Shown here: positions 1-64,000 of the stretch, piece by piece
Position numbering within the stretch: position 1 is the stretch's first letter
How the letters are laid out: each line of letters begins with the position of its first letter
DNA from: Opitutales bacterium
GTDB lineage: Bacteria; Verrucomicrobiota; Verrucomicrobiia; Opitutales; UBA2987
Length of the DNA stretch: 64,000 nt
Assembly (NCBI GenBank): GCA_965226885.1
Contig: CBDDEL010000014.1
Span: forward strand, 480,001-544,000
Direction: 5' to 3'
The notes under the pieces: generated by a model
What the model was told of the DNA's origin: nothing
The model's input: the letters and a program-made list of their open reading frames with translations, nothing else
Databases searched by the model: none
Program-made: the position numbers and the translations under genes

Positions 1-7
1 AAACTTT

Positions 8-1183
8 TTGATGGTGGGAGCAGACTTGGTGCTTCCCCATTCCCTGGTATCAGACTGTCCGCTGTTAATTAAGGGAGAGCGTATTGCGAGTATCGGCCCC
101 GGCGCCACCCGAAATCCCCAATGCACAGAGATCCGATTGCCGGGAAAAATTATCCTGCCCGGTCTCATCGATTTGCACAGCGATGCGATTGAAAAAATGG
201 TTGAGCCACGACCCAAGATATTTTTTCCCATTCCATTTGCTATCAAAGAATGTGATCAGCGGCACCTGACTTGCGGGATTACCACGGTCTTCAATGCTAT
301 TGCGTTTGCCGGAAAAGAGTTCGGCGTTCGAGATCCAAACATTGCGGATCAAATTGTCAGATCGCTTGATAGGGAACCGGCTGTCCTCCATCGTCGACTT
401 CACCTGCGCTTTGAAATCACAGACGTCGAGTCTGTTCCCCTAGTGGAAGCCCTAATTCAGGAGGGGAAAGTTGATTTGATCTCCTTTATGGATCATAGCC
501 CGGGCCAGGGTCAATACGCCCAGGACGGCAGATATGCCAGTTACCTGATGCGAACTTATGCCATGACCGAACGTGAAGCCCTCAGGCTGATTGCGTACAA
601 GAAGGAGAGTCGGCAATCTCGTTCACAAGAAGTAAATGATCGACTGCTCAGAGCCGCAAAGGCCGCCAAAATTCCTATTTCCGGTCATGATCTCGACTCA
701 CTCGAGAGTGCCAGTGAGTGGCATCAACTTGGAGCCACAATAAGCGAGTTTCCGCTCAATGAAATTTCCGCTCGTGCTTCGCGCGAATATGATATGGTGA
801 TAGTCATGGGGGCGCCCAACGTCATTCGTGGAGCCAGCTCGGGTGGCGGCCTGCGAGCGAGCGACGGGATTCGCCAGAACCTAATCGATGTTCTATGTTC
901 GGATTACAAACCAAATAGCCTATTGCCAGCCCTTTTTAAAGTGTCCTCGGACATTGATATACCTCTTCCGGATGCAGTCTCGTTGGCAACCTGGCGGGCA
1001 GCCGATGCTGTCGGCTTGACCCATGTCGGAAAACTTGCCGAAGGTTTTCAAGCGGATTTGATTATTGTGCAACCGACGCCACATGGTCCCCGTCTCGAAG
1101 CAGTAATGGTTTCCGGTCAATGGCGATATCTGTCCGGACAATTATCAGATGGGGGGGGGTATGAATCGCAACGAGTTCGATAA
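8..1183 (+). CDS. phnM: Alpha-D-ribose 1-methylphosphonate 5-triphosphate diphosphatase (C-P lyase pathway); frame is open to the window edge, so the start may lie upstream
   Basis: PGLIDLHSDAIEK..EPRP, GITTVF, HLRFEI, SFMDHSPGQGQY, SEFP, MGAPNVIRGAS and LCSDY are the PhnM signature. Confidence 0.9.
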   Translation: MMVGADLVLPHSLVSDCPLLIKGERIASIGPGATRNPQCTEIRLPGKIILPGLIDLHSDAIEKMVEPRPKIFFPIPFAIKECDQRHLTCGITTVFNAIAFAGKEFGVRDPNIADQIVRSLDREPAVLHRRLHLRFEITDVESVPLVEALIQEGKVDLISFMDHSPGQGQYAQDGRYASYLMRTYAMTEREALRLIAYKKESRQSRSQEVNDRLLRAAKAAKIPISGHDLDSLESASEWHQLGATISEFPLNEISARASREYDMVIVMGAPNVIRGASSGGGLRASDGIRQNLIDVLCSDYKPNSLLPALFKVSSDIDIPLPDAVSLATWRAADAVGLTHVGKLAEGFQADLIIVQPTPHGPRLEAVMVSGQWRYLSGQLSDGGGYESQRVR

Positions 1184-2531
1184 GATTGAAAAATCCGAGG
1201 GAGATGTTAATCTATCTCCACAGCGCCATCAATGGCAGGACCGAAATGTGAATGACCAGACTCGCAACGTGCTGGATGAAGACGCTCGATATTTTCTGCA
1301 TCAATCCTTGTCCACACCCTGTTTGAATGTCTTAACCAAATGTAAGGGATCCTATATAGAAGATTTGCAGGGACGAAAGTACCTGGATTTTCACGGCAAC
1401 AACGTGCACCAGGTGGGGTTTGGCAATCCCCATGTCATTGAGGCCATTACCCGGCAGATGGAAGAGCTTTCCTTCTGCACACGGAGATATACCAATAAAA
1501 AGGCCGTTGAACTAGCCAGGAAATTGACTGAGCTTGCGCCCGGCGATCTAAACCGGGTATTATTTGCTCCGGGCGGCGCCGAAGCCATTGGCATGGCATT
1601 AAAACTGGCGAGGTCCTATACCGGCAGATTCAAAAGCATCTCCATGTGGGATTCGTTTCACGGCGCCTCTCTGGACGCTATCTCGGTCGGCGGAGAAGCG
1701 ATTTTCCGCAAAAACATCGGCCCGTTGCTGCCGGGTGCCGAACATGCGCCACCGCCGGATCCTAAGCATTGTGTATTCGGATGTGAAGGAGAGTGCAATT
1801 TACGCTGTGCCCAATACGTAGAATACATGCTGGAAAAGGAAGGAGATGTCGCCGCGGTTATTGCCGAGACCGTCCGCAGCACGCCATATATACCGGATAA
1901 AAAATATTGGCAAATTATCCGCAAAGCTTGTCACAAACACGGTGCATTATTAATTTTGGATGAGATTCCCCATTGTCTGGGCCGAACCGGTACCTTTTTC
2001 ACATTCGAGCATTTTGGGATTGTCCCGGATATGGTTGTCATCGGGAAAGGACTCGGTGGGGGTATTTTTCCGCTGGCGGCGTTAATCGCCAGAGAAGAAC
2101 TCAACATTGCCGGTAAAAATGCCTTGGGTCATTATACTCATGAAAAAAATCCGGTCGCCAGCGCCGCCTCCCTGGCTGCCATCCAATATATCGAGGAGAA
2201 CCGGTTGCTGGACCATGCCAAACAGATGGGCAACTATGCTCTTGAGCGCTTAAAGGCGCTCAAACTGAGGCATCGCATCATTGGCGATGTCCGTGGAATC
2301 GGATTATTGATGGGGATAGAAATTGTTAGAGATACCGGCCAACGGGGTGTGGAAGAGGCTGAGAAAATCATGTACCATGCCCTCGAAATGGGTCTAAGTT
2401 TCAAAGTAACCATGGGCAATATCCTCACTTTGACTCCGGCATTGACAATTACCCGAGGTGAGATCGATCAAGCGATCGATATTCTGGATGACTGTTTTGA
2501 ACGAGTGGGGCATGGGCATGACATGAGCTAA
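1161..2531 (+). CDS. pbfA: (R)-1-hydroxy-2-aminoethylphosphonate ammonia-lyase, PLP class III aminotransferase fold
   Basis: SEGDVNLS, FLHQSLSTPCL, DFHGNNVHQVG, SMWDSFHGASLD, GKGLGGG, GHYTHEKNP; overlaps the phnM 3' end. Confidence 0.85.
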   Translation: MNRNEFDKIEKSEGDVNLSPQRHQWQDRNVNDQTRNVLDEDARYFLHQSLSTPCLNVLTKCKGSYIEDLQGRKYLDFHGNNVHQVGFGNPHVIEAITRQMEELSFCTRRYTNKKAVELARKLTELAPGDLNRVLFAPGGAEAIGMALKLARSYTGRFKSISMWDSFHGASLDAISVGGEAIFRKNIGPLLPGAEHAPPPDPKHCVFGCEGECNLRCAQYVEYMLEKEGDVAAVIAETVRSTPYIPDKKYWQIIRKACHKHGALLILDEIPHCLGRTGTFFTFEHFGIVPDMVVIGKGLGGGIFPLAALIAREELNIAGKNALGHYTHEKNPVASAASLAAIQYIEENRLLDHAKQMGNYALERLKALKLRHRIIGDVRGIGLLMGIEIVRDTGQRGVEEAEKIMYHALEMGLSFKVTMGNILTLTPALTITRGEIDQAIDILDDCFERVGHGHDMS

Positions 2532-2747
2532 AATTCGTCACCTAAATAGAGGCTGTCCCAAAAGGGTGATTTTTGCGAGGGCTTTTGATAGGCGCTCATT
2601 TTAGAGGTATTTGCATTTGGGAGAGTATCAACTTTGCTCTCCTATGACGTTAGGATACTGGTTTTGGGGTCCGGTTGCCTGGTATTCTTTGTATGAGCCG
2701 ACAGTAAGGCTGTGAAAAAGTATTGTCCTTGCTTTTCCGCTCTCTAG

Positions 2748-4325
2748 CCCGGATATTTCATGAAGGGTAAAGTTTGGCTCGTGTTTGGCTCGTTATTGCT
2801 ATTGGAGATGGATTTCTTTGTATTTTGAGCAGATCGTCTTGATTTTTAGGTGTTTTTCAGGGTGTAGAGACACTGCCCCCTTTCCCCCATTGGTTCGGTA
2901 GTGCCGGGGGCAGCACCAATGCACCCTTTAGGTTGGCACCAATCGGCGGGCCGCATGGTTGAAAAGACTGGCCCAAGGATAACTCTCACTTAGGTGAAAG
3001 TGAATCGTTCGGGTGTTGCGCACGATGACCGCTCCGATCTTGATTAATTTGAGCCGCAGGGTGTGCCATTGGGCCCGCGCCCACTTCGTCCCTTTTAAGG
3101 CTAACCGGCGCATGGCTTCCATCAAGGTGTAGGCCAGCGCCGACAAGAGCAATCGCCACTGATTGGCCCACCATTGATGGGCGCTGGTGCGCTCGCTGAA
3201 CAATTGCATCTGTTCCTTGATTCGGTTCTCCATTTCACCGCGGCCACAGTATACCTTGTCGTAAAGCTCCTGGGGATCGCCCGGCAGGTTCGTCACCACG
3301 AAGCGCGGGTTGGACCCCTGTGCGGTGTGTTCGGCTTTATGGATGACCAACCGCAGCCATCGCCACGAATCGGCAGCATAGACGAAGTCCTGGAATAACC
3401 GTTGTTTTTTACCCCTTAGTTCGAACCATTCTTTGGCCTGCTTTTGCAACTGCTGGGCGTCTTGCTGCAAGCGTGCATTGCGAGCCATCCCCACGATGTA
3501 ACTAACTTCGTTGCGGTCGCACCAAGAGAGTATCCGGTCTCGACAAAATCCACTGTCGGCGCGCCAAATAATCCGCGTACGGGGCCAGCTTTGGCGAATC
3601 CGTTTAACCAGCAATTTGAGGATGGCCCCGGCATGCTTGCTGGCATCGATCTTGCTCGGCCGCAGGTAGGCCACCAGCAGCTGATCACCGCAAAAAACAT
3701 ATAGCGGCAGAAAACAGTAATGATCATAATAACCGTGGAAAAAACGTCCCTCCTGGAGCCCGTGCACCGGATTGTCGGTGGCGTCAAAGTCCAGGATGAT
3801 CTCTTCGGGTTCCTCGGCAAAGGAGCCCATGAACTGTTCGACCAACAGCTCGTTTACCGCAAAGGCCGCCCGCCAATCCTGCCCGTTTTCAAAACGACAC
3901 AAAGTCGGCGCGCTGGCCAACGTTTCAATGCGCCCCGTTACCGTTTGCAACAATGGATCGTGGCGCAGGGTATCAAAGTCGTTCAAATCCTCATAGCCCG
4001 CCACCAGCCCGTAAACGCGCTGCCGCAGCATCCCCAATACCTCATGGCGTACTTTGCCCTTCTGCCGTTTGTCCACTAACTGTCGGGCCGCTCGTTCGGT
4101 CAAGCCCAACTGCCGATCCACTTCCCGGATCAAAAGCAGTCCGGCATCCGAAGTAACCTCTCCGCCCTTGAAATCAACCCGCACACGGCGGCCTTTTACC
4201 CTTGTCAACTGTAGCTTTAATTGTTTACCTTTTGTCATCGCTGATATTGCTTTAATTATTGATCTATCCTGCTGTATATCAGCAGTTAAGCATATCAACG
4301 ATACTTTTTTTACGAAATATCCGGG
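2748..4325 (-). mobile_element. IS1380-family element copy 1
   Basis: TIR CCCGGATATTTC / GAAATATCCGGG; 4-bp TSD CTAG (single CTAG in the uninterrupted host copy 2). Confidence 0.9.
2928..4238 (-). CDS. IS1380-family transposase
   Basis: FKGGEVTSDAGLLL, GYEDLND, LDFDATD..HG.QEG, RADSGF, RGEMENRIKE. Confidence 0.92.
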   Translation of the reverse strand: MTKGKQLKLQLTRVKGRRVRVDFKGGEVTSDAGLLLIREVDRQLGLTERAARQLVDKRQKGKVRHEVLGMLRQRVYGLVAGYEDLNDFDTLRHDPLLQTVTGRIETLASAPTLCRFENGQDWRAAFAVNELLVEQFMGSFAEEPEEIILDFDATDNPVHGLQEGRFFHGYYDHYCFLPLYVFCGDQLLVAYLRPSKIDASKHAGAILKLLVKRIRQSWPRTRIIWRADSGFCRDRILSWCDRNEVSYIVGMARNARLQQDAQQLQKQAKEWFELRGKKQRLFQDFVYAADSWRWLRLVIHKAEHTAQGSNPRFVVTNLPGDPQELYDKVYCGRGEMENRIKEQMQLFSERTSAHQWWANQWRLLLSALAYTLMEAMRRLALKGTKWARAQWHTLRLKLIKIGAVIVRNTRTIHFHLSESYPWASLFNHAARRLVPT

Positions 4326-5809
4326 CTAGGCCGCCGCTTTGGTTTTTAGTTCGTCTTGCTGGGCCAGCATCTTGGCTACTTTCCATAGGTTGTGCGAGAG
4401 TACCGACCAGGCTACGCTGATCGAGCGGTTGGCAAAGCCTTTGCTGCGCAACCGCCCGGCCTGCCAGCGATTCTTCAATACCCCGATCCGCCCTTCGGTG
4501 CTGGCCCGGCGCTTTTGCAATTGTCTGAACAGTGGTTCCTCCATCCGTTTTTTCAACTGCTTCGGATCGCGTGGACAGAGCGCGTCGTAGATTCCCTCCT
4601 GGGCTAACTGCCGGCGGGCCCGCTGGGAGGCAAATCCCCGGTCCGCGCACATGGCCGCTATGGGTTCTTCCAGGTTGAAGCGGTTCTGTCTTTGCAAACT
4701 CTCTTGCATTTGTTCATTTTCGCTTGGAGTTCGGCTGCCGTAGAGTTTCCAGTCCAGCAGGTACCCTTCAACGCTTTCTCCCAAAAACAGGGTGTTGCCG
4801 AACTCGACCTCTTGGCCCGCTTTACCTCGCACAATCACCTGCCCATCGAGTTCGTAAACACTCAAGACTTTCTCTGCGTTTTTCACCTGGCGGCCGCCAA
4901 TGATCCGCTCGTGCGCCTGTTTGATGACCACCGGGATTTGCTCGCTCATGCGCTCCATCCGGGCGAGGATCTGTTGGACCTGTTTTTCGCTGTAATCGCT
5001 TTGCTCCCAGCAGGCTTGCAATAATTCCCGGTGACTGCGGGCATGCTCCCCGATCCGTTTGAGCAGCTTTTTCATCTGCCTCAAGATACCCTTGCGCTGC
5101 CGCGCGCTGTCCTTTCGCCGCCGGCTGTGGGTCATCTGTATGCACAGCCGATTCATCTGCCGAGCCAAGGGCTCCGGTTCGATCGGCATGCGATGGCGCA
5201 AACCGGCCTTCTCGCGGATCAGCCGGATCGCTTTGAGCAACGTGCCGGCTACATCCTTGAGTAATACCCAGTCCGTCGGCCAATGAATGTTAGCCTCCAA
5301 ACAGGTGCCGTCGATCAGGCAAATGGTGGTGTCAATCGGCTTGTCCAATCCCACCTGCCGGGCCAGAAGGGCATCGCCCACCACCTCAGTCAAGGTCCGG
5401 TGCAAGGCCCTCAACTGCTCTTCGCTGAAAAACTTCGAGGCCCGCTCCAGGGTGCTTTTGGAGATGCCCCTGATGCCATCGATCTGCCGGACACGGCAAA
5501 AGTCGGCCAACAGATCGCTGCTGCCCAGAGCCCGCGACAAATGCCGAAACGAGATCCCTCCGAGCAGACGGCCCAGCGTATCCATGCGCAGTGTGCCTTG
5601 ATGGCAAAACTGGCCCGCTGCCGCCGGGCCTTTAGACCCATTGGCTGCCACCCCTCCAAGGCCAGCTCAATGGCCTGCGATTCCACCTCCGAGTCGATCA
5701 GCAGCCGATCGATTCGATCAATGGTGGCGCGGAAGTTATCGTAATCGAGGCACCGGTCAACCACAGTTAAAGCTGGACGCAGGAGGCATTGGATGGCTAT
5801 ATTTTTCAT
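4326..5809 (-). pseudogene. IS5/ISNCY-like transposase, frameshifted
   Basis: 2-bp insertion near 5592 (GCAGTGTGCC versus GCAGTGCC in copies 2 and 3) splits the ORF. Confidence 0.85.
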
Positions 5810-6025
5810 AGAAAGGGCTATATTGATTTTCGCTAACTCAATTATAGAACCCTTTTTTGGCCGGATCGAGCAAAAACTTGCTCTTTCCGGCTCTTTTTAT
5901 CAACGTCATCCAGTTGACTATAAAATCTTTATATTTTTGGGACAGCCTCTAAATAGGTGGCCCACGGCCCCATTGATCTCGCTACGGCGAAAAAGCGAAT
6001 ATTTAAAAAATTAACAAAACAAACT

Positions 6026-7723
6026 ATGAATTCTAGTTTAAGTATCCTGATCCACGTTTTAACCATAATTATGCTGGGAATATATTCTATGCCCATTTAT
6101 GGCGATCCGCTATTCGCTGATCTTGTAGTAACCAATGCGAATGTAATCACGGTTGATAAAGACCAATCGCAAGCGGAAGCATTTGCGATTCGAGATGGAA
6201 TATTTGTCGCTGTGGGTACGAATGGCGACGTTAGATCGCTGATTGGCAAGAATACTACGGTCATCGAGGCAGAAGGCAAAACGATTACACCTGGTTTCAT
6301 CGATGTCCACCTTCATCCCAGGTCGATATACTTATGGACGCACAGGTTAGGCAGTGTCGATTTGTCACCCGCCGCCGTCAAAACAATGGAGGGACTTGTT
6401 GCTGCCTTAAAAGCCAAAGCGGAAATAACGCCGAAGGGACAATGGATTCGGGGAAGTCGTTACCAGGGCACTAAATTGGGTCGAAGTCCCAACCGCTGGG
6501 ATTTAGATCGGGCATCTACCGATCATCCCATCTGGATTGGCCATTCGAGCGGTCATTTAAGCGTCGTAAACTCGTACGCTTTGCGGGCGGCAAACATCAC
6601 TCAGGATACACCGGATCCGCCTGGTGGAGCATTCGATCGCGATGATAGCGGGGAACCGAATGGAATCTGCCGCGAAGGCGCCGGAGGGCTTGTTCGAGAT
6701 GGCGGCCCCCCCATGCCGGAAGCTTCCCGCAAAGAAGAACTGGAGGGTTATCAACGTTGTTTCCACGAGTTCATGCGAAAAGGAATTACCAGCATTGGCG
6801 ATGCCGGCGTTAATCCAGGTAAAATCCGTGTATATCAGGAATTGGTCGAAGCAGGAATGCCGCTTCGCATCAACATGATGATTCGTGAAAAATATTTTCC
6901 CGATTTGAAAAAGTTGAACATTCACACGAAGTTTGGAAACAGCCGGCTAAAAATCGGTCCGATTAAAGTGCGCCATGGAAATTCATTATCCGGCCGCACA
7001 TGTTGGTTGTACGAACCCTACGAGAGGATAAATCCGAGAACTGGCAAAAAGGATTACTATGGAATACCGCCTGCACGGTCGCAGGAAAAACTAACTGAAT
7101 TGTTCAGCGATATTCATGCAGCGGGTTTTCAAATCGCCGTTCATTCCAATGGCGACCGGGAAATCGATATGGTGCTTAATGCCATCGAAAAAGCCTTGCA
7201 GAAAACGCCGCGAGAAGATCATCGGCACAGGATCGAACACTGCAGCATAGTAAGCGACCGTATTCTCCAACGGATCAAGGATCTGGGGGTTGTATTAGCT
7301 CTTCATTCTTATATCTACGAACACGGGGACAAAATGGAAGAATACGGTGAAAGGCGTTGGAACATGATGCACGCCAACCGGTCGGCCCTGGATTTGGGCA
7401 TCGTTGTGGCTGGCAACTCCGATTACGGCGTCAGCGCGGCCGATCCGATGCTGCGGATTCAGAGTTTAGTAACACGCAAATCAGCGGAAGGCAAAGTCTA
7501 TGGAGCCAAACAAAAAATCTCTGTCCAGGAAGCGCTCTGGATTTGGACTATGGGAAGCGCGTTGGCCTCGTTTGACGAAAAGATCAAAGGCTCGATTACC
7601 AACGGAAAACTGGCCGATTTCGTGATGCTCACGGATGATCCAACTCATACCCCACTTGACTTTATAAAGGATATCAAGGTCGAAAAAACTTTTATCGGAG
7701 GGAAGCTGGTTTTTGAACGTTAA
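6026..7723 (+). CDS. Amidohydrolase 3 (YtcJ-like) metallohydrolase with probable signal peptide
   Basis: PGFIDVHLH, HSSGH..VNS, AVHSNGDR, HRIEHCS, GNSDY, GSITNGKLADFV; hydrophobic N-terminus. Confidence 0.85.
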   Translation: MNSSLSILIHVLTIIMLGIYSMPIYGDPLFADLVVTNANVITVDKDQSQAEAFAIRDGIFVAVGTNGDVRSLIGKNTTVIEAEGKTITPGFIDVHLHPRSIYLWTHRLGSVDLSPAAVKTMEGLVAALKAKAEITPKGQWIRGSRYQGTKLGRSPNRWDLDRASTDHPIWIGHSSGHLSVVNSYALRAANITQDTPDPPGGAFDRDDSGEPNGICREGAGGLVRDGGPPMPEASRKEELEGYQRCFHEFMRKGITSIGDAGVNPGKIRVYQELVEAGMPLRINMMIREKYFPDLKKLNIHTKFGNSRLKIGPIKVRHGNSLSGRTCWLYEPYERINPRTGKKDYYGIPPARSQEKLTELFSDIHAAGFQIAVHSNGDREIDMVLNAIEKALQKTPREDHRHRIEHCSIVSDRILQRIKDLGVVLALHSYIYEHGDKMEEYGERRWNMMHANRSALDLGIVVAGNSDYGVSAADPMLRIQSLVTRKSAEGKVYGAKQKISVQEALWIWTMGSALASFDEKIKGSITNGKLADFVMLTDDPTHTPLDFIKDIKVEKTFIGGKLVFER

Positions 7724-7871
7724 TCCGGAATTCGCAGTTATGGATGGTGGCGATGTGAGGTTTGAGAGGCGGGATGAGGGCAAAGACTTCTTACCCGGCA
7801 ATAACTTGTAGTTGCCGCTACTTGACCTATCGGACAGCGTCAGATAACCTGAAACCACTATTGTTATGTTA

Positions 7872-9705
7872 GAGGCTGTCAGGCTGTCCCAAAAGGGTGA
7901 TTTTTGCGAGGGCTTTTGATAGGCGCTCATTTTAGAGGTATTTGCATTTGGGAGAGTATCAACTTTGCTCTCCTATGACGTTAGGATACTGGTTTTGGGG
8001 TCCGGTTGCCTGGTTTTCTTTGTATGAGCCGACAGTACGGCTGTGAAAAAGTATTGTCCTTGCTTTTCCGCTCTCTAGGCCGCCGCTTTGGTTTTTAGTT
8101 CGTCTTGCTGGGCCAGCATCTTGGCTACTTTCCATAGGTTGTGCGAGAGTACCGACCAGGCTACGCTGATCGAGCGGTTGGCAAAGCCTTTGCTGCGCAA
8201 CCGCCCGGCCTGCCAGCGATTCTTCAATACCCCGATCCGCCCTTCGGTGCTGGCCCGGCGCTTTTGCAATTGTCTGAACAGTGGTTCCTCCATCCGTTTT
8301 TTCAACTGCTTCGGATCGCGTGGACAGAGCGCGTCGTAGATTCCCTCCTGGGCTAACTGCCGGCGGGCCCGCTGGGAGGCAAATCCCCGGTCCGCGCACA
8401 TGGCCGCTATGGGTTCTTCCAGGTTGAAGCGGTTCTGTCTTTGCAAACTCTCTTGCATTTGTTCATTTTCGCTTGGAGTTCGGCTGCCGTAGAGTTTCCA
8501 GTCCAGCAGGTACCCTTCAACGCTTTCTCCCAAAAACAGGGTGTTGCCGAACTCGACCTCTTGGCCCGCTTTACCTCGCACAATCACCTGCCCATCGAGT
8601 TCGTAAACACTCAAGACTTTCTCTGCGTTTTTCACCTGGCGGCCGCCAATGATCCGCTCGTGCGCCTGTTTGATGACCACCGGGATTTGCTCGCTCATGC
8701 GCTCCATCCGGGCGAGGATCTGTTGGACCTGTTTTTCGCTGTAATCGCTTTGCTCCCAGCAGGCTTGCAATAATTCCCGGTGACTGCGGGCATGCTCCCC
8801 GATCCGTTTGAGCAGCTTTTTCATCTGCCTCAAGATACCCTTGCGCTGCCGCGCGCTGTCCTTTCGCCGCCGGCTGTGGGTCATCTGTATGCACAGCCGA
8901 TTCATCTGCCGAGCCAAGGGCTCCGGTTCGATCGGCATGCGATGGCGCAAACCGGCCTTCTCGCGGATCAGCCGGATCGCTTTGAGCAACGTGCCGGCTA
9001 CATCCTTGAGTAATACCCAGTCCGTCGGCCAATGAATGTTAGCCTCCAAACAGGTGCCGTCGATCAGGCAAATGGTGGTGTCAATCGGCTTGTCCAATCC
9101 CACCTGCCGGGCCAGAAGGGCATCGCCCACCACCTCAGTCAAGGTCCGGTGCAAGGCCCTCAACTGCTCTTCGCTGAAAAACTTCGAGGCCCGCTCCAGG
9201 GTGCTTTTGGAGATGCCCCTGATGCCATCGATCTGCCGGACACGGCAAAAGTCGGCCAACAGATCGCTGCTGCCCAGAGCCCGCGACAAATGCCGAAACG
9301 AAATCCCTCCGAGCAGACGGCCCAGCGTATCCATGCGCAGTGCCTTGATGGCAAAACTGGCCCGCTGCCGCCGGGCCTTTAGACCCATTGGCGGCCACCC
9401 CTCCAAGGCCAGCTCAATGGCCTGCGATTCCACCTCCGAGTCGATCAGCAGCCGATCGATTCGATCAATGGTGGCGCGGAAGTTATCGTAATCGAGGCAC
9501 CGGTCGACCACAGTTAAAGCTGGACGCAGGAGGCATTGGATGGCTATATTTTTCATAGAAAGCATAGAAAGGGCTATATTGATTTTCGCTAACTCAATTA
9601 TAGAACCCTTTTTTGGCCGGATCGAGCAAAAACTTGCTCTTTCCGGCTCTTTTTATCAACGTCATCCAGTTGACTATAAAATCTTTATATTTTTGGGACA
9701 GCCTC
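7872..9705 (-). mobile_element. IS5/ISNCY-like IS copy 2, uninterrupted
   Basis: Same TIRs; 7-bp TSD TATGTTA at 7865-7871 and 9706-9712; 8-bp duplication AGGCTGTC inside the left TIR. Confidence 0.9.
8075..9556 (-). CDS. DDE transposase (IS5/ISNCY-like), intact ORF
   Basis: IDGTCLEANIHWPTD, RGKAGQEVEFG, ADRGF, RASTEGRIGVLK. Confidence 0.88.
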   Translation of the reverse strand: MKNIAIQCLLRPALTVVDRCLDYDNFRATIDRIDRLLIDSEVESQAIELALEGWPPMGLKARRQRASFAIKALRMDTLGRLLGGISFRHLSRALGSSDLLADFCRVRQIDGIRGISKSTLERASKFFSEEQLRALHRTLTEVVGDALLARQVGLDKPIDTTICLIDGTCLEANIHWPTDWVLLKDVAGTLLKAIRLIREKAGLRHRMPIEPEPLARQMNRLCIQMTHSRRRKDSARQRKGILRQMKKLLKRIGEHARSHRELLQACWEQSDYSEKQVQQILARMERMSEQIPVVIKQAHERIIGGRQVKNAEKVLSVYELDGQVIVRGKAGQEVEFGNTLFLGESVEGYLLDWKLYGSRTPSENEQMQESLQRQNRFNLEEPIAAMCADRGFASQRARRQLAQEGIYDALCPRDPKQLKKRMEEPLFRQLQKRRASTEGRIGVLKNRWQAGRLRSKGFANRSISVAWSVLSHNLWKVAKMLAQQDELKTKAAA

Positions 9706-9773
9706 TATGTTAACGACCACTCCAACAAAGACAGACATTGGCTGTTGGGTCAGATCCTGACTTTTACAGGTTA

Positions 9774-10535
9774 ATGGCGATGGACTACGATCAAACAACA
9801 ATTCCTGAATCCTACAAGAAGGGACGCGAAATAGGGGACGCGGGACTAGCTCTGTGGATGGATGCGATTGAACGGCACATCGATCCTTCTGAGATTGAGT
9901 CGATTCTTGATTTGGGATGTGGAACAGGAAGGTTTTCTGAAGCTTTGTCAGAGCGGTTTGATGCACGACTGATCGGGATTGATCCGTCTACCAGAATGCT
10001 GACGCAGGCAATCGAGTCTTTGGTGGGGGAAAGGTTCGTATTCAAAAAGGGATCGGCAGAAGATATTCCGATTGGTGACGGAACGGTGGATTTGGTTTTC
10101 CTTTCAATGGTATGGCACCACATTGTGGATGTTGACCGCGCATTGCAGGAATTCCAAAGAGTGTTGAGAAATGGTGGTTACGCGTGTGTGCGCAACCCAA
10201 CAGTGGAATTATTGAATCGGGCTGCATTTTTGGATTATTTCCCGGGAGCAGGGGTTGTCGATTTGGAAATGCTACCATCTGCATATAATCTGAAGAGCGT
10301 CTTTTCAGACCAAGGATTTGATTTGATCGCCCACGATGTGATCGAAAGTGAATTTGCCGAGAATTTCCAAGCGATGTATGAGAAGGTTAAGCATCGAGCA
10401 TTATCTGAGCTTGCGGCGATTTCGGATGATGAATTTTCGACTGGGTTGAAAAGCATGGCTGCGGATTTGAAAAAGGAATCGAATCTGGAGCCGATTATTG
10501 AGCCGATTGACCTGTTCGTCTATCGCATGGGGTGA
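9774..10535 (+). CDS. Class I SAM-dependent methyltransferase
   Basis: ILDLGCGTGRF, IGIDPS, GSAEDIP, VDLVF..MVWHH, RVLRNGG. Confidence 0.85.
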   Translation: MAMDYDQTTIPESYKKGREIGDAGLALWMDAIERHIDPSEIESILDLGCGTGRFSEALSERFDARLIGIDPSTRMLTQAIESLVGERFVFKKGSAEDIPIGDGTVDLVFLSMVWHHIVDVDRALQEFQRVLRNGGYACVRNPTVELLNRAAFLDYFPGAGVVDLEMLPSAYNLKSVFSDQGFDLIAHDVIESEFAENFQAMYEKVKHRALSELAAISDDEFSTGLKSMAADLKKESNLEPIIEPIDLFVYRMG

Positions 10536-10609
10536 TGGTCGGGCGTTTCAGTAGGGATTTTTCGATTTAAATCCCAACCAGAGAATATTCCATTATCTCT
10601 TCGGGTAGT

Positions 10610-10699
10610 GGCCGGATCGAGCAAAAACTTGCTCTTCAAGTCTATTCTTATAAACGTCATATAATTGAGTACAAAATCTTTATATTTTTTGACAGCCTC
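10610..10699 (-). mobile_element. Diverged solo left-end remnant of a related IS5/ISNCY-like element
   Basis: GGCCGGATCGAGCAAAAACTTGCTCTT...ATCTTTATATTTTTTGACAGCCTC aligns with the IS end but carries many substitutions. Confidence 0.75.
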
Positions 10700-11182
10700 T
10701 AATTAGAGGCTGTCCCAAAAGGGTGATTTTTGCGAGGGCTTTTGATAGGCGCTCATTTTAGAGGTATTTGCATTTGGGAGAGTATCAACTTTGCTCTCCT
10801 ATGACGTTAGGATACTGGTTTTGGGGTCCGGTTGCCTGGTTTTCTTTGTATGAGCCGACAGTACGGCTGTGAAAAAGTATTGTCCTTGCTTTTCCGCTCT
10901 CTAGGCCGCCGCTTTGGTTTTTAGTTCGTCTTGCTGGGCCAGCATCTTGGCTACTTTCCATAGGTTGTGCGAGAGTACCGACCAGGCTACGCTGATCGAG
11001 CGGTTGGCAAAGCCTTTGCTGCGCAACCGCCCGGCCTGCCAGCGATTCTTCAATACCCCGATCCGCCCTTCGGTGCTGGCCCGGCGCTTTTGCAATTGTC
11101 TAAACAGTGGTTCCTCCATCCGTTTTTTCAACTGCTTCGGATCGCGTGGACAGAGCGCGTCGTAGATTCCCTCCTGGGCTAA

Positions 11183-12749
11183 CCCGGATATTTCATGAAG
11201 GGTAAAGTTTGGCTCGTTATTGCTATTGGAGATGGATTTCTTTGTATTTTGAGCAGATCGTCTTGATTTTTAGGTGTTTTTCAGGGTGTAGAGACACTGC
11301 CCCCTTTCCCCCATTGGTTCGGTAGTGCCGGGGGCAGCACCAATGCACCCTTTAGGTTGGCACCAATCGGCGGGCCGCATGGTTGAAAAGACTGGCCCAA
11401 GGATAACTCTCACTTAGGTGAAAGTGAATCGTTCGGGTGTTGCGCACGATGACCGCTCCGATCTTGATTAATTTGAGCCGCAGGGTGTGGCATTGGGCCC
11501 GCGCCCACTTCGTCCCTTTTAAGGCTAACCGGCGCATGGCTTCCATCAAGGTGTAGGCCAGCGCCGACAAGAGCAATCGCCACTGATTGGCCCACCATTG
11601 ATGGGCGCTGGTGCGCTCGCTGAACAATTGCATCTGTTCCTTGATTCGGTTCTCCATTTCACCGCGGCCACAGTATACCTTGTCGTAAAGCTCCTGGGGA
11701 TCGCCCGGCAGGTTCGTCACCACGAAGCGCGGGTTGGACCCCTGTGCGGTGTGTTCGGCTTTATGGATGACCAACCGCAGCCATCGCCACGAATCGGCAG
11801 CATAGACGAAGTCCTGGAATAACCGTTGTTTTTTACCCCTTAGTTCGAACCATTCTTTGGCCTGCTTTTGCAACTGCTGGGCGTCTTGCTGCAAGCGTGC
11901 ATTGCGAGCCATCCCCACGATGTAACTAACTTCGTTGCGGTCGCACCAAGAGAGTATCCGGTCTCGACAAAATCCACTGTCGGCGCGCCAAATAATCCGC
12001 GTACGGGGCCAGCTTTGGCGCATCCGTTTAACCAGCAATTTGAGGATGGCCCCGGCATGCTTGCTGGCATCGATCTTGCTCGGCCGCAGGTAGGCCACCA
12101 GCAGCTGATCACCGCAAAAAACATATAGCGGCAGAAAACAGTAATGATCATAATAACCGTGGAAAAAACGTCCCTCCTGGAGCCCGTGCACCGGATTGTC
12201 GGTGGCGTCAAAGTCCAGGATGATCTCTTCGGGTTCCTCGGCAAAGGAGCCCATGAACTGTTCGACCAACAGCTCGTTTACCGCAAAGGCCGCCCGCCGA
12301 TCCTGCCCGTTTTCAAAACGACACAAAGTCGGCGCGCTGGCCAACGTTTCAATGCGCCCCGTTACCGTTTGCAACAATGGATCGTGGCGCAGGGTATCAA
12401 AGTCGTTCAAATCCTCATAGCCCGCCACCAGCCCGTAAACGCGCTGCCGCAGCATCCCCAATACCTCATGGCGTACTTTGCCCTTCTGCCGTTTGTCCAC
12501 TAACTGTCGGGCCGCTCGTTCGGTCAAGCCCAACTGCCGATCCACTTCCCGGATCAAAAGCAGTCCGGCATCCGAAGTAACCTCTCCGCCCTTGAAATCA
12601 ACCCGCACACGGCGGCCTTTTACCCTTGTCAACTGTAGCTTTAATTGTTTACCTTTTGTCATCGCTGATATTGCTTTAATTATTGATCTATCCTGCTGTA
12701 TATCAGCAGTTAAGCATATCAACGATACTTTTTTTACGAAATATCCGGG
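11183..12749 (-). mobile_element. IS1380-family element copy 2
   Basis: Same TIRs as copy 1; TSD CTAA at 11179-11182 and 12750-12753. Confidence 0.9.
11352..12662 (-). CDS. IS1380-family transposase
   Basis: Near-identical to 2928-4238, with a few substitutions. Confidence 0.92.
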   Translation of the reverse strand: MTKGKQLKLQLTRVKGRRVRVDFKGGEVTSDAGLLLIREVDRQLGLTERAARQLVDKRQKGKVRHEVLGMLRQRVYGLVAGYEDLNDFDTLRHDPLLQTVTGRIETLASAPTLCRFENGQDRRAAFAVNELLVEQFMGSFAEEPEEIILDFDATDNPVHGLQEGRFFHGYYDHYCFLPLYVFCGDQLLVAYLRPSKIDASKHAGAILKLLVKRMRQSWPRTRIIWRADSGFCRDRILSWCDRNEVSYIVGMARNARLQQDAQQLQKQAKEWFELRGKKQRLFQDFVYAADSWRWLRLVIHKAEHTAQGSNPRFVVTNLPGDPQELYDKVYCGRGEMENRIKEQMQLFSERTSAHQWWANQWRLLLSALAYTLMEAMRRLALKGTKWARAQCHTLRLKLIKIGAVIVRNTRTIHFHLSESYPWASLFNHAARRLVPT

Positions 12750-14186
12750 CTAACTCCCAGCGGGCCCGCTGGGAGGCAAATCCCCGGTCCGCGCACATGG
12801 CCGCTATGGGTTCTTCCAGGTTGAAGCGGTTCTGTCTTTGCAAACTCTCTTGCATTTGTTCATTTTCGCTTGGAGTTCGGCTGCCGTAGAGTTTCCAGTC
12901 CAGCAGGTACCCTTCAACGCTTTCTCCCAAAAACAGGGTGTTGCCGAACTCGACCTCTTGGCCCGCTTTACCTCGCACAATCACCTGCCCATCGAGTTCG
13001 TAAACACTCAAGACTTTCTCTGCGTTTTTCACCTGGCGGCCGCCAATGATCCGCTCGTGCGCCTGTTTGATGACCACCGGGATTTGCTCGCTCATGCGCT
13101 CCATCCGGGCGAGGATCTGTTGGACCTGTTTTTCGCTGTAATCGCTTTGCTCCCAGCAGGCTTGCAATAATTCCCGGTGACTGCGGGCATGCTCCCCGAT
13201 CCGTTTGAGCAGCTTTTTCATCTGCCTCAAGATACCCTTGCGCTGCCGCGCGCTGTCCTTTCGCCGCCGGCTGTGGGTCATCTGTATGCACAGCCGATTC
13301 ATCTGCCGAGCCAAGGGCTCCGGTTCGATCGGCATGCGATGGCGCAAACCGGCCTTCTCGCGGATCAGCCGGATCGCTTTGAGCAACGTGCCGGCTACAT
13401 CCTCGAGTAATACCCAGTCCGTCGGCCAATGAATGTTAGCCTCCAAACAGGTGCCGTCGATCAGGCAAATGGTGGTGTCAATCGGCTTGTCCAATCCCAC
13501 CTGCCGGGCCAGAAGGGCATCGCCCACCACCTCAGTCAAGGTCCGGTGCAAGGCCCTCAACTGCTCTTCGCTGAAAAACTTCGAGGCCCGCTCCAGGGTG
13601 CTTTTGGAGATGCCCCTGATGCCATCGATCTGCCGGACACGGCAAAAGTCGGCCAACAGATCGCTGCTGCCCAGAGCCCGCGACAAATGCCGAAACGAAA
13701 TCCCTCCGAGCAGACGGCCCAGCGTATCCATGCGCAGTGCCTTGATGGCAAAACTGGCCCGCTGCCGCCGGGCCTTTAGACCCATTGGCGGCCACCCCTC
13801 CAAGGCCAGCTCAATGGCCTGCGATTCCACCTCCGAGTCGATCAGCAGCCGATCGATTCGATCAATGGTGGCGCGGAAGTTATCGTCATCAAGGCACCGG
13901 TCGACCACAGTTAAAGCTGGACGCAGGAGGCATTGGATGGCTATATTTTTCATAGAAAGGGCTATATTGATTTTGATTTTCGCTAACTCAATTATAGAAC
14001 CCTTTTTTGGCCGGATCGAGCAAAAACTTGCTCTTTCCGGCTCTTTTTATCAACGTCATCCAGTTGACTATAAAATCTTTATATTTTTGGGACAGCCTCT
14101 AATTACGGACTGCCGTTTCATCGCATCAGGATGAAGCGGTCCGGTAGGTGCAATTCCCCTCAACTCAAGCGATGAGAGAAATGCGA

Positions 14187-15432
14187 TTAGTTTTCCCGCA
14201 AGAAACCCACGACTATGAGACCTGCAGACATCAATGCACCGGCAGCATAAAATATTGCCAGCAGGCCGGAAGCGTCACCAATCAATCCAAAAAAATAGGG
14301 TGAGATGGCTGCCAAGAGAAAAGTAGGCGTGTAATAAATAGCATATCCTTCACTGCGAAAGTCTTCATGCAATGTAGGGACCAATCCGATATAGAGCACG
14401 GACGAAGTTCCATTCAGGAAAAATCCGAAAACAGGAAGAAAACAGAGCATGGCCCACCCGGACGGAATTGAGGGGAGGGCAAAGCAGCTTCCCGAAGGCC
14501 CCGCCGAAAAAAGTCAGAGACACGAACCAGCCAATGGAATCCTCTCGAAGGCCGGATTGAATCAGGTAGAAGCCGAGAAAGGCCATAACTGCACTTCGGA
14601 TTGCGGTATCGACCATGCCGACAATCGAAAAGAGCATGAATTGCCGCCGTTTTCGGATTCCCCGGAAGGAGGGTTTCACTGCCTCTGCACCCGAAATCCC
14701 GTTTGACAGGTCCCGATTACTGGCTACTTCCGTCTTTCGCGGGCGTTGCAGCCTTTGGAATATCTGCCTCCGAAAAGCGAGGAGATACGAAATCGAGGCA
14801 ATCAGACCGATACTTCCCAGGACCGCAAAGGTTCCCCGCCAGCCAGCCTTAATCACCAGGACACCCGCGAGGGCGGGAAAAAGAACCTTTCCAATATCGC
14901 CAAAGAAATTGAGGATGCCGATGGCAGGTCCCGCCTTTTCAGGTCTCGAAACATTAGCCACCAAGGCCGTGCCAACCGGATGATAGACTCCGCCTCCGAT
15001 TCCCGAAAATAGGATCAACACAAGCGTGACCGGAAAACTGAAGGCCAGCAGCAAAGCGATAAAACCCGCGCTGAACCACGCCGTGCCAAGCCCGAGAAGG
15101 AGAGTTTCCCCTACTCTTTCCACCAGGAGTCCTGCAGGTATCTGGGCAACGCTGATGGCGGCGTGAACGGCCGTTTTAAGAAGACCGGACTGGGTGTAGG
15201 AGAGCCCCAGTTCCGCTGCCATGAAGGGAAGCAGAAGGGAGAGGCTGGCAATATATCCGTCATTGACGACATGGAGAAGACTGCACCAACCCAGTTGACG
15301 CCGCCCCTCGCGGTCAGAGGGGAGTGGCGATTCCCCACTCTCACTCGCCAGGGTATTCGTACGATCCCTTGTTGACTCACATGCAGGCGCCTTCCGGCGG
15401 CGCTTATTTATTCTTCTAGGAGGTAACGCCAT
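14187..15432 (-). pseudogene. MFS transporter with an internal deletion/frameshift near 14470
   Basis: HVVNDGY, LGLSYTQSG, GVYHPVG; the frame breaks after GAFGKLLC and resumes as PSIPSGWAMLCFLPVFGFFLNGTSS in another frame. Confidence 0.75.
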
Positions 15433-16654
15433 TGACTAGTTCGTTGGCTCGGATGACGAACGGCTTCCAGGCTTCCCTCCCGCTGGCCCCGATGAGATTA
15501 AAACGAAGCACCGGTTCACCGGTTAAATCAAACTCCAGCAGACCGAAATTATCTTCCCGGGTAAATACTTGCCGTATCCGTATTTCCGGTTTGCGCCCGG
15601 GATTTACCTCTGTTGGTGTCTGGCCGAGGGGCGAGCTGACCAGATCATAGAGATCGTAGCCTCCTCTTTCCGACCAAGGTATAGCATTGAGCTCACCTTG
15701 ATGGGTATCGCCGGAAAGCAGGATTACCCCGGTTATTTCATTGTCCCGTATGAAATCGAAGAGTGCGTCGCGTTCGTGCAGATAAGAGGCCCAGGAATCT
15801 CCTCCCGGTTCTTTGGCCTTCGACCAGCCGCTGCCCAAAATCAGCACTTTGAAGGGCGCTGTGCTATCTTTAAGTGATTGCTGCAACCACTCGCTCTGTT
15901 CTTTGCCCAGAAATGTTTTGCCGGGATGGTCAGGCTCTTTATCGGGGTCGCGGTAGTAACGGCAGTCGATAAAAAAGAAGTCAACACCGCCATAGTGATA
16001 TTGAAAAAATACCCCTGGCGACCCCGACAATCCGTAAGATGGATTCACCCAGTAACGTTTAAAAACATTTAGGCCATTCGCCTTGCGGGGGTGGCGCCGG
16101 TCATAATCGTTGAGACCGTAATCATGGTCGTCCCACACTGCCAGTTGGGGTATGGTATGAATGACCGGTTGGAGGGTAGCGACATCGCGTTGGCGACGCC
16201 ATTCTTCGGCCAGAATCTCGGGATCGAGGGTGTCGCCATAAATATTATCGCCGACCCAGAAAAACAAGTCGGGTTGAAACCGCAGAACCGTTGTCCAAAC
16301 GTCCTGTTTGCGGTCGAGTAGGTAGCGCGGGCAGGAGCCAAACGCGATGCTAAAACGTCCCTTCTTCCCCTCAGGCGGGGCGGTTTTTGTATAAAATGGC
16401 GGCAGGTCGCGTTGGTATCTGGGGGTTCCACCCTCGACCCGGAACCGATAATAATAACGAGTATCAGGTTTTAAATCACGTAGCTTCCATTTCAAAACGT
16501 AATCCTCTTCCTTGGTGGCGGAAAGCGCCTGCTTATTCGACCGGGTGAAATCTTTTGAAGTATCGTATTCGATCTCCCCGGTGTGAGATCCACTGAGCCT
16601 TGCCCAGATGGTGATTTCATTCGGACCAACGGCCCCCACCATAGGCCCCTGCAT
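15416..16654 (-). CDS. phoD: Alkaline phosphatase D family protein; signal-peptide segment (start 16749) is out of frame
   Basis: QGPMVG, LKPDTRYYYR, AFGSC, VGDNIYGD, WDDHDYG.ND, IDCRYYRD, LSGDTH. Confidence 0.85.
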   Translation of the reverse strand: MQGPMVGAVGPNEITIWARLSGSHTGEIEYDTSKDFTRSNKQALSATKEEDYVLKWKLRDLKPDTRYYYRFRVEGGTPRYQRDLPPFYTKTAPPEGKKGRFSIAFGSCPRYLLDRKQDVWTTVLRFQPDLFFWVGDNIYGDTLDPEILAEEWRRQRDVATLQPVIHTIPQLAVWDDHDYGLNDYDRRHPRKANGLNVFKRYWVNPSYGLSGSPGVFFQYHYGGVDFFFIDCRYYRDPDKEPDHPGKTFLGKEQSEWLQQSLKDSTAPFKVLILGSGWSKAKEPGGDSWASYLHERDALFDFIRDNEITGVILLSGDTHQGELNAIPWSERGGYDLYDLVSSPLGQTPTEVNPGRKPEIRIRQVFTREDNFGLLEFDLTGEPVLRFNLIGASGREAWKPFVIRANELVNGVTS

Positions 16655-16780
16655 GAAGCGAGGATAACCGATTGGATCATCGGAATAAAGGTCATCGACC
16701 CTCTTATTGCAATTAGCATTATTAAAAAAAGAATGTTACGTGTATTCATTTAAGTTCTTCTCCATGAAAAGTGGCCGTGG

Positions 16781-17761
16781 TCAATTAACGATATACTCAG
16801 GTCTTTTCCCGCGCAACACCCGGACGGCATTATTGGCCATCTGGGAATACCTCATTTTCAGCGCTTCTTCAGTTTCACCGGCCACGTGAGGAGTGAGTAT
16901 CACATTGGGCAAGGATCTCAGAGGGTGGACCGGGGGCAACGGTTCCGTTGCAAACACATCCAGCCCAGCTTTGCGGATGGTTCCTTTTTTAAGCGCATTA
17001 ACCAATTCACTCTCCTCGATAATAGCTCCGCGTGAGGTGTTGATGAGCCAACCCAACCCTTTCTCACCGATTTTCTTCAATTCATCTTTCCCAATCAACG
17101 TTTCCGTCTTATCGGGCCCGTCTCTTAATAAAGGGAGATGCAAGGAAATGATATCCGCCTTCGTCAAGAGGGTATTCAGATCGACCATGGTTACAAAATC
17201 CTGTCCCTCGTTCCCTTTTTGCGGGTTCTTCCTTGTGGCCATGACCTTCATACCGAGGGAATGGGCAATCTCTGCCGTAATCTTGCCGATATGGCCAAAA
17301 CCCAAGACCCCGAAGACCTTGCCCGCCAACTCCGTGCCGATACGGCGGCTCCAACTGCCTGTGTTCATCTCCCGGAGGTAATGATCGCCGTTTTTGGCCA
17401 AAGCCATGAGAAGAAAAATGGCGTGTTCAGCAGTAGACTGAGCCATAATGTGGGCGGTGCTGCAGACGTAGATTCCCCGTTCTTTAGAGGCTGCCAAATC
17501 GACGGTATCGCAACCCGTGCCACAGTGAATCAACCGAAGGCGGGAAGCGCCCTGAATCATTTCCCGGATTAACGAGGCCTTGTTGGGATAAACAATATCG
17601 GCATCTACGATTTCCCGTCCGATAGTCTCGACATCGTCCTTATCGGCAACGACCACAAGGTTCGGCACAAACCCGTTTGCCCTAAGCAAGGTGTCAACAG
17701 TATTCACCATAATCCCGTCATCAGCAGAGCATAACAGCACTTTAACAGGAGTGGTCGTCAT
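16781..17761 (-). CDS. D-isomer-specific 2-hydroxyacid dehydrogenase family protein
   Basis: GVLGFGHIG Rossmann motif, ADIISLHLPL, INTSRG, LDVFATEP, TPHVAG (Arg/Glu/His triad). Confidence 0.88.
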   Translation of the reverse strand: MTTTPVKVLLCSADDGIMVNTVDTLLRANGFVPNLVVVADKDDVETIGREIVDADIVYPNKASLIREMIQGASRLRLIHCGTGCDTVDLAASKERGIYVCSTAHIMAQSTAEHAIFLLMALAKNGDHYLREMNTGSWSRRIGTELAGKVFGVLGFGHIGKITAEIAHSLGMKVMATRKNPQKGNEGQDFVTMVDLNTLLTKADIISLHLPLLRDGPDKTETLIGKDELKKIGEKGLGWLINTSRGAIIEESELVNALKKGTIRKAGLDVFATEPLPPVHPLRSLPNVILTPHVAGETEEALKMRYSQMANNAVRVLRGKRPEYIVN

Positions 17762-17808
17762 CTGTCAAAAGTTCCTTGTCTGGAGGAGAAACGAAAGGGC
17801 GGCAGGGT

Positions 17809-18537
17809 TCAGGAAAACTCGGTTTCGATGAGGGCGGGGAGGTCTTTCACACTCGGTATAACATGGGTGTGCCGATACTTTCCCCACGCTTCCACCGGCC
17901 GCGGGCCACTGAGAACCCCGACTATGCCGCGGCACCCGGCATTGTAACCTTCCAGCATATCCGCTGGCGTATCGCCAATTTTGAGCACTTCATGGACGCT
18001 CTGCACATTCAATTGCGTCATGGCATAGTAAATCATAAAAGGGGCCGGCCGGCCATGCTCACCGGGAACATGCTCGACATCGACCGAGAGATCGACCAAT
18101 CCGTCCCGCACCCAGCCCAAACCGTCCATGATGGCCTCGGTGATATCGCGATGAAAACCAGTGTCGGTGGCTACTTTGATGCCGTTCTCATGACACCACC
18201 GAAAGGTGTCTTCGGCTCCCTCTATTTCGCGGACTTCATTACGGTAATGGTCGATCATGATCTCCGAGTAACGGTGAAATACCTTCATCGCTTCATCGAG
18301 AGTCTCCGGGTAGATGATTTTTTCGAAATCTTCAATCTCAACCTTCTTCCCTTGAGACCGGGCGATGAGGAATTGATAGAGGTGGATCTTGTTGGTGCCC
18401 ATATGCAGGAGTATCTCATCAGGCGTCGTTTGCAGGTCGAATTCCGTGGCCGCTTGGTGGAGGCAGTCCCGAACACCCGTGTCGTCATAAACAGTGGTCC
18501 CTGAGAGATCGAACATGATCATACTGATTTTACTCAT
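17809..18537 (-). CDS. Phosphonatase-like (PhnX-like) HAD hydrolase
   Basis: FDLSGTTV, MGTNK (equivalent to the PhnX Schiff-base MGxxK), DTGF, GRPAPFMI, KIGDTPADMLEGYNAG. Confidence 0.82.
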   Translation of the reverse strand: MSKISMIMFDLSGTTVYDDTGVRDCLHQAATEFDLQTTPDEILLHMGTNKIHLYQFLIARSQGKKVEIEDFEKIIYPETLDEAMKVFHRYSEIMIDHYRNEVREIEGAEDTFRWCHENGIKVATDTGFHRDITEAIMDGLGWVRDGLVDLSVDVEHVPGEHGRPAPFMIYYAMTQLNVQSVHEVLKIGDTPADMLEGYNAGCRGIVGVLSGPRPVEAWGKYRHTHVIPSVKDLPALIETEFS

Positions 18538-18590
18538 AATTTTTTTCTTCCTTTATTTGTGTTATGTTAAGTTGGTTAAATTAAATGAAG

Positions 18591-19952
18591 TCAGCCGGAA
18601 TTTGCTTCTTTTTTCACGGTTGCAGGCAAGGCATTCCATCTGGGCAGAAGGAGCAGCACCGCTATAATAACAAACGCTCCCAGGCAATTAAAGAGAACTC
18701 CCCAGCCGTAATGAGCCCAGATGATACCGGGTAAAGACATACCAAGAATTTGCCCTGTCGAACCCATGCCATTAATCAACCCGGCCGATGATCCGGCGCC
18801 CTTTTTTGTCCCGAAATCCACCGCCGATACCGAACTGATCATGGCATCCGGACCAAATAGGAAAAACCCCATGGCAAACAGCAGCAAAACCATGGTTCCC
18901 TTTCCTCCAGCCTCCGTCAGGCCGTTAAAGAGAAAGAGGATTACGGCGAGAATAAGAAATCCCAGAACTATTATGGGAATGCGGCGCGAATGAAACCATT
19001 TGTCCGAGGCGTAACCGGCAAATATAACCCCTAATGGTCCGGCGGCTTCGAAAGCTGCGCTGATAATGGCCGATTCGCCGATATTTGTTCCCAACTTATC
19101 GTTAATCATAAGCGGCCCCCAGAAGAGAATAGCATAGCGTGTGGGCTTGATAAAAAAATAGACTGCGCCGAGGGTAAGAATGACCGGATTGCGGAAAACT
19201 TCACCGATCACCTTCCAGGATCCTTCTCGTTCCTCCTCGGGCGTTTCATCCTGGTCTAGAACGTCGACTGTCTCTCCGTGATACTCTTCTATGGAGGGCA
19301 GACCGACATCCTCAGGCCGGTTTTTCTGCAAAAGCAGGAACAGCAACCAAATAATGGCCAGAACGACAGCCGGCATGAAAAAGGCGAAGCGCCAATTCAA
19401 AAAAACCAGGGCCATATAACCGGCGAAGGCGCTGGCCAGCATTCCCCCGATGGGGTAGTTGGTGGCCCAAAAACCGTAAGTCCGGCCCCGCTCTTTACGG
19501 GAAAACCAATAGCTGACATTCTTGGTCAGGGGCGCCCACCCGGTGGATTGACAAAGGCCCTGGCAAAAAAAGAGCGCTCCAAAAAGAATCACAGTGGAGG
19601 ACATCCCCATGGCCACGGCTATGACCACAGAAAAAAACATCCCGGCCAGCACCACTTTGCGGGGACCGAACTTGTCTCCGCACATTCCCCAGATGAATTG
19701 CCCGAGAGCATAAGCTATGCCATAGAGCCCATCGATCAAACCGAGCGATGCCTTCGTGATCTCGATGGCCGGATCCTCCAGGATGCCGATCTTGGCCACG
19801 GGGAAAGATTTCCTCGTAAAATAAAATCCAACGTAGGCCAACCAGGTAACCCCAAAAGTTATATAACGCCACCGCTCATAGCGTATGTCGCGCTTGTCCT
19901 GGCGGGCGCCCACCGATAATGCTGAACCTTCTTTTTCTGAAATTGCCATCAC
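18591..19952 (-). CDS. MFS transporter, organophosphate:phosphate antiporter (GlpT/UhpT-like) family
   Basis: YFTRKSF, YALGQF..G...DKFGPR, QSTGWAP, WFSRKERG, NRPEDVGLP, GYASDK. Confidence 0.85.
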   Translation of the reverse strand: MMAISEKEGSALSVGARQDKRDIRYERWRYITFGVTWLAYVGFYFTRKSFPVAKIGILEDPAIEITKASLGLIDGLYGIAYALGQFIWGMCGDKFGPRKVVLAGMFFSVVIAVAMGMSSTVILFGALFFCQGLCQSTGWAPLTKNVSYWFSRKERGRTYGFWATNYPIGGMLASAFAGYMALVFLNWRFAFFMPAVVLAIIWLLFLLLQKNRPEDVGLPSIEEYHGETVDVLDQDETPEEEREGSWKVIGEVFRNPVILTLGAVYFFIKPTRYAILFWGPLMINDKLGTNIGESAIISAAFEAAGPLGVIFAGYASDKWFHSRRIPIIVLGFLILAVILFLFNGLTEAGGKGTMVLLLFAMGFFLFGPDAMISSVSAVDFGTKKGAGSSAGLINGMGSTGQILGMSLPGIIWAHYGWGVLFNCLGAFVIIAVLLLLPRWNALPATVKKEANSG

Positions 19953-20149
19953 TGATATCCTTTTCGCAGGTAATAAAGTGTTTTCATAGTATTCCTTTTA
20001 TTCTTTATTCGTAGCTTTAATGCATCATCGACGAGACGGGGAGACCCAACAAAAAGTAATCCCGCCAGAGTTCGGATATTAGTCTCTTGATAACCCGATA
20101 ATCCGCCTCCTGTTCATTGGCAGAAACCCTCCGCAGTGGTAATGCAATT

Positions 20150-21265
20150 CTATATGCGAACTCCCACACGGTAAGAGCCTGAGGCAATCGCGTAATTAAA
20201 AGATTCATTAACCGTATCGAGGTCAAATGCATCATGAACGAGACCTTCAAAAGGAAAGTTCGTGTAGTATTTTTCCATAAAGGCAACCGCAGTCACCAGA
20301 TCTTCTTCATTATAATTATGAAGGCCCCGTATGGTATGCAAATTGCGTACAAATTTTTCCGCGTTGATATGCAGGTCACGCTGTGGAAACGTTGCTCCTA
20401 CCCATACGGCGGTTCCACCAATGCCGAGGAGCGATAGGGACGATTCCATCGTTTCCGGTACTCCACTGAAATCGAGGGCAGCCTGAATCTGTTCTCCTTC
20501 CGCCATAGGCCCGAGCCGCTCCTTCAGGGAACTCCCATCCGCCTCCATTTTCAAAGTGACGTCGACGCCGAATTTGCGGGCTTTGTCGAGTCGCTCGACG
20601 TCGATGTCCAATGCGATGATTTTCCTCGCTTTGCTTGTCCTGCACATGGCACAGGCAATTATTCCCAGCATTCCCACTCCGGTGACAAGCACTGTCCGAT
20701 CCTCAACGGAGCCCGCCAGACGAAGGGCTCCGGCAACCGTGGCGACAGAACAGTTGATGAGCGCAATGACGGGAAGCGGAAGAGGCTTTTCAATTTTGAT
20801 GACCGGAGTGTATTTACGCAGAATGCAGTATTCACTGAGCCCGCCGTGGAGATGATTGTCCTTCCTGATTTCCTCATGCCCGTATTTTAACAGCCCATCC
20901 CCTTTCTGCGGAATGCCGATCTGCGATAGGTAGCTGTCCGGGTTGGAAGCATAAATCCCCCACGTAACCCGATCGCCTACTCGCAATGTTCCGCCCCGGC
21001 AATCTGTCGTCCGGGCGCCCGGACCAAACTCTTCGATACGTCCAACGATTTCATGCCCGAGAATCGTAGGCGTCTTCTCCGTGCGCTTTCCCGTAAACGT
21101 GTTTAAATCGCTTCGGCACAGAGTCGTGTATTCGTTTCTGACCAGAATTTCACCATCTCGAAGATCCGGCACCTCAACCTCATCCATCTTAAAGGGTTGA
21201 TTCTGGGCATGGGATATCGCTACTTTGCTTGTTTTTACGGTTGGTTCTAATTTGCTTGTTTTCAT
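20150..21265 (-). CDS. Zn-dependent alcohol dehydrogenase, phosphonate-catabolism-associated (HpnZ-like)
   Basis: TLCRSDLNT, ILGHEIVG, GDRVTW, IPQK..LKYGHE, GGLSEYC, NCSVATV, GVGMLG, IRGLHNY; next to a PhnX-like gene. Confidence 0.78.
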   Translation of the reverse strand: MKTSKLEPTVKTSKVAISHAQNQPFKMDEVEVPDLRDGEILVRNEYTTLCRSDLNTFTGKRTEKTPTILGHEIVGRIEEFGPGARTTDCRGGTLRVGDRVTWGIYASNPDSYLSQIGIPQKGDGLLKYGHEEIRKDNHLHGGLSEYCILRKYTPVIKIEKPLPLPVIALINCSVATVAGALRLAGSVEDRTVLVTGVGMLGIIACAMCRTSKARKIIALDIDVERLDKARKFGVDVTLKMEADGSSLKERLGPMAEGEQIQAALDFSGVPETMESSLSLLGIGGTAVWVGATFPQRDLHINAEKFVRNLHTIRGLHNYNEEDLVTAVAFMEKYYTNFPFEGLVHDAFDLDTVNESFNYAIASGSYRVGVRI

Positions 21266-21350
21266 GACCGGTCTATTGATGTGATTCAGACTTGCAGGAT
21301 CCACTGGTCAACGGTGACCATCTAGATCCCATTTTCATTAAATCATTACA

Positions 21351-21368
21351 TATATAGATATCTATATA
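21351..21368. promoter_or_regulatory. Perfect 18-bp palindrome, candidate operator of the phosphonate operon
   Basis: TATATAGATATCTATATA about 90 bp upstream of the ADH start. Confidence 0.4.
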
Positions 21369-21449
21369 ATTTTTCAGAAGTTCAGAAGAATAGCAACCAA
21401 TAATTGTTTAGCCGTATTGATAAATCGAAAAAAGAGTTGTTTTCGGGAT

Positions 21450-21605
21450 TCATGACGAAAAGGCACAGGCAGAACTCTGCAAGAAGGCTTCCACGGTTTC
21501 GGCGATCTGCGAACCGAGCAGGCCGTAGAGGCCGATAAGATCTTCGTAGGGACCGTTAATGGCGAAACAATCGTTGATGCCGATCCTTTTCATGGGCGAG
21601 AGCCA
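21450..21605 (-). pseudogene. Transketolase C-terminal remnant
   Basis: PMKRIGINDCFAINGPYEDLIGLYGL..IAETV resembles the end of a transketolase C-terminal subunit; the rest is absent. Confidence 0.6.
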
Positions 21606-21862
21606 CTTCGGCCATAGTTTAGATGCGAGTTTTACGTCCGCTAACTTTAACTCATTCACGCTTCTTATTTCTCCCCCGGTGTTCACGTAGAAACTGCTCA
21701 AATTCCCATAAAAATCATTTACTTACTTAAATTCCTTTCGCAGTCAAACTGTTGTCTAAATCCGGATATTATGTGAAATTTTCAGATACTGATTCAATAA
21801 CTGAATATGGGATTAAAACCAGTAATTGCACTCTATTGATCATACGCCATATGTGGGGACTT

Positions 21863-22588
21863 TTAAGCCTTATATCGGCCGAATATTTTCTCTTTGATCT
21901 CACTCAGGGAAAGCGTTCTTTCTGGCGGATCGCCTAATTCCTCGACGACTAGATCGGCTTCGGAAAAATCTTCCTTGGCGGTGTAGGCGCTGGTGGTTAC
22001 GAGGCAACGTAAGCCGGCGCCTTTGACCGCGAGGAGGCCATTGCGACTGTCCTCCACAACCAGGCATTCCTCTCCGCGCAATCCCAGGCGCTCTTTGGCC
22101 AGATTGTAAATTTCAGGATCGGGTTTTTTTCGGGAGACAACGTCCCCGGCCAGAATATGGTCAAATCTTTCATAACGGGCGCGGCCCAGCATCTTTTGGG
22201 CAATTAAATTAACAGAACGCTCATTCGAGGTTGAACAGATGGCCAGCTTGAGACCTGCCTCAATCGCTTCGTCGATCAATCGGGCAATACCGCTCCGCAA
22301 CGGAAGTTCCCCCGATTCTATGATTTGCATAAAAAGATCCGTTTTCACTTTATGGAGATCTTTGACGTAAGGATCATGGTCGGTCGCATTTTCCGGCCAG
22401 CCATTTTCCTGGAAAAAATAGCGCATGCGCTCCTTTCCACCGGATATTTTCAAGAGTTCGCCATATAGATCGACGCTCCATTCAATATTGAGGCCGAAAT
22501 GAAAAAAGGCACGGTTGAAAGCGATGCGATGGCCATCGCGCTCGGTATCGACCAATACACCATCACAATCGAAAATGAGCGCTTTCAT
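21863..22588 (-). CDS. cbbY: CbbY-family HAD-IA sugar phosphatase
   Basis: ALIFDCDGVLVDTERDGHRIAFN, ISGGKERM, AGDVVSRKKPDPEIY, VEDSRNGL. Confidence 0.85.
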   Translation of the reverse strand: MKALIFDCDGVLVDTERDGHRIAFNRAFFHFGLNIEWSVDLYGELLKISGGKERMRYFFQENGWPENATDHDPYVKDLHKVKTDLFMQIIESGELPLRSGIARLIDEAIEAGLKLAICSTSNERSVNLIAQKMLGRARYERFDHILAGDVVSRKKPDPEIYNLAKERLGLRGEECLVVEDSRNGLLAVKGAGLRCLVTTSAYTAKEDFSEADLVVEELGDPPERTLSLSEIKEKIFGRYKA

Positions 22589-23463
22589 TGGGCGAAGATT
22601 TTGACATCCGCAGCCTTGCCGACACCGCCGAATTGTCTAATTTTTGCTTTCAACAGATCTTTCATGGCATCGTATTGGCCCTTGAGGACGCGCAGCGGCT
22701 CATAATCGTTGGGATTGTCCCGGTGATAATCGCAGAATCCGTCGATGAATGCGTGCTTCAGGTTGGTCGATATGTTTACCTTTGCGCATCCAAGCTTTAT
22801 GCAACGCTGAATGGTTTCATCCGGCAGGCCGGTGCCGCCATGGAGGGCCAGCGGAGTCTGCGTACGCCGGAATATTTCTTCGATGAGGTCGAACCTTACA
22901 TCGGGTTCGCCCTTGTAATAGCCGTGAGCGGTCCCGATGGCAGGGGCAAAAACACCCAGGTCGAGTTCCCGGCAGAACCGTTCCGCTTTATCCGGGTCGG
23001 CCAGATGGGCGTCCTCCTCGGCCACGACTATATCCTCCTCCACTCCGACGATCTCCCCCAGTTCGGCCTCCACCCCGACACCGACGGCCGCCGCCCATTC
23101 AATCACCTGCCGGGAACGGGCCAGGTTTTCCTCAAAAGGAAGATTGGAGGCGTCGATCATGACCGAGGTCCATCCGGTTTTGATGCATTTTTTGATCATT
23201 TCAAGGTCCTTGCCATGATCCAGATGCAGGGCGACGGGGACAGGTGAACTTTCTGCCAGTTCACGCATCCATCCGACCAGCGTTTCGTGGCTGTAATAAA
23301 CGATCGTTTTGGCGGATGTCTGGACGATGACGGGCGCGTCGAGTTCTTCAGCGGCCTCCACCATTGCCTTCATGGAGGCATAATCGACGGGGTTGAAGGC
23401 ACCCACAGCGTAACCGCCGCGCTTCGCTTCCAACAGCATGGGTGTTAAACTTAAAAGTGGCAT
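22585..23463 (-). CDS. fba: Class II fructose/tagatose-bisphosphate aldolase
   Basis: GYAVGAFN, LHLDHG, SVMIDAS, VEAELG, AIGTAHG, LHGGTG, KVNIST. Confidence 0.9.
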   Translation of the reverse strand: MPLLSLTPMLLEAKRGGYAVGAFNPVDYASMKAMVEAAEELDAPVIVQTSAKTIVYYSHETLVGWMRELAESSPVPVALHLDHGKDLEMIKKCIKTGWTSVMIDASNLPFEENLARSRQVIEWAAAVGVGVEAELGEIVGVEEDIVVAEEDAHLADPDKAERFCRELDLGVFAPAIGTAHGYYKGEPDVRFDLIEEIFRRTQTPLALHGGTGLPDETIQRCIKLGCAKVNISTNLKHAFIDGFCDYHRDNPNDYEPLRVLKGQYDAMKDLLKAKIRQFGGVGKAADVKIFAQ

Positions 23464-23589
23464 TTCTTTAATCTCCAGTTGGGTTGAATTATTTTTAAAA
23501 GGCGAGATTTTATGTAAAACAATTGTTTACGAATTACTATTTTGGTAGCTATAAAATAATACGGAATCGGATCTTCGTAAAGAGCGCTT

Positions 23590-24153
23590 TCAATTAAAAC
23601 AATCGACCCTATTTTGCGGAATGGTTTTCAACTTGCGAAATAACCGACTCCGCGTAATAGAGGAAATGGCGAAAAGGGAATCAGTGGCTACTTCGCAGGG
23701 ATTCGCGCTATCCGCCGAGAAGAGGATCTTGCTTGGCCTCTTCTCGCCATTCTTATTGTAGGAAATATTCCGGATCAGATCGACGCGGACAACACGGTCT
23801 TTATCAAGAACGTAATTCAAGCGGAAACCAGCGGGAGTTTCCCCCTTTGGTACTAGAAAGGTGTCAATAACATCCTTAAACCGATCCCTCCCTCCAAGAT
23901 AATTTGAGTGATCGCGCAGCTTTCGGCAGGAATCGATTTTTAGTGTCAGGTTCAACACATAGTCAAGGTATCTTGCATCATTTTCGATTGCTTGAATGCT
24001 TCCCTCGTCCGTTCCAATGAACGCTTGCAAACTACCCGTCATTTCGAGAGTTTCCCGTTCCATGCTTGTTGCCGCTAAATGACTCATGGCATTTATTGAT
24101 ACCAATTTTTTTTTAATTAATTTAAATATGCGAAATTCGAAATTATACCGCAT
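23590..24153 (-). pseudogene. Truncated transaldolase-family protein (long N-terminal extension type)
   Basis: VDLIRNISY....RP..ILFSADSANP.EV resembles the start of the barrel, then similarity ends; no Schiff-base Lys region. Confidence 0.5.
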
Positions 24154-24154
24154 T

Positions 24155-25147
24155 TCAGTTATCTAGGACACCAATGGACGACCATTCCTGCACGACGATG
24201 AGATCGCTCAACGGCACTTCATACAAAGTCCCTCCAATGGGCACCTCCGCACCTTCTCCGGAAGATATTATGAGCTTGTCGCCATCAAAGCATACGGTCT
24301 CATTCTGACCGTATGGCATTCTTTCTCCCGGAACCCAAGTATCGATAGGAAGCCATGAAATCTTTCCCTCGAAGTAGTTGTCCTTGCCCGGCTCGACCTC
24401 GAACAGCCAAATTGCCGTGTACGTGGTAATCACCACCTTTGTTCCATCCGGCGTGGTATCGGCCGCGGTGGTTCTTCCACCGACATCAAACGAGTCTAGA
24501 TAAGTCAGCGTGTTCACCTCAAAAGGCTTTTCCGAGTCCAGACGATACAGGTACGTGAAGGAGTCGCTCCGATTCTTCGTTACGACATAGACTTTTCCAT
24601 TCGCCCACCAGATCCCTTCACTGTCATAGTTATTCTTTTGCGCCGGGAGTTCCGAAGGGTCGGGATAATCCGGATAGGTGAAGAAAACCTTCTTCAAAAA
24701 GTTGATCCGCGTAGTTACCGGATTCGGCTCCAGCACCCAATAAAGCGTAAAATCGCGGCGGGCCTGTGAATTGTTACCAATATCGCCGATGATGATGTGC
24801 CCGTAATTATCAATCGTCATATCTTCCCAATCGACATTGTAGGCGCCATATATAGGCACCCCTTCGGTTCTCTCATTATAGAGCTTTCCATTACGGTCAT
24901 GCGGAAAAATGCGGGCCCCGTCGCCCGAATCGTTCAGTGTCCAATAGAGATTGGGATGCGTCCGGCTCTTGACCATGCCCGAAGGCTCGAGATGCGCATT
25001 CTCTTCCAATTGCCCGTAGGCCTTAAGCTTCACCGGTTTCATATCCGGCAATTCCACGCTTTTTACTTTTTTATTATTAGCAGCATCAACAACAGCCATG
25101 GCCGTAAGGCTCAGACTGAGCACCAAACTTATTAAAAATAACTTCAT
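24155..25147 (-). CDS. Secreted beta-propeller-like hypothetical protein
   Basis: Signal peptide; EPSGMVKS..P..YWTLNDSGD, NVDWEDM, GDIGNN, YDSEG, TAAD..PDG. Confidence 0.65.
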   Translation of the reverse strand: MKLFLISLVLSLSLTAMAVVDAANNKKVKSVELPDMKPVKLKAYGQLEENAHLEPSGMVKSRTHPNLYWTLNDSGDGARIFPHDRNGKLYNERTEGVPIYGAYNVDWEDMTIDNYGHIIIGDIGNNSQARRDFTLYWVLEPNPVTTRINFLKKVFFTYPDYPDPSELPAQKNNYDSEGIWWANGKVYVVTKNRSDSFTYLYRLDSEKPFEVNTLTYLDSFDVGGRTTAADTTPDGTKVVITTYTAIWLFEVEPGKDNYFEGKISWLPIDTWVPGERMPYGQNETVCFDGDKLIISSGEGAEVPIGGTLYEVPLSDLIVVQEWSSIGVLDN

Positions 25148-25201
25148 CACGTAAGCTCCATAATAATTGAATTTCTTTCTCGGCGGACGGTTTACCTCCA
25201 T

Positions 25202-26542
25202 TTAGTTTCCCGAATCAGATTCGATCCAACGCGTCCGACCGACGGGCTGGGTCCACGCGCGTTTATACGGAAATTCCTTGCTTGGGACAGCGGGTTGAGC
25301 ATCTGAAGTAATGATTGCGCGCACATAGAGCTCGTCCCCTTCCATGCGATAGGTCGCCAGATTTCCAGTCACCTCGGAGAATACCTCTCCTATCTGCGTC
25401 CCTTCGCTGCTGGTGTAATCAAGGGTTGTGAGTATAATGTATCCCTCGTCATCTCTCCTGGAAACACCCTCCACATTAACGCCCCGGCGAGACCCGACAA
25501 AACGAGTTGTATACGTCTCGCCCTCGACCGATTCAATTTCGATTGCCAGCCGCTCCCCATTAAAATCGATGTTTTTCAGCACTACACCCGTGGAGGAGTA
25601 AAAATCACCGCGATGAAAAGCCTTGATGAGGGACTCCGGCGTCAGGTGGCGGGCGCGCACCATGACCCAGCCGCGGCCGGGTTTCGCTCGCTCCTTGTGT
25701 CCGTGATAATCATGTGAATCATCCGTGGCCAGCCCATAAAGGGGTGGCGCACTGAATGTTACCATGCGCAAGGTATTGGCGATATCCCAGATTTCTTCGG
25801 ATGAGGGATGTTCGTCATCGCCCGGATCATGATCACCATCCACTCCGTTCCAGACTTCGAAAAAACGGTTGTCGATAATGCCGGCCAAGTCCTCGGCCGT
25901 GACGCCCCATTTGTAGTTCACGTGATTGACATGGAAAAGTATGGGCCGGCCAAGGCGATGACTCTGTTCCCGAACCAGGCGCAAACTGTTTGCGATGACC
26001 TCTTTGACCGTTTTGCCGCCGGGCTGAGGAATCAGCTCACCGAGATGAGTTGCGTTCATATGAATCGACAATCCGTTATCGGCTCCGTCCGTAATCTCCT
26101 CGCCCTGAATCATGATGAAATGGTTACGCTGCTCGACCAGAGCCCGGTATTCACTTAACGGCTTCAGTCGAATTTCAAAATTGCCTTCTTCCCTCGAACC
26201 GCGGGTTTCCACCCAATGATGACCAAAGCGTTTCAGATACTTCGGATAGGCGTCTCCGTTTGAACTTTGATCCGCCTTTTCCAGAGAAACCCACTTCTGT
26301 CCTTGGCTGAGTATATTGTGATCGGATAAGGCCAGAAAATTATATCCATGGTCAAGATACCACTCAGCCACCATCTCAGGAAAATCATTACCGTCGGACC
26401 AGAAAGTGTGGGTGTGAAGATTACCCTTCCACCACTGCGGTTGAGGATTGGAAGAGATTTCCCTCCCCGCCCCGATCACGAGCATCGGGAAAATATACCA
26501 CAGGATAAGGAGCGTGGTCCTCCCAATGAAATGTGCGTTCAT
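25202..26542 (-). CDS. Secreted PHP-domain (CehA/McbA-like) metallohydrolase
   Basis: WWKGNLHTHTFWSDG, LSDHN, QGEE, NH, EVWNG, ATDDSH, GDFYSSTG. Confidence 0.8.
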   Translation of the reverse strand: MNAHFIGRTTLLILWYIFPMLVIGAGREISSNPQPQWWKGNLHTHTFWSDGNDFPEMVAEWYLDHGYNFLALSDHNILSQGQKWVSLEKADQSSNGDAYPKYLKRFGHHWVETRGSREEGNFEIRLKPLSEYRALVEQRNHFIMIQGEEITDGADNGLSIHMNATHLGELIPQPGGKTVKEVIANSLRLVREQSHRLGRPILFHVNHVNYKWGVTAEDLAGIIDNRFFEVWNGVDGDHDPGDDEHPSSEEIWDIANTLRMVTFSAPPLYGLATDDSHDYHGHKERAKPGRGWVMVRARHLTPESLIKAFHRGDFYSSTGVVLKNIDFNGERLAIEIESVEGETYTTRFVGSRRGVNVEGVSRRDDEGYIILTTLDYTSSEGTQIGEVFSEVTGNLATYRMEGDELYVRAIITSDAQPAVPSKEFPYKRAWTQPVGRTRWIESDSGN

Positions 26543-26569
26543 AATTTAAATATAACTATGCTTCAATTA

Positions 26570-29500
26570 TTAGTTTAAGGATTCCAGGGGCCAGGGAATC
26601 CAACCATCCTTCGTTGACCAGGCCCAGGAGGGAACTGCCCGGTCGACATAGAGAAATGCGCCACTTGCCCACTCGAAGAACCAGAAGTCATCCGCAGGGG
26701 CCGTTTCCAAAAAAAGAAAGAGCCAGCCGGAACCAGGACTCCAGACCCAGGGCCAGGACTCTGAATCTACGAATATCCAGGATAACCGTTCACTAAAATA
26801 CCATCCCAAATCTCCGTAGGCTGCATCCTCGAGGGCTTCCAGAACACGGGCGTCCTCAGGCGTTGCCTTTGCTGGATATCCCGCCTCCAACGAAATCCAG
26901 GCCCAGGCAAAGGGAACGTCAACCATCTCGCCATTTACCTCGAATTTTAATTCCCAAACCCCTTCATCCGATGAATATAATTTAAAAAGCGGCGCCTCGC
27001 CTCCAGCGGCGGCGCCGGGAGTAATCTGGAGCACACCGCGCGGCCCGTTTTCCAATGGCGCCGTGAACCGATAGGATCCGGTACCCGTCATTTCCCAGAG
27101 GGAGCCTTGGCCGGCGGAATCGGCGGGATCAACCCAACCGGATCGAACTTCGGAGGCATTTTCTGGAACGAAGACAAAGGCAAAAGCAAAAGGCACTCTC
27201 CCGGAAGACGGTTGGCCCCCCTCGTGGATAGTCACTTCCCAGCCGCCTTCGATAGGTTGAACAGTCATTTGGGTATTTTGTTCGGATGACTGGCCGAGCA
27301 GCGTGGAGGAGTTCCAGGCCTGCGGATGAGTGAGACGAAATTTTCCCCCTCCCAGCCCGCTTACCGCGACCTCTTCGAGCACATCTTCCTGACCATAAAG
27401 ATATTGACCCGACTGGTTAATGTAGCCGCCTTTCCAATCATCGGCAAAAGGGAAGAACGTTGAATTCAGCTTCGCGAAGGACCCATCATTTGGTAAAGAC
27501 AAGGGAGTATTTAAGACGCTCATTCGTGTCAGCGTATAACTGCTCCCGAAATAAAGTCCTTCGATTCGGTTACTTAGTTTCCATCGCACCGGGGGAGGCG
27601 CTACGGAAGGATTGGAGGAATCGGAGACCTGAGGCGTAGTCAGCAAAATACCCTCGCTGTATTCCAGAGTCTGCGGCAAACGCAAATAGCGACTATGGGG
27701 ATCGCGCCTTGCGCCTGCTTCGTCCTGTATTCGATAAATGCTCGTTTCCGAGGTTCCGAATAATAATACTTCGCCACCATTTTCCGTGCGCAATGCAAAA
27801 CCAGGATAGGAGTCTTGCTGAATCTCAATCGCAGTTGTCGAGTCCAATCCTTCATTAAGGATGACTTCACCGGAAATCGTCTGGCAGAAAGCGCTTCGCC
27901 ACAGCCATTCGATATCCGAGGTCGAAAGCGCCCGTGTATGATATGAAAAATCCACAATATTCCATTCGACATCGGCATTTGTTGCCACAGAGTCATCAGC
28001 GAAATCGCCAAGAGTAAAACTACTGACTTCGGCAACTGGAAAATCGATTCTGGAGAGGTCCTCACCGTCGAGGATCGGCATCAATTGTCCTGCTTCATAT
28101 TTGAGGCCGAAGTGATGCCATTGAGAAGGCTCCATCATTACCGTCAATTGGTTGATGCTTTCCTCGAAAACTGACTGCGAATGGCTGTCATCGAGAGGAA
28201 GAAGCATTAAAGGGCTGGTGTCGGCAAAAACTGACAAGACTTCACCGGATTCCCCATCAATCCGCAGAATGGGAAGAGTTTCTTCCGCTGCGTTTGAACG
28301 AAACCAAAAGAGGGCAGTCCAGGCATCTGTGGCTGTTTGACTGCTTTCATAATGGATGCGACTGCCGGATTGAAAGCGGGAGGCATCATCGTAGGCGAAG
28401 CCCTCTGCCTGTGCCAATTCCCATTCCCCTATTGGGAATTGGCTGATCAAGGGTCGGTGTGCATCCTCTCCCTGCAGCCTGAAAGCGGCAACCGGATTAA
28501 GCTCCTGCAAAGCCTCGCGGTAGTGGGTCTTTAGCGGCCGCGTGGAAAGAGAAAAGGTAAAGGCAAATTCCAGATCCGGTCCCTTCAGAACTTCACCGGA
28601 AAATGGTGAAAAACTTTTTATCTGAACCGTATCGCCAGCCGGATTGAACTCCATCAGGCGCATCCTGCCATCTCCATCTCCACTCCAGTGCTGAAAATTG
28701 ATCAGATGTTGTTGCACAAAATGCCGATCATCGTTGATCGATACACGCCTTCCGTGCCCACTGCGACCGACGTGACCATTGAGCACAAGTTTGACGTTGC
28801 TATGATGTCGAATCAATTTGTTCCACATCAACTGCCCGTCGTTAGCGCCCTCCGGGTCTCCATTCAGCGCTTCGTAACCGATCGGGTTACCCCTTTGCCT
28901 GTCTTCCCTATCATGAGAGCCCAGTAAACCCCAGTCAAATCGGCTGCTATCTCGAAATAAATAAGCATGCGTGGTCAAAATGGCGTAATCATCGGGAAAC
29001 CGGTTCAATACATCGTCTGCCCAGGCAATCACCTCATCCCGGGGACCCCATTCGAAGCAAATGATGAGCCAGAATCGCCCTTCGATTTCTATACGATGGA
29101 CACTGTTTTCCCACTTGTCGGGCTCCATTGTTTCGATCAATGTCGGCTGGTTTGCATAGACGCTGCCTGTGCCAAAATACTCGGGATTCGAAAAGAGCGA
29201 TGTCCGGCTGTTATCAAGGCCGTCGTGATTTCCCGTGACAAGAGACATCGGTACTTTGTCCATGATTCCGTTGGCAGCGCTAGTGGCCCTCCCCCATTGC
29301 GTCAAATGCGTTGATGAATGATCGGCTTGATCGGTGATATCACCGAGGTGCAAGACATATTTTAGGTTATGCGACTCGGCGTGATCACGGATCCAATTCA
29401 TCTGCGCGAGCCATTTGCCAAAATTTCCGGGGCCCTGATCGCCGTAGTAATATTGTGTGTCAGGCAATATAACAAAGTGATAACTTCCATCGGAAGCGCC

Positions 29501-29620
29501 GGGCACAAGGTCTGCATCTTGCCCGTGCAGCAGAATTTGGGTTCCTGCGGCAAAGTAGAGGAATACGAATAAATGAAAGAGAGTGGTTTTCTTAAATATA
29601 ATAATTCTACACAGTTGCAT
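26570..29620 (-). CDS. Secreted calcineurin-like metallophosphoesterase with a LamG-like domain and Trp-rich C-terminal domain
   Basis: LPDTQYY, HLGDI, GNHD, TTHAY, NGH; WHHFGLKY LamG-like strand; aromatic C-terminus. Confidence 0.8.
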   Translation of the reverse strand: MQLCRIIIFKKTTLFHLFVFLYFAAGTQILLHGQDADLVPGASDGSYHFVILPDTQYYYGDQGPGNFGKWLAQMNWIRDHAESHNLKYVLHLGDITDQADHSSTHLTQWGRATSAANGIMDKVPMSLVTGNHDGLDNSRTSLFSNPEYFGTGSVYANQPTLIETMEPDKWENSVHRIEIEGRFWLIICFEWGPRDEVIAWADDVLNRFPDDYAILTTHAYLFRDSSRFDWGLLGSHDREDRQRGNPIGYEALNGDPEGANDGQLMWNKLIRHHSNVKLVLNGHVGRSGHGRRVSINDDRHFVQQHLINFQHWSGDGDGRMRLMEFNPAGDTVQIKSFSPFSGEVLKGPDLEFAFTFSLSTRPLKTHYREALQELNPVAAFRLQGEDAHRPLISQFPIGEWELAQAEGFAYDDASRFQSGSRIHYESSQTATDAWTALFWFRSNAAEETLPILRIDGESGEVLSVFADTSPLMLLPLDDSHSQSVFEESINQLTVMMEPSQWHHFGLKYEAGQLMPILDGEDLSRIDFPVAEVSSFTLGDFADDSVATNADVEWNIVDFSYHTRALSTSDIEWLWRSAFCQTISGEVILNEGLDSTTAIEIQQDSYPGFALRTENGGEVLLFGTSETSIYRIQDEAGARRDPHSRYLRLPQTLEYSEGILLTTPQVSDSSNPSVAPPPVRWKLSNRIEGLYFGSSYTLTRMSVLNTPLSLPNDGSFAKLNSTFFPFADDWKGGYINQSGQYLYGQEDVLEEVAVSGLGGGKFRLTHPQAWNSSTLLGQSSEQNTQMTVQPIEGGWEVTIHEGGQPSSGRVPFAFAFVFVPENASEVRSGWVDPADSAGQGSLWEMTGTGSYRFTAPLENGPRGVLQITPGAAAGGEAPLFKLYSSDEGVWELKFEVNGEMVDVPFAWAWISLEAGYPAKATPEDARVLEALEDAAYGDLGWYFSERLSWIFVDSESWPWVWSPGSGWLFLFLETAPADDFWFFEWASGAFLYVDRAVPSWAWSTKDGWIPWPLESLN

Positions 29621-29646
29621 TTAATGTTGCATTTAATGCAGAAGAG

Positions 29647-29680
29647 AAGGCGGGCACGCCATGTAGCGTGCCCACCTTTT
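29647..29680 (-). terminator. Intergenic hairpin, putative intrinsic terminator or attenuator
   Basis: AAGGCGGGCACGC-loop-GCGTGCCCACCTT between two co-oriented genes. Confidence 0.5.
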
Positions 29681-29716
29681 CAGTGCATACCTATATGTGC
29701 TAACCCAAGACTTAAT

Positions 29717-32482
29717 TTAATTTGTTGGCAGTCCAGCAGGGACGCTGAACAGACTGCCATCGTCGAGCCTTTGGAAAAAACGACTGCCGGGCGTGTTGTC
29801 GCTGAAGGTAAAGATCCAGCCTATCTCGGGCCCGAAAAGGTATATCCACCGATAAGCGGCCTCATTTACAAATATCCAGTTGTTTAAGCCCAGATCAAAT
29901 AAGAATATCACATCCACAGTACTGCCTGAATCGAGAAACTGCCAGCTGTGCTCGTCGTGGAAAATCCAGGGCAGGAAATCCACATTGTAGTTCAGATACC
30001 AGGAGGAGGCCTTCCATCCCGGGAACCCGGTAATATCGACGCCGCCGAACACGTCCAGTGCGATGGCTCCATTGCCCGGGAAGGCTGTGCCATCGAGCCT
30101 GCGTCCAGGAGAAAAGAACTCGAATGCAGTAGAAACATCAAAATGCAAAGCGCCGAAATCACCCGTAATATCCGGATCGCGCGTTATACTCATGCTTTGA
30201 TCGGCAATATCAATATTGTAGGATACAGTGTCCTCTTCGAAGCCAAACGGCGTTTTCAAGGCAATGATTCCTCCGTCACCGGTGGGAAGGTTGACACCAT
30301 TTCCTCCACGGTTGGCGAGTTGAATGAGCGCGTTCCCAAAAATCTCAGAGGGGGCTGCGTTCATCGCGGCGACATCTCCGTCGCCAAAAATAACAATCGA
30401 TCCATTGGGCGCAAGCACAGTGGGATTGGGGAAGACGTGCACGAGTTCAGCGCCTCTAAGATTTACATCATAATAGGCGTCCAATTGCCAGTCGCCCAAG
30501 TTGACCTGGCTATCGGACGCATTGACGATTTCGATGAATAAATCCGCGACCGGTTCTTCAATGATACCATTGTTATTGGGGTCCGCGCCGGTTCCGACCA
30601 CAGAGGAGAGAGCCTCATTGATGACTAGGTCGAAAGTGTCCTCGCTCACATCGGTAACGGTCAGACGCGCCACATCCGGGAATATCCCTGAGGCGCCGGC
30701 AAACAGACGCACTAGGCGATCGCCGTCGAGAACACCATCATTGACTGGCGTAATGGTGATCGTCGCTCCCGCTTCTGTTACCGTAAGGGATGATGGTTCG
30801 ATAGTCACTTCATCAGCATTTTCCCCACTGACAAAGATGTTGATCAGCTCGCTACCAGCACTTTCCAAGGTCAACGTCGCGGTGATGGCGTCGCCATCTT
30901 CAGTGACGGTAACTTCGAGGACATTGATGATTACTTTATTCGTGAAGTCTTCCCAGGTCGATCCATCGTTGCGAACCCCCGGGGTGAAGATCGCGCCTCC
31001 TTCACCGGTAATGGTTTGGATATCCACGACGGCGCCGTCTACCTCGTTGGCGAGGACCCCGGAGCGTTCACTCGTCCCGACTTCACCCTCGTAAGTAAAG
31101 CTGGTAACGGGAGCGCCGCCAACTCCGCCGGCCACCAGAGTCATCGTATCTCCCTCAGTACTCGGGCCGATATTGCCGGTGGAGGCAGTCAACACAATGG
31201 CGCCTCCGAAAACACCCGTGGGGTCACCGCCGCCAAAGACGACAACCGCCTGTCCTGGGTTCAGGACCGTGCCCTCGGGCATAATGTGACGGGGGCCCAG
31301 ATTGTCCGTCACGGGCCATCCCGAGACATCGACCGCGAAATCCTCCAGGTTAACAATTTCAACAAACTCGTCATTGGTGTTATGCGCAACGCCGTCCTGG
31401 TTGGAATCGGTTTCCGGAAAATCCCGATTCGGCGTGGGATAAACCTCGGTCATAACAAGGTTGGGCTTGTTCCCAAAATTGAGTATGGTTACCTGCGGCG
31501 CTTCGCGGGCAAAGCCGGGGGCTGAAACAAAGATGAAAACCAGTTCGTCGCCATCGAATCGTCCATCATTTATAACATCGACAGGAAGGCTGAAACTGGT
31601 CTGCCCTTCAGGTATAACGATTTCGGAAGGGATATCCAACTCGCTGTCATCGGCATCCGAATCGGATAAGCTCACGGTTAATCCCCCGGCGGGGGCCGCT
31701 TGCCCCAAATTGAAATCGATCGTAAATCCGCCGGCTCCGGAAGTCTCCGGCAAGGTAACCGCACTGGTCGAAAGACCGAGGGAGGCCAAACCGGATTGGC
31801 CGGTGATAACGATATTATCGATAGCATAATTTTCAGTACTTCCGTTGGCATTGACGAAGATGCGGAACTGCATCGTATCGCCGATGGCAAAGATATCCCA
31901 CGAGTACTCGACGAATGTCCGCGTCACGCGAGGGTTTGTGTTCGGAGGCAAGGTGCGCAAATCCCCGACAAAAAACCGTCCCGGGGAGTTCGTGTAAGTC
32001 CCGCGAAAACCTCCCATCGTCAGCCATTCTCCTCCATCTATTCTATACTGCAGCGCTATTACGTTATCAAACTCGACTTCATTGGCCATCTGACCGAAGG
32101 CCGCTGTGAGCACAAAATTTGCAACACCGGAAATACTGAATGGCTCCCAGGTGACCCGTCCTTCGTCCGCTTGCAGGTCACCAACGGCGGTGCCGTCGCC
32201 ATCCATATCCCTGGCGCCCCAGAACCAATCTCCGTCGATGGCGCCTCCGCGGACAAGGTTCCCGATGGAAGTTTCCTCGCGGCGATTAAAATAGTCGTTT
32301 TCTCCATCGTCACTTGGGTTTTCAACCGTGTAGCGGCCATCGCCGGTGGCAGAGCTTCCGTCGGTTTCAAAGCTTTCTGAGAAGACTACTACTTGTGCCA
32401 TTAGATTCGGATTGAATCCAAGACTGATCAGCATGGCGGCGAGGCCAAGCAGATGATTAATTCTTAACTTTTTTTGTTTCAT
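29717..32482 (-). CDS. Secreted acidic protein with two lamin-tail domains, Calx-beta-like modules and a Trp-rich C-terminal domain
   Basis: LVMTEV..DEFVEIVN...VDVSGW and LVINE..FIEIVN...VNLGDW; VINDGRFDGDE and VNDGVLDGDR. Confidence 0.75.
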   Translation of the reverse strand: MKQKKLRINHLLGLAAMLISLGFNPNLMAQVVVFSESFETDGSSATGDGRYTVENPSDDGENDYFNRREETSIGNLVRGGAIDGDWFWGARDMDGDGTAVGDLQADEGRVTWEPFSISGVANFVLTAAFGQMANEVEFDNVIALQYRIDGGEWLTMGGFRGTYTNSPGRFFVGDLRTLPPNTNPRVTRTFVEYSWDIFAIGDTMQFRIFVNANGSTENYAIDNIVITGQSGLASLGLSTSAVTLPETSGAGGFTIDFNLGQAAPAGGLTVSLSDSDADDSELDIPSEIVIPEGQTSFSLPVDVINDGRFDGDELVFIFVSAPGFAREAPQVTILNFGNKPNLVMTEVYPTPNRDFPETDSNQDGVAHNTNDEFVEIVNLEDFAVDVSGWPVTDNLGPRHIMPEGTVLNPGQAVVVFGGGDPTGVFGGAIVLTASTGNIGPSTEGDTMTLVAGGVGGAPVTSFTYEGEVGTSERSGVLANEVDGAVVDIQTITGEGGAIFTPGVRNDGSTWEDFTNKVIINVLEVTVTEDGDAITATLTLESAGSELINIFVSGENADEVTIEPSSLTVTEAGATITITPVNDGVLDGDRLVRLFAGASGIFPDVARLTVTDVSEDTFDLVINEALSSVVGTGADPNNNGIIEEPVADLFIEIVNASDSQVNLGDWQLDAYYDVNLRGAELVHVFPNPTVLAPNGSIVIFGDGDVAAMNAAPSEIFGNALIQLANRGGNGVNLPTGDGGIIALKTPFGFEEDTVSYNIDIADQSMSITRDPDITGDFGALHFDVSTAFEFFSPGRRLDGTAFPGNGAIALDVFGGVDITGFPGWKASSWYLNYNVDFLPWIFHDEHSWQFLDSGSTVDVIFLFDLGLNNWIFVNEAAYRWIYLFGPEIGWIFTFSDNTPGSRFFQRLDDGSLFSVPAGLPTN

Positions 32483-32511
32483 AGTGATTTTGGGGTTAGA
32501 TTAAGTTTTGG

Positions 32512-35500
32512 TTAAAGTGAAAATTTTACTCCGATAAAGTAGATGGGCTCGGTGAATCGGATGGAAGCAAGTCGCGAAGGAACGCCATGGAATTTTTCCA
32601 AAGGCTCGTTCGAAATATTGGTGCCTTCAACAAACACAACCATCCAGTTGAAGGGGCGGTATTCCACGAGGAGGTCTAAACGCGAGAAATCGTTAACCCA
32701 GGTATCCAGGCTGTTGGCCGGAAGTTTCAGTTTGTTTTCAAGATCCACTATGAAATCACCGGCCACAATCGAATCATCCAGGTATTTTCCGCGGAAGACC
32801 CAGCTTAATCTCACAAAAAACTTATACTTCTCATAGGACAGGGATACGTTGGCTATTTTATCGGACTGGAGGAAGAGAGGGACTTTTTCTCCCTCTCGTT
32901 GCTCCGCCAACAGTTCAACCTCGGAATCAACAAAGGTGGCGTTTGCCTGGAGCCCGAACCCATCGAAGGGAGAGGGTAGTTTCGTGAAGCGTTTTTCGAA
33001 GCTGATCTCAAACCCTGTAAGCTTGCCGGCGCCTGCATTGGTCCTGCGCTCGGTATTCCATTCAGGCGACTCCAGCGGGTTTGAGAAATAGCGTGCGGTC
33101 AACTCCTGGGCAAGAGGATCAGCCGGGCCCAAAGTTCGGACCTCATCGTAAACGGGGCCATCGAGTTTCTTGTGAAAAGCGGCCACGCTGAACAGGCCAA
33201 AACTCTTGAAATAGTAACTGAGGGAAGCATCAAAATTAACCGATGTCATCGGTTTCAATTCAAAGGCGGGAAGCTCCGCGTTGTCTGTGAACCGGGCGCC
33301 CGAAATATCGACGATTTCCCGCGGAACCAGATCCGTGTATTTGGGGCGCGCAATCGTCTTCGTAATAGCTGCCCGGGCTACCCAGTTGTCTCCAATTCGA
33401 CGGTTAACGTGAAAGGCATACAGCGCATTATCATAGGTGCGCTCGCTCTTAATGCTTCGGAGTACGGATTCCTCTCCAAAATTATTGAATAAACTACTCC
33501 AGAATCTCGGTTGGATAAACTGGAATGAAGCCGGCAAAATCGCTTGAACATCCTCGGGGAGTTCATCCCGATGCGTATTGACTCTATTCGTGGTGAATGT
33601 GTTTTTCGTTTGTTCCCAGCGAAAGCCGACGATAAATTCCCAGTCTTTCCAGTTCAGCGTCTGCATCAGATAGGCGGCCGTAATATTTTCTTCGGCTTCA
33701 AAATTTTTCAGGATGGCATCGGTTATAGCCAGGGTCAGGTCATCGTCGGTTTGAACAAACTTAATATCACCGGAGTCGCCAATAAAGGCCTGTGTTGCCG
33801 CCGCATCGAACTTGGGGCCGAACGGGTAATCCTCAACATCGCCATAATCAGGAAGAAATCCGGAAAGCTCCCCCCCGAAAAAAGGCTCATCGGCAAGCGT
33901 GAGAACGCCCTGGCCACCTGTATCCACCCGGCTGAATTGATTGAAGTCTCTAACGAATGCCTTGTCGCGAATATCGACCGCCCAACCCGCTTTCGTTTTC
34001 CATTGCAGTCCGAACCAGTTACTTTCCAGTTTGACATTGATTTCCGCCCCCGACCGTTTATCGTTGCTCATGAAGAAGTTGTTCTCAATTGAGCCCAGAT
34101 TCGAATTGAAGCCCTCATTATCCGAAATGCGGAATACTTCAGTGTTGCTCAGTTTATCACCTTTATCTCTTATGACCGGCCGCCCGTCCACAACCATAAT
34201 TCTTAAATCAAAATCTTCTGCTTCAAGTTGAAGCTGGCGCTCATTCCAGTTCTTATCAGCCTCCGATCGATAAACCATATAATCGATCGATAGAGCGTCC
34301 GAAAGCTGATGCTCGCCTCCAGCCTGGTAGGTCAGGATACTGTCTTCGGTCACCGTCGTTTGCAGGGTCTTCTGGGCATCGCTCTCCTGGTCAATTGAAG
34401 TGTAAGTCTGGGATTCTTCATCGTAGGCAATCGTCCCCAGTTGAATGGCTTCATCAAGGGACAGTCGGCGCTCTTCAAGACTGCCCCCCTCTACCCGGGC
34501 CTTGATTTCAGGATCGTTCAAGTCATAGCCCAGGGCCAGCGCGCGCTCCTCCGTCAGAGTGGCCGCTCCGGTGTAGGCTTCCCCTGAGTTGGTCGGGTTG
34601 AGGTGGGTTTCCTGTAATACCTCGTCATCATCAAACTGATTATACGAAACCGAGGCAAACCAGCGGTGGTTTTCATTGAGTTCAAATTCAAATTTGGAAC
34701 TGATTCCTCTCCGCTCTCGTTTGATAAGGAAGTCTTCAAGTTGCGTCCCCTCGAGCACAAATCCCCGTTTCGGCGATTTCAATTCCGGGTTGGCATCAGG
34801 ATTCCAGCCATCCGTCCTGAGGGTGTCCGAACCTCGATTATCTTCGCTCCAGTTATACGAAAGCGAAAGACCGATTCTCTTCTTCTCCCCCCATGAATTG
34901 CTATAGGTGGCGCTCAACCGACGGCTGCTCTCTTCAGAAGTCTCATATTGTCCCCCCGCGTATTCAAACCCGATATGTGATCCCTCCCGGTCTAGGGCGC
35001 TCCGGGTGACCAGATTGACCGAGCCGCCTATAAAGTGCGCCCAATCATCGGGCAGCCAGGTTTTCTGAACTTCGATCCGTTCCAACTGATCGATTGATAT
35101 GATATTCAATCCGGTGGATCGTCCATCTTCCTCCGGTGTCGCCGAGACCACCCCGTCCACAGAAATCGTATTGAGGGACGGATCGGCTCCGCGAATAATG
35201 ACAAATTTGCCCTCTCCCTGGTCCTGCTGCACCGAAAGGCCAACAACTCGTTGAAGGGCTTCTGCCGGATTGCGGTCGACGAATTGACCGAATGCATCCG
35301 AAGCAATAATCTCTGTTAAATTAGATGCGGCCTTCTTTTGATTGAAGGCCTTCGCTTGCCCAGTCCTTGTTCCTGTTACCTCAAACCCTTCCAATTCAAT
35401 TATTTGTTCCTTCGGCATGGTCACGAAAACCGATAATCTCTCTTCTTCAGCGCTGACCTCGACCGATTCGGTGTAGTTCGAATAACCTATGTATTTCACT

Positions 35501-35718
35501 ACCAATTGGTATCTCCCCGGATCTATGCCTCTAAAAACAAAGCTGCCCCCCCGCTGGGTTTGTACGGTTCTCCCAAGCTCCACCAACCTTACTTCTGCTC
35601 CTTGCAGATAGTTGTTCCCGTCTGGATCCATCACCCGTCCGCGTATCTCTGCGGCTTCAGAAATGCTCCAGATCCCCAATATTCCCGCGATGAATACATT
35701 TAAATATTTATGATACAT
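32512..35718 (-). CDS. TonB-dependent outer-membrane receptor with N-terminal carboxypeptidase-regulatory-like domain
   Basis: DRNPAEALQRVVGLS..DQGEG, IIRGADP, LERIEVQKT, IGGSVNL, NISNEP, terminal GVKFSL. Confidence 0.92.
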   Translation of the reverse strand: MYHKYLNVFIAGILGIWSISEAAEIRGRVMDPDGNNYLQGAEVRLVELGRTVQTQRGGSFVFRGIDPGRYQLVVKYIGYSNYTESVEVSAEEERLSVFVTMPKEQIIELEGFEVTGTRTGQAKAFNQKKAASNLTEIIASDAFGQFVDRNPAEALQRVVGLSVQQDQGEGKFVIIRGADPSLNTISVDGVVSATPEEDGRSTGLNIISIDQLERIEVQKTWLPDDWAHFIGGSVNLVTRSALDREGSHIGFEYAGGQYETSEESSRRLSATYSNSWGEKKRIGLSLSYNWSEDNRGSDTLRTDGWNPDANPELKSPKRGFVLEGTQLEDFLIKRERRGISSKFEFELNENHRWFASVSYNQFDDDEVLQETHLNPTNSGEAYTGAATLTEERALALGYDLNDPEIKARVEGGSLEERRLSLDEAIQLGTIAYDEESQTYTSIDQESDAQKTLQTTVTEDSILTYQAGGEHQLSDALSIDYMVYRSEADKNWNERQLQLEAEDFDLRIMVVDGRPVIRDKGDKLSNTEVFRISDNEGFNSNLGSIENNFFMSNDKRSGAEINVKLESNWFGLQWKTKAGWAVDIRDKAFVRDFNQFSRVDTGGQGVLTLADEPFFGGELSGFLPDYGDVEDYPFGPKFDAAATQAFIGDSGDIKFVQTDDDLTLAITDAILKNFEAEENITAAYLMQTLNWKDWEFIVGFRWEQTKNTFTTNRVNTHRDELPEDVQAILPASFQFIQPRFWSSLFNNFGEESVLRSIKSERTYDNALYAFHVNRRIGDNWVARAAITKTIARPKYTDLVPREIVDISGARFTDNAELPAFELKPMTSVNFDASLSYYFKSFGLFSVAAFHKKLDGPVYDEVRTLGPADPLAQELTARYFSNPLESPEWNTERRTNAGAGKLTGFEISFEKRFTKLPSPFDGFGLQANATFVDSEVELLAEQREGEKVPLFLQSDKIANVSLSYEKYKFFVRLSWVFRGKYLDDSIVAGDFIVDLENKLKLPANSLDTWVNDFSRLDLLVEYRPFNWMVVFVEGTNISNEPLEKFHGVPSRLASIRFTEPIYFIGVKFSL

Positions 35719-35784
35719 ATCTAGATATCACAATATCACATATAGATAATAAATAACTATAAATTATTATATATATATACATTG

Positions 35785-35900
35785 GATTCGATTGATTCGA
35801 TTGATTCGATTCGCATGATTCGCATCACGCTATGTCAACATTGATTCGCATCACGCTATGTCAACATTAAAGATTCGCATCACGCTATGTCAACATTAAA
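35785..35900. repeat. Nested tandem duplications that all start at GATTC (units 9, 9, 5, 9, 26, 29, 29 bp)
   Basis: Direct parse of the sequence. Confidence 0.9.
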
Positions 35901-35942
35901 TGATTTTTTTGCTTTTGCTTTTCTGATTATATACATGCACAT

Positions 35943-35980
35943 GCTCAGCTGCTCAGCTGCTCAGCTGCTCAGCTCAGCAT
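35943..35980. repeat. (GCTCAGCT)x3-GCTCA-GCTCAGCAT nested tandem repeat
   Basis: Direct parse of the sequence. Confidence 0.9.
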
Positions 35981-36237
35981 AAGTATTTCTTATGCAACTC
36001 TGTGTCTGGGCAAATTCTGGGCAAATGGATAATTGTTCGCGGCTTCACCATTTCCCAGGCCAGGATTTGATCCCATTTGTAAACGCCGGGATGAAACCGG
36101 TACGGGGGTCGGGGTAAAACCGGTACGCTTGGAATAAGGTTTAGGTTAGTAATTGCAGGTACGTCAAGGTTTAGGGTTTGGGAGTTGGTTTTGGGGATTG
36201 GCTTGGGGTCGGTGAGGAGGCCGGAGGCCGACGAGCC

Positions 36238-36281
36238 GGGCCCAAGGCGGGCCCAAGGCGGGCCCAAGGTGGGCCCAAGGT
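36238..36281. repeat. 11-bp unit GGGCCCAAGG(C/T) x4 inside IS21 copy 1
   Basis: Single unit at the equivalent site of copy 2 (near 46163-46173). Confidence 0.9.
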
Positions 36282-36283
36282 GT

Positions 36284-37051
36284 TTATTGTTTTGGGCCAC
36301 GGCGACGGCGTCGAGCATCGCGCAAGCGGTAGCTTTGCCCGTTGGCTTCGAGGATATGCACCCGATGGGTGAGTCGGTCCAGCAGAGCTCCGGTGAGCCG
36401 TTCGGAACCGAGCACTTCGATCCAGTTCTCAAAGGGCAGGTTGGTGGTGACGATGAGACTGGTGCGCTCGTAAGCGCGGCTGACCACGTCGAAGAGCAGT
36501 TCGGAACCGGTCTTGGAAAAAGGGACGTAACCGAGTTCGTCGAGGATGAGTAGGTCGAGCCTTTCGAGTTGCTTCATGAAGCGCTGCAGGTCGTGGTTGT
36601 CGCGTTGCTCGAGCATATGGGTAACCAGGGCGGTGACCCCGAAGAAACGGATCCGCCGGCCCTGGGCACAGGCGGCAAAGCCCAGGGCGGTGGCCAGGTG
36701 CGTTTTACCGGTACCGGCGTTACCGAGGAGCAGCACGTTTTCGCGCTGGTCGACATACTCCCCGCGCATGAGCTCTCGGATGAGCGCTTCGTTGATCGAG
36801 GGCTGCGCTTCAAAGGCGAAGCTCTCGAGGGTCTTGAGCACGGGGAAACGGGCGTTTTTGATCCGCCGCTGGGCGGCCCGCTGTTCGCGTTCAATGAGCT
36901 CCCGTTCGACCAGATGCAACAAAAAGGCGGCGTAATCGAGCCGGTCCCGGGAACAAGCCGCGGCCACCGCCGGCCATTCGCGCAGGATGGTGGGCAACTT
37001 CAGTTTCTTGAGGTGATGGTGTAACAGCAGCTGGTTTTTTTCTTCCTTCAT
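36284..37051 (-). CDS. istB: IS21 helper ATPase
   Basis: GNAGTGKT, LLILDELGY, TTNLPF, ALLDRLTH. Confidence 0.95.
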   Translation of the reverse strand: MKEEKNQLLLHHHLKKLKLPTILREWPAVAAACSRDRLDYAAFLLHLVERELIEREQRAAQRRIKNARFPVLKTLESFAFEAQPSINEALIRELMRGEYVDQRENVLLLGNAGTGKTHLATALGFAACAQGRRIRFFGVTALVTHMLEQRDNHDLQRFMKQLERLDLLILDELGYVPFSKTGSELLFDVVSRAYERTSLIVTTNLPFENWIEVLGSERLTGALLDRLTHRVHILEANGQSYRLRDARRRRRGPKQ

Positions 37052-38555
37052 AAAGCCCCTCCTGGAATCTTGAGCAGTTCGCTGTAGGCACCGAGGTCAG
37101 GGGCGGCCACACGGACGTGACGCAGGTGTGGATGGCCGTCCCCAGCCGGAAGGTTCTGCTCCCGTAGTCTTCCTGAGGATAGAGATACTGGGCGATGGCC
37201 TCACGAGTCAGTCCCCCCACCCGCAGGGCCGAGACGACGGCCTGCTGCAAGGCCGCCATGGGGTGTTTCTCCAACAGCCGCAGCACCCGGATATACTCCC
37301 GGGTGCCTTCGCCCCCGCATTGGCTTTCGAGCCGGCGTCTGAGGACCTGCAGGCACTGCGGCAACTGCCAGCCCGAGAGTGGGCGGGCGAAGTCCAAAGC
37401 GCCCGGTTTTTTCTCCAGCAAAGCCAGGTAGTGCACCGGCTCGAAAGAGACTTGCTCTTTATCCCAAATGCGGCGGTGCCGGGCCACCTCTTGGCCCCCA
37501 CAGAAGATCACCACCTGCCGACAGGACCCTTCCACCACCACCGGATGGTGGGCGCAGCGCACCGGCACCGAATAGTCGTTGCACTCGAAGCGCACCAGCG
37601 AGAGGCTGCTGACGCAGGTCGAGCGTTTGCGGCTCGCTTCAAAGGGTATGGGCGGCAACGGCAGCATGACGGCGCGCTCCTCGGCCAGCAGTTCCTTTTT
37701 CACCGCCCTTTTCCCGCGTAATTTACGCTCCATGTCCCGCTCACATGCCTCCAACAGCTTTGCGTTGAGTTCCTCCAGGTCCCGAACCTGCGGTACCGGT
37801 ACCAGGAAGTTGGCCCGGGCATAACGCACGATCCCCTCGACCACGCCCTTCGCGTTGGGCCGGGCGGGCAGACAGAAGTGTTCCTCGAACAGGTAATGGC
37901 TCTGTAGCTGCAGAAACCCGTCGGTCAGCTTGCGTTCACGCGAACCGATAATCTTACCCACCGCCACCTTCGAGTTGTCGTAGCTGATGCGCCGGGGCAC
38001 CGCCCCGAAAAACTCAAAAGCTCGCAGGTGCCCCTCCCAGAAGCTCTCCGTGCACTCCCGTTCGAACACCTGCACGAAAAAGGCATCGCTGTAGGGCAGG
38101 CTCATGGCAGAAAATGGCCGCCTACGCAATTGCCCCGCCTCCTTCACCAGGGCATGACCGAAGTCCACCTGTCCCTCCCCGGGGCGGTGCTCCAGCGGCA
38201 CGAACACTTCCCGCCGCCTCGCTCGCAGCTCGGCCACCACCTCCTTGACCGCCGTGTAGCCCCCTTGGTAGCCCTTCTCCCGACCCAAACGCTGGTAGAT
38301 CCGTTTGGCCGTATGGCGCTGCTTCTTGGGCACGTTCCGGTCCGCTTTGAGCACCTCCTCGATCCAGCCCACATACGGATCGATCTTGCGCTCTCGCCTC
38401 TTCTTGCGCCGGTATCCCGGCGGCTGGGAATAGGCCAGCATCTTTCCCAGGGTCTCCCAGTGCAGTCCCTCTTCTCGCATTACAGAGCGCTTGCTCTGCT
38501 TGTCCCGCAGCACTTTGTGCCGCACTCTTGTCCATTGCTTCATATCTCGATACAC
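37048..38555 (-). pseudogene. istA: IS21 transposase with a +2 frameshift near the C-terminus (about 37142)
   Basis: GQVDFG, ISYDN, KGVVE; CTGGGGACG versus CTGGACG in copy 2. Confidence 0.85.
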
Positions 38556-38858
38556 TCCTCCTTTCTAGGATAAGCGTACCGGTTTTAAAGCGCCCTCTTT
38601 ACCGTACCGGTTTTTCCCCGGCGTTTACACTTTGCAATCGGACCAATTGGACCAATTCGCGTAACCTCGACTAATAAGGAAGGCTTGTTTCGAATATTCG
38701 TGCAGGCGTCAAGTGCAGGCGTCAACCGAGTGACGAATTACTTCCTCATCTCTCAAAGATACAGGTGAACAGCAATGACTTGTTCTTACCTACGTTCTTA
38801 ATTTTGGTGAGCGATGAAGGTATGATTTCTAAGGCACTCAACAACAATAACTTAAAAA

Positions 38859-38943
38859 TGGTGCTCAGGGGGGGACTTGAACCCCCACACCTCTCGGCAT
38901 ACGCCCCTCAAGCGCACGTGTCTACCAATTCCACCACCTGAGC
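38859..38943 (-). tRNA. tRNA-Leu(GAG)
   Basis: GCTCAGG/CCTGAGC acceptor stem, GGAATTGGTAGAC D arm, anticodon loop TTGAGGG, long variable arm, GGTTCAAGTCC, encoded CCA. Confidence 0.95.
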
Positions 38944-39234
38944 TTCTACCTCGCGGCGCCTCTTTTTTTAAATCACTTGCTCCTGTCTTTGGGACAGGAC
39001 CGGCTTTTGTAAAGGCGCAGACGCAAAGGCATTTCACCAAAACATCAGCTCTGCCAATTTCAAGTCTTTTCTCGGCGGATGCCATAAAATGGAATAAACA
39101 GACCCCATTTTACTTCCAAATTCAAGACAGTTTCTACAAGGAATTATGCGTTGTCTGCGCTCTGAAGTCCTTCATGACCTGGACTTGACCTGGCGCTGTT
39201 TTTAAGGCTTTATCATCTGTTTGGAAAATGACTT

Positions 39235-41289
39235 ATGAACGATGAACCACAGGAGGAGACGACGGTCGAAGAGAATTTCGGCGAAGGGGAAAAATTGGCC
39301 GCATCCAGACAAGTTGATTTAAGCGGGTTGCAGGATTTTTCCATTGGCCCGAGCTGGGGGGACCCCAATTACAACGAGCCATCCCAAAAACAGGCTCAAT
39401 TGCATCCTGCCAGGGAACGGCGCAAATCTCCCTCGGGGCGTTCGCCTGGCCGCAGCCGGGAAAGGCCAAGGCCAAACAGGCGTCCGGTGGACCGGCGGGA
39501 AGGCAGGCGTCCGGTGGACCGGCGGGAAGGCCACAGGGAAGATCGAAGAGCTGGCCATGGCCAGCGTTTTGAGTCCAGGCCACCGTTCAAGCCGATCGTG
39601 GAGGTTGATTTTTATCCCGAGGATGCTCCATTTCGAGCGCTTAGCCAGGCCATGCGCCATTCCTGCCGCACCTATGAATTGTTCGAACTGGCCCATTTGA
39701 TTCTGGAGAAACCGGAGCGGATGGTGGCGATGATATCGCCTCTTGCCGATACTTCTGCAGGACCCCGTGAATTTTATATTTCTGTCCCCGATGACCTTCC
39801 TTTCGAATCGGAAGAGGAAGCAGTTAATCATGTCATGAGTGCCTATCTGGACCATTTCTTCGATCTGGAAACGGTCGAAGTCGATCCCCCCAAAGGTGTA
39901 TTCAAGAGTGTAAACCGCTGCACCATTACCAGTGAGCTGCTCGGACCGCCCAATTATCATCGCTACAGCCAGATCGAACAGACTCATCACGCCACCCGCC
40001 TCTCCAAGATGAGCATGGAGAAGTTCCGATCCAAAATCGAAGCTGTGACCGATCCTGAAATCATCGAGCAATGGCTGCAGAAAATGCGGACTCAAACCCG
40101 CTACGTCCTCAAAATAAAGCCAGGGGAGGGGGATGATAGCCCGCCACCATCATTTGAAACTCAGGAAAGCGCCCGGCGCTATTTGCTGACGTATGATAAG
40201 AAAAAAATCGTTACGGTTTCCCCCACCGCTCGATTTTCGGGGAAACTGCTGTCAACCCTTTCACCGAGCAGTGGAATCCGGCGGTCGGTGGAAATCAATC
40301 TGGAGGGGCAGCGCCGTTTTCCACTCGTTACGGCCAATCACCTGCGGGGCCGTCTGCGGAGACTGCATTTTTCGGTCTATAAAAAAGGGTCCAAGGGGGT
40401 TTCCTTGGTTTGTGTCGTAAAGCGGAAATTTCGCTCCGCCGCTGTGACTTTTGCCGATCCGGTGCTGGAGTTAATCGAATTCATCGAAAAGCGGCCAGGG
40501 CTTCATGTGTCCAAGCTGGCGGAAGAATTTTTGGAGCTAACCGTTGAGGCAAAAGATACCGAACCGGCAAAAAAATCGACGACCAAAAAGTCAGCTACTA
40601 AGAAAAACCAGGCTGCCGAATCGAAGGAAAAACCCGCTAAAATAATCACCAAAGATAATCCGAAATTCCTTGAGATGGGGCAAAATCTGCGCTGGCTGAT
40701 TTCCGAAGGCTATGTGGTGGAATACTCCGACGGAAAACTCTTCGCCCCTCCGCCCCGATCTCCATCCCGGGAGCGAATTAAAAATGAGCCGCCATCCGTA
40801 GCCGTAGCCGGGATTTCAGACAAAATTGACAAACCGTCCAAAAAATCGGAAGGCAAGGCGCTACCGGTGGATCCGGTCCCCGAATCATCGGAAACGGAAG
40901 AAATAGTTTCCTCCATTTCTGAGGCTGATCCGGAAAATGCGGAGAAAATCGTTCCAATTGAGGAACCCCCAACCGAAGTTGAGCCGCCGCCGGAAACTCC
41001 GGTCGAAGAGGCAAATTCGGGATCCACAGAGGCGCCCGAGGCAATTGAGGAGGATAGGCCGGTAATCGAATCCGAAGGGGAATCCTTGGCCAGCTCCCCG
41101 CCATCAAAAACGGAAACAGAAACAAAGGCTGAGGCTGGTTCTTCGGAGCCGGAACCGAATAAAGAGCTCAATGAATCGAACGTGGAGGCAGAACCTGCAG
41201 AGGATCTACCGGAACTTTCCAGCGCCGACTCGGAACTCCTAGAGAAAAAGGAATCGGATCCGGAATCAACACAGACAAATACTAATTAG
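39235..41289 (+). CDS. Hypothetical protein with Arg-rich N-region, globular core and acidic disordered tail
   Basis: 684-aa ORF; 27-bp in-frame duplication (RRPVDRREG x2). Confidence 0.75.
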   Translation: MNDEPQEETTVEENFGEGEKLAASRQVDLSGLQDFSIGPSWGDPNYNEPSQKQAQLHPARERRKSPSGRSPGRSRERPRPNRRPVDRREGRRPVDRREGHREDRRAGHGQRFESRPPFKPIVEVDFYPEDAPFRALSQAMRHSCRTYELFELAHLILEKPERMVAMISPLADTSAGPREFYISVPDDLPFESEEEAVNHVMSAYLDHFFDLETVEVDPPKGVFKSVNRCTITSELLGPPNYHRYSQIEQTHHATRLSKMSMEKFRSKIEAVTDPEIIEQWLQKMRTQTRYVLKIKPGEGDDSPPPSFETQESARRYLLTYDKKKIVTVSPTARFSGKLLSTLSPSSGIRRSVEINLEGQRRFPLVTANHLRGRLRRLHFSVYKKGSKGVSLVCVVKRKFRSAAVTFADPVLELIEFIEKRPGLHVSKLAEEFLELTVEAKDTEPAKKSTTKKSATKKNQAAESKEKPAKIITKDNPKFLEMGQNLRWLISEGYVVEYSDGKLFAPPPRSPSRERIKNEPPSVAVAGISDKIDKPSKKSEGKALPVDPVPESSETEEIVSSISEADPENAEKIVPIEEPPTEVEPPPETPVEEANSGSTEAPEAIEEDRPVIESEGESLASSPPSKTETETKAEAGSSEPEPNKELNESNVEAEPAEDLPELSSADSELLEKKESDPESTQTNTN

Positions 41290-42116
41290 TCCTTTCTGAG
41301 AGCGGTAAGTCCTCAGTCAGAAAAAACACCGACGACTTCTATTGGTTGCCCTATGGGGAAGTAATTTTGGAATTCATCATAGAAATGGGTCGCCAAAATG
41401 TTTTTTGTTCAAAAACCACGTAAAAATCTCATGGATAATGACTAAGCATCGAATAATGAGGAGATGGCTATAAAATTAGGGATTTTTCGCATTATCTTCT
41501 TGCCATGATAACGGCGGTGTGTTCTGATATGGCTCAATTACCGATTCCCAATTACCGATTCCCAAATGCACAGAACGCGCACCAAACCGACAGGAACTCG
41601 TTCAAGGCTAACGCTTTACGATTTTAAAGTCTTCTATTGCGCACACCAAATGAAACGACCTTGCACGGATAAATATGGCCGGCGTTTTACCTTTATGCAT
41701 TCAATTTCTCATCAAAACACAAGCTCAGATCTCAACAATAGGAAAATACTGACAAATGCAAAAATCCATATCGCTCAATAACGCCCTCACCTATATATGC
41801 ACAACCACACTCGTCGGTTCGCTCCTGATCTTTTCTGCACAAGCGAACCTTTTAGGACAGCAACAGGATAACCCCCCTCCTCCTGATAATTATTATGTTC
41901 CTCCCCCGCCCCCACAGGGTAAAGTTATTCCGCCAACGCCAGCCACTCCGACCGATATTCCGACACAAGAGGAACTCAATGAAGCCTACCGGCGAGGCCA
42001 GGAGAACAAAGCCGCAGAAAAACTAGCTGCTGCTGAAAGAGCAAAGGCAAAGGCTTCTACTCGCAGACTCCGTAAATAGAGCGTTTTTGATAGTCGCTTT
42101 AATGAGGCAATACTTA

Positions 42117-43248
42117 TACCAAATCTCATTAGGTATGATAATAAGTTATTTGGCAGAAGCGTTTGCTTGAATGTGCTGCCAGCCTCTGCCAACTAAAGAG
42201 AGGACTTTTTCAGTGTCCTCCCACCAGTCTTTGAGATGGGTTGCGACGACTTCTTCGAGTCGCTCAATGCTCGGCCACAGTTTGTTGGCCGTTTGATCCT
42301 GTATCATATCCCAAAGTCTTTCAATCGGGTTGAGTTCAGGACTATACGGCGGCAAATTCACGATATGTATGCCCGGGGAGACGTTGGGGTGCTCCGAGTC
42401 GTGCGGATGGAAGCCTGCCCCGTCCCATACAACCACATGTTCCTCCTCAGGATATTGCTTTTTGATCTGTTGGAGGAAAGCCTCCGTCCACTGTAGATTC
42501 GTGCTAGGGGTTTGGATGCATACCATCTCGCCGTTGACCACGTCGAGGGCTCCGTAACAGTAGCTCCACTGGTATCTTGTCTGATATTTTTTGTGCGGCC
42601 GAAGCCCTCTTTGCGTCCAGCACCGGCGGTACACCGGAAGCAAACCAAAACGGCTTTCATCGGCAAACCACACCCGAACCCGATTGCCTCGGGTGAGGGA
42701 AAGCTCCTGGAGGATCTTAAAAAAGTCTCGCTTGAACGCTTCCGCTTTTGCCGAGTCCCGTTTCTCATGCACGGGGCGAGGGACTCGAAGCACCCCGGCG
42801 CATTTTTTTAGCCATCGCCACACCGTCTTGTAGGCGAAGGAGCGCCCGAAATGTCGCTCCAGCTCTTGCCCCGCCTGAACGGCTGTGTTCCAGCGCGCGA
42901 CCTTCAAACCATTGAGCAAGAAGGCCTCCACCTCTTTGTCGCAACGGCTTTTGATCCCGCCTTTGTAGGCGCGTGTAAGCACCGCCCCGAGCCCTGCAGC
43001 ACGATATTTGTCAAACCAACGCTGGATCGTCGCTTTGCCTCGGCCCACGATGGCTCCAATTTCATCAATGCTGTGGTGCGGCTGGAAGCCCATTTTTAAT
43101 GCCACCAAACGCTCTTTACGCCAGCCGACAGCCTCTTTGTTGAGCAATTTCTTGATACGTTCACGGTCTTCATCGGTTCCCATATATCTTCTCATTCCGC
43201 CTTTATAGCTGTTTTTTAATCTTTATCAATCCTTTTGCGATTTGGTAT
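42117..43248 (-). mobile_element. IS630-family element
   Basis: TIR TACCAAATC / GATTTGGTA; TA (or TTA) duplication. Confidence 0.88.
42146..43195 (-). CDS. IS630-family transposase, single ORF
   Basis: HTH N-terminus, WFADESRFG, VWDGAGFH, LPPYSPELNPIERLW. Confidence 0.93.
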   Translation of the reverse strand: MRRYMGTDEDRERIKKLLNKEAVGWRKERLVALKMGFQPHHSIDEIGAIVGRGKATIQRWFDKYRAAGLGAVLTRAYKGGIKSRCDKEVEAFLLNGLKVARWNTAVQAGQELERHFGRSFAYKTVWRWLKKCAGVLRVPRPVHEKRDSAKAEAFKRDFFKILQELSLTRGNRVRVWFADESRFGLLPVYRRCWTQRGLRPHKKYQTRYQWSYCYGALDVVNGEMVCIQTPSTNLQWTEAFLQQIKKQYPEEEHVVVWDGAGFHPHDSEHPNVSPGIHIVNLPPYSPELNPIERLWDMIQDQTANKLWPSIERLEEVVATHLKDWWEDTEKVLSLVGRGWQHIQANASAK

Positions 43249-43888
43249 TATTCATGATTCATACACATCCACTAATAAACCCGACGAATTTATTCGTAAA
43301 AAAATCCTCGAACGTGGTGGAAAGAAGCCACATGCACTCATTCAATCTGTGGTTTGGCGCGATCCAAAAAGCGGAGAGGAATTCATAATTTCCGAAAGGG
43401 CCGTGGTCGGCAACGAAGTTGTCGTTAAAATAAAGCCTGGCGCTTCGCTGCAAGCTCTTGCCGATCATATTGAGGCACAAGGAGGCATTATTTTAGGTAT
43501 TGTGGGCTCCAGAAAAAAACATTGGGTTTCCTTTGAATATATTGGCCCCGACACAATATCTACCGCAATAAGTAAATTACGAAGTAGAAGTGATCTTGTA
43601 GAAGATATGTATCCAAATGATATTACGTTTGCTCATAGTCATATCCCTGGTCACTTGTCGAACGATCGTACATTCAATTCATTATCCGTATTCTATGAAG
43701 AGCAATGGGGCTTGGATAACACAGGGCAGGATGGTGGAACGAGCAATATCGATATAGATGCGGATGAGGCATGGGATATTGTGACAGATGCGATTGATGT
43801 GGATAATGATGACGTGTAAACGCCGGGGAAAAACCGGTACGGTAAAGAGGGCGCTTTAAAACCGGTACGCTTATCCTAGAAAGGAGGA

Positions 43889-45396
43889 GTGTATCGAGAT
43901 ATGAAGCAATGGACAAGAGTGCGGCACAAAGTGCTGCGGGACAAGCAGAGCAAGCGCTCTGTAATGCGAGAAGAGGGACTGCACTGGGAGACCCTGGGAA
44001 AGATGCTGGCCTATTCCCAGCCGCCGGGAGACCGGCGCAAGAAGAGGCGAGAGCGCAAGATCGATCCGTATGTGGGCTGGATCGAGGAGGTGCTCAAAGC
44101 GGACCGGAACGTGCCCAAGAAGCAGCGCCATACGGCCAAACGGATCTACCAGCGTTTGGGTCGGGAGAAGGGCTACCAAGGGGGCTACACGGCGGTCAAG
44201 GAGGTGGTGGCCGAGCTGCGAGCGAGGCGGCGGGAAGTGTTCGTGCCGCTGGAGCACCGCCCCGGGGAGGGACAGGTGGACTTCGGTCATGCCCTGGTGA
44301 AGGAGGCGGGGCAATTGCGTAGGCGGCCATTTTTTGCCATGAGCCTGCCCTACAGCGATGCCTTTTTCGTGCAGGTGTTCGAACGGGAGTGCACGGAGAG
44401 CTTCTGGGAGGGGCACCTGCGAGCTTTTGAGTTTTTCGGGGCGGTGCCCCGGCGCATCAGCTATGACAACTCGAAGGTGGCGGTGGGTAAGATTATCGGT
44501 TCGCGTGAACGCAAGCTGACCGACGGGTTTCTGCAGCTACAGAGCCATTACCTGTTCGAGGAACACTTCTGTCTGCCCGCCCGGCCCAACGAGAAGGGCG
44601 TGGTCGAGGGGATCGTGCGTTATGCCCGGGCCAACTTCCTGGTACCGGTACCGCAGGTTCGGGACCTGGAGGAACTCAACGCAAAGCTGTTGGAGGCATG
44701 TGAGCGGGACATGGAGCGTAAATTACGCGGGAAAAGGGCGGTGAAAAAGGAACTGCTGGCCGAGGAGCGCGCCGTCATGCTGGCGTTGCCGCCCATACCC
44801 TTTGAAGCGAGCCGCAAACGCTCGACCTGCGTCAGCAGCCTCTCGCTGGTGCGCTTCGAGTGCAACGACTATTCGGTGCCGGTGCGCTGCGCCCACCATC
44901 CGGTGGTGGTGGAAGGGTCCTGTCGGCAGGTGGTGATCTTCTGTGGGGGCCAAGAGGTGGCCCGGCACCGCCGCATTTGGGATAAAGAGCAAGTCTCTTT
45001 CGAGCCGGTGCACTACCTGGCTTTGCTGGAGAAAAAACCGGGCGCTTTGGACTTCGCCCGCCCACTCTCGGGCTGGCAGTTGCCGCAGTGCCTGCAGGTC
45101 CTCAGACGCCGGCTCGAAAGCCAATGCGGGGGCGAAGGCACCCGGGAGTATATCCGGGTGCTGCGGCTGTTGGAGAAACACCCCATGGCGGCCTTGCAGC
45201 AGGCCGTCGTCTCGGCCCTGCGGGTGGGGGGGGACTGACTCGTGAGGCCATCGCCCAGTATCTCTATCCTCAGGAAGACTACGGGAGCAGAACCTTCCGG
45301 CTGGACGGCCATCCACACCTGCGTCACGTCCGTGTGGCCGCCCCTGACCTCGGTGCCTACAGCGAACTGCTCAAGATTCCAGGAGGGGCTTTATGA
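43889..45396 (+). pseudogene. istA: IS21 transposase with a +2 frameshift in a G run (45226-45233)
   Basis: G8 versus G6 in copy 1 gives an early stop at 45238. Confidence 0.85.
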
Positions 45397-46160
45397 AGGA
45401 AGAAAAAAACCAGCTGCTGTTACACCATCACCTCAAGAAACTGAAGTTGCCCACCATCCTGCGCGAATGGCCGGCGGTGGCCGCGGCTTGTTCCCGGGAC
45501 CGGCTCGATTACGCCGCCTTTTTGTTGCATCTGGTCGAACGGGAGCTCATTGAACGCGAACAGCGGGCCGCCCAGCGGCGGATCAAAAACGCCCGTTTCC
45601 CCGTGCTCAAGACCCTCGAGAGCTTCGCCTTTGAAGCGCAGCCCTCGATCAACGAAGCGCTCATCCGAGAGCTCATGCGCGGGGAGTATGTCGACCAGCG
45701 CGAAAACGTGCTGCTCCTCGGTAACGCCGGTACCGGTAAAACGCACCTGGCCACCGCCCTGGGCTTTGCCGCCTGTGCCCAGGGCCGGCGGATCCGTTTC
45801 TTCGGGGTCACCGCCCTGGTTACCCATATGCTCGAGCAACGCGACAACCACGACCTGCAGCGCTTCATGAAGCAACTCGAAAGGCTCGACCTACTCATCC
45901 TCGACGAACTCGGTTACGTCCCTTTTTCCAAGACCGGTTCCGAACTGCTCTTCGACGTGGTCAGCCGCGCTTACGAGCGCACCAGTCTCATCGTCACCAC
46001 CAACCTGCCCTTTGAGAACTGGATCGAAGTGCTCGGTTCCGAACGGCTCACCGGAGCTCTGCTGGACCGACTCACCCATCGGGTGCATATCCTCGAAGCC
46101 AACGGGCAAAGCTACCGCTTGCGCGATGCTCGACGCCGTCGCCGTGGCACAAAACAATAA
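45393..46160 (+). CDS. istB: IS21 helper ATPase
   Basis: Same motifs as copy 1. Confidence 0.95.
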   Translation: MKEEKNQLLLHHHLKKLKLPTILREWPAVAAACSRDRLDYAAFLLHLVERELIEREQRAAQRRIKNARFPVLKTLESFAFEAQPSINEALIRELMRGEYVDQRENVLLLGNAGTGKTHLATALGFAACAQGRRIRFFGVTALVTHMLEQRDNHDLQRFMKQLERLDLLILDELGYVPFSKTGSELLFDVVSRAYERTSLIVTTNLPFENWIEVLGSERLTGALLDRLTHRVHILEANGQSYRLRDARRRRRGTKQ

Positions 46161-46551
46161 ACGCCTTGGGCCCGGCTCGTCGGCCTCCGGCCTCCTCACC
46201 GACCCCAAGCCAATCCCCAAAACCAACTCCCAAACCCTAAACCTTGACGTACCTGCAATTACTAACCTAAACCTTATTCCAAGCGTACCGGTTTTACCCC
46301 GACCCCCGTACCGGTTTCATCCCGGCGTTTACAACTTGTGGGCGAGGCTATGATCTTTAATATTCGTTTTGATTCTACTCATAGGGGATGGCCTCCCTTA
46401 CCTCTAGGTCTGCTTCCCAATCGTCCACTGAAACCCGAAGGAAATCCCTGAAATCATTGACCGGTTCCCCTGTGTCGGTGGTCAGTCCTGAAAAGTCATA
46501 AATATCGACCTTTGCACCTCCTTTTTCCAGGGCTTCTACCCAACACTTGGC

Positions 46552-47352
46552 GGTAGTGTATTAAGTAGGAATGGTGGCTAATTCTTGATTATATTGATGA
46601 ATGAAAAGTCTCAGACAGGTTTCATGCATACTCTTAAGCTTGGAAAAGGAGAGGGTTTTGCGTGTGAAACGACCCAGTCGTTGGCGCAGGGTATTGTTCC
46701 ATCGTTCCACATGGGCCGTTTCACCGGTTTCTTTTCCCACGGATCGGTTATGAGGAAAGACTTCATCATAAGTGCTCCAAAAGTCGCTGTAGGTGGCACA
46801 TCTTTTGTAGGCCCGTGGCAGACGCTCGTAAAGTTCCCGGCAACGATACCAATCCCGAGGCCCAATGGCATAGGAGAGGATTTGACGGGTGCGTCGGCAA
46901 AGAGCGATCCAAACCCATTGGGCATCGCTCTTGCGCCCCACAAAAGACCACAGTTCGTCCAGTTCAATGACATCATGGCGGCGGGCCGCAAGAATCGTGC
47001 TTTTGAGCGGTCGCAGCGATTGTCGTTTTTTTTAACCAACTCAAAACGGTGTTGGGACTCACCCCGAAGGCGCGCTGTAAACCGCGTAGACTGCTGCGTT
47101 CCTGATAGACTCGAAGGATCATTTCTTTTTGCTCTTCGGTGTATTTCACTGTGGGGTTTTCGCGGCTTTGTTTACCACAATCATGGCAGCGGTAGCGCTG
47201 TTTATGGTTGGGCGTCTTGCCAAATTTAATGATATTTTCACTTCCACAGTGCCGACAATTAATAATTTTAGTAACCATGCACTAAGAATAAACTGCCTAA
47301 CGCTATTTGTACAGCTAAAAATACAGATAACATTCTTTTTTTATACACTACC
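46552..47352 (-). mobile_element. IS1-family element copy 1 (insA 46973-47278, insB frame 46561-47031)
   Basis: GGTAGTGTA / TACACTACC ends; CxxC..CxxC zinc ribbon; ELDELWSFVG, YSDFW, HVERWNNTLRQRL..RKTLSFSK. Confidence 0.92.
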
Positions 47353-47430
47353 CAATTACTAACCTAAACCTTATTCCAAGCGTACCGGTTTTACCCCGAC
47401 CCCCGTACCGGTTTCATCCCGGCGTTTACA
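47353..47430 (+). mobile_element. Orphan right end of a third IS21 copy
   Basis: Identical to 46256-46333. Confidence 0.9.
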
Positions 47431-47575
47431 CCCAGTCCAATTCGAGGAAAATATTTGCCCCCCATGGGGGGCAACGAGAAAACAAAACCCTTTACCAAAA
47501 CAAGCCGCCTGACACACTAATCAATAAACAATGAATATAAGAGAATCCCGTGTCCAACAAATCCAGTACACGTCA
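47431..47575. mobile_element. Probable IS3-family terminal remnant
   Basis: Reverse complement reads TGACGTGTACTGGATTTGTTGGACAC, an IS3-type TG..TGGACAC end; internal 20-bp palindrome at 47455-47474. Confidence 0.55.
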
Positions 47576-47839
47576 CCTCCGAGTCGATCAGCAGCCGATC
47601 GATTCGATCAATGGTGGCGCGGAAGTTATCGTAATCGAGGCACCGGTCGACCACAGTTAAAGCTGGACGCAGGAGGCATTGGATGGCTATATTTTTCATA
47701 GAAAGGGCTATATTGATTTTCGCTAACTCAATTATAGAACCCTTTTTTGGCCGGATCGAGCAAAAACTTGCTCTTTCCGGCTCTTTTTATCAACGTCATC
47801 CAGTTGACTATAAAATCTTTATATTTTTGGGACAGCCTC
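47576..47839 (-). mobile_element. Truncated IS5/ISNCY-like copy 4 (left end plus about the first 41 codons)
   Basis: Matches the corresponding end of copies 1-3; followed by a TATTTA target. Confidence 0.9.
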
Positions 47840-47840
47840 T

Positions 47841-48059
47841 ATTTATGGATTGGACCCGTTTGACATCTGGCTGTGGACTTCCGATATGGGGTTCTTGTGG
47901 ACGAGCGAAACGGCCTATCCCAAGATGTACCGCCAAAACGACGATTCCTGGATCCAGTATCATCGTGGCCTTTCTGATTGGAGTATTCCCAGGGAAACCG
48001 ATCGGGCCTTTTACAACTTCCGCACCAAGGAGTGGGAATTTCATCCGCCCGTGCGGTGA
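47841..48059 (+). pseudogene. Orphan 3' end of a secreted protein (Trp-rich C-terminal domain)
   Basis: IYGLDPFDIWLWTSDMGFLWTSETAYPKMYR..SWIQY..RAFYNF..EW. Confidence 0.65.
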
Positions 48060-48076
48060 TTTTCTTCTTTTTAACT

Positions 48077-48601
48077 TTAAGGTTTTCTTTTTTCTCGGAC
48101 CTCTTTCCATTGGATACGGTGGCGGTTTTCCCCGATTATGGTGAAATGCAGGTGCAGGCAATTTTGGGGCAGGCGGTTACCCAAATTTTCCGGCCATTCG
48201 ATGGCTAGGAGGTAGGGGGTGACGAGGAAATCTTCTATTAACAGCTCGTCGTATTGGGTCTCATTATCCAGCCGGTAGGCGTCGAGGTGAAGGAGGTTCG
48301 TTTTCCCCTGGCCCCGGTAGAGATAGTAGATATTGTAGGTGGGGCTGGTAATGGTGTCGCTAATGCCCAAGGCACGGGCGAGGCCGCGAACGAAGGTGGT
48401 TTTTCCCGTGCCCAACTCGCCGTAGAGGGCGATTGCGCTGTCCGGCGGCAAGGTTGGGCAGAAGGATGCGGCAACGTCCTCCATTTCCTCGGCCGATCGG
48501 GTGACGATGCCGGCTCTCAGTTTTTCGATTTCCGGCCCATGTTTTTGGGAATACCGAAGAGTGGGTTTACCCCAGCCGGATTCTTGATCTTCTTCACTCA
48601 T
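48077..48601 (-). CDS. tsaE: tRNA threonylcarbamoyladenosine biosynthesis ATPase
   Basis: LYGELGTGKTTFVRG, ITSPTY, HLDAYRL, IEWPE. Confidence 0.95.
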   Translation of the reverse strand: MSEEDQESGWGKPTLRYSQKHGPEIEKLRAGIVTRSAEEMEDVAASFCPTLPPDSAIALYGELGTGKTTFVRGLARALGISDTITSPTYNIYYLYRGQGKTNLLHLDAYRLDNETQYDELLIEDFLVTPYLLAIEWPENLGNRLPQNCLHLHFTIIGENRHRIQWKEVREKRKP

Positions 48602-48649
48602 TACAACGCAATGGGATACGATCGCTTTCTATGGCCTTAAATTGCCTGC

Positions 48650-50092
48650 TTAAAGTTCAGCGGAGCGAAGGACGAGCAACTTTTTGATTTGCATGTCGCT
48701 TATGGTGAAGGGAATCCCACCCACCCCCAGGCCCGATTCTCTGAGTCCGGCAAAGGGCATCCAGTCAACCCGGAAGGCAGTGTGGTCGTTAACCATGACT
48801 GCCGAGGCATCGAGCCGAGAATAGGCTTTCATGGCCAGATCGATGTTTTTGGTGAATACGGAGGCCTGGAAAGCAGTGGGTAGCCCGTTGGCCCGCCCAA
48901 TCGCTTCGTCGATATCGGCGTAGGGATAAATGCACACTACCGGGCCGAATACCTCTATTTGACTAACCGCAGTGCCCGGCGGGGGATCGTAAAGAACCGT
49001 GCAGGCATAACAGGTGTCGCTTATCCGCTCGCCGCCGCAAAGCAGTTCCGCTCCGTTCTCAACGGCTTCCGAGACCCAGGATTCCACCCGATCCACTTCC
49101 CTGGGACGAATCAGCGGACCTACCTCGGTTTCCTCTAAAGTCGGGTCGCCAATCTTCATGGATGCGGCTGTTTTCACCAGCCGATGGGCAACCTCTCTGG
49201 CGATGGATTGGTGGGCAAAGATGCGCTGAACCGATACGCAAACTTGCCCAGCATGGTAAAACCCGCCTTTGGCCAGAAGGGGGATGGCGTCGTCGAGATC
49301 GGCGTCCGCGGCCACTATAGCTGGGGCAACGCCACCGTGTTCGAGAGCGCAACGGGCGCCCGGAGCCAGTTTCGAGCGCAGCATCCAGCCCACTTTGGCG
49401 CTCCCGATGAAGGAAAAAAAGGCCACTCGCGAATCCGTCACCAACTGGGTGGCGGCCCCCAAGTCATCCGTCACGAACACCTGGCACCATTCATCCGGCA
49501 ATCCCGCTTCCCGCAAAATTTCCACAAACCTGATGCAGGAAAGAGGTGTGTCCTCGGCCGGTTTTACAATTACAGGGCAGCCCACTGCCACCGCCGGGCC
49601 CACTTGGTGCACAATCAAATTAGGCGGGTGGTTGAAGGCGCTGACCGCTACCACTACCCCGATTGGCTCATGCCTTGTTACGGCCAGGCGATGGGCTGAT
49701 GCTGCGTTCAACCGCATGGGGACTTCTTCGCCCGATTGGGTGCGCAAAAATTCAATGCATTCCTTAACACCATCGATGGCCCGGACCACTTCCACCCTGG
49801 AGTCGATGAGGGGCTTGCCTCCCTCACGGGCTGCCTGCAGGGCGAGGGATTCCGACTCGTTTTGCATGATGCGGGCCGTTTTTTCCAGTATTTCAATGCG
49901 TTGGGGCATGCTCAGCCAGGTATTCTTTTTCCGAAATAAATGATGGGCCGTTTCCAGGGCCAACTTGACGGCCTCACCACGCCCGGTTTCCACCTCTGCA
50001 ATGGCGGAACCGTCGAAGGGGGCGCTCACGACCAGGTTTTGGCCTTCGGGTTTCGCCCCGGGGATCATTAAGGGAAGGGTTTTCATGGTCAT
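48650..50092 (-). CDS. Aldehyde dehydrogenase family protein
   Basis: EPIGVV..SAFNHP, VKPA, FIGSAKVG, LEHGG, AGQVCVSVQR, EVFGP, MPFAG. Confidence 0.92.
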   Translation of the reverse strand: MTMKTLPLMIPGAKPEGQNLVVSAPFDGSAIAEVETGRGEAVKLALETAHHLFRKKNTWLSMPQRIEILEKTARIMQNESESLALQAAREGGKPLIDSRVEVVRAIDGVKECIEFLRTQSGEEVPMRLNAASAHRLAVTRHEPIGVVVAVSAFNHPPNLIVHQVGPAVAVGCPVIVKPAEDTPLSCIRFVEILREAGLPDEWCQVFVTDDLGAATQLVTDSRVAFFSFIGSAKVGWMLRSKLAPGARCALEHGGVAPAIVAADADLDDAIPLLAKGGFYHAGQVCVSVQRIFAHQSIAREVAHRLVKTAASMKIGDPTLEETEVGPLIRPREVDRVESWVSEAVENGAELLCGGERISDTCYACTVLYDPPPGTAVSQIEVFGPVVCIYPYADIDEAIGRANGLPTAFQASVFTKNIDLAMKAYSRLDASAVMVNDHTAFRVDWMPFAGLRESGLGVGGIPFTISDMQIKKLLVLRSAEL

Positions 50093-50099
50093 TCCGATA

Positions 50100-51748
50100 T
50101 TAGATCAATTTGCTTTTCTGGGCAATCTCCCGATTCAGAATCCGGTCGTTTTCGGAATAATCAACCGGGATATCGATCAAATGCACCCCCTCGGTTGAGA
50201 GGCAGGATTGCAGGGTAGTTAACAGTTCCTCGGCGCTGTTCACGCGGTGGCCGATTGCGCCGTAACTTTCGGCGTATTTGACGAAATCGGGGTTGCCGTA
50301 ATCGAGACCCCAGTTTTTGAAGCCCATATTGGCCTGCTTCCACTTGATCATGCCATAAGCGCTGTCGTTGAGGATGAGGACCAGATGAGGACCACGAGGT
50401 TCATTTTCAGCCGTATGGCGGTTTCCAATTCCTGGGAATTCATCATGAACCCCCCGTCCCCGCAGATGGCCTACCTTGCGGTCGGGGTAAACGAGGCGCG
50501 CTGCCATGGCCGAGGGGAGCCCGGTGCCCATGGTGGCGAGGGCATTGTCAAGCAAGACGGTGTTGGGCTGGCGGGCTCGGTAGTTGCGGGCAAACCAGAT
50601 TTTGTAAACACCGTTGTCGAGGGTGATGATGCCGTCATCGGGCATTACTTTGCGCACATCGGCTACCAGACGCTGCGGGTAAACCGGAAAGCGGTCGTCA
50701 TGGGCGCCTTCGCACATGTTTTTTGACATGGCTTCGGATACGCGCCGGTAGTAGGAAAAATCCCAGCACTCCTGAGGCGAAATCCGTTCATTGATTTCCC
50801 AAATGCTGTGAGCGATATCGCCCACAATTTCCACCTGCGGAAAATAGACCGGATCGACGGAAGCGGTGTTGAAATTAACATGAATCACCCTGGTGCCGCC
50901 TCTTTTCATAAAGAAGGGAGGCTTCTCCACCACGTCGTGCCCGATATTGATGATGAGGTCTGCCCGTTCGATGGCCCGGTGCATGAAATCGTTGGCGGAG
51001 AGCGCGGCGTTTCCCAAAAAGAGGGGGTGATCCTCGTTGTTGACGCCTTTTCCCATTTGAGTAGTAATAAAGGGAATACCCTGTTTTTCGATGAGGCGGT
51101 TTAACACCCTGCACGTTAGTTTGCGATTGGCCCCGGCTCCGATGACCAGCAATGGGTGTTTGCAGTTTTGTATCATTTCGACTGCTTTTTGGAGGGCTTT
51201 TTCTTCCCCCACCGGACGGCGCACGCTGCTTTTTTTCAGGGGAACGGCGTCGGTGCCCTCCGCCGTGATATCTTCGGGAAGTTCCAGGTGAACTGCGCCG
51301 GGGCGCTCCTCTTCAGCCAGCCGGAAGGCCTCGCGCACCCGGGGGGGATGTTGTCCCCACTGACAATTTGGCGGGTGTATTTTGTCAAAGGCCGCATCAT
51401 ATCGACGATGTCGACAATCTGAAACTGGCCCTGTTTACTGCTTTTGATCGGTTTCTGGCCCGTAATCATAAGCATCGGCATGGCGCCAAGTTGGGCGTAA
51501 GCGGCAGCCGTAACGAAATTGGTGGCGCCGGGGCCTAAGGTAGAAAGGCAGACACCGGCTTTGCCCGTCAGCCGTCCATAGGTGGCGGCCATGAATCCCG
51601 CTGCTTGTTCGTGACGTGTGAGGATGAACTTAATGGAGGATTCGCGAAGAGAGTTGAGGAAATCAAGATTTTCCTCCCCGGGAATTCCGAAAATAAATTC
51701 CACTTCTTCTTTTTCCAACGCCTCGATAAATAAATCAGATGCTTTCAT
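50100..51748 (-). pseudogene. ThDP-dependent acetolactate-synthase-like enzyme, frameshifted
   Basis: FGIPGEENL, TRHEQAAGF, STLGPGATN; frameshifts near 51345 and 50471 plus an 11-bp duplication at 50373-50394. Confidence 0.88.
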
Positions 51749-51786
51749 GAGCTGCTTTAGTTTTAGGATTAAATTATTTCTCTGGA

Positions 51787-52938
51787 TCAGAGGAGTTCCA
51801 GGGCCGAATCGATTTCCGCTAAGGTGTTGTAATAGTGGGGGGAAAAACGGAGCCATTGGCGTCCTTTCAAATCGATTCTCAAAGATGTTTCGATTTTGGC
51901 CAGAGCGAGTTTTTTGTGCAGTTGGGCCATGTCGATATTCTCTTTGTGGATGGAGGTAATTCCCGACAGATGGTTCTCGTCGGAACAAGCCAGGGTGTAA
52001 TCTTTAAGCCGAACCATTTCCCGAATATGGCACGTATGGCCCAAAATGATTTCCGTTATCCTGGACAGGGTATATTGACGCAAGAGAGACAAACCGGCAT
52101 GGAAGCCGGCCTGTCCGAGATAGTTGTCGGTCCCTGCTTCATAACGCCGCGCCCCTACTTCGAATACTATTTCCTTAGGGGGAAGAAAATCGGGACACCG
52201 GACGTTATGCCAGCCCAGCAGTGTGGGCCGTAGTTGTTCCATTGCGTCTTTGCCGACATAAAACAACCCTGACGAGCAGGGGCCCAGGAGCCATTTGTGG
52301 CTGTCGGAAGCGAGAAAATCCACATGCTCCACCGTTGTCGGCAAGGCGCCCAATGTTTGAATGCCATCGACACAAAAGAGCGTCTTTCTGCCGTTCTCTT
52401 TCAACCATGACCCGATAGCCCTCAAATCGATTCGATACCCGCTTATATAGTGGGCGGAGGCCAAGGCCACCAGGCGGGTGTTGGAATCGACCAGTGGCTT
52501 TAGGGTGTCGATGGTGATTTTTCCCGGTTCCTCCGGCTCGACCGGTCTCAATTCGACGCCTTTTTCTGCCAGGTTCATCCAGACTACCGTATTGGAGGGG
52601 TAGTCGGCGCCATGATAAACGACATTATCGCCGGGTTTAAAAGTTAGGCCGTTGGCGACCAGGGAAAGCGAGACCGATGTGGGCCCGACCAGAGCCATTT
52701 CTTCGCGATCGCAATTGAGCAAATCCGCTCCCATTTGGCGAATTTCATCCGGCAGGGACTTCGGCATTCCTTTTTCCTGGTCGCACAAGGTGGTCATGAG
52801 GGCATATTCACTGATGGCTTCGGCAACGGACCTTGGCAGGGGACAGATGGCGGCATTGGCCAGATAAATGCGGCTTGAGCAGATGGGAAACTCACGCTGG
52901 CGCAGTGTTTCGTTATTATGCAAATCAGATAAGTTCAT
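51787..52938 (-). CDS. PLP-dependent class V aminotransferase (cysteine-desulfurase-like fold)
   Basis: IYLANAA, DYPSN, VDGIQTLG, DSHKWLLGP, RRYEAGT, RFSPHYYNT. Confidence 0.88.
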   Translation of the reverse strand: MNLSDLHNNETLRQREFPICSSRIYLANAAICPLPRSVAEAISEYALMTTLCDQEKGMPKSLPDEIRQMGADLLNCDREEMALVGPTSVSLSLVANGLTFKPGDNVVYHGADYPSNTVVWMNLAEKGVELRPVEPEEPGKITIDTLKPLVDSNTRLVALASAHYISGYRIDLRAIGSWLKENGRKTLFCVDGIQTLGALPTTVEHVDFLASDSHKWLLGPCSSGLFYVGKDAMEQLRPTLLGWHNVRCPDFLPPKEIVFEVGARRYEAGTDNYLGQAGFHAGLSLLRQYTLSRITEIILGHTCHIREMVRLKDYTLACSDENHLSGITSIHKENIDMAQLHKKLALAKIETSLRIDLKGRQWLRFSPHYYNTLAEIDSALELL

Positions 52939-53005
52939 GCAGCGGGTGTCAGGAAGAGTCTATGTATCCAGCATCATGTATCAAGCATCTTGCACCCGGC
53001 AAAAT

Positions 53006-55597
53006 TCACCGCCATTGCTGTTTCGGGTAGCGGCCTTTGAGTTGTTTTTTGATTTCCGGGTAGGCACCGGTCCAAAAAGCTCCCAGGTCGTCGGTCACTT
53101 GCACGGGTCGCTGATTGGGGGCCAGTATTTCGATTGTTAATGGGATCTTTCCGCCAGTATTTCGATTGTTAATGGGATCTTTCCATTGGCAATGGCGGGT
53201 TTATCCGGGGCGTCATAAAGTTGCTGAATGGTTGCCGATAAAATCGCTTTGCCATTCGGTTCATATCGAATCTTGAGCGATTTTCCCGATGCCGGGGACA
53301 GCGTATAACGCAGAGGGGCCGAATACTCCAGGAACTCCTGATGTTCCCGGCCCAGCCAGTCTTGCAACACCGGCATTGCCTGACGGTCTTTAATTTCCCG
53401 GTAGCTGACGGCTCCGTGGCAGATTTGTTGCAGGAGAAAAAGCCGTTCGTTTTCGGTAATGGCGGGTATTTCAAAATCTGGATGGCTGACAGCGAGGAGG
53501 TTGACCCGGTTGATCCAGGTTTCTACCGATACATCCCAATGTTTTAATTTAAGCCTTCCTGCGAACACTTCGCGAGCCAGGATATTGGCCGCTTCCTCCA
53601 GGTTGGGCGATCCTTCTTCCTTGCTTTCGAGCACCAGGTCGCGAAAGCGGCGTTCGCAGAGTTGCAGGACCTTGCGCTGCCGAGGGTCGTAATGTTGGCG
53701 CGTTTCCCCTATCAACTCTCCGGGAAAGAGTTCCTGCAGCCATTCCTCCTTTACCGCCGTGTTCATTCCCAGGAGCAGGTGGACGTTTCCCCTTACTTCA
53801 CGTTCCACGATTTCCGCTGAGACAAAAAGAGGATGATCGCGGACGGCGCTTTGCCGGCGCAATTCACCGCTTCTTTCGTGAACCAGGACGCAACGCAGGG
53901 TGCCGCGGTCCCGCCGTATGGCCAGGTGATCGGAAAATCCCGCCAACAAGCAGCGTCCTATCGAATCTCCATCCCATTGCACCGCGTGGTCTTGTTTGCC
54001 GCCACCGCCGCCTTGTTTTTTGGCGATGTTTAAAAACTGGGCCGCCAGTCTCTCCGCCTGTCTGGCCGAGTGGGCATGGATTCCCCATTGTTGGCAAAAT
54101 TTGGCAAAATTTCAGGTCGTATTGCCGGCTGCGAGCCGCTATCCAGGCTTGCAGGACGGCCAGGAAATCCGACTCCACTTTGCCCTTTAAACCGATCATA
54201 TCATCCCGGCGGTCTTCCATCCTTTGGTCCTTTAGGGGCATCAACAAGCTCCTTTCTTGAGCAAAGGCCACAATCAGGGCCATGACCGGGAGGCACTGAT
54301 AATCCCGAGCCGCCAGGAAAATACGTGAATAGCGTGGGTGCAGCGGGTATTGGGCCATCTTTTGGCCTATCTCGGTCAAGCTCCCATCCTGCAAACGCAA
54401 TGCGCCCAGATCGCTTAAGAGCGATTCCGCTCGTTTTAATGAGTTTTCATCGGGCGGTTCCAGCCAGGGAAAATCTTCCGCTCCCAGGTTGTTATGCCCG
54501 GCGGCCTTGAGCGTTAGAAGCGTCTCGGAAAGGTCCAGGCGGCGAATTTCGGGTCTTTCATTGACCGGCCGCTGCCGGTGCTCGCGCTCGCTCCAGAGGC
54601 GAAGGCAATAGCCGGGGGCGGTGCGCCCGACCCGGCCCGCGCGTTGATCGGCCGATGCCTGGCAAATATTTTTCACCAACAGCGTGTTGATGCCGCGGCG
54701 AGGGTCGTAGGCGGCGATCCGGGCCTGCCCCGAGTCGATGGTGAGCGATGATTCGGCCACATTGGTGGAGACGATGACTTTGCGTTTGGGGCAAGGGCCA
54801 AGGGCTTCCTCCTGCCTGTCCAGGGACATCTCTCCGTGCAGGGGCAGCAACCGGAATTCGCGCGTGACGTGCAGTTTTTCGAGTTCCCGCAAAGTTTGGC
54901 GGATCTCGAAAGCGCCCGGCATGAAAATGAGAAAATCCCCCTCCGGAATTTGTTCTGCCAGTCTTTTGAAGTGATTGGCAGCCCGATCCCAGACCTCGGT
55001 CCTTTCTTTATGGCCGCCGGAACCGGAGTATTTCACTTCGACCGGAAAAGTCCTCCCCTCGCTGGAAAGAATGTGACAGGGTTTGAGAAAGTCCTCCAGA
55101 TCGGCAGCCTCAAGTGTGGCCGACATGACGATCAGCCGGAGATGGGGGCGCGTAGTTTTTTGCAGCATGCTGGCCAGGGCCAGGCAAACATCGCCTTCCA
55201 GGTGGCGTTCATGAAATTCATCGAAGATAATAGCATCCACTCCCTTCAGTGTTGGGTCGCCGAGGAATCGGCGCTGCAGGATTCCCTCCGTCACATACTT
55301 GATGCGGGTCTCGGGTCCGCTGCAATTTTCGAAACGCACTTGGTAGCCCACTTCCCGGCCGAGGCGCGATTTTCGCTCCCAGGCTACCCGCCGGGCCAGC
55401 ATCCGGGCTGCCATGCGCCGTGGTTGCAGGATGATTATTTCGCCTTTATCGATCAGGTTATCGTCGAGGACAAATTGGGGAATCTGGGTCGATTTTCCAG
55501 AACCGGTTGGCGCTGCCAAAACCAGTCTGGGGTGTTCGCTGATTTTTTCACGGACTTCGTTTCGCAGGGCGTGAATGGGAAGATGGGCGGGATTCAT
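53006..55597 (-). pseudogene. hrpB: ATP-dependent RNA helicase HrpB, disrupted
   Basis: APTGSGKST, DEFHER, MSAT, QRAGR; C-terminal LAPNQRPVQVTDDL..FW..YP..GRYPK; 10-bp and 32-bp duplications break the frame. Confidence 0.92.
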
Positions 55598-55639
55598 ACT
55601 TGGCAGAAACTCTTGAAAAGTTTAATCTTTATCGAATCC

Positions 55640-56770
55640 ATGAAATTTTCCCACCATCCATCCTCCATTTTGCTGGCACTATTCACGAAGTCTGTTCTCT
55701 CGTCAATATACAGGAGAAGATGCTTTTCGGTCTTCCTATTGTGCGCATTAATGATGCCTTCAGCAACACGCGGTGAGGGTGGATTCAAGGTGGAAAGCGG
55801 AGAGATTGACGGAGTGCTCTACGATGTTGCCGTGGCCGACGACTGGAACGGCAAACTCCTTCTTTTCAACCACGGCCTGATTTTTGAACACCTGCCGCTT
55901 TCTACCTATATGGAACCGGAGCGTGAGCCGTTTCGTACCCTTTTGCAGGAGGGTTGGTTGGTGGCGGCCAGCAGTTTTCGGCGCAACGGTTTGATTGTCA
56001 ACGATGCCGCCGAAGACGTTTTAATCCTGCACAGCAATTTGGTAAGAAAATATGGCAAGCCGGAGCGGACCCTGCTGATGGGTGAATCGATGGGCGGGGC
56101 GGTCTCCCTACGCCTCATCGAGAGCCTTCCAGAGCGTTTTCACGGGGCCGTGGTTCTGGGGGCCGGACTCATGAGCCGCGACCCAGATACCCAATTTGTC
56201 TATTCTTACGAGCCTGAATCGCCAGTTTTGTTTATGAGCAACCAGTCGGAAATCGGGCAAGCCCTGGAATACTTTTTCAAATCGAGGAAAAACGGCAAAG
56301 AGACGGCGCTTTGGAGTATCCGCAGAGAGGGCCATATCAACTTCAACGAGGCCGAATTCCTGGCAGTGGCCAAGGCGCTCGACCATTGGGTGGAGACTGG
56401 TGAAATTGAGAGAGAGAAAGACGCCACGGTGCAGGTGGATGAAGAAGATTCGACAGCCCGGTTTGCCGATGGCGGCGCCTATACGAAAATTGTTGGTGTC
56501 GACTCCACTTTCGGCAATTTGACGGTCGATTACCGGGCTTCCGATTTTAACCGATTGGGGGTCGCTTCTGGGCAGAACATCGTTTTTAGGTTAAAGGGAA
56601 AAGAGTTTACGGCCACCCGCGCCAAGACCTACAGCGATGTCCCCGTCGGACAGTGGGTTGTATTTGAGGACGCGGAGGGGCGGCATGTCATTGCCATCAA
56701 TCGTTCCCATGCTGCCAACGAAGCCGGGGTCAAGGTAGGCGACGCGGTTTTCATGAAAACACAAAAATAA
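55640..56770 (+). CDS. Alpha/beta hydrolase fused to a C-terminal domain resembling that of SAM hydroxide adenosyltransferases (DUF62/fluorinase/chlorinase)
   Basis: WNGKLLLFNHG, GESMGG, GHINF; then VDSTFGNL, KTYSDVPVG, IAINRSHAA, VKVGDAV. Confidence 0.7.
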   Translation: MKFSHHPSSILLALFTKSVLSSIYRRRCFSVFLLCALMMPSATRGEGGFKVESGEIDGVLYDVAVADDWNGKLLLFNHGLIFEHLPLSTYMEPEREPFRTLLQEGWLVAASSFRRNGLIVNDAAEDVLILHSNLVRKYGKPERTLLMGESMGGAVSLRLIESLPERFHGAVVLGAGLMSRDPDTQFVYSYEPESPVLFMSNQSEIGQALEYFFKSRKNGKETALWSIRREGHINFNEAEFLAVAKALDHWVETGEIEREKDATVQVDEEDSTARFADGGAYTKIVGVDSTFGNLTVDYRASDFNRLGVASGQNIVFRLKGKEFTATRAKTYSDVPVGQWVVFEDAEGRHVIAINRSHAANEAGVKVGDAVFMKTQK

Positions 56771-56797
56771 GGCCGGGGTAAATGGTTCACCCCGGCC
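56771..56797. terminator. Hairpin between convergent genes
   Basis: GGCCGGGGT-loop-ACCCCGGCC directly after the stop codon. Confidence 0.6.
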
Positions 56798-56874
56798 CTA
56801 TCTTGTTTGAGTAGATGGCTACCCCCAGCCATCCATAATGTATATCGTTGTTTACTCTGCCAAAAACAGGGAAC

Positions 56875-57303
56875 TTATTTGACACTGATTTGCCTGGCTT
56901 TGCTCGCTTCGGCCCTCGGCAATGTAATGGTGAGAAGCCCGTCTTGCAATTTGGCCGATACCTTCTCCGAATCCACTTCCTCAGGAAGGCTGATAGAGCG
57001 GCTGAACGAAGATGATTTTTCGCCGTCCGCGGTCTTCTCTTTGCGATCACCTTTGAGCGAAAGCAGGTTTCTTTCCAGATTCAACCGGATGTCGCCTTTC
57101 TTCACTCCGGGCAGTTCAAAGCGGGCGTAATAGTTGTCCGCATCCTCGTAAAAATCGACCGCGGGTTCGTTGCGCGTTAATTTGTTGAAGGCATCGCGAT
57201 TAAAAATCGGGAGGCGCCCGAAGTCAGCGAATACATTTTCAAACAAACTATCGATTTCATTGTAGGGATTGATTCCCGACGGGTTATATCTAATTAATTT
57301 CAT
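56875..57303 (-). CDS. Hsp20/alpha-crystallin small heat-shock protein
   Basis: PAVDFYED, ELPGVKK.DI, FSRSISLP, AKLQDGLLTITLP. Confidence 0.93.
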   Translation of the reverse strand: MKLIRYNPSGINPYNEIDSLFENVFADFGRLPIFNRDAFNKLTRNEPAVDFYEDADNYYARFELPGVKKGDIRLNLERNLLSLKGDRKEKTADGEKSSSFSRSISLPEEVDSEKVSAKLQDGLLTITLPRAEASKARQISVK

Positions 57304-57351
57304 GATTTTTCTACCTTTCGTTTTTGTTGTTAAAGTGAATTGCCATTGTTA

Positions 57352-57369
57352 TTGCATGCTCCATGCCAA
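57352..57369 (-). promoter_or_regulatory. Sigma54 -24/-12 promoter of hsp20
   Basis: TTGGCATGGAGCATGCAA has exact GG-N10-GC spacing, about 50 bp upstream of the ATG. Confidence 0.7.
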
Positions 57370-57434
57370 ACATGAAACAAAAGTAACTATTTCATAGTAA
57401 ATAAGAAGTTACAAAACTGACTGAAATCCTTTGA

Positions 57435-57502
57435 TGTGTCAATATGGCACAGTAACACCTTCTAGTTGAGAAAACCAACAATATATGTGTCAAAATGACA
57501 CA
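57435..57502. promoter_or_regulatory. Two palindromic boxes TGTGTCA-N3-TG(G/A)CACA, candidate enhancer sites
   Basis: 57435-57451 and 57486-57502, 51 bp apart, upstream of the sigma54 promoter. Confidence 0.6.
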
Positions 57503-57521
57503 ATCCCGCCTGAGATAATTT

Positions 57522-57821
57522 TTAACTGAGCGGCTTCAGGTAAACAATGGTGGCTCCCCAGCCGCCCGCTTCTCCCCCAGCCTGGTGAAAATCGGCTACC
57601 AGGGGCGATTTTTTCAATTGGGCGTGGACCAATTCGCGCAGGGTTCCGATACCTTTGCCGTGGATGATCCGGATGGTGAAAATTCCCTGTTCCCGGCAGG
57701 CCCGCAAATATTCGCCGACCAAATCTGCTATCTCCTGAGGGCGAAAAGTGTGCAGGTCGAGAACGCCGTCAATGGGCAATTCCAATGGTTCTTCACTCAC
57801 TGTCTTTGCCGGTTTCTGCAA
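57522..57821 (-). CDS. Smr/MutS2 C-terminal domain protein
   Basis: LDLHTF, IIHGKGIGTLR, GGWGATIV. Confidence 0.9.
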   Translation of the reverse strand: MQKPAKTVSEEPLELPIDGVLDLHTFRPQEIADLVGEYLRACREQGIFTIRIIHGKGIGTLRELVHAQLKKSPLVADFHQAGGEAGGWGATIVYLKPLS

Positions 57822-59043
57822 AGCCGCCTTCAGCCTCGGTCAGTTCCTCGGCCTGGGGACGGGTTGTGATGCGTTCAACGGGCTCTGGAGCCGGGATTTC
57901 CTTACCTTCGCCCGGAGTCACTTCATTTAATTTTCGGGCCGTCACCAGAACGCGTGTTTCCGTCGAACGAACCGCCTTGTTGAATGCTTCCACGGATTTG
58001 TCGAGGTGTTTTCCAATGTCGGAAAAATGTGCGGCCAAAACGCCGATGCGCTCATAAAGCTCCCGCCCAAGATCGCTTATTAATTTGGCGTTTTCGGCCA
58101 CTTTTTCCTGCTGCCAGCCGTAGGCCACTGCCTTGAGCAGGGCGATCAGGGTGGTGGGTGTGGCCGGGATCACCTTTTCTTTTGCCCCGTACTCGATCAA
58201 GCCGGGGTCCTGTTCCAAGGCGGCGCTGAAAAATGCCTCTCCCGGTAAAAAAAGAACCACAAATTCCGGAGTCGGTTCAAACTGTTTCCAATAACTCTTG
58301 GCCCCCAGCATTTTGATATGGTCGCGCACATGGCGGGCATGGGCCTTGAGCCTGGCTTTTCGCTCATCCCCGTCATTCGTTTTCAGGGCGTCCAGGTAAG
58401 CTATGAGGGGCGTTTTGGCGTCCACTACAATCTGCCGGCCATTGGGCAGGCGCACGATGAGATCGGGCCGTTGGCGGGCGCCCTCCCCGGTGGTGGCCGA
58501 TTCCTGCTGCACGAAGTCGCAATGCTCAACCATGCCGGCAAACTCGACCACTCGCTCGAGTTGCACCTCCCCCCATTGGCCGCGGACGTTTGGGGTGCGC
58601 AAAGCTTGCACCAGGTTGGCGGTTTCCTCTTTTAGGCTCGTTTGGGTTTTGAGAAGATTTTCCACCTGCGCGGTCAACCCGGAATAAGCGCCGATGCGGA
58701 CTTTCTCCATCTCACGGATTTTCTCGTCCACCTTTTCGAGGGACTCCCTCATCGGCTTGACTAATTCCTCGACCGCTTTATGGCGTTGCTGTAGCTCACC
58801 CTTGGCCCCCTCCTGGAATTTCCCCAAATTCTCTTTAGCCAAATCGAGAAAAAGGCGGTTATTACCCTGCAGGGCTTCCGCCGAGAGCGACTTGAAAGAC
58901 TCGCTCAATTTATCCCGCGCCTCGTTGAGCAAAGCCAATTTCTCCTCTTCGGCGCGCCCACGGCTGCGGGACAGCCACAAGGCAAGCCCAATCCCGGCCC
59001 CCAGGCCGACAAGCAAAGACAAAGCGGGCAGCAAAGTTTCCAT
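57793..59043 (-). CDS. rmuC: DNA recombination protein RmuC
   Basis: RGQWGEVQL, RPDLIVRLP, VDAKTP, FVVLFLPGE, TPTTLIALL..V..GW. Confidence 0.95.
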   Translation of the reverse strand: METLLPALSLLVGLGAGIGLALWLSRSRGRAEEEKLALLNEARDKLSESFKSLSAEALQGNNRLFLDLAKENLGKFQEGAKGELQQRHKAVEELVKPMRESLEKVDEKIREMEKVRIGAYSGLTAQVENLLKTQTSLKEETANLVQALRTPNVRGQWGEVQLERVVEFAGMVEHCDFVQQESATTGEGARQRPDLIVRLPNGRQIVVDAKTPLIAYLDALKTNDGDERKARLKAHARHVRDHIKMLGAKSYWKQFEPTPEFVVLFLPGEAFFSAALEQDPGLIEYGAKEKVIPATPTTLIALLKAVAYGWQQEKVAENAKLISDLGRELYERIGVLAAHFSDIGKHLDKSVEAFNKAVRSTETRVLVTARKLNEVTPGEGKEIPAPEPVERITTRPQAEELTEAEGGFAETGKDSE

Positions 59044-59479
59044 AACCTAAAATTGACAGTACCTATGAAAGAGAAGCCATGCTACCATCTCAATCCCGCG
59101 TGGACAGCATAAACTATTCAAAAATTGAAAAACCGGCTTGCCAACGGTAATAGAGCGAGTAAGCTAACTGATATTTTAGTTTTTTCACTGACTCATTTCC
59201 ATTTTTAAAACTCCGACAGCCCATGAATATTCGAACACTGACACTCGCAACCTCCTTATTGTACAACATCCTTTCCCCCCGTATGCCACCGCCCAGGCGC
59301 CTCAGCTATTCCTCAGCGATACGAGCTTTTCTGCGACCGTTGATTATCAAGGAAGCGGCTCCGTCAATCTGACCATAGGAAATTCCGGAAACGCCCACCT
59401 GGAATGGGAGATCAATATCATTATCGAGGAGGACGATTCGTATGATGGTCAACCGTTGGAAGATACTCTCAGGATATTC

Positions 59480-60281
59480 GGTAGTGTATAAAAAAAGAAT
59501 GTTATTTTGTATTTTTAGCTGTACAAATAGCGTTAGGCAGTTTATTCTTAGTGCATGGTTACTAAAATTATTAATTGTCGGCACTGTGGAAGTGAAAATA
59601 TCATTAAATTTGGCAAGACGCCCAACCATAAACAGCGCTACCGCTGCCATGATTGTGGTAAGCAAAGCCGCGAAAACCCCACAGTGAAATACACCGAAGA
59701 GCAAAAAGAAATGATCCTTCGAGTCTATCAGGAACGCAGCAGTCTACGCGGTTTACAGCGCGCCTTCGGGGTGAGTCCCAACACCGTTTTGAGTTGGTTA
59801 AAAAAAACGACAATCGCTGCGACCGCTCAAAAGCACGATTCTTGCGGCCCGCCGCCATGATGTCATTGAACTGGACGAACTGTGGTCTTTTGTGGGGCGC
59901 AAGAGCGATGCCCAATGGGTTTGGATCGCTCTTTGCCGACGCACCCGTCAAATCCTCTCCTATGCCATTGGGCCTCGGGATTGGTATCGTTGCCGGGAAC
60001 TTTACGAGCGTCTGCCACGGGCCTACAAAAGATGTGCCACCTACAGCGACTTTTGGAGCACTTATGATGAAGTCTTTCCTCATAACCGATCCGTGGGAAA
60101 AGAAACCGGTGAAACGGCCCATGTGGAACGATGGAACAATACCCTGCGCCAACGACTGGGTCGTTTCACACGCAAAACCCTCTCCTTTTCCAAGCTTAAG
60201 AGTATGCATGAAACCTGTCTGAGACTTTTCATTCATCAATATAATCAAGAATTAGCCACCATTCCTACTTAATACACTACC
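59480..60281 (+). mobile_element. IS1-family element copy 2 (insA 59555-59860, insB frame 59802-60272)
   Basis: Near-identical inverted copy of 46552-47352; no TSD. Confidence 0.92.
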
Positions 60282-62693
60282 GATTTTGTTTTGTTTGATA
60301 AGGCATACTTCCGCCACATGGACTCCGTGGCCATTACCCCCGAAACCCGCCGCGGCATGCCATTTAAGGGTTAGTTCTCCCGCGGCCGTGGCTTCTGGCG
60401 GAATATCGAATTGCAGGGGCTGAAACGGCACCGGTCGATCGATTAAGGGATGAACTTCATATTGATCTTGATCCCCGGCCATGAGGCGAATCTTTGGGAA
60501 AGGCTTTTCCAGGTCAGCTCCGTAAACAATGCGTACTCGATACCGGCCCTTTGCCTCGATTTTTTCATAATGCATAGTCACCGGCGTTTCATAAAAGCTC
60601 TGCGCCCGGGTTCGCCAGGAGGTGCGGTAACCGTCGGCAGGGATTCCATTGAGATGATTCAAATCGGTCACCACTTCACAACCATCGAGGGCTGATTTGA
60701 GAAAACTTGGATCAGTTTCAAAACCGGGACCCCTGACTAAATGCGGCTCACGGGCAACATCGCCAAGATCATCGTAAAAACCGCCCGGTCCCGGATCGGT
60801 CCAATTTACAATTTCGTCAATTGCTTGCAATCGTTCCTTCTCTTCTGGCAATTGCCGGATTCGGGTGAAATTTTCTATCATCCAGAGTTCGTTGTTGAGG
60901 GGGAAATCCAGCGCATCCAGATTGGCCCCGCGGTGGATTTCAACCGCTTGATAACGCTCCACGCTCACTTGCATTCCAATGCTTTGAAATAACGCTTCCG
61001 CCAGTTCGAAAATTCTTTTTCGCCAAGAGAGCGTTATCGGATCGTCAAGGGGTCGATCAAGAATGATTTCCGCATTCTGCATAACAGCTAACGATCCCTT
61101 TTCGTTGGCCTTGCGGAGTTCCGCCAGCGCCTCGTTTTCCAATGCCGTTTCGTATGCCAGACGGCTTTGCACATAGGCGTCATAGTAGGCCCGATAAAGC
61201 GCCTGCTGGAACCGCCAGTTGACTCGTAGAGCGTCCGAAGCCGTTTTTTCCAAATTCTGAAACAGTTTCAGGGTGGAGCCGATTCCCGCATTTTCGGTAA
61301 TGGGGCCTTTCCAGTTTTTCTCCAGGGCAAAAATACCGTTGGAAAATTCTTCCTCTATTTCCTCTTCGATAAAGTAGCGACTGTATTGCCGCAGGGTCTC
61401 AGCCAACGATTCTTCGGGATTCCAGCCGAGGGCGCTCCAGATGAATTTGTTGACATCGTCGTTACAGCCCTCGGAGTAGGTTAAAAAACCGAAAGAATGA
61501 GGCTGCACCTGTTGGAAAACTACGGCCTGGTCGCGGGGGGGGTTGATAGGCTCCCGGCCCTCGGTCAGGGCAAAGGCCCAATGCCATTGGGCGGGCGGGT
61601 ATTGGCAGCGGAGGCAATGGGTGATATCCGGGTAATGGCGGATGGGATAATTTTCCGGGATCAACTGACGAAATTCCTGAATGGAAATCCTGGACTGTGG
61701 AGCGTAAACTATTCCCTCCAGCCACTCGTGCTTCTCCTCGTTCATCATCCGAACCCAAAAATCGAACCACTCGTCCGTAAATCCCTGGGGCGACATCCAC
61801 ATTTGGGCTTTGGGATGAAACTGGCGCAAGTTTACGGTCTGCTTATCCAGCAAGGCCATGAGGTGTTTGGGATGGGTGTGCCCGGGATCGCCACCGGGAA
61901 CGAAAACGGCGTCGATTCTGGGAAGAGCTTGAAAAATTTCTCCCCATTCCCGTAACGCGAAATCCACCGTTTCAGGATCGCAATAATCTTTATCCATGGC
62001 CGGGTACCAGACCCACACATCGATCCCGTAATCATCCGCCAGTTTCGACATTCCGATCATCATTTCCAACTGGGGCAGGGGGAAATGCGGGCAATCGGGA
62101 ACATCATCCGAACGGGGCGGTATCAGCTCAATGGCGTTGCCTCCAAACACTGCCAGATCGCGAATGTAACGCTCCCATTGAGGAAGGTCCCAGGCGCAAT
62201 AAGAATTCGTTTTCGGCCGATAGCCCAATTGGTGCCCGCGCAAAGGATAAACGGGCGCTGTTGTTTCTTCAAAATCCTCCGGCAAATAAATTTTAACCGG
62301 CCCCATTCGCAATTCTCGCAAGAGGCGACCGATCCCGAAGAGGATTCCGCGCTCGTCATTGCCGATGACAAAAATCAGTAGTCTGCCGCCATTCCTCTGG
62401 ACGCGGATCTGGTACCCTTCGGCCTTGTCGAAATCGTCTGCCAGATATAGCTCTACGGAACATTCATTGAGTAGCTGGTCGATGTCGCCGGACGGGACTA
62501 TGTAGATTGTGGGTTTTTCCGTTTCGGGCCAACAGTCTGAAATGGGCCACAAAATATTCGATCGAGCCTGGACCTCCTCCCTGAGCATGCGGACGGCATT
62601 TTCCTCCCGCTTGCTCAATTTTTCCGGTACGGCAATAACGGCATCGTTTAATTCTATAATACCGTTACCATGAGAATTTTCAGAGTCATTCAT
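60252..62693 (-). CDS. Large hypothetical protein with an N-terminal zincin-like module of the GH20/GH67 type; stop codon supplied by IS1
   Basis: EGYQI..IGNDERGILFGIGRLL..P..PLRG; the last 9 residues are read from the IS1 end. Confidence 0.65.
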   Translation of the reverse strand: MNDSENSHGNGIIELNDAVIAVPEKLSKREENAVRMLREEVQARSNILWPISDCWPETEKPTIYIVPSGDIDQLLNECSVELYLADDFDKAEGYQIRVQRNGGRLLIFVIGNDERGILFGIGRLLRELRMGPVKIYLPEDFEETTAPVYPLRGHQLGYRPKTNSYCAWDLPQWERYIRDLAVFGGNAIELIPPRSDDVPDCPHFPLPQLEMMIGMSKLADDYGIDVWVWYPAMDKDYCDPETVDFALREWGEIFQALPRIDAVFVPGGDPGHTHPKHLMALLDKQTVNLRQFHPKAQMWMSPQGFTDEWFDFWVRMMNEEKHEWLEGIVYAPQSRISIQEFRQLIPENYPIRHYPDITHCLRCQYPPAQWHWAFALTEGREPINPPRDQAVVFQQVQPHSFGFLTYSEGCNDDVNKFIWSALGWNPEESLAETLRQYSRYFIEEEIEEEFSNGIFALEKNWKGPITENAGIGSTLKLFQNLEKTASDALRVNWRFQQALYRAYYDAYVQSRLAYETALENEALAELRKANEKGSLAVMQNAEIILDRPLDDPITLSWRKRIFELAEALFQSIGMQVSVERYQAVEIHRGANLDALDFPLNNELWMIENFTRIRQLPEEKERLQAIDEIVNWTDPGPGGFYDDLGDVAREPHLVRGPGFETDPSFLKSALDGCEVVTDLNHLNGIPADGYRTSWRTRAQSFYETPVTMHYEKIEAKGRYRVRIVYGADLEKPFPKIRLMAGDQDQYEVHPLIDRPVPFQPLQFDIPPEATAAGELTLKWHAAAGFGGNGHGVHVAEVCLIKQNKIGSVLSRNGG

Positions 62694-62696
62694 AAA

Positions 62697-63998
62697 TTAG
62701 TATTTGATAAACATTTGCTCGGGCATGGTGATTCTTTCCCATCCTCTGTAGAGATCTTCCGAATTCCCACTAGCCGGTACATTTCCCAGGCGTTTGCTCG
62801 ATCCCCATGGTCTTGATAATGAACCAATGGAAATCATGGGAATGTTTTCGGAGTACAAATCCCGGATGCGAATCATGTATTTCCCTTGTTTCTCCGGATC
62901 CCATGTAATTTGGGCCTGTATGATGGCGGTGGTTGCTTCGCGCAGCCAGGACGGAGCCTCTTCTCCAGCATTGCGGTGCCAAAAGGGAAGGTTTTGGCCT
63001 ATCGGGGCCAGCATATGCGTTTGGTTCAATGGATGAGCAGGCATTCCCGTAATGGTTACGTCAAAATTTCCATTTATGCGCCGGGGTATAATGATCTCTT
63101 GCATAGCGATATTGAGATTTACTTTGATGCCGATGGCTTCCCAGTACTCCTTCACCAGTTCACTGAAATCCGGTAGGACGGAAAAGTTTATTACATCGAG
63201 GATCACTTCAAAAACGGATCCATCTTCAAATTCCCGAAAACCGTTACCATCGGTATCTTTATATCCGGCCTGGTCCAATAATTTTCGTGATTTTTCCGGA
63301 TCGTATTGGGAGTAGAGTTGAGCGAGTTCTTCGGAATAGTAGGGGCTCGCCTGACTGAAGGAGATCCCTCCCGGCTTAACCAGGCCGCTATAGACCAGTT
63401 GGCTGATTTCCTCGCGGTTAATGGCATGTGAGAGAGCGATTCTAACCAACTTGTTGCGAAATGCCTCTCGTAAAAGCGGGTTGTGCACGTCCCAATTGGG
63501 GTAGAGGGCTATTCCCGGGGAATAGGTCGAAAGATGAATTTTGAAACTGCTCCCTATCTCTCTTTCCTTGAGAAAAGTATACATATTTTCATTGAAACTT
63601 CGTCCGAATAGATCGAGTTCATCGTTGGTAAATTTCAGCAAAATGAGTTCATTATTCGGAATGATGGAAAATTCCAGCCTGTCGGCGTAGGGAAGCTGGT
63701 TGCCCAGAGTGTCGATTTTCCAATAATAGGGATTCCTTTCAAACACGGCCCTCTGGCTGCGTTCCCAATGTACGGGCACCCAGGCCGAAAGACGCGGAAT
63801 ACCGGGTTGGAAAGCGAGCATTCCATCGGTTGTGTTGCTACGGAATAAATCGTAGTCGGCTTGAGGATTGTACCTTGGGTGGTATTGGGCTAAAATATGT
63901 TTGGGAAAGGCTATTTTGCTATGGCAGAGGGTTTCCAGAATCTTTCCCATAGGTTGTTCTGAAGAAATTTTGAGGGTGATTGCATCCACCATTTCCAT
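62697..63998 (-). CDS. ABC transporter substrate-binding protein, family 5 (5' end outside the window)
   Basis: ERNPYYWKIDTLGNQLPY.D, VRIALSHAINREEI, YDPEKSRKLLDQAG..D.DG.GFR. Confidence 0.88.
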   Translation of the reverse strand: MEMVDAITLKISSEQPMGKILETLCHSKIAFPKHILAQYHPRYNPQADYDLFRSNTTDGMLAFQPGIPRLSAWVPVHWERSQRAVFERNPYYWKIDTLGNQLPYADRLEFSIIPNNELILLKFTNDELDLFGRSFNENMYTFLKEREIGSSFKIHLSTYSPGIALYPNWDVHNPLLREAFRNKLVRIALSHAINREEISQLVYSGLVKPGGISFSQASPYYSEELAQLYSQYDPEKSRKLLDQAGYKDTDGNGFREFEDGSVFEVILDVINFSVLPDFSELVKEYWEAIGIKVNLNIAMQEIIIPRRINGNFDVTITGMPAHPLNQTHMLAPIGQNLPFWHRNAGEEAPSWLREATTAIIQAQITWDPEKQGKYMIRIRDLYSENIPMISIGSLSRPWGSSKRLGNVPASGNSEDLYRGWERITMPEQMFIKY

Positions 63999-64000
63999 TT

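Follow-up and report, generated by a model that had tools for sequence, protein, structure and literature searches.

The gene cluster described here lies in a 64,000-nucleotide stretch of DNA (the window) from an Opitutales bacterium whose Opitutales-type genome is riddled with IS elements. It is probably a phosphonate-scavenging cassette of the PbfG-PhnX type, acquired horizontally and present in the genome as three paralogous copies, of which this is one. Such a cassette would let a marine-type bacterium import a natural C-P compound, oxidise it and free its phosphate. The core chemistry is already known, having been published in 2026, and the window provides a further example.

ORF analysis of the window placed six co-oriented genes on the minus strand between 14187 and 21304, with reading frames at 20150-21304, 18591-19952, 17809-18537, 16781-17761, 15416-16654 and 14365-15432 plus 14187-14450. 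These ORFs and their family profile matches bore out the initial annotation, which had listed an alcohol dehydrogenase (ADH), a carrier of the OPA family, a PhnX-like HAD hydrolase, a D-2-hydroxyacid dehydrogenase, PhoD and a second MFS carrier (MFS2). All six could be identified, although MFS2 is broken and the PhoD gene is frameshifted.

The first gene (20150..21265, minus strand) encodes a Zn-dependent ADH of the HpnZ/PbfG family, 'type 1', with PF08240 and PF00107 domains; its start was placed at the ATG at 21265, the ORF reaching back to a GTG at 21304. Its best NCBIfam match is TIGR03366 (HpnZ_proposed) at 298.8 bits (cut-off 328.1), with the next family at 104.7 bits, while the next unrelated ADH paralogue in the same genome scores 126.8 bits against TIGR03366. 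Cys63, Ser65, Arg74, His84, His143 and Cys185 follow the spacing of the residues published for PbfG as binding Zn and 2-hydroxyethylphosphonate (HEP), and the predicted HEP-holding residues were kept in all 15 ADHs aligned. The four-cysteine structural-zinc lobe is replaced. Two further copies of the ADH, 97.7% identical at the amino acid level, are present on contig C17.

The hydrolase, HADx (17809..18537, minus strand), is predicted to be a phosphonatase-type C-P hydrolase from a divergent PhnX-like sub-clade of TIGR03351, a family against which it scores 168.7 bits (cut-off 218.9), compared with 108.1 bits against PhnX itself (TIGR01422, cut-off 220). The PhnX-like and HpnZ models that the initial annotation suggested searching (TIGR03351 and TIGR03366) were indeed the best for the two marker enzymes, but both proteins fall below the NCBIfam cut-offs. 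All six PDB matches of the HAD were B. cereus PhnX structures. PhnX is known to act through a Schiff-base lysine and phosphoryl transfer to an aspartate, and alignment to it showed that D10, M46, G47, K50, T126, R163, D189 and D193 are conserved; the protein carries the signature DLSGT, the lysine of MGTNK and the arginine of GRP. The MGxxK motif noted earlier is real, with K50 aligned to Lys53 of the B. cereus enzyme. It retains the Asp nucleophile, the Lys of the Schiff base, the Arg and the Asp residues that bind Mg, and has no Asp+2 general acid such as HAD phosphatases use. Relative to PhnX, the protein has S12 for Ala14, Asp for Cys22, F128 for Tyr128, a Leu in the column of the catalytic His56 with a His one residue earlier, and a two-residue insertion ahead of GRP.

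Within TIGR03351, the HAD falls in a sub-clade of very high conservation. Each of the 41 nearest cluster representatives tested had TIGR03351 as its best match, and the invariant sub-clade signatures FDLSGTTV and MGTNKIHLYQF, in which motif I has Ser in place of Ala and the Lys is followed by an invariant His, differ from those of both TIGR03351 members and PhnX. We know of no assayed member of either TIGR03351 or the sub-clade.

We surveyed the context of HAD orthologues in 23 loci (76-98% identical, one at 57%). The homologs co-occur: an HpnZ-type ADH is encoded in 13 of these loci, and the pairing is therefore not due to chance. PhnC, PhnD and PhnE homologues lie upstream of the HAD in four Desulfobacterales loci, L034-L037, where one representative of each scored above its NCBIfam cut-off. 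PhnW is present in two of the 23 loci, and in L023 PhnW, ADH and HAD stand in a row. Five Paracoccaceae loci carry a phn-type LysR regulator, and L017 encodes PhnA. Among five other genomes checked, the HAD was the only PhnX-family gene in four and PhnW was found elsewhere in three, which suggests that it serves there as an ordinary phosphonoacetaldehyde hydrolase.

We also searched the rest of the genome, which is 96% complete, for phosphonate genes beyond the window. Both phnW and an FAD amine oxidase had been reported missing from the window, and this holds genome-wide: no intact phnW, FAD amine oxidase, canonical phnX or C-P lyase was found. PhnW survives as a remnant of 120 residues that contains a stop, the best genome match to TIGR03364 (the HpnW/PbfD oxidase) reaches 51 bits, such that no HpnW/PbfD oxidase is recognised in the genome, and PhnJ had no match. 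Because intact PhnW, PbfD/HpnW, PhnJ and canonical PhnX are all missing from this genome, the ADH is, to judge by gene content, the only recognisable feeder of the HAD.

The carrier encoded between the ADH and the HAD (18591..19952, minus strand) is a GlpT/UhpC/PgtP-like MFS protein and a proposed phosphonate importer, matching PF07690 at 171 bits and the PgtP (TIGR00881), UhpC and GlpT models at 234.8, 202 and 197 bits, all below their cut-offs. Its best PDB match is GlpT (1pw4, E 8e-40); the Arg residues aligned to GlpT R45 and R269 are kept, while K80 is replaced by Q and H165 by Y. It lies immediately upstream of the HAD in 5 of the 23 loci, at 84-93% identity. OPA-type uptake of 2AEP by AepP is a precedent for phosphonate import by this family (PMC8316502). 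The D-specific 2-hydroxyacid dehydrogenase (16781..17761, minus strand), which resembles PGDH and glyoxylate reductase, matches PF02826 at 169 bits, PF00389 at 66 bits and the PGDH model TIGR01327 at 186.5 bits (cut-off 454), with the phosphoglycerate dehydrogenase 1wwk as its best PDB match (E 2e-50). It follows the HAD in four of the 23 loci, all from Opitutales, and no close orthologue was found in the 400 other Verrucomicrobiota genomes sampled. The PhoD-type phosphoesterase (15416..16749, minus strand) matches PF09423 at 94.7 bits and PF16655 (PhoD_N) at 43.3 bits.

Under the proposed mechanism, the OPA carrier would import a small hydroxyalkylphosphonate with its hydroxyl in the omega or beta position, HEP being the likeliest, and the Zn-ADH with NAD(P)+ would oxidise the hydroxyl to give the beta-carbonyl phosphonate, phosphonoacetaldehyde, as shown for a homologue. 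By the PhnX precedent, the cap-domain Lys50 of the HAD would form a Schiff base and the phosphoryl group would pass to Asp10 before Pi and the aldehyde are freed. The 2-hydroxyacid dehydrogenase stands outside this scheme. PhoD, which has an N-terminal leader in intact copies, may have extracytoplasmic phosph(on)ate esters as its substrates. We infer both this role and antiport by the OPA carrier. The route from a hydroxyalkylphosphonate through a Zn-ADH and a PhnX-type HAD without PhnW, which had been postulated from the window, agrees with the residues, the gene contexts and published biochemistry: PbfG oxidises HEP with a kcat/KM of 8.9e4 M-1 s-1, and Pi is released when it is coupled to PhnX (PMC13576164).

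HEP is our best guess as substrate. It may not be the only one, since two Desulfobacterales loci (L034 and L036) encode the HAD and an ADH in the same operon as a canonical PhnX (331 bits), which would be redundant if both hydrolases cleave phosphonoacetaldehyde, and since two ADH types and an upstream aldolase/CbbY-like pair (see below) are found. The ADH types, two or three in all at 31-45% identity, adjoin near-identical HADs; two of them, only 31-35% identical, coexist in MAG OFTM292 and in the window's genome, where they share 31%. One possibility, which we consider rather unlikely, is that the same chemistry acts on 1,2-dihydroxyethyl-, 2,3-dihydroxypropyl- or 2-hydroxypropyl-phosphonate instead of or in addition to HEP. 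This would yield glycolaldehyde or a hydroxyketone in place of acetaldehyde, to be assimilated with DHAP by the aldolase/CbbY-like pair (in L019, by transketolase, RpiB and a transaldolase-like enzyme), and the substrate oxidised by the PGDH-like dehydrogenase would be a 1-hydroxy- or 2-hydroxy-phosphonate, for instance phosphonolactate. The distinctive sub-clade signatures of the HAD and the C3 organophosphate carriers PgtP and GlpT as best family matches of the OPA carrier are consistent with such a substrate. So is the natural occurrence of phosphonolactate and DHPPA, with the VlpB dehydrogenase proposed to convert phosphonopyruvate to phosphonolactate (PMC8942020). Our literature search turned up no study of how these hydroxyalkylphosphonates are broken down. 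The uniformly kept HEP-holding residues, the PhnW-ADH-HAD arrangement in L023 and the genomes in which the HAD is the sole PhnX-family gene and PhnW lies elsewhere argue instead for HEP.

The pair upstream of the ADH, which the initial annotation did not mention, consists of a CbbY-like HAD sugar-phosphate phosphatase (HADb, 21863..22588, minus strand; PDB 4uav (At3g48420), E 5.7e-81, and CbbY 4uar, E 4.9e-47) and a class II ketose-bisphosphate aldolase paralogue (22585..23463, minus strand). The aldolase, one of four PF01116 genes in the genome, matches that family at 300.6 bits and passes TIGR00167 (270.4, cut-off 215.6), with the FBA equivalog models below cut-off. CbbY is a xylulose-1,5-bisphosphate phosphatase that occurs with the class II aldolase CbbA. 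The pair lies directly upstream in 8 of the 23 HADx loci, from three phyla, a position occupied in L019 by transaldolase-like, RpiB and split transketolase genes; these arrangements, and a transketolase remnant that survives in the window (see below), would also fit a substrate other than HEP. However, of 80 metagenome loci identified through the aldolase, 75 also held HADb and only one held HADx, so the pair is not phosphonate-specific. In other loci it mostly stands beside dihydroxyacetone kinase genes (DhaK/DhaL), often with a PQQ dehydrogenase near, and also beside acetoin-dehydrogenase-like E1/E2 genes. It represents a general DHAP-aldolase and phosphatase module and might, more speculatively, capture the aldehyde product.

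These neighbours, together with a transketolase remnant, could also point away from phosphonates altogether, to a cluster that takes up a sugar or glycerol phosphate through the OPA carrier, processes it with the dehydrogenases and aldolase, and uses the HAD alongside PhoD as an ordinary phosphatase. The sister locus L017 encodes GDPD, MIP and a second OPA carrier, which would fit, as would extracellular-type phosphoesterase genes upstream and the sub-threshold scores of both phosphonate markers. We regard this as very improbable: the HAD lacks the Asp+2 acid and keeps the cap Lys and Arg peculiar to phosphonatases, its orthologues adjoin PhnCDE, PhnW, the phn-type LysR regulator, PhnX and PhnA, and phosphonate-associated TIGR03366 is the best ADH family by almost 200 bits.

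The proposed phosphonate-scavenging cassette in the window is partly decayed, since both PhoD and MFS2 are frameshifted. In PhoD, the hydrophobic N-terminal leader (ATG 16749) is cut off from the catalytic ORF (15416-16654) by a 2-nt insertion at approximately 16703-16704 that neither the second copy in the genome (copy B) nor L019 has. MFS2 (14187..15432, minus strand; PF07690, 117 bits for the 355-aa ORF) is broken by a frameshift or deletion at approximately 14461-14486, where two frames meet that correspond to residues 4-306 and 324-422 of the L019 orthologue, which is intact at 422 aa. An ISNCY-family insertion sequence (12703..14105, minus strand; NF033593, 149.4 bits) abuts the 3' end of the cluster, and its end of about 200 bp (13901-14105) has well over 100 genome matches at 89-100% identity. 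Upstream of the ADH, a 560-bp gap contains the remnant of a transketolase C-terminal subunit (21456..21599, minus strand; 48 residues, matching L019 TktC residues 270-317 at 85% identity by tblastn). It marks a rearrangement junction near 21615-21626, and segments 19989-21623 and 21615-30000 have their duplicates at separate places on contig C17.

It is a distinct possibility, though not one we favour, that the window holds a decaying duplicate eroded by IS elements, with function, if any, residing in the copy at C17:747-755 kb or at other loci; this would be compatible with any of the other readings. Elsewhere in the genome, the HAD of locus C, where PhnA is present, is split by an insertion, and the PhnX-like gene of locus E has an in-frame TGA; PhnW, as noted, survives as a remnant. 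On the other hand, the ADH, OPA carrier, HAD and 2-hydroxyacid dehydrogenase are full length and 83-98% identical to their L019 counterparts, the end of MFS2 is missing in copy B as well, and the short indels, seen in the assembly only, could be assembly errors.

The cassette combines features of several known systems. HADb is a close CbbY homologue and the aldolase scores above the cut-off of TIGR00167, the cbbA subfamily model, but the window locus has no Calvin-cycle genes. As with AepP, which is also reported in Verrucomicrobia (Murphy et al. 2021, PMC8316502), a GlpT-related MFS protein is encoded beside hydrolytic phosphonate genes; the likeness is one of family and gene context, and where AepP takes an amino-phosphonate, the carrier here presumably takes a hydroxy-phosphonate. 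The system proposed for TIGR03351, TIGR03366 and TIGR03364 (HpnW) supplies the best-scoring families for the HAD and ADH, although both fall below trusted cut-offs and the genome lacks the oxidase. The HAD shares with PhnX (EC 3.11.1.1; B. cereus 1fez, 1rql, 2iof) the fold, Asp nucleophile, cap-domain Lys in MGxxK, Arg in GRP, GDTxxD Mg site and lack of Asp at Asp+2, and departs from it in profile score and in the Ala14, Cys22, Tyr128 and His56 columns.

The closest resemblance is to the PbfG clusters, in which PbfG accompanies PhnX or PhnY/PhnA (PMC13576164). Unlike in those clusters, the hydrolase in the window is of the divergent TIGR03351 type rather than canonical PhnX, and unlike characterised PbfG its ADH is without the four-Cys structural zinc site. 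The PbfG study tested few analogues (HEP, AEP, isethionate, threonine, ethanol, propanol and glycolate); its main text contains no occurrence of PhoD, MFS or hydroxyacid, and the OPA carrier, PGDH-like dehydrogenase, PhoD, MFS2 and aldolase/CbbY pair are not discussed in that main text. Nevertheless, a PF00107 Zn-ADH adjoins a phosphonatase-type hydrolase without phnW or pbfD in both settings, and the ADH keeps the Zn ligands and the predicted HEP-binding Ser, Arg and His, judged by published spacing. The gene combination had been taken as uncharacterised, a view superseded for the ADH-hydrolase core by Piazza et al. (Protein Sci 2026, PMC13576164), who report clusters without phnW in Verrucomicrobiota, Planctomycetota, Gemmatimonadota and Bacteroidota.

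Six ORFs, all co-oriented on the minus strand, lie between 14187 and 21304 of the window, in a source genome of 5.48 Mb (17 contigs, completeness 96.3%). The ORFs and their Pfam and NCBIfam assignments confirm the six-gene set that the initial annotation had placed at 14187-21265, and its boundaries fit: 21265 is an ATG 13 codons inside a GTG-started ORF, and the C-terminal fragment of the last gene ends at 14187. The genes encode a Zn alcohol dehydrogenase (ADH; 20150-21265, ORF to GTG 21304; PF00107, 75.7 bits, and PF08240, 53.2 bits), an OPA-type MFS carrier (PF07690, 171 bits), a HAD hydrolase (17809-18537), a PGDH-like D-2-hydroxyacid dehydrogenase (169 bits to PF02826), a PhoD-type phosphoesterase (PF09423, 94.7 bits, and PF16655, 43.3 bits, both above the Pfam cut-offs) and a second MFS carrier (MFS2). 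Promoter and terminator scans of 13900-24500 returned 12 and 11 sites against 10.9 and 12.2 in shuffled sequence; without an excess over the shuffles, these scans are uninformative on operon structure. An Rfam search of 13000-36500 gave no match.

The window locus is a partly decayed copy. In the assembled sequence MFS2 is broken: residues 4-306 of its intact 422-residue orthologue at another locus, L019, match one frame and residues 324-422 a second, with the junction at about 14461-14486. In the same assembled sequence PhoD has gained two nucleotides at about 16703-16704, as judged against both the genome's second copy and L019. This insertion cuts off a short hydrophobic leader, MNTRNILFLIMLIAIR (ATG 16749), probably an export signal, from the catalytic frame. 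Within the 560-bp gap upstream of the ADH, 48 residues survive of a gene for a transketolase C-terminal subunit (21456-21599), and the 3' end of the cassette is abutted by an ISNCY-family element whose end of about 200 bp (13901-14105) matches well over 100 genomic places at 89-100% identity. IS expansion in this genome is massive, and paired IS1380-family and ISNCY-family transposase genes recur in the window (2928-5651, 8075-9565 and 11352-13953).

Much of the region also exists elsewhere in the genome. The segment 14479-19966 is duplicated on contig C17 at 747089-752574 (94.9% identity), 19989-21623 has two further copies on the same contig (98.2% and 96.8%), and 21615-30000 is duplicated at C17:850133-858484 (95.5%). 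Since the segments are duplicated at different places on C17, the window is a mosaic with its junction near 21615-21626. A further paralogous locus, the third and an older one, is found at C17:283-296 kb, where an OPA-type carrier is followed at some distance by ADH, aldolase, CbbY-like HAD, the cassette's OPA carrier (90% identity), HAD, PhoD (84%) and PhnA. The HAD gene there is interrupted by an insertion, and the ADH is 31.5% identical to the window ADH (TIGR03366, 313 bits). This sister locus (C17:283523-298000, with a counterpart, L017, outside this genome) combines the cassette with GDPD, a HAD-IIA phosphatase and a second OPA carrier, joined in L017 by a MIP channel. It further includes PhnA, a phosphonoacetate hydrolase scoring above cut-off, along with a 2Fe-2S/cyclase-domain protein and a sulfatase.

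The two candidate marker enzymes had been annotated as PhnX-like and HpnZ-like. The corresponding models are indeed their best families, yet both fall short of the cut-offs: the HAD scores 168.7 bits against TIGR03351 (PhnX-like; cut-off 218.9), and the ADH scores 298.8 bits against TIGR03366 (HpnZ_proposed; cut-off 328.1), with its next family at 104.7 bits. The HAD also misses TIGR01422, canonical PhnX (EC 3.11.1.1), at 108.1 bits against a cut-off of 220. All six of its PDB matches are to the phosphonoacetaldehyde hydrolase of B. cereus (best E 3.5e-13). PDB and family alignments show conservation of the nucleophile (D10, Asp12 in PhnX), of M46, G47 and the Schiff-base lysine K50 (Met49, Gly50 and Lys53), of T126, and of R163, D189 and D193 (Arg160, Asp186 and Asp190). 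The Asp+2 position is Ser, where PhnX has Ala and phosphatases Asp; Cys22 is replaced by Asp and Tyr128 by Phe. Asp12, Lys53 and His56 are named as catalytic residues of PhnX in PMC11203657. The His56 column is occupied by Leu in the HAD, with a His one residue earlier.

The HAD motifs are DLSGT (with Ser where TIGR03351 members have Ala), MGTNK and GRP, and they fit what we take to be the TIGR03351 description, namely a motif I that lacks Asp at Asp+2, a cap-domain Lys and an Arg replacing the usual Lys. FDLSGTTV is common to 18 aligned sub-clade sequences and MGTNKIHLYQF to all except L038, an orthologue from another locus; Ala takes the place of this Ser in TIGR03351 members, which also lack the His, and the two canonical PhnX in the alignment set have Ala and a His at +3. 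Among 1.84 billion cluster representatives, 57 relatives were found at E <= 1e-30. TIGR03351 was the best family for all 41 relatives scanned (the L038 orthologue and 40 from among the best full-length matches), at 159.5-246.5 bits with nine over the cut-off, and none exceeded 134 bits with the PhnX model. The family scores thus identify the HAD as belonging to a divergent sub-clade of the PhnX-like lineage rather than to canonical PhnX. This sub-clade spans at least seven phyla and is frequent in metagenomes, where 719 clusters (90% identity) were found, the best 120 of them 76-95% identical. A literature search for characterised members of TIGR03366/HpnZ, TIGR03351 or phosphonatase-like families found none.

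The window ADH has the medium-chain Zn dehydrogenase fold (PF00107/PF08240) of PbfG, the 2-hydroxyethylphosphonate (HEP) dehydrogenase. For PbfG of C. protaetiae, Piazza et al. (PMC13576164) give the catalytic Zn ligands as Cys45, His66 and Cys166 and the predicted HEP contacts as Ser47, Arg56, His124 and Asn298. Cys63, Ser65 (+2), Arg74 (+11), His84 (+21), His143 and Cys185 of the window ADH reproduce the published spacing with one residue inserted, a match and a family membership judged by residue spacing. The Zn-ligand and Ser/Arg/His positions are kept in all 15 neighbouring ADHs aligned, as is an Asn in GLHNY (N330), which lies about 14 residues off the published number for Asn298. The characterised PbfG bears a four-Cys structural zinc site, which the published account does not give as family-defining (PMC13576164). 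In the ADHs of the window, L019 and L038 type this lobe is replaced by WGIYASNPDSYLSQIGIPQKG, whereas the 12 remaining aligned ADHs, of two other types, retain C-x2-C-x2-C-x7-C. Across all ADH types and sister loci, TIGR03366 scores range from 291.6 to 314.2 bits. Two ADH types that are 31-35% identical coexist beside near-identical HADs, both in this genome and in MAG OFTM292.

The assembly, at 96.3% completeness, contains no intact PhnW, no PhnJ, no canonical PhnX and no PbfD/HpnW (best score 51 bits); its sole noteworthy PhnW-like sequence is a 120-residue C-terminal remnant with a TAG stop (C17:457810-458181). Another TIGR03351-type PhnX-like gene, with the motif FDMAGTTV, lies at C11:233613-234272 (214.4 bits); it has an in-frame TGA just before its GRP motif, and no cassette genes were found within 10 kb of it. 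In the published pathway, PbfG oxidises HEP to phosphonoacetaldehyde and PhnX pulls the reaction with release of Pi (PMC13576164). Given the conserved residues, the gene contexts and the lack of another feeder enzyme in the genome, this scheme most likely applies to the window cassette: the ADH would oxidise HEP with NAD+ to phosphonoacetaldehyde, from which the HAD would then release Pi.

A GTDB-wide scan with the HAD gave 106 pattern matches, of which 23 loci were confirmed (57-98% identity; L019 and L022 come from the same MAG). Hosts include Opitutales, Gemmatimonadota, Sedimentisphaerales, Pirellulales, Paracoccaceae/Rhodobacteraceae, Deltaproteobacteria/Syntrophaceae, Desulfobacterales, Chloroflexota and Bacteroidetes. 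Neighbours were counted by tblastn with a match of at least half of the query, detection being limited by seven contigs shorter than 7.5 kb. By this count an HpnZ-type ADH accompanies 13 of the 23 HADs, an acylating aldehyde dehydrogenase six, a class III aminotransferase five, an OPA carrier of the window type (84-93%) five, the 2-hydroxyacid dehydrogenase four (Opitutales only), PhoD three and the second MFS one; PhnA, PhnW and canonical PhnX occur at two loci each. The PhnA of L017 scores 473.6 bits, and a phn-type LysR in the Paracoccaceae loci scores 274.5 bits, below cut-off. In five other genomes checked, the HAD was the only PhnX-family match in four, and PhnW was above cut-off in three. 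A close HAD orthologue was found in none of 400 other Verrucomicrobiota genomes sampled, and a relative at E <= 1e-25 in one, only 30% identical; the 2-hydroxyacid dehydrogenase likewise has no close orthologue (E <= 1e-80) in that sample. High HAD identity across phyla, together with rarity within Verrucomicrobiota, indicates that this gene was probably acquired by horizontal transfer.

Several of these loci have a gene order of their own. In four Desulfobacterales loci (L034-L037), cluster maps place PhnC, PhnD and PhnE homologues upstream of the HAD, and one representative of each is over its NCBIfam cut-off. In two of them, L034 (311-5457) and L036 (695-6215), abutting genes on one strand encode PhnE, HAD, ADH and PhnX (331 bits); L034 runs on into a class III aminotransferase, and L036 has PhnD and two PhnE copies upstream. 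A Sedimentisphaerales locus (L023) reads PhnW (495 bits), ADH, HAD and aminotransferase, then two MtmB-like genes of the monomethylamine methyltransferase family (12290-15100), with a citryl-CoA-lyase-like gene and an acylating aldehyde dehydrogenase farther along.

All equivalog and subfamily scores of the window OPA-type carrier, the highest being to OPA-family members, are under cut-off (PgtP subfamily 234.8, UhpC 202.1 and GlpT 197 bits). It retains Arg at the positions of GlpT R45 and R269, the paired TM1/TM7 arginines that we take to be functional residues of organophosphate:Pi antiporters, and has Gln for K80 and Tyr for H165. Depending on the lineage, the HAD stands next to this carrier, to PhnCDE or to an Opp-like ABC system, and this alternation supports a role as a putative phosphonate importer. 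AepP is a precedent for OPA-type phosphonate uptake (PMC8316502). PhoD may free esterified phosphonates. A phosphite dehydrogenase was considered for the 2-hydroxyacid dehydrogenase and provisionally rejected, no such family being named among its 22 NCBIfam matches.

Upstream of the cassette lie a class II aldolase (22585-23463) and a close CbbY homologue (21863-22588; 4uav, E 5.7e-81; 4uar, E 4.9e-47), a pair that stands immediately upstream in eight of the 23 HAD loci (L017, L020, L021, L024-L027 and L039). In L019 its position is taken by a transaldolase-like gene, RpiB and a split transketolase. The genome has four PF01116 genes, this aldolase included; the window aldolase is presumably not the housekeeping FBA, because a fourth of these genes, with a longer frame, lies at C16:755643. 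A metagenome scan with the aldolase returned 539 relatives. Among the best 80 of these loci, 75 hold the pair (the other five are contigs of at most 2.2 kb), only one (L040) has the HAD and only two (L040 and L041) the OPA carrier, so that the pair is not specific to phosphonates. Of the loci, 31 have 3 kb or more of downstream sequence; 26 of these continue with DhaL and DhaK, 21 contain a further HAD and 18 have a PQQ dehydrogenase nearby, four show an acetoin-dehydrogenase-like order of E1alpha, E1beta, aldolase, E2 and phosphatase, and one has none of these features. Many of these loci share a wider synteny (DEAD helicase, malate synthase) and are probably non-independent. Across L044-L119, for example at L091:6112-13378 and L116:3478-8300, a conserved set of aldolase, CbbY-like phosphatase, DhaL, DhaK and HAD was observed, often near a PQQ dehydrogenase; in a variant the pair is inserted into an acetoin-dehydrogenase-like E1alpha/E1beta/E2 operon. 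Speculatively, the pair is a general DHAP-aldolase and phosphatase module placed beside aldehyde-producing enzymes, and here it may, equally speculatively, capture the aldehyde released by the HAD. A literature search on phosphonate, bisphosphate aldolase and phnX gave nothing relevant, only one unrelated genome paper.

Farther upstream, a co-oriented minus-strand block (23590-35718) encodes a TonB-dependent-receptor-like protein (32512-35718), a lamin-tail-domain protein (29717-32482), a metallophosphoesterase of 1016 aa (26570-29620), a PHP/CehA-McbA-like protein (25202-26542) and two proteins without a family (24155-25201 and 23590-24153). The block looks like an outer-membrane phosphorus-scavenging set. 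Beyond it, two high-GC stretches (0.61-0.62) at 35974-38573 and 43871-46160 carry mirrored sets of ORFs on opposite strands, with matching lengths (255, 151, 197 and 181 aa), which suggests inverted copies of one element of about 2.3 kb.

Four observations argue that the PbfG-PhnX account of the locus is incomplete: the HAD and ADH are found in one operon with canonical PhnX in two loci, two ADH types stand beside near-identical HADs in both this genome and MAG OFTM292, the HAD sub-clade has its own invariant active-site signature, and the aldolase/CbbY-like pair recurs. They leave room for a joint reading that we regard as rather unlikely, in which dedicated dehydrogenases start from dihydroxyethyl-, dihydroxypropyl- or hydroxypropyl-phosphonate, the highly conserved HAD sub-clade cleaves a substituted beta-carbonyl phosphonate, and the recurrent aldolase/CbbY or transketolase/RpiB set condenses the aldehyde with DHAP. 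We take it to be an idea of TIGRFAM that PhnX-like enzymes might cleave hydroxy-phosphonoacetaldehyde to glycolaldehyde. If the joint reading is true, hydrolytic C-P cleavage would be coupled in one pathway to carbon capture by aldol condensation, and the aldolase-phosphatase pair would be a general aldehyde-capture module that also serves next to PQQ dehydrogenases and acetoin-type E1/E2 enzymes. Li and Horsman (PMC8942020) describe as natural products phosphonolactate, DHPPA and a proposed phosphonofructose, which are possible alternative substrates. In a literature search on dihydroxypropyl- and dihydroxyethyl-phosphonate and phosphonolactate, the relevant papers concerned biosynthesis only.

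It has been argued that HEP and related phosphonates account for a sizeable share of the dissolved organic phosphorus of the sea (PMC13576164), and genes that hydrolyse them show who can use this phosphorus without C-P lyase. Should the substrate of the sub-clade or of its dehydrogenases be other than HEP, or the pair capture the aldehyde, the known hydrolytic phosphonate routes would grow; otherwise the locus adds one more routine case to a pathway that was published in 2026. The residual interest lies in the HAD sub-clade, in the coexistence of dehydrogenase types and in the association of the aldolase with the phosphatase.

Among known systems, the PbfG-PhnX HEP cluster is the closest. The initial annotation had proposed a HEP-type mechanism, which is partly supported by our analysis and was largely anticipated by the 2026 paper, and had considered the gene combination uncharacterised, a view superseded, for the ADH-hydrolase core, by the PbfG-PhnX HEP clusters already described there (PMC13576164). 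According to that account, pbfG clusters with phnX or with phnY-phnA, often without phnW and pbfD, and Verrucomicrobiota are among the host phyla (PMC13576164); in the window, a phosphonatase-type HAD lies two genes downstream of the ADH. The window locus differs from the published cluster in its ADH subtype, which is without the structural zinc, in a hydrolase drawn from the PhnX-like lineage, in the sub-threshold scores of both marker enzymes, and in accessory genes that are absent from the main text of PMC13576164, where PhoD, MFS, TIGR and hydroxyacid have no occurrences.
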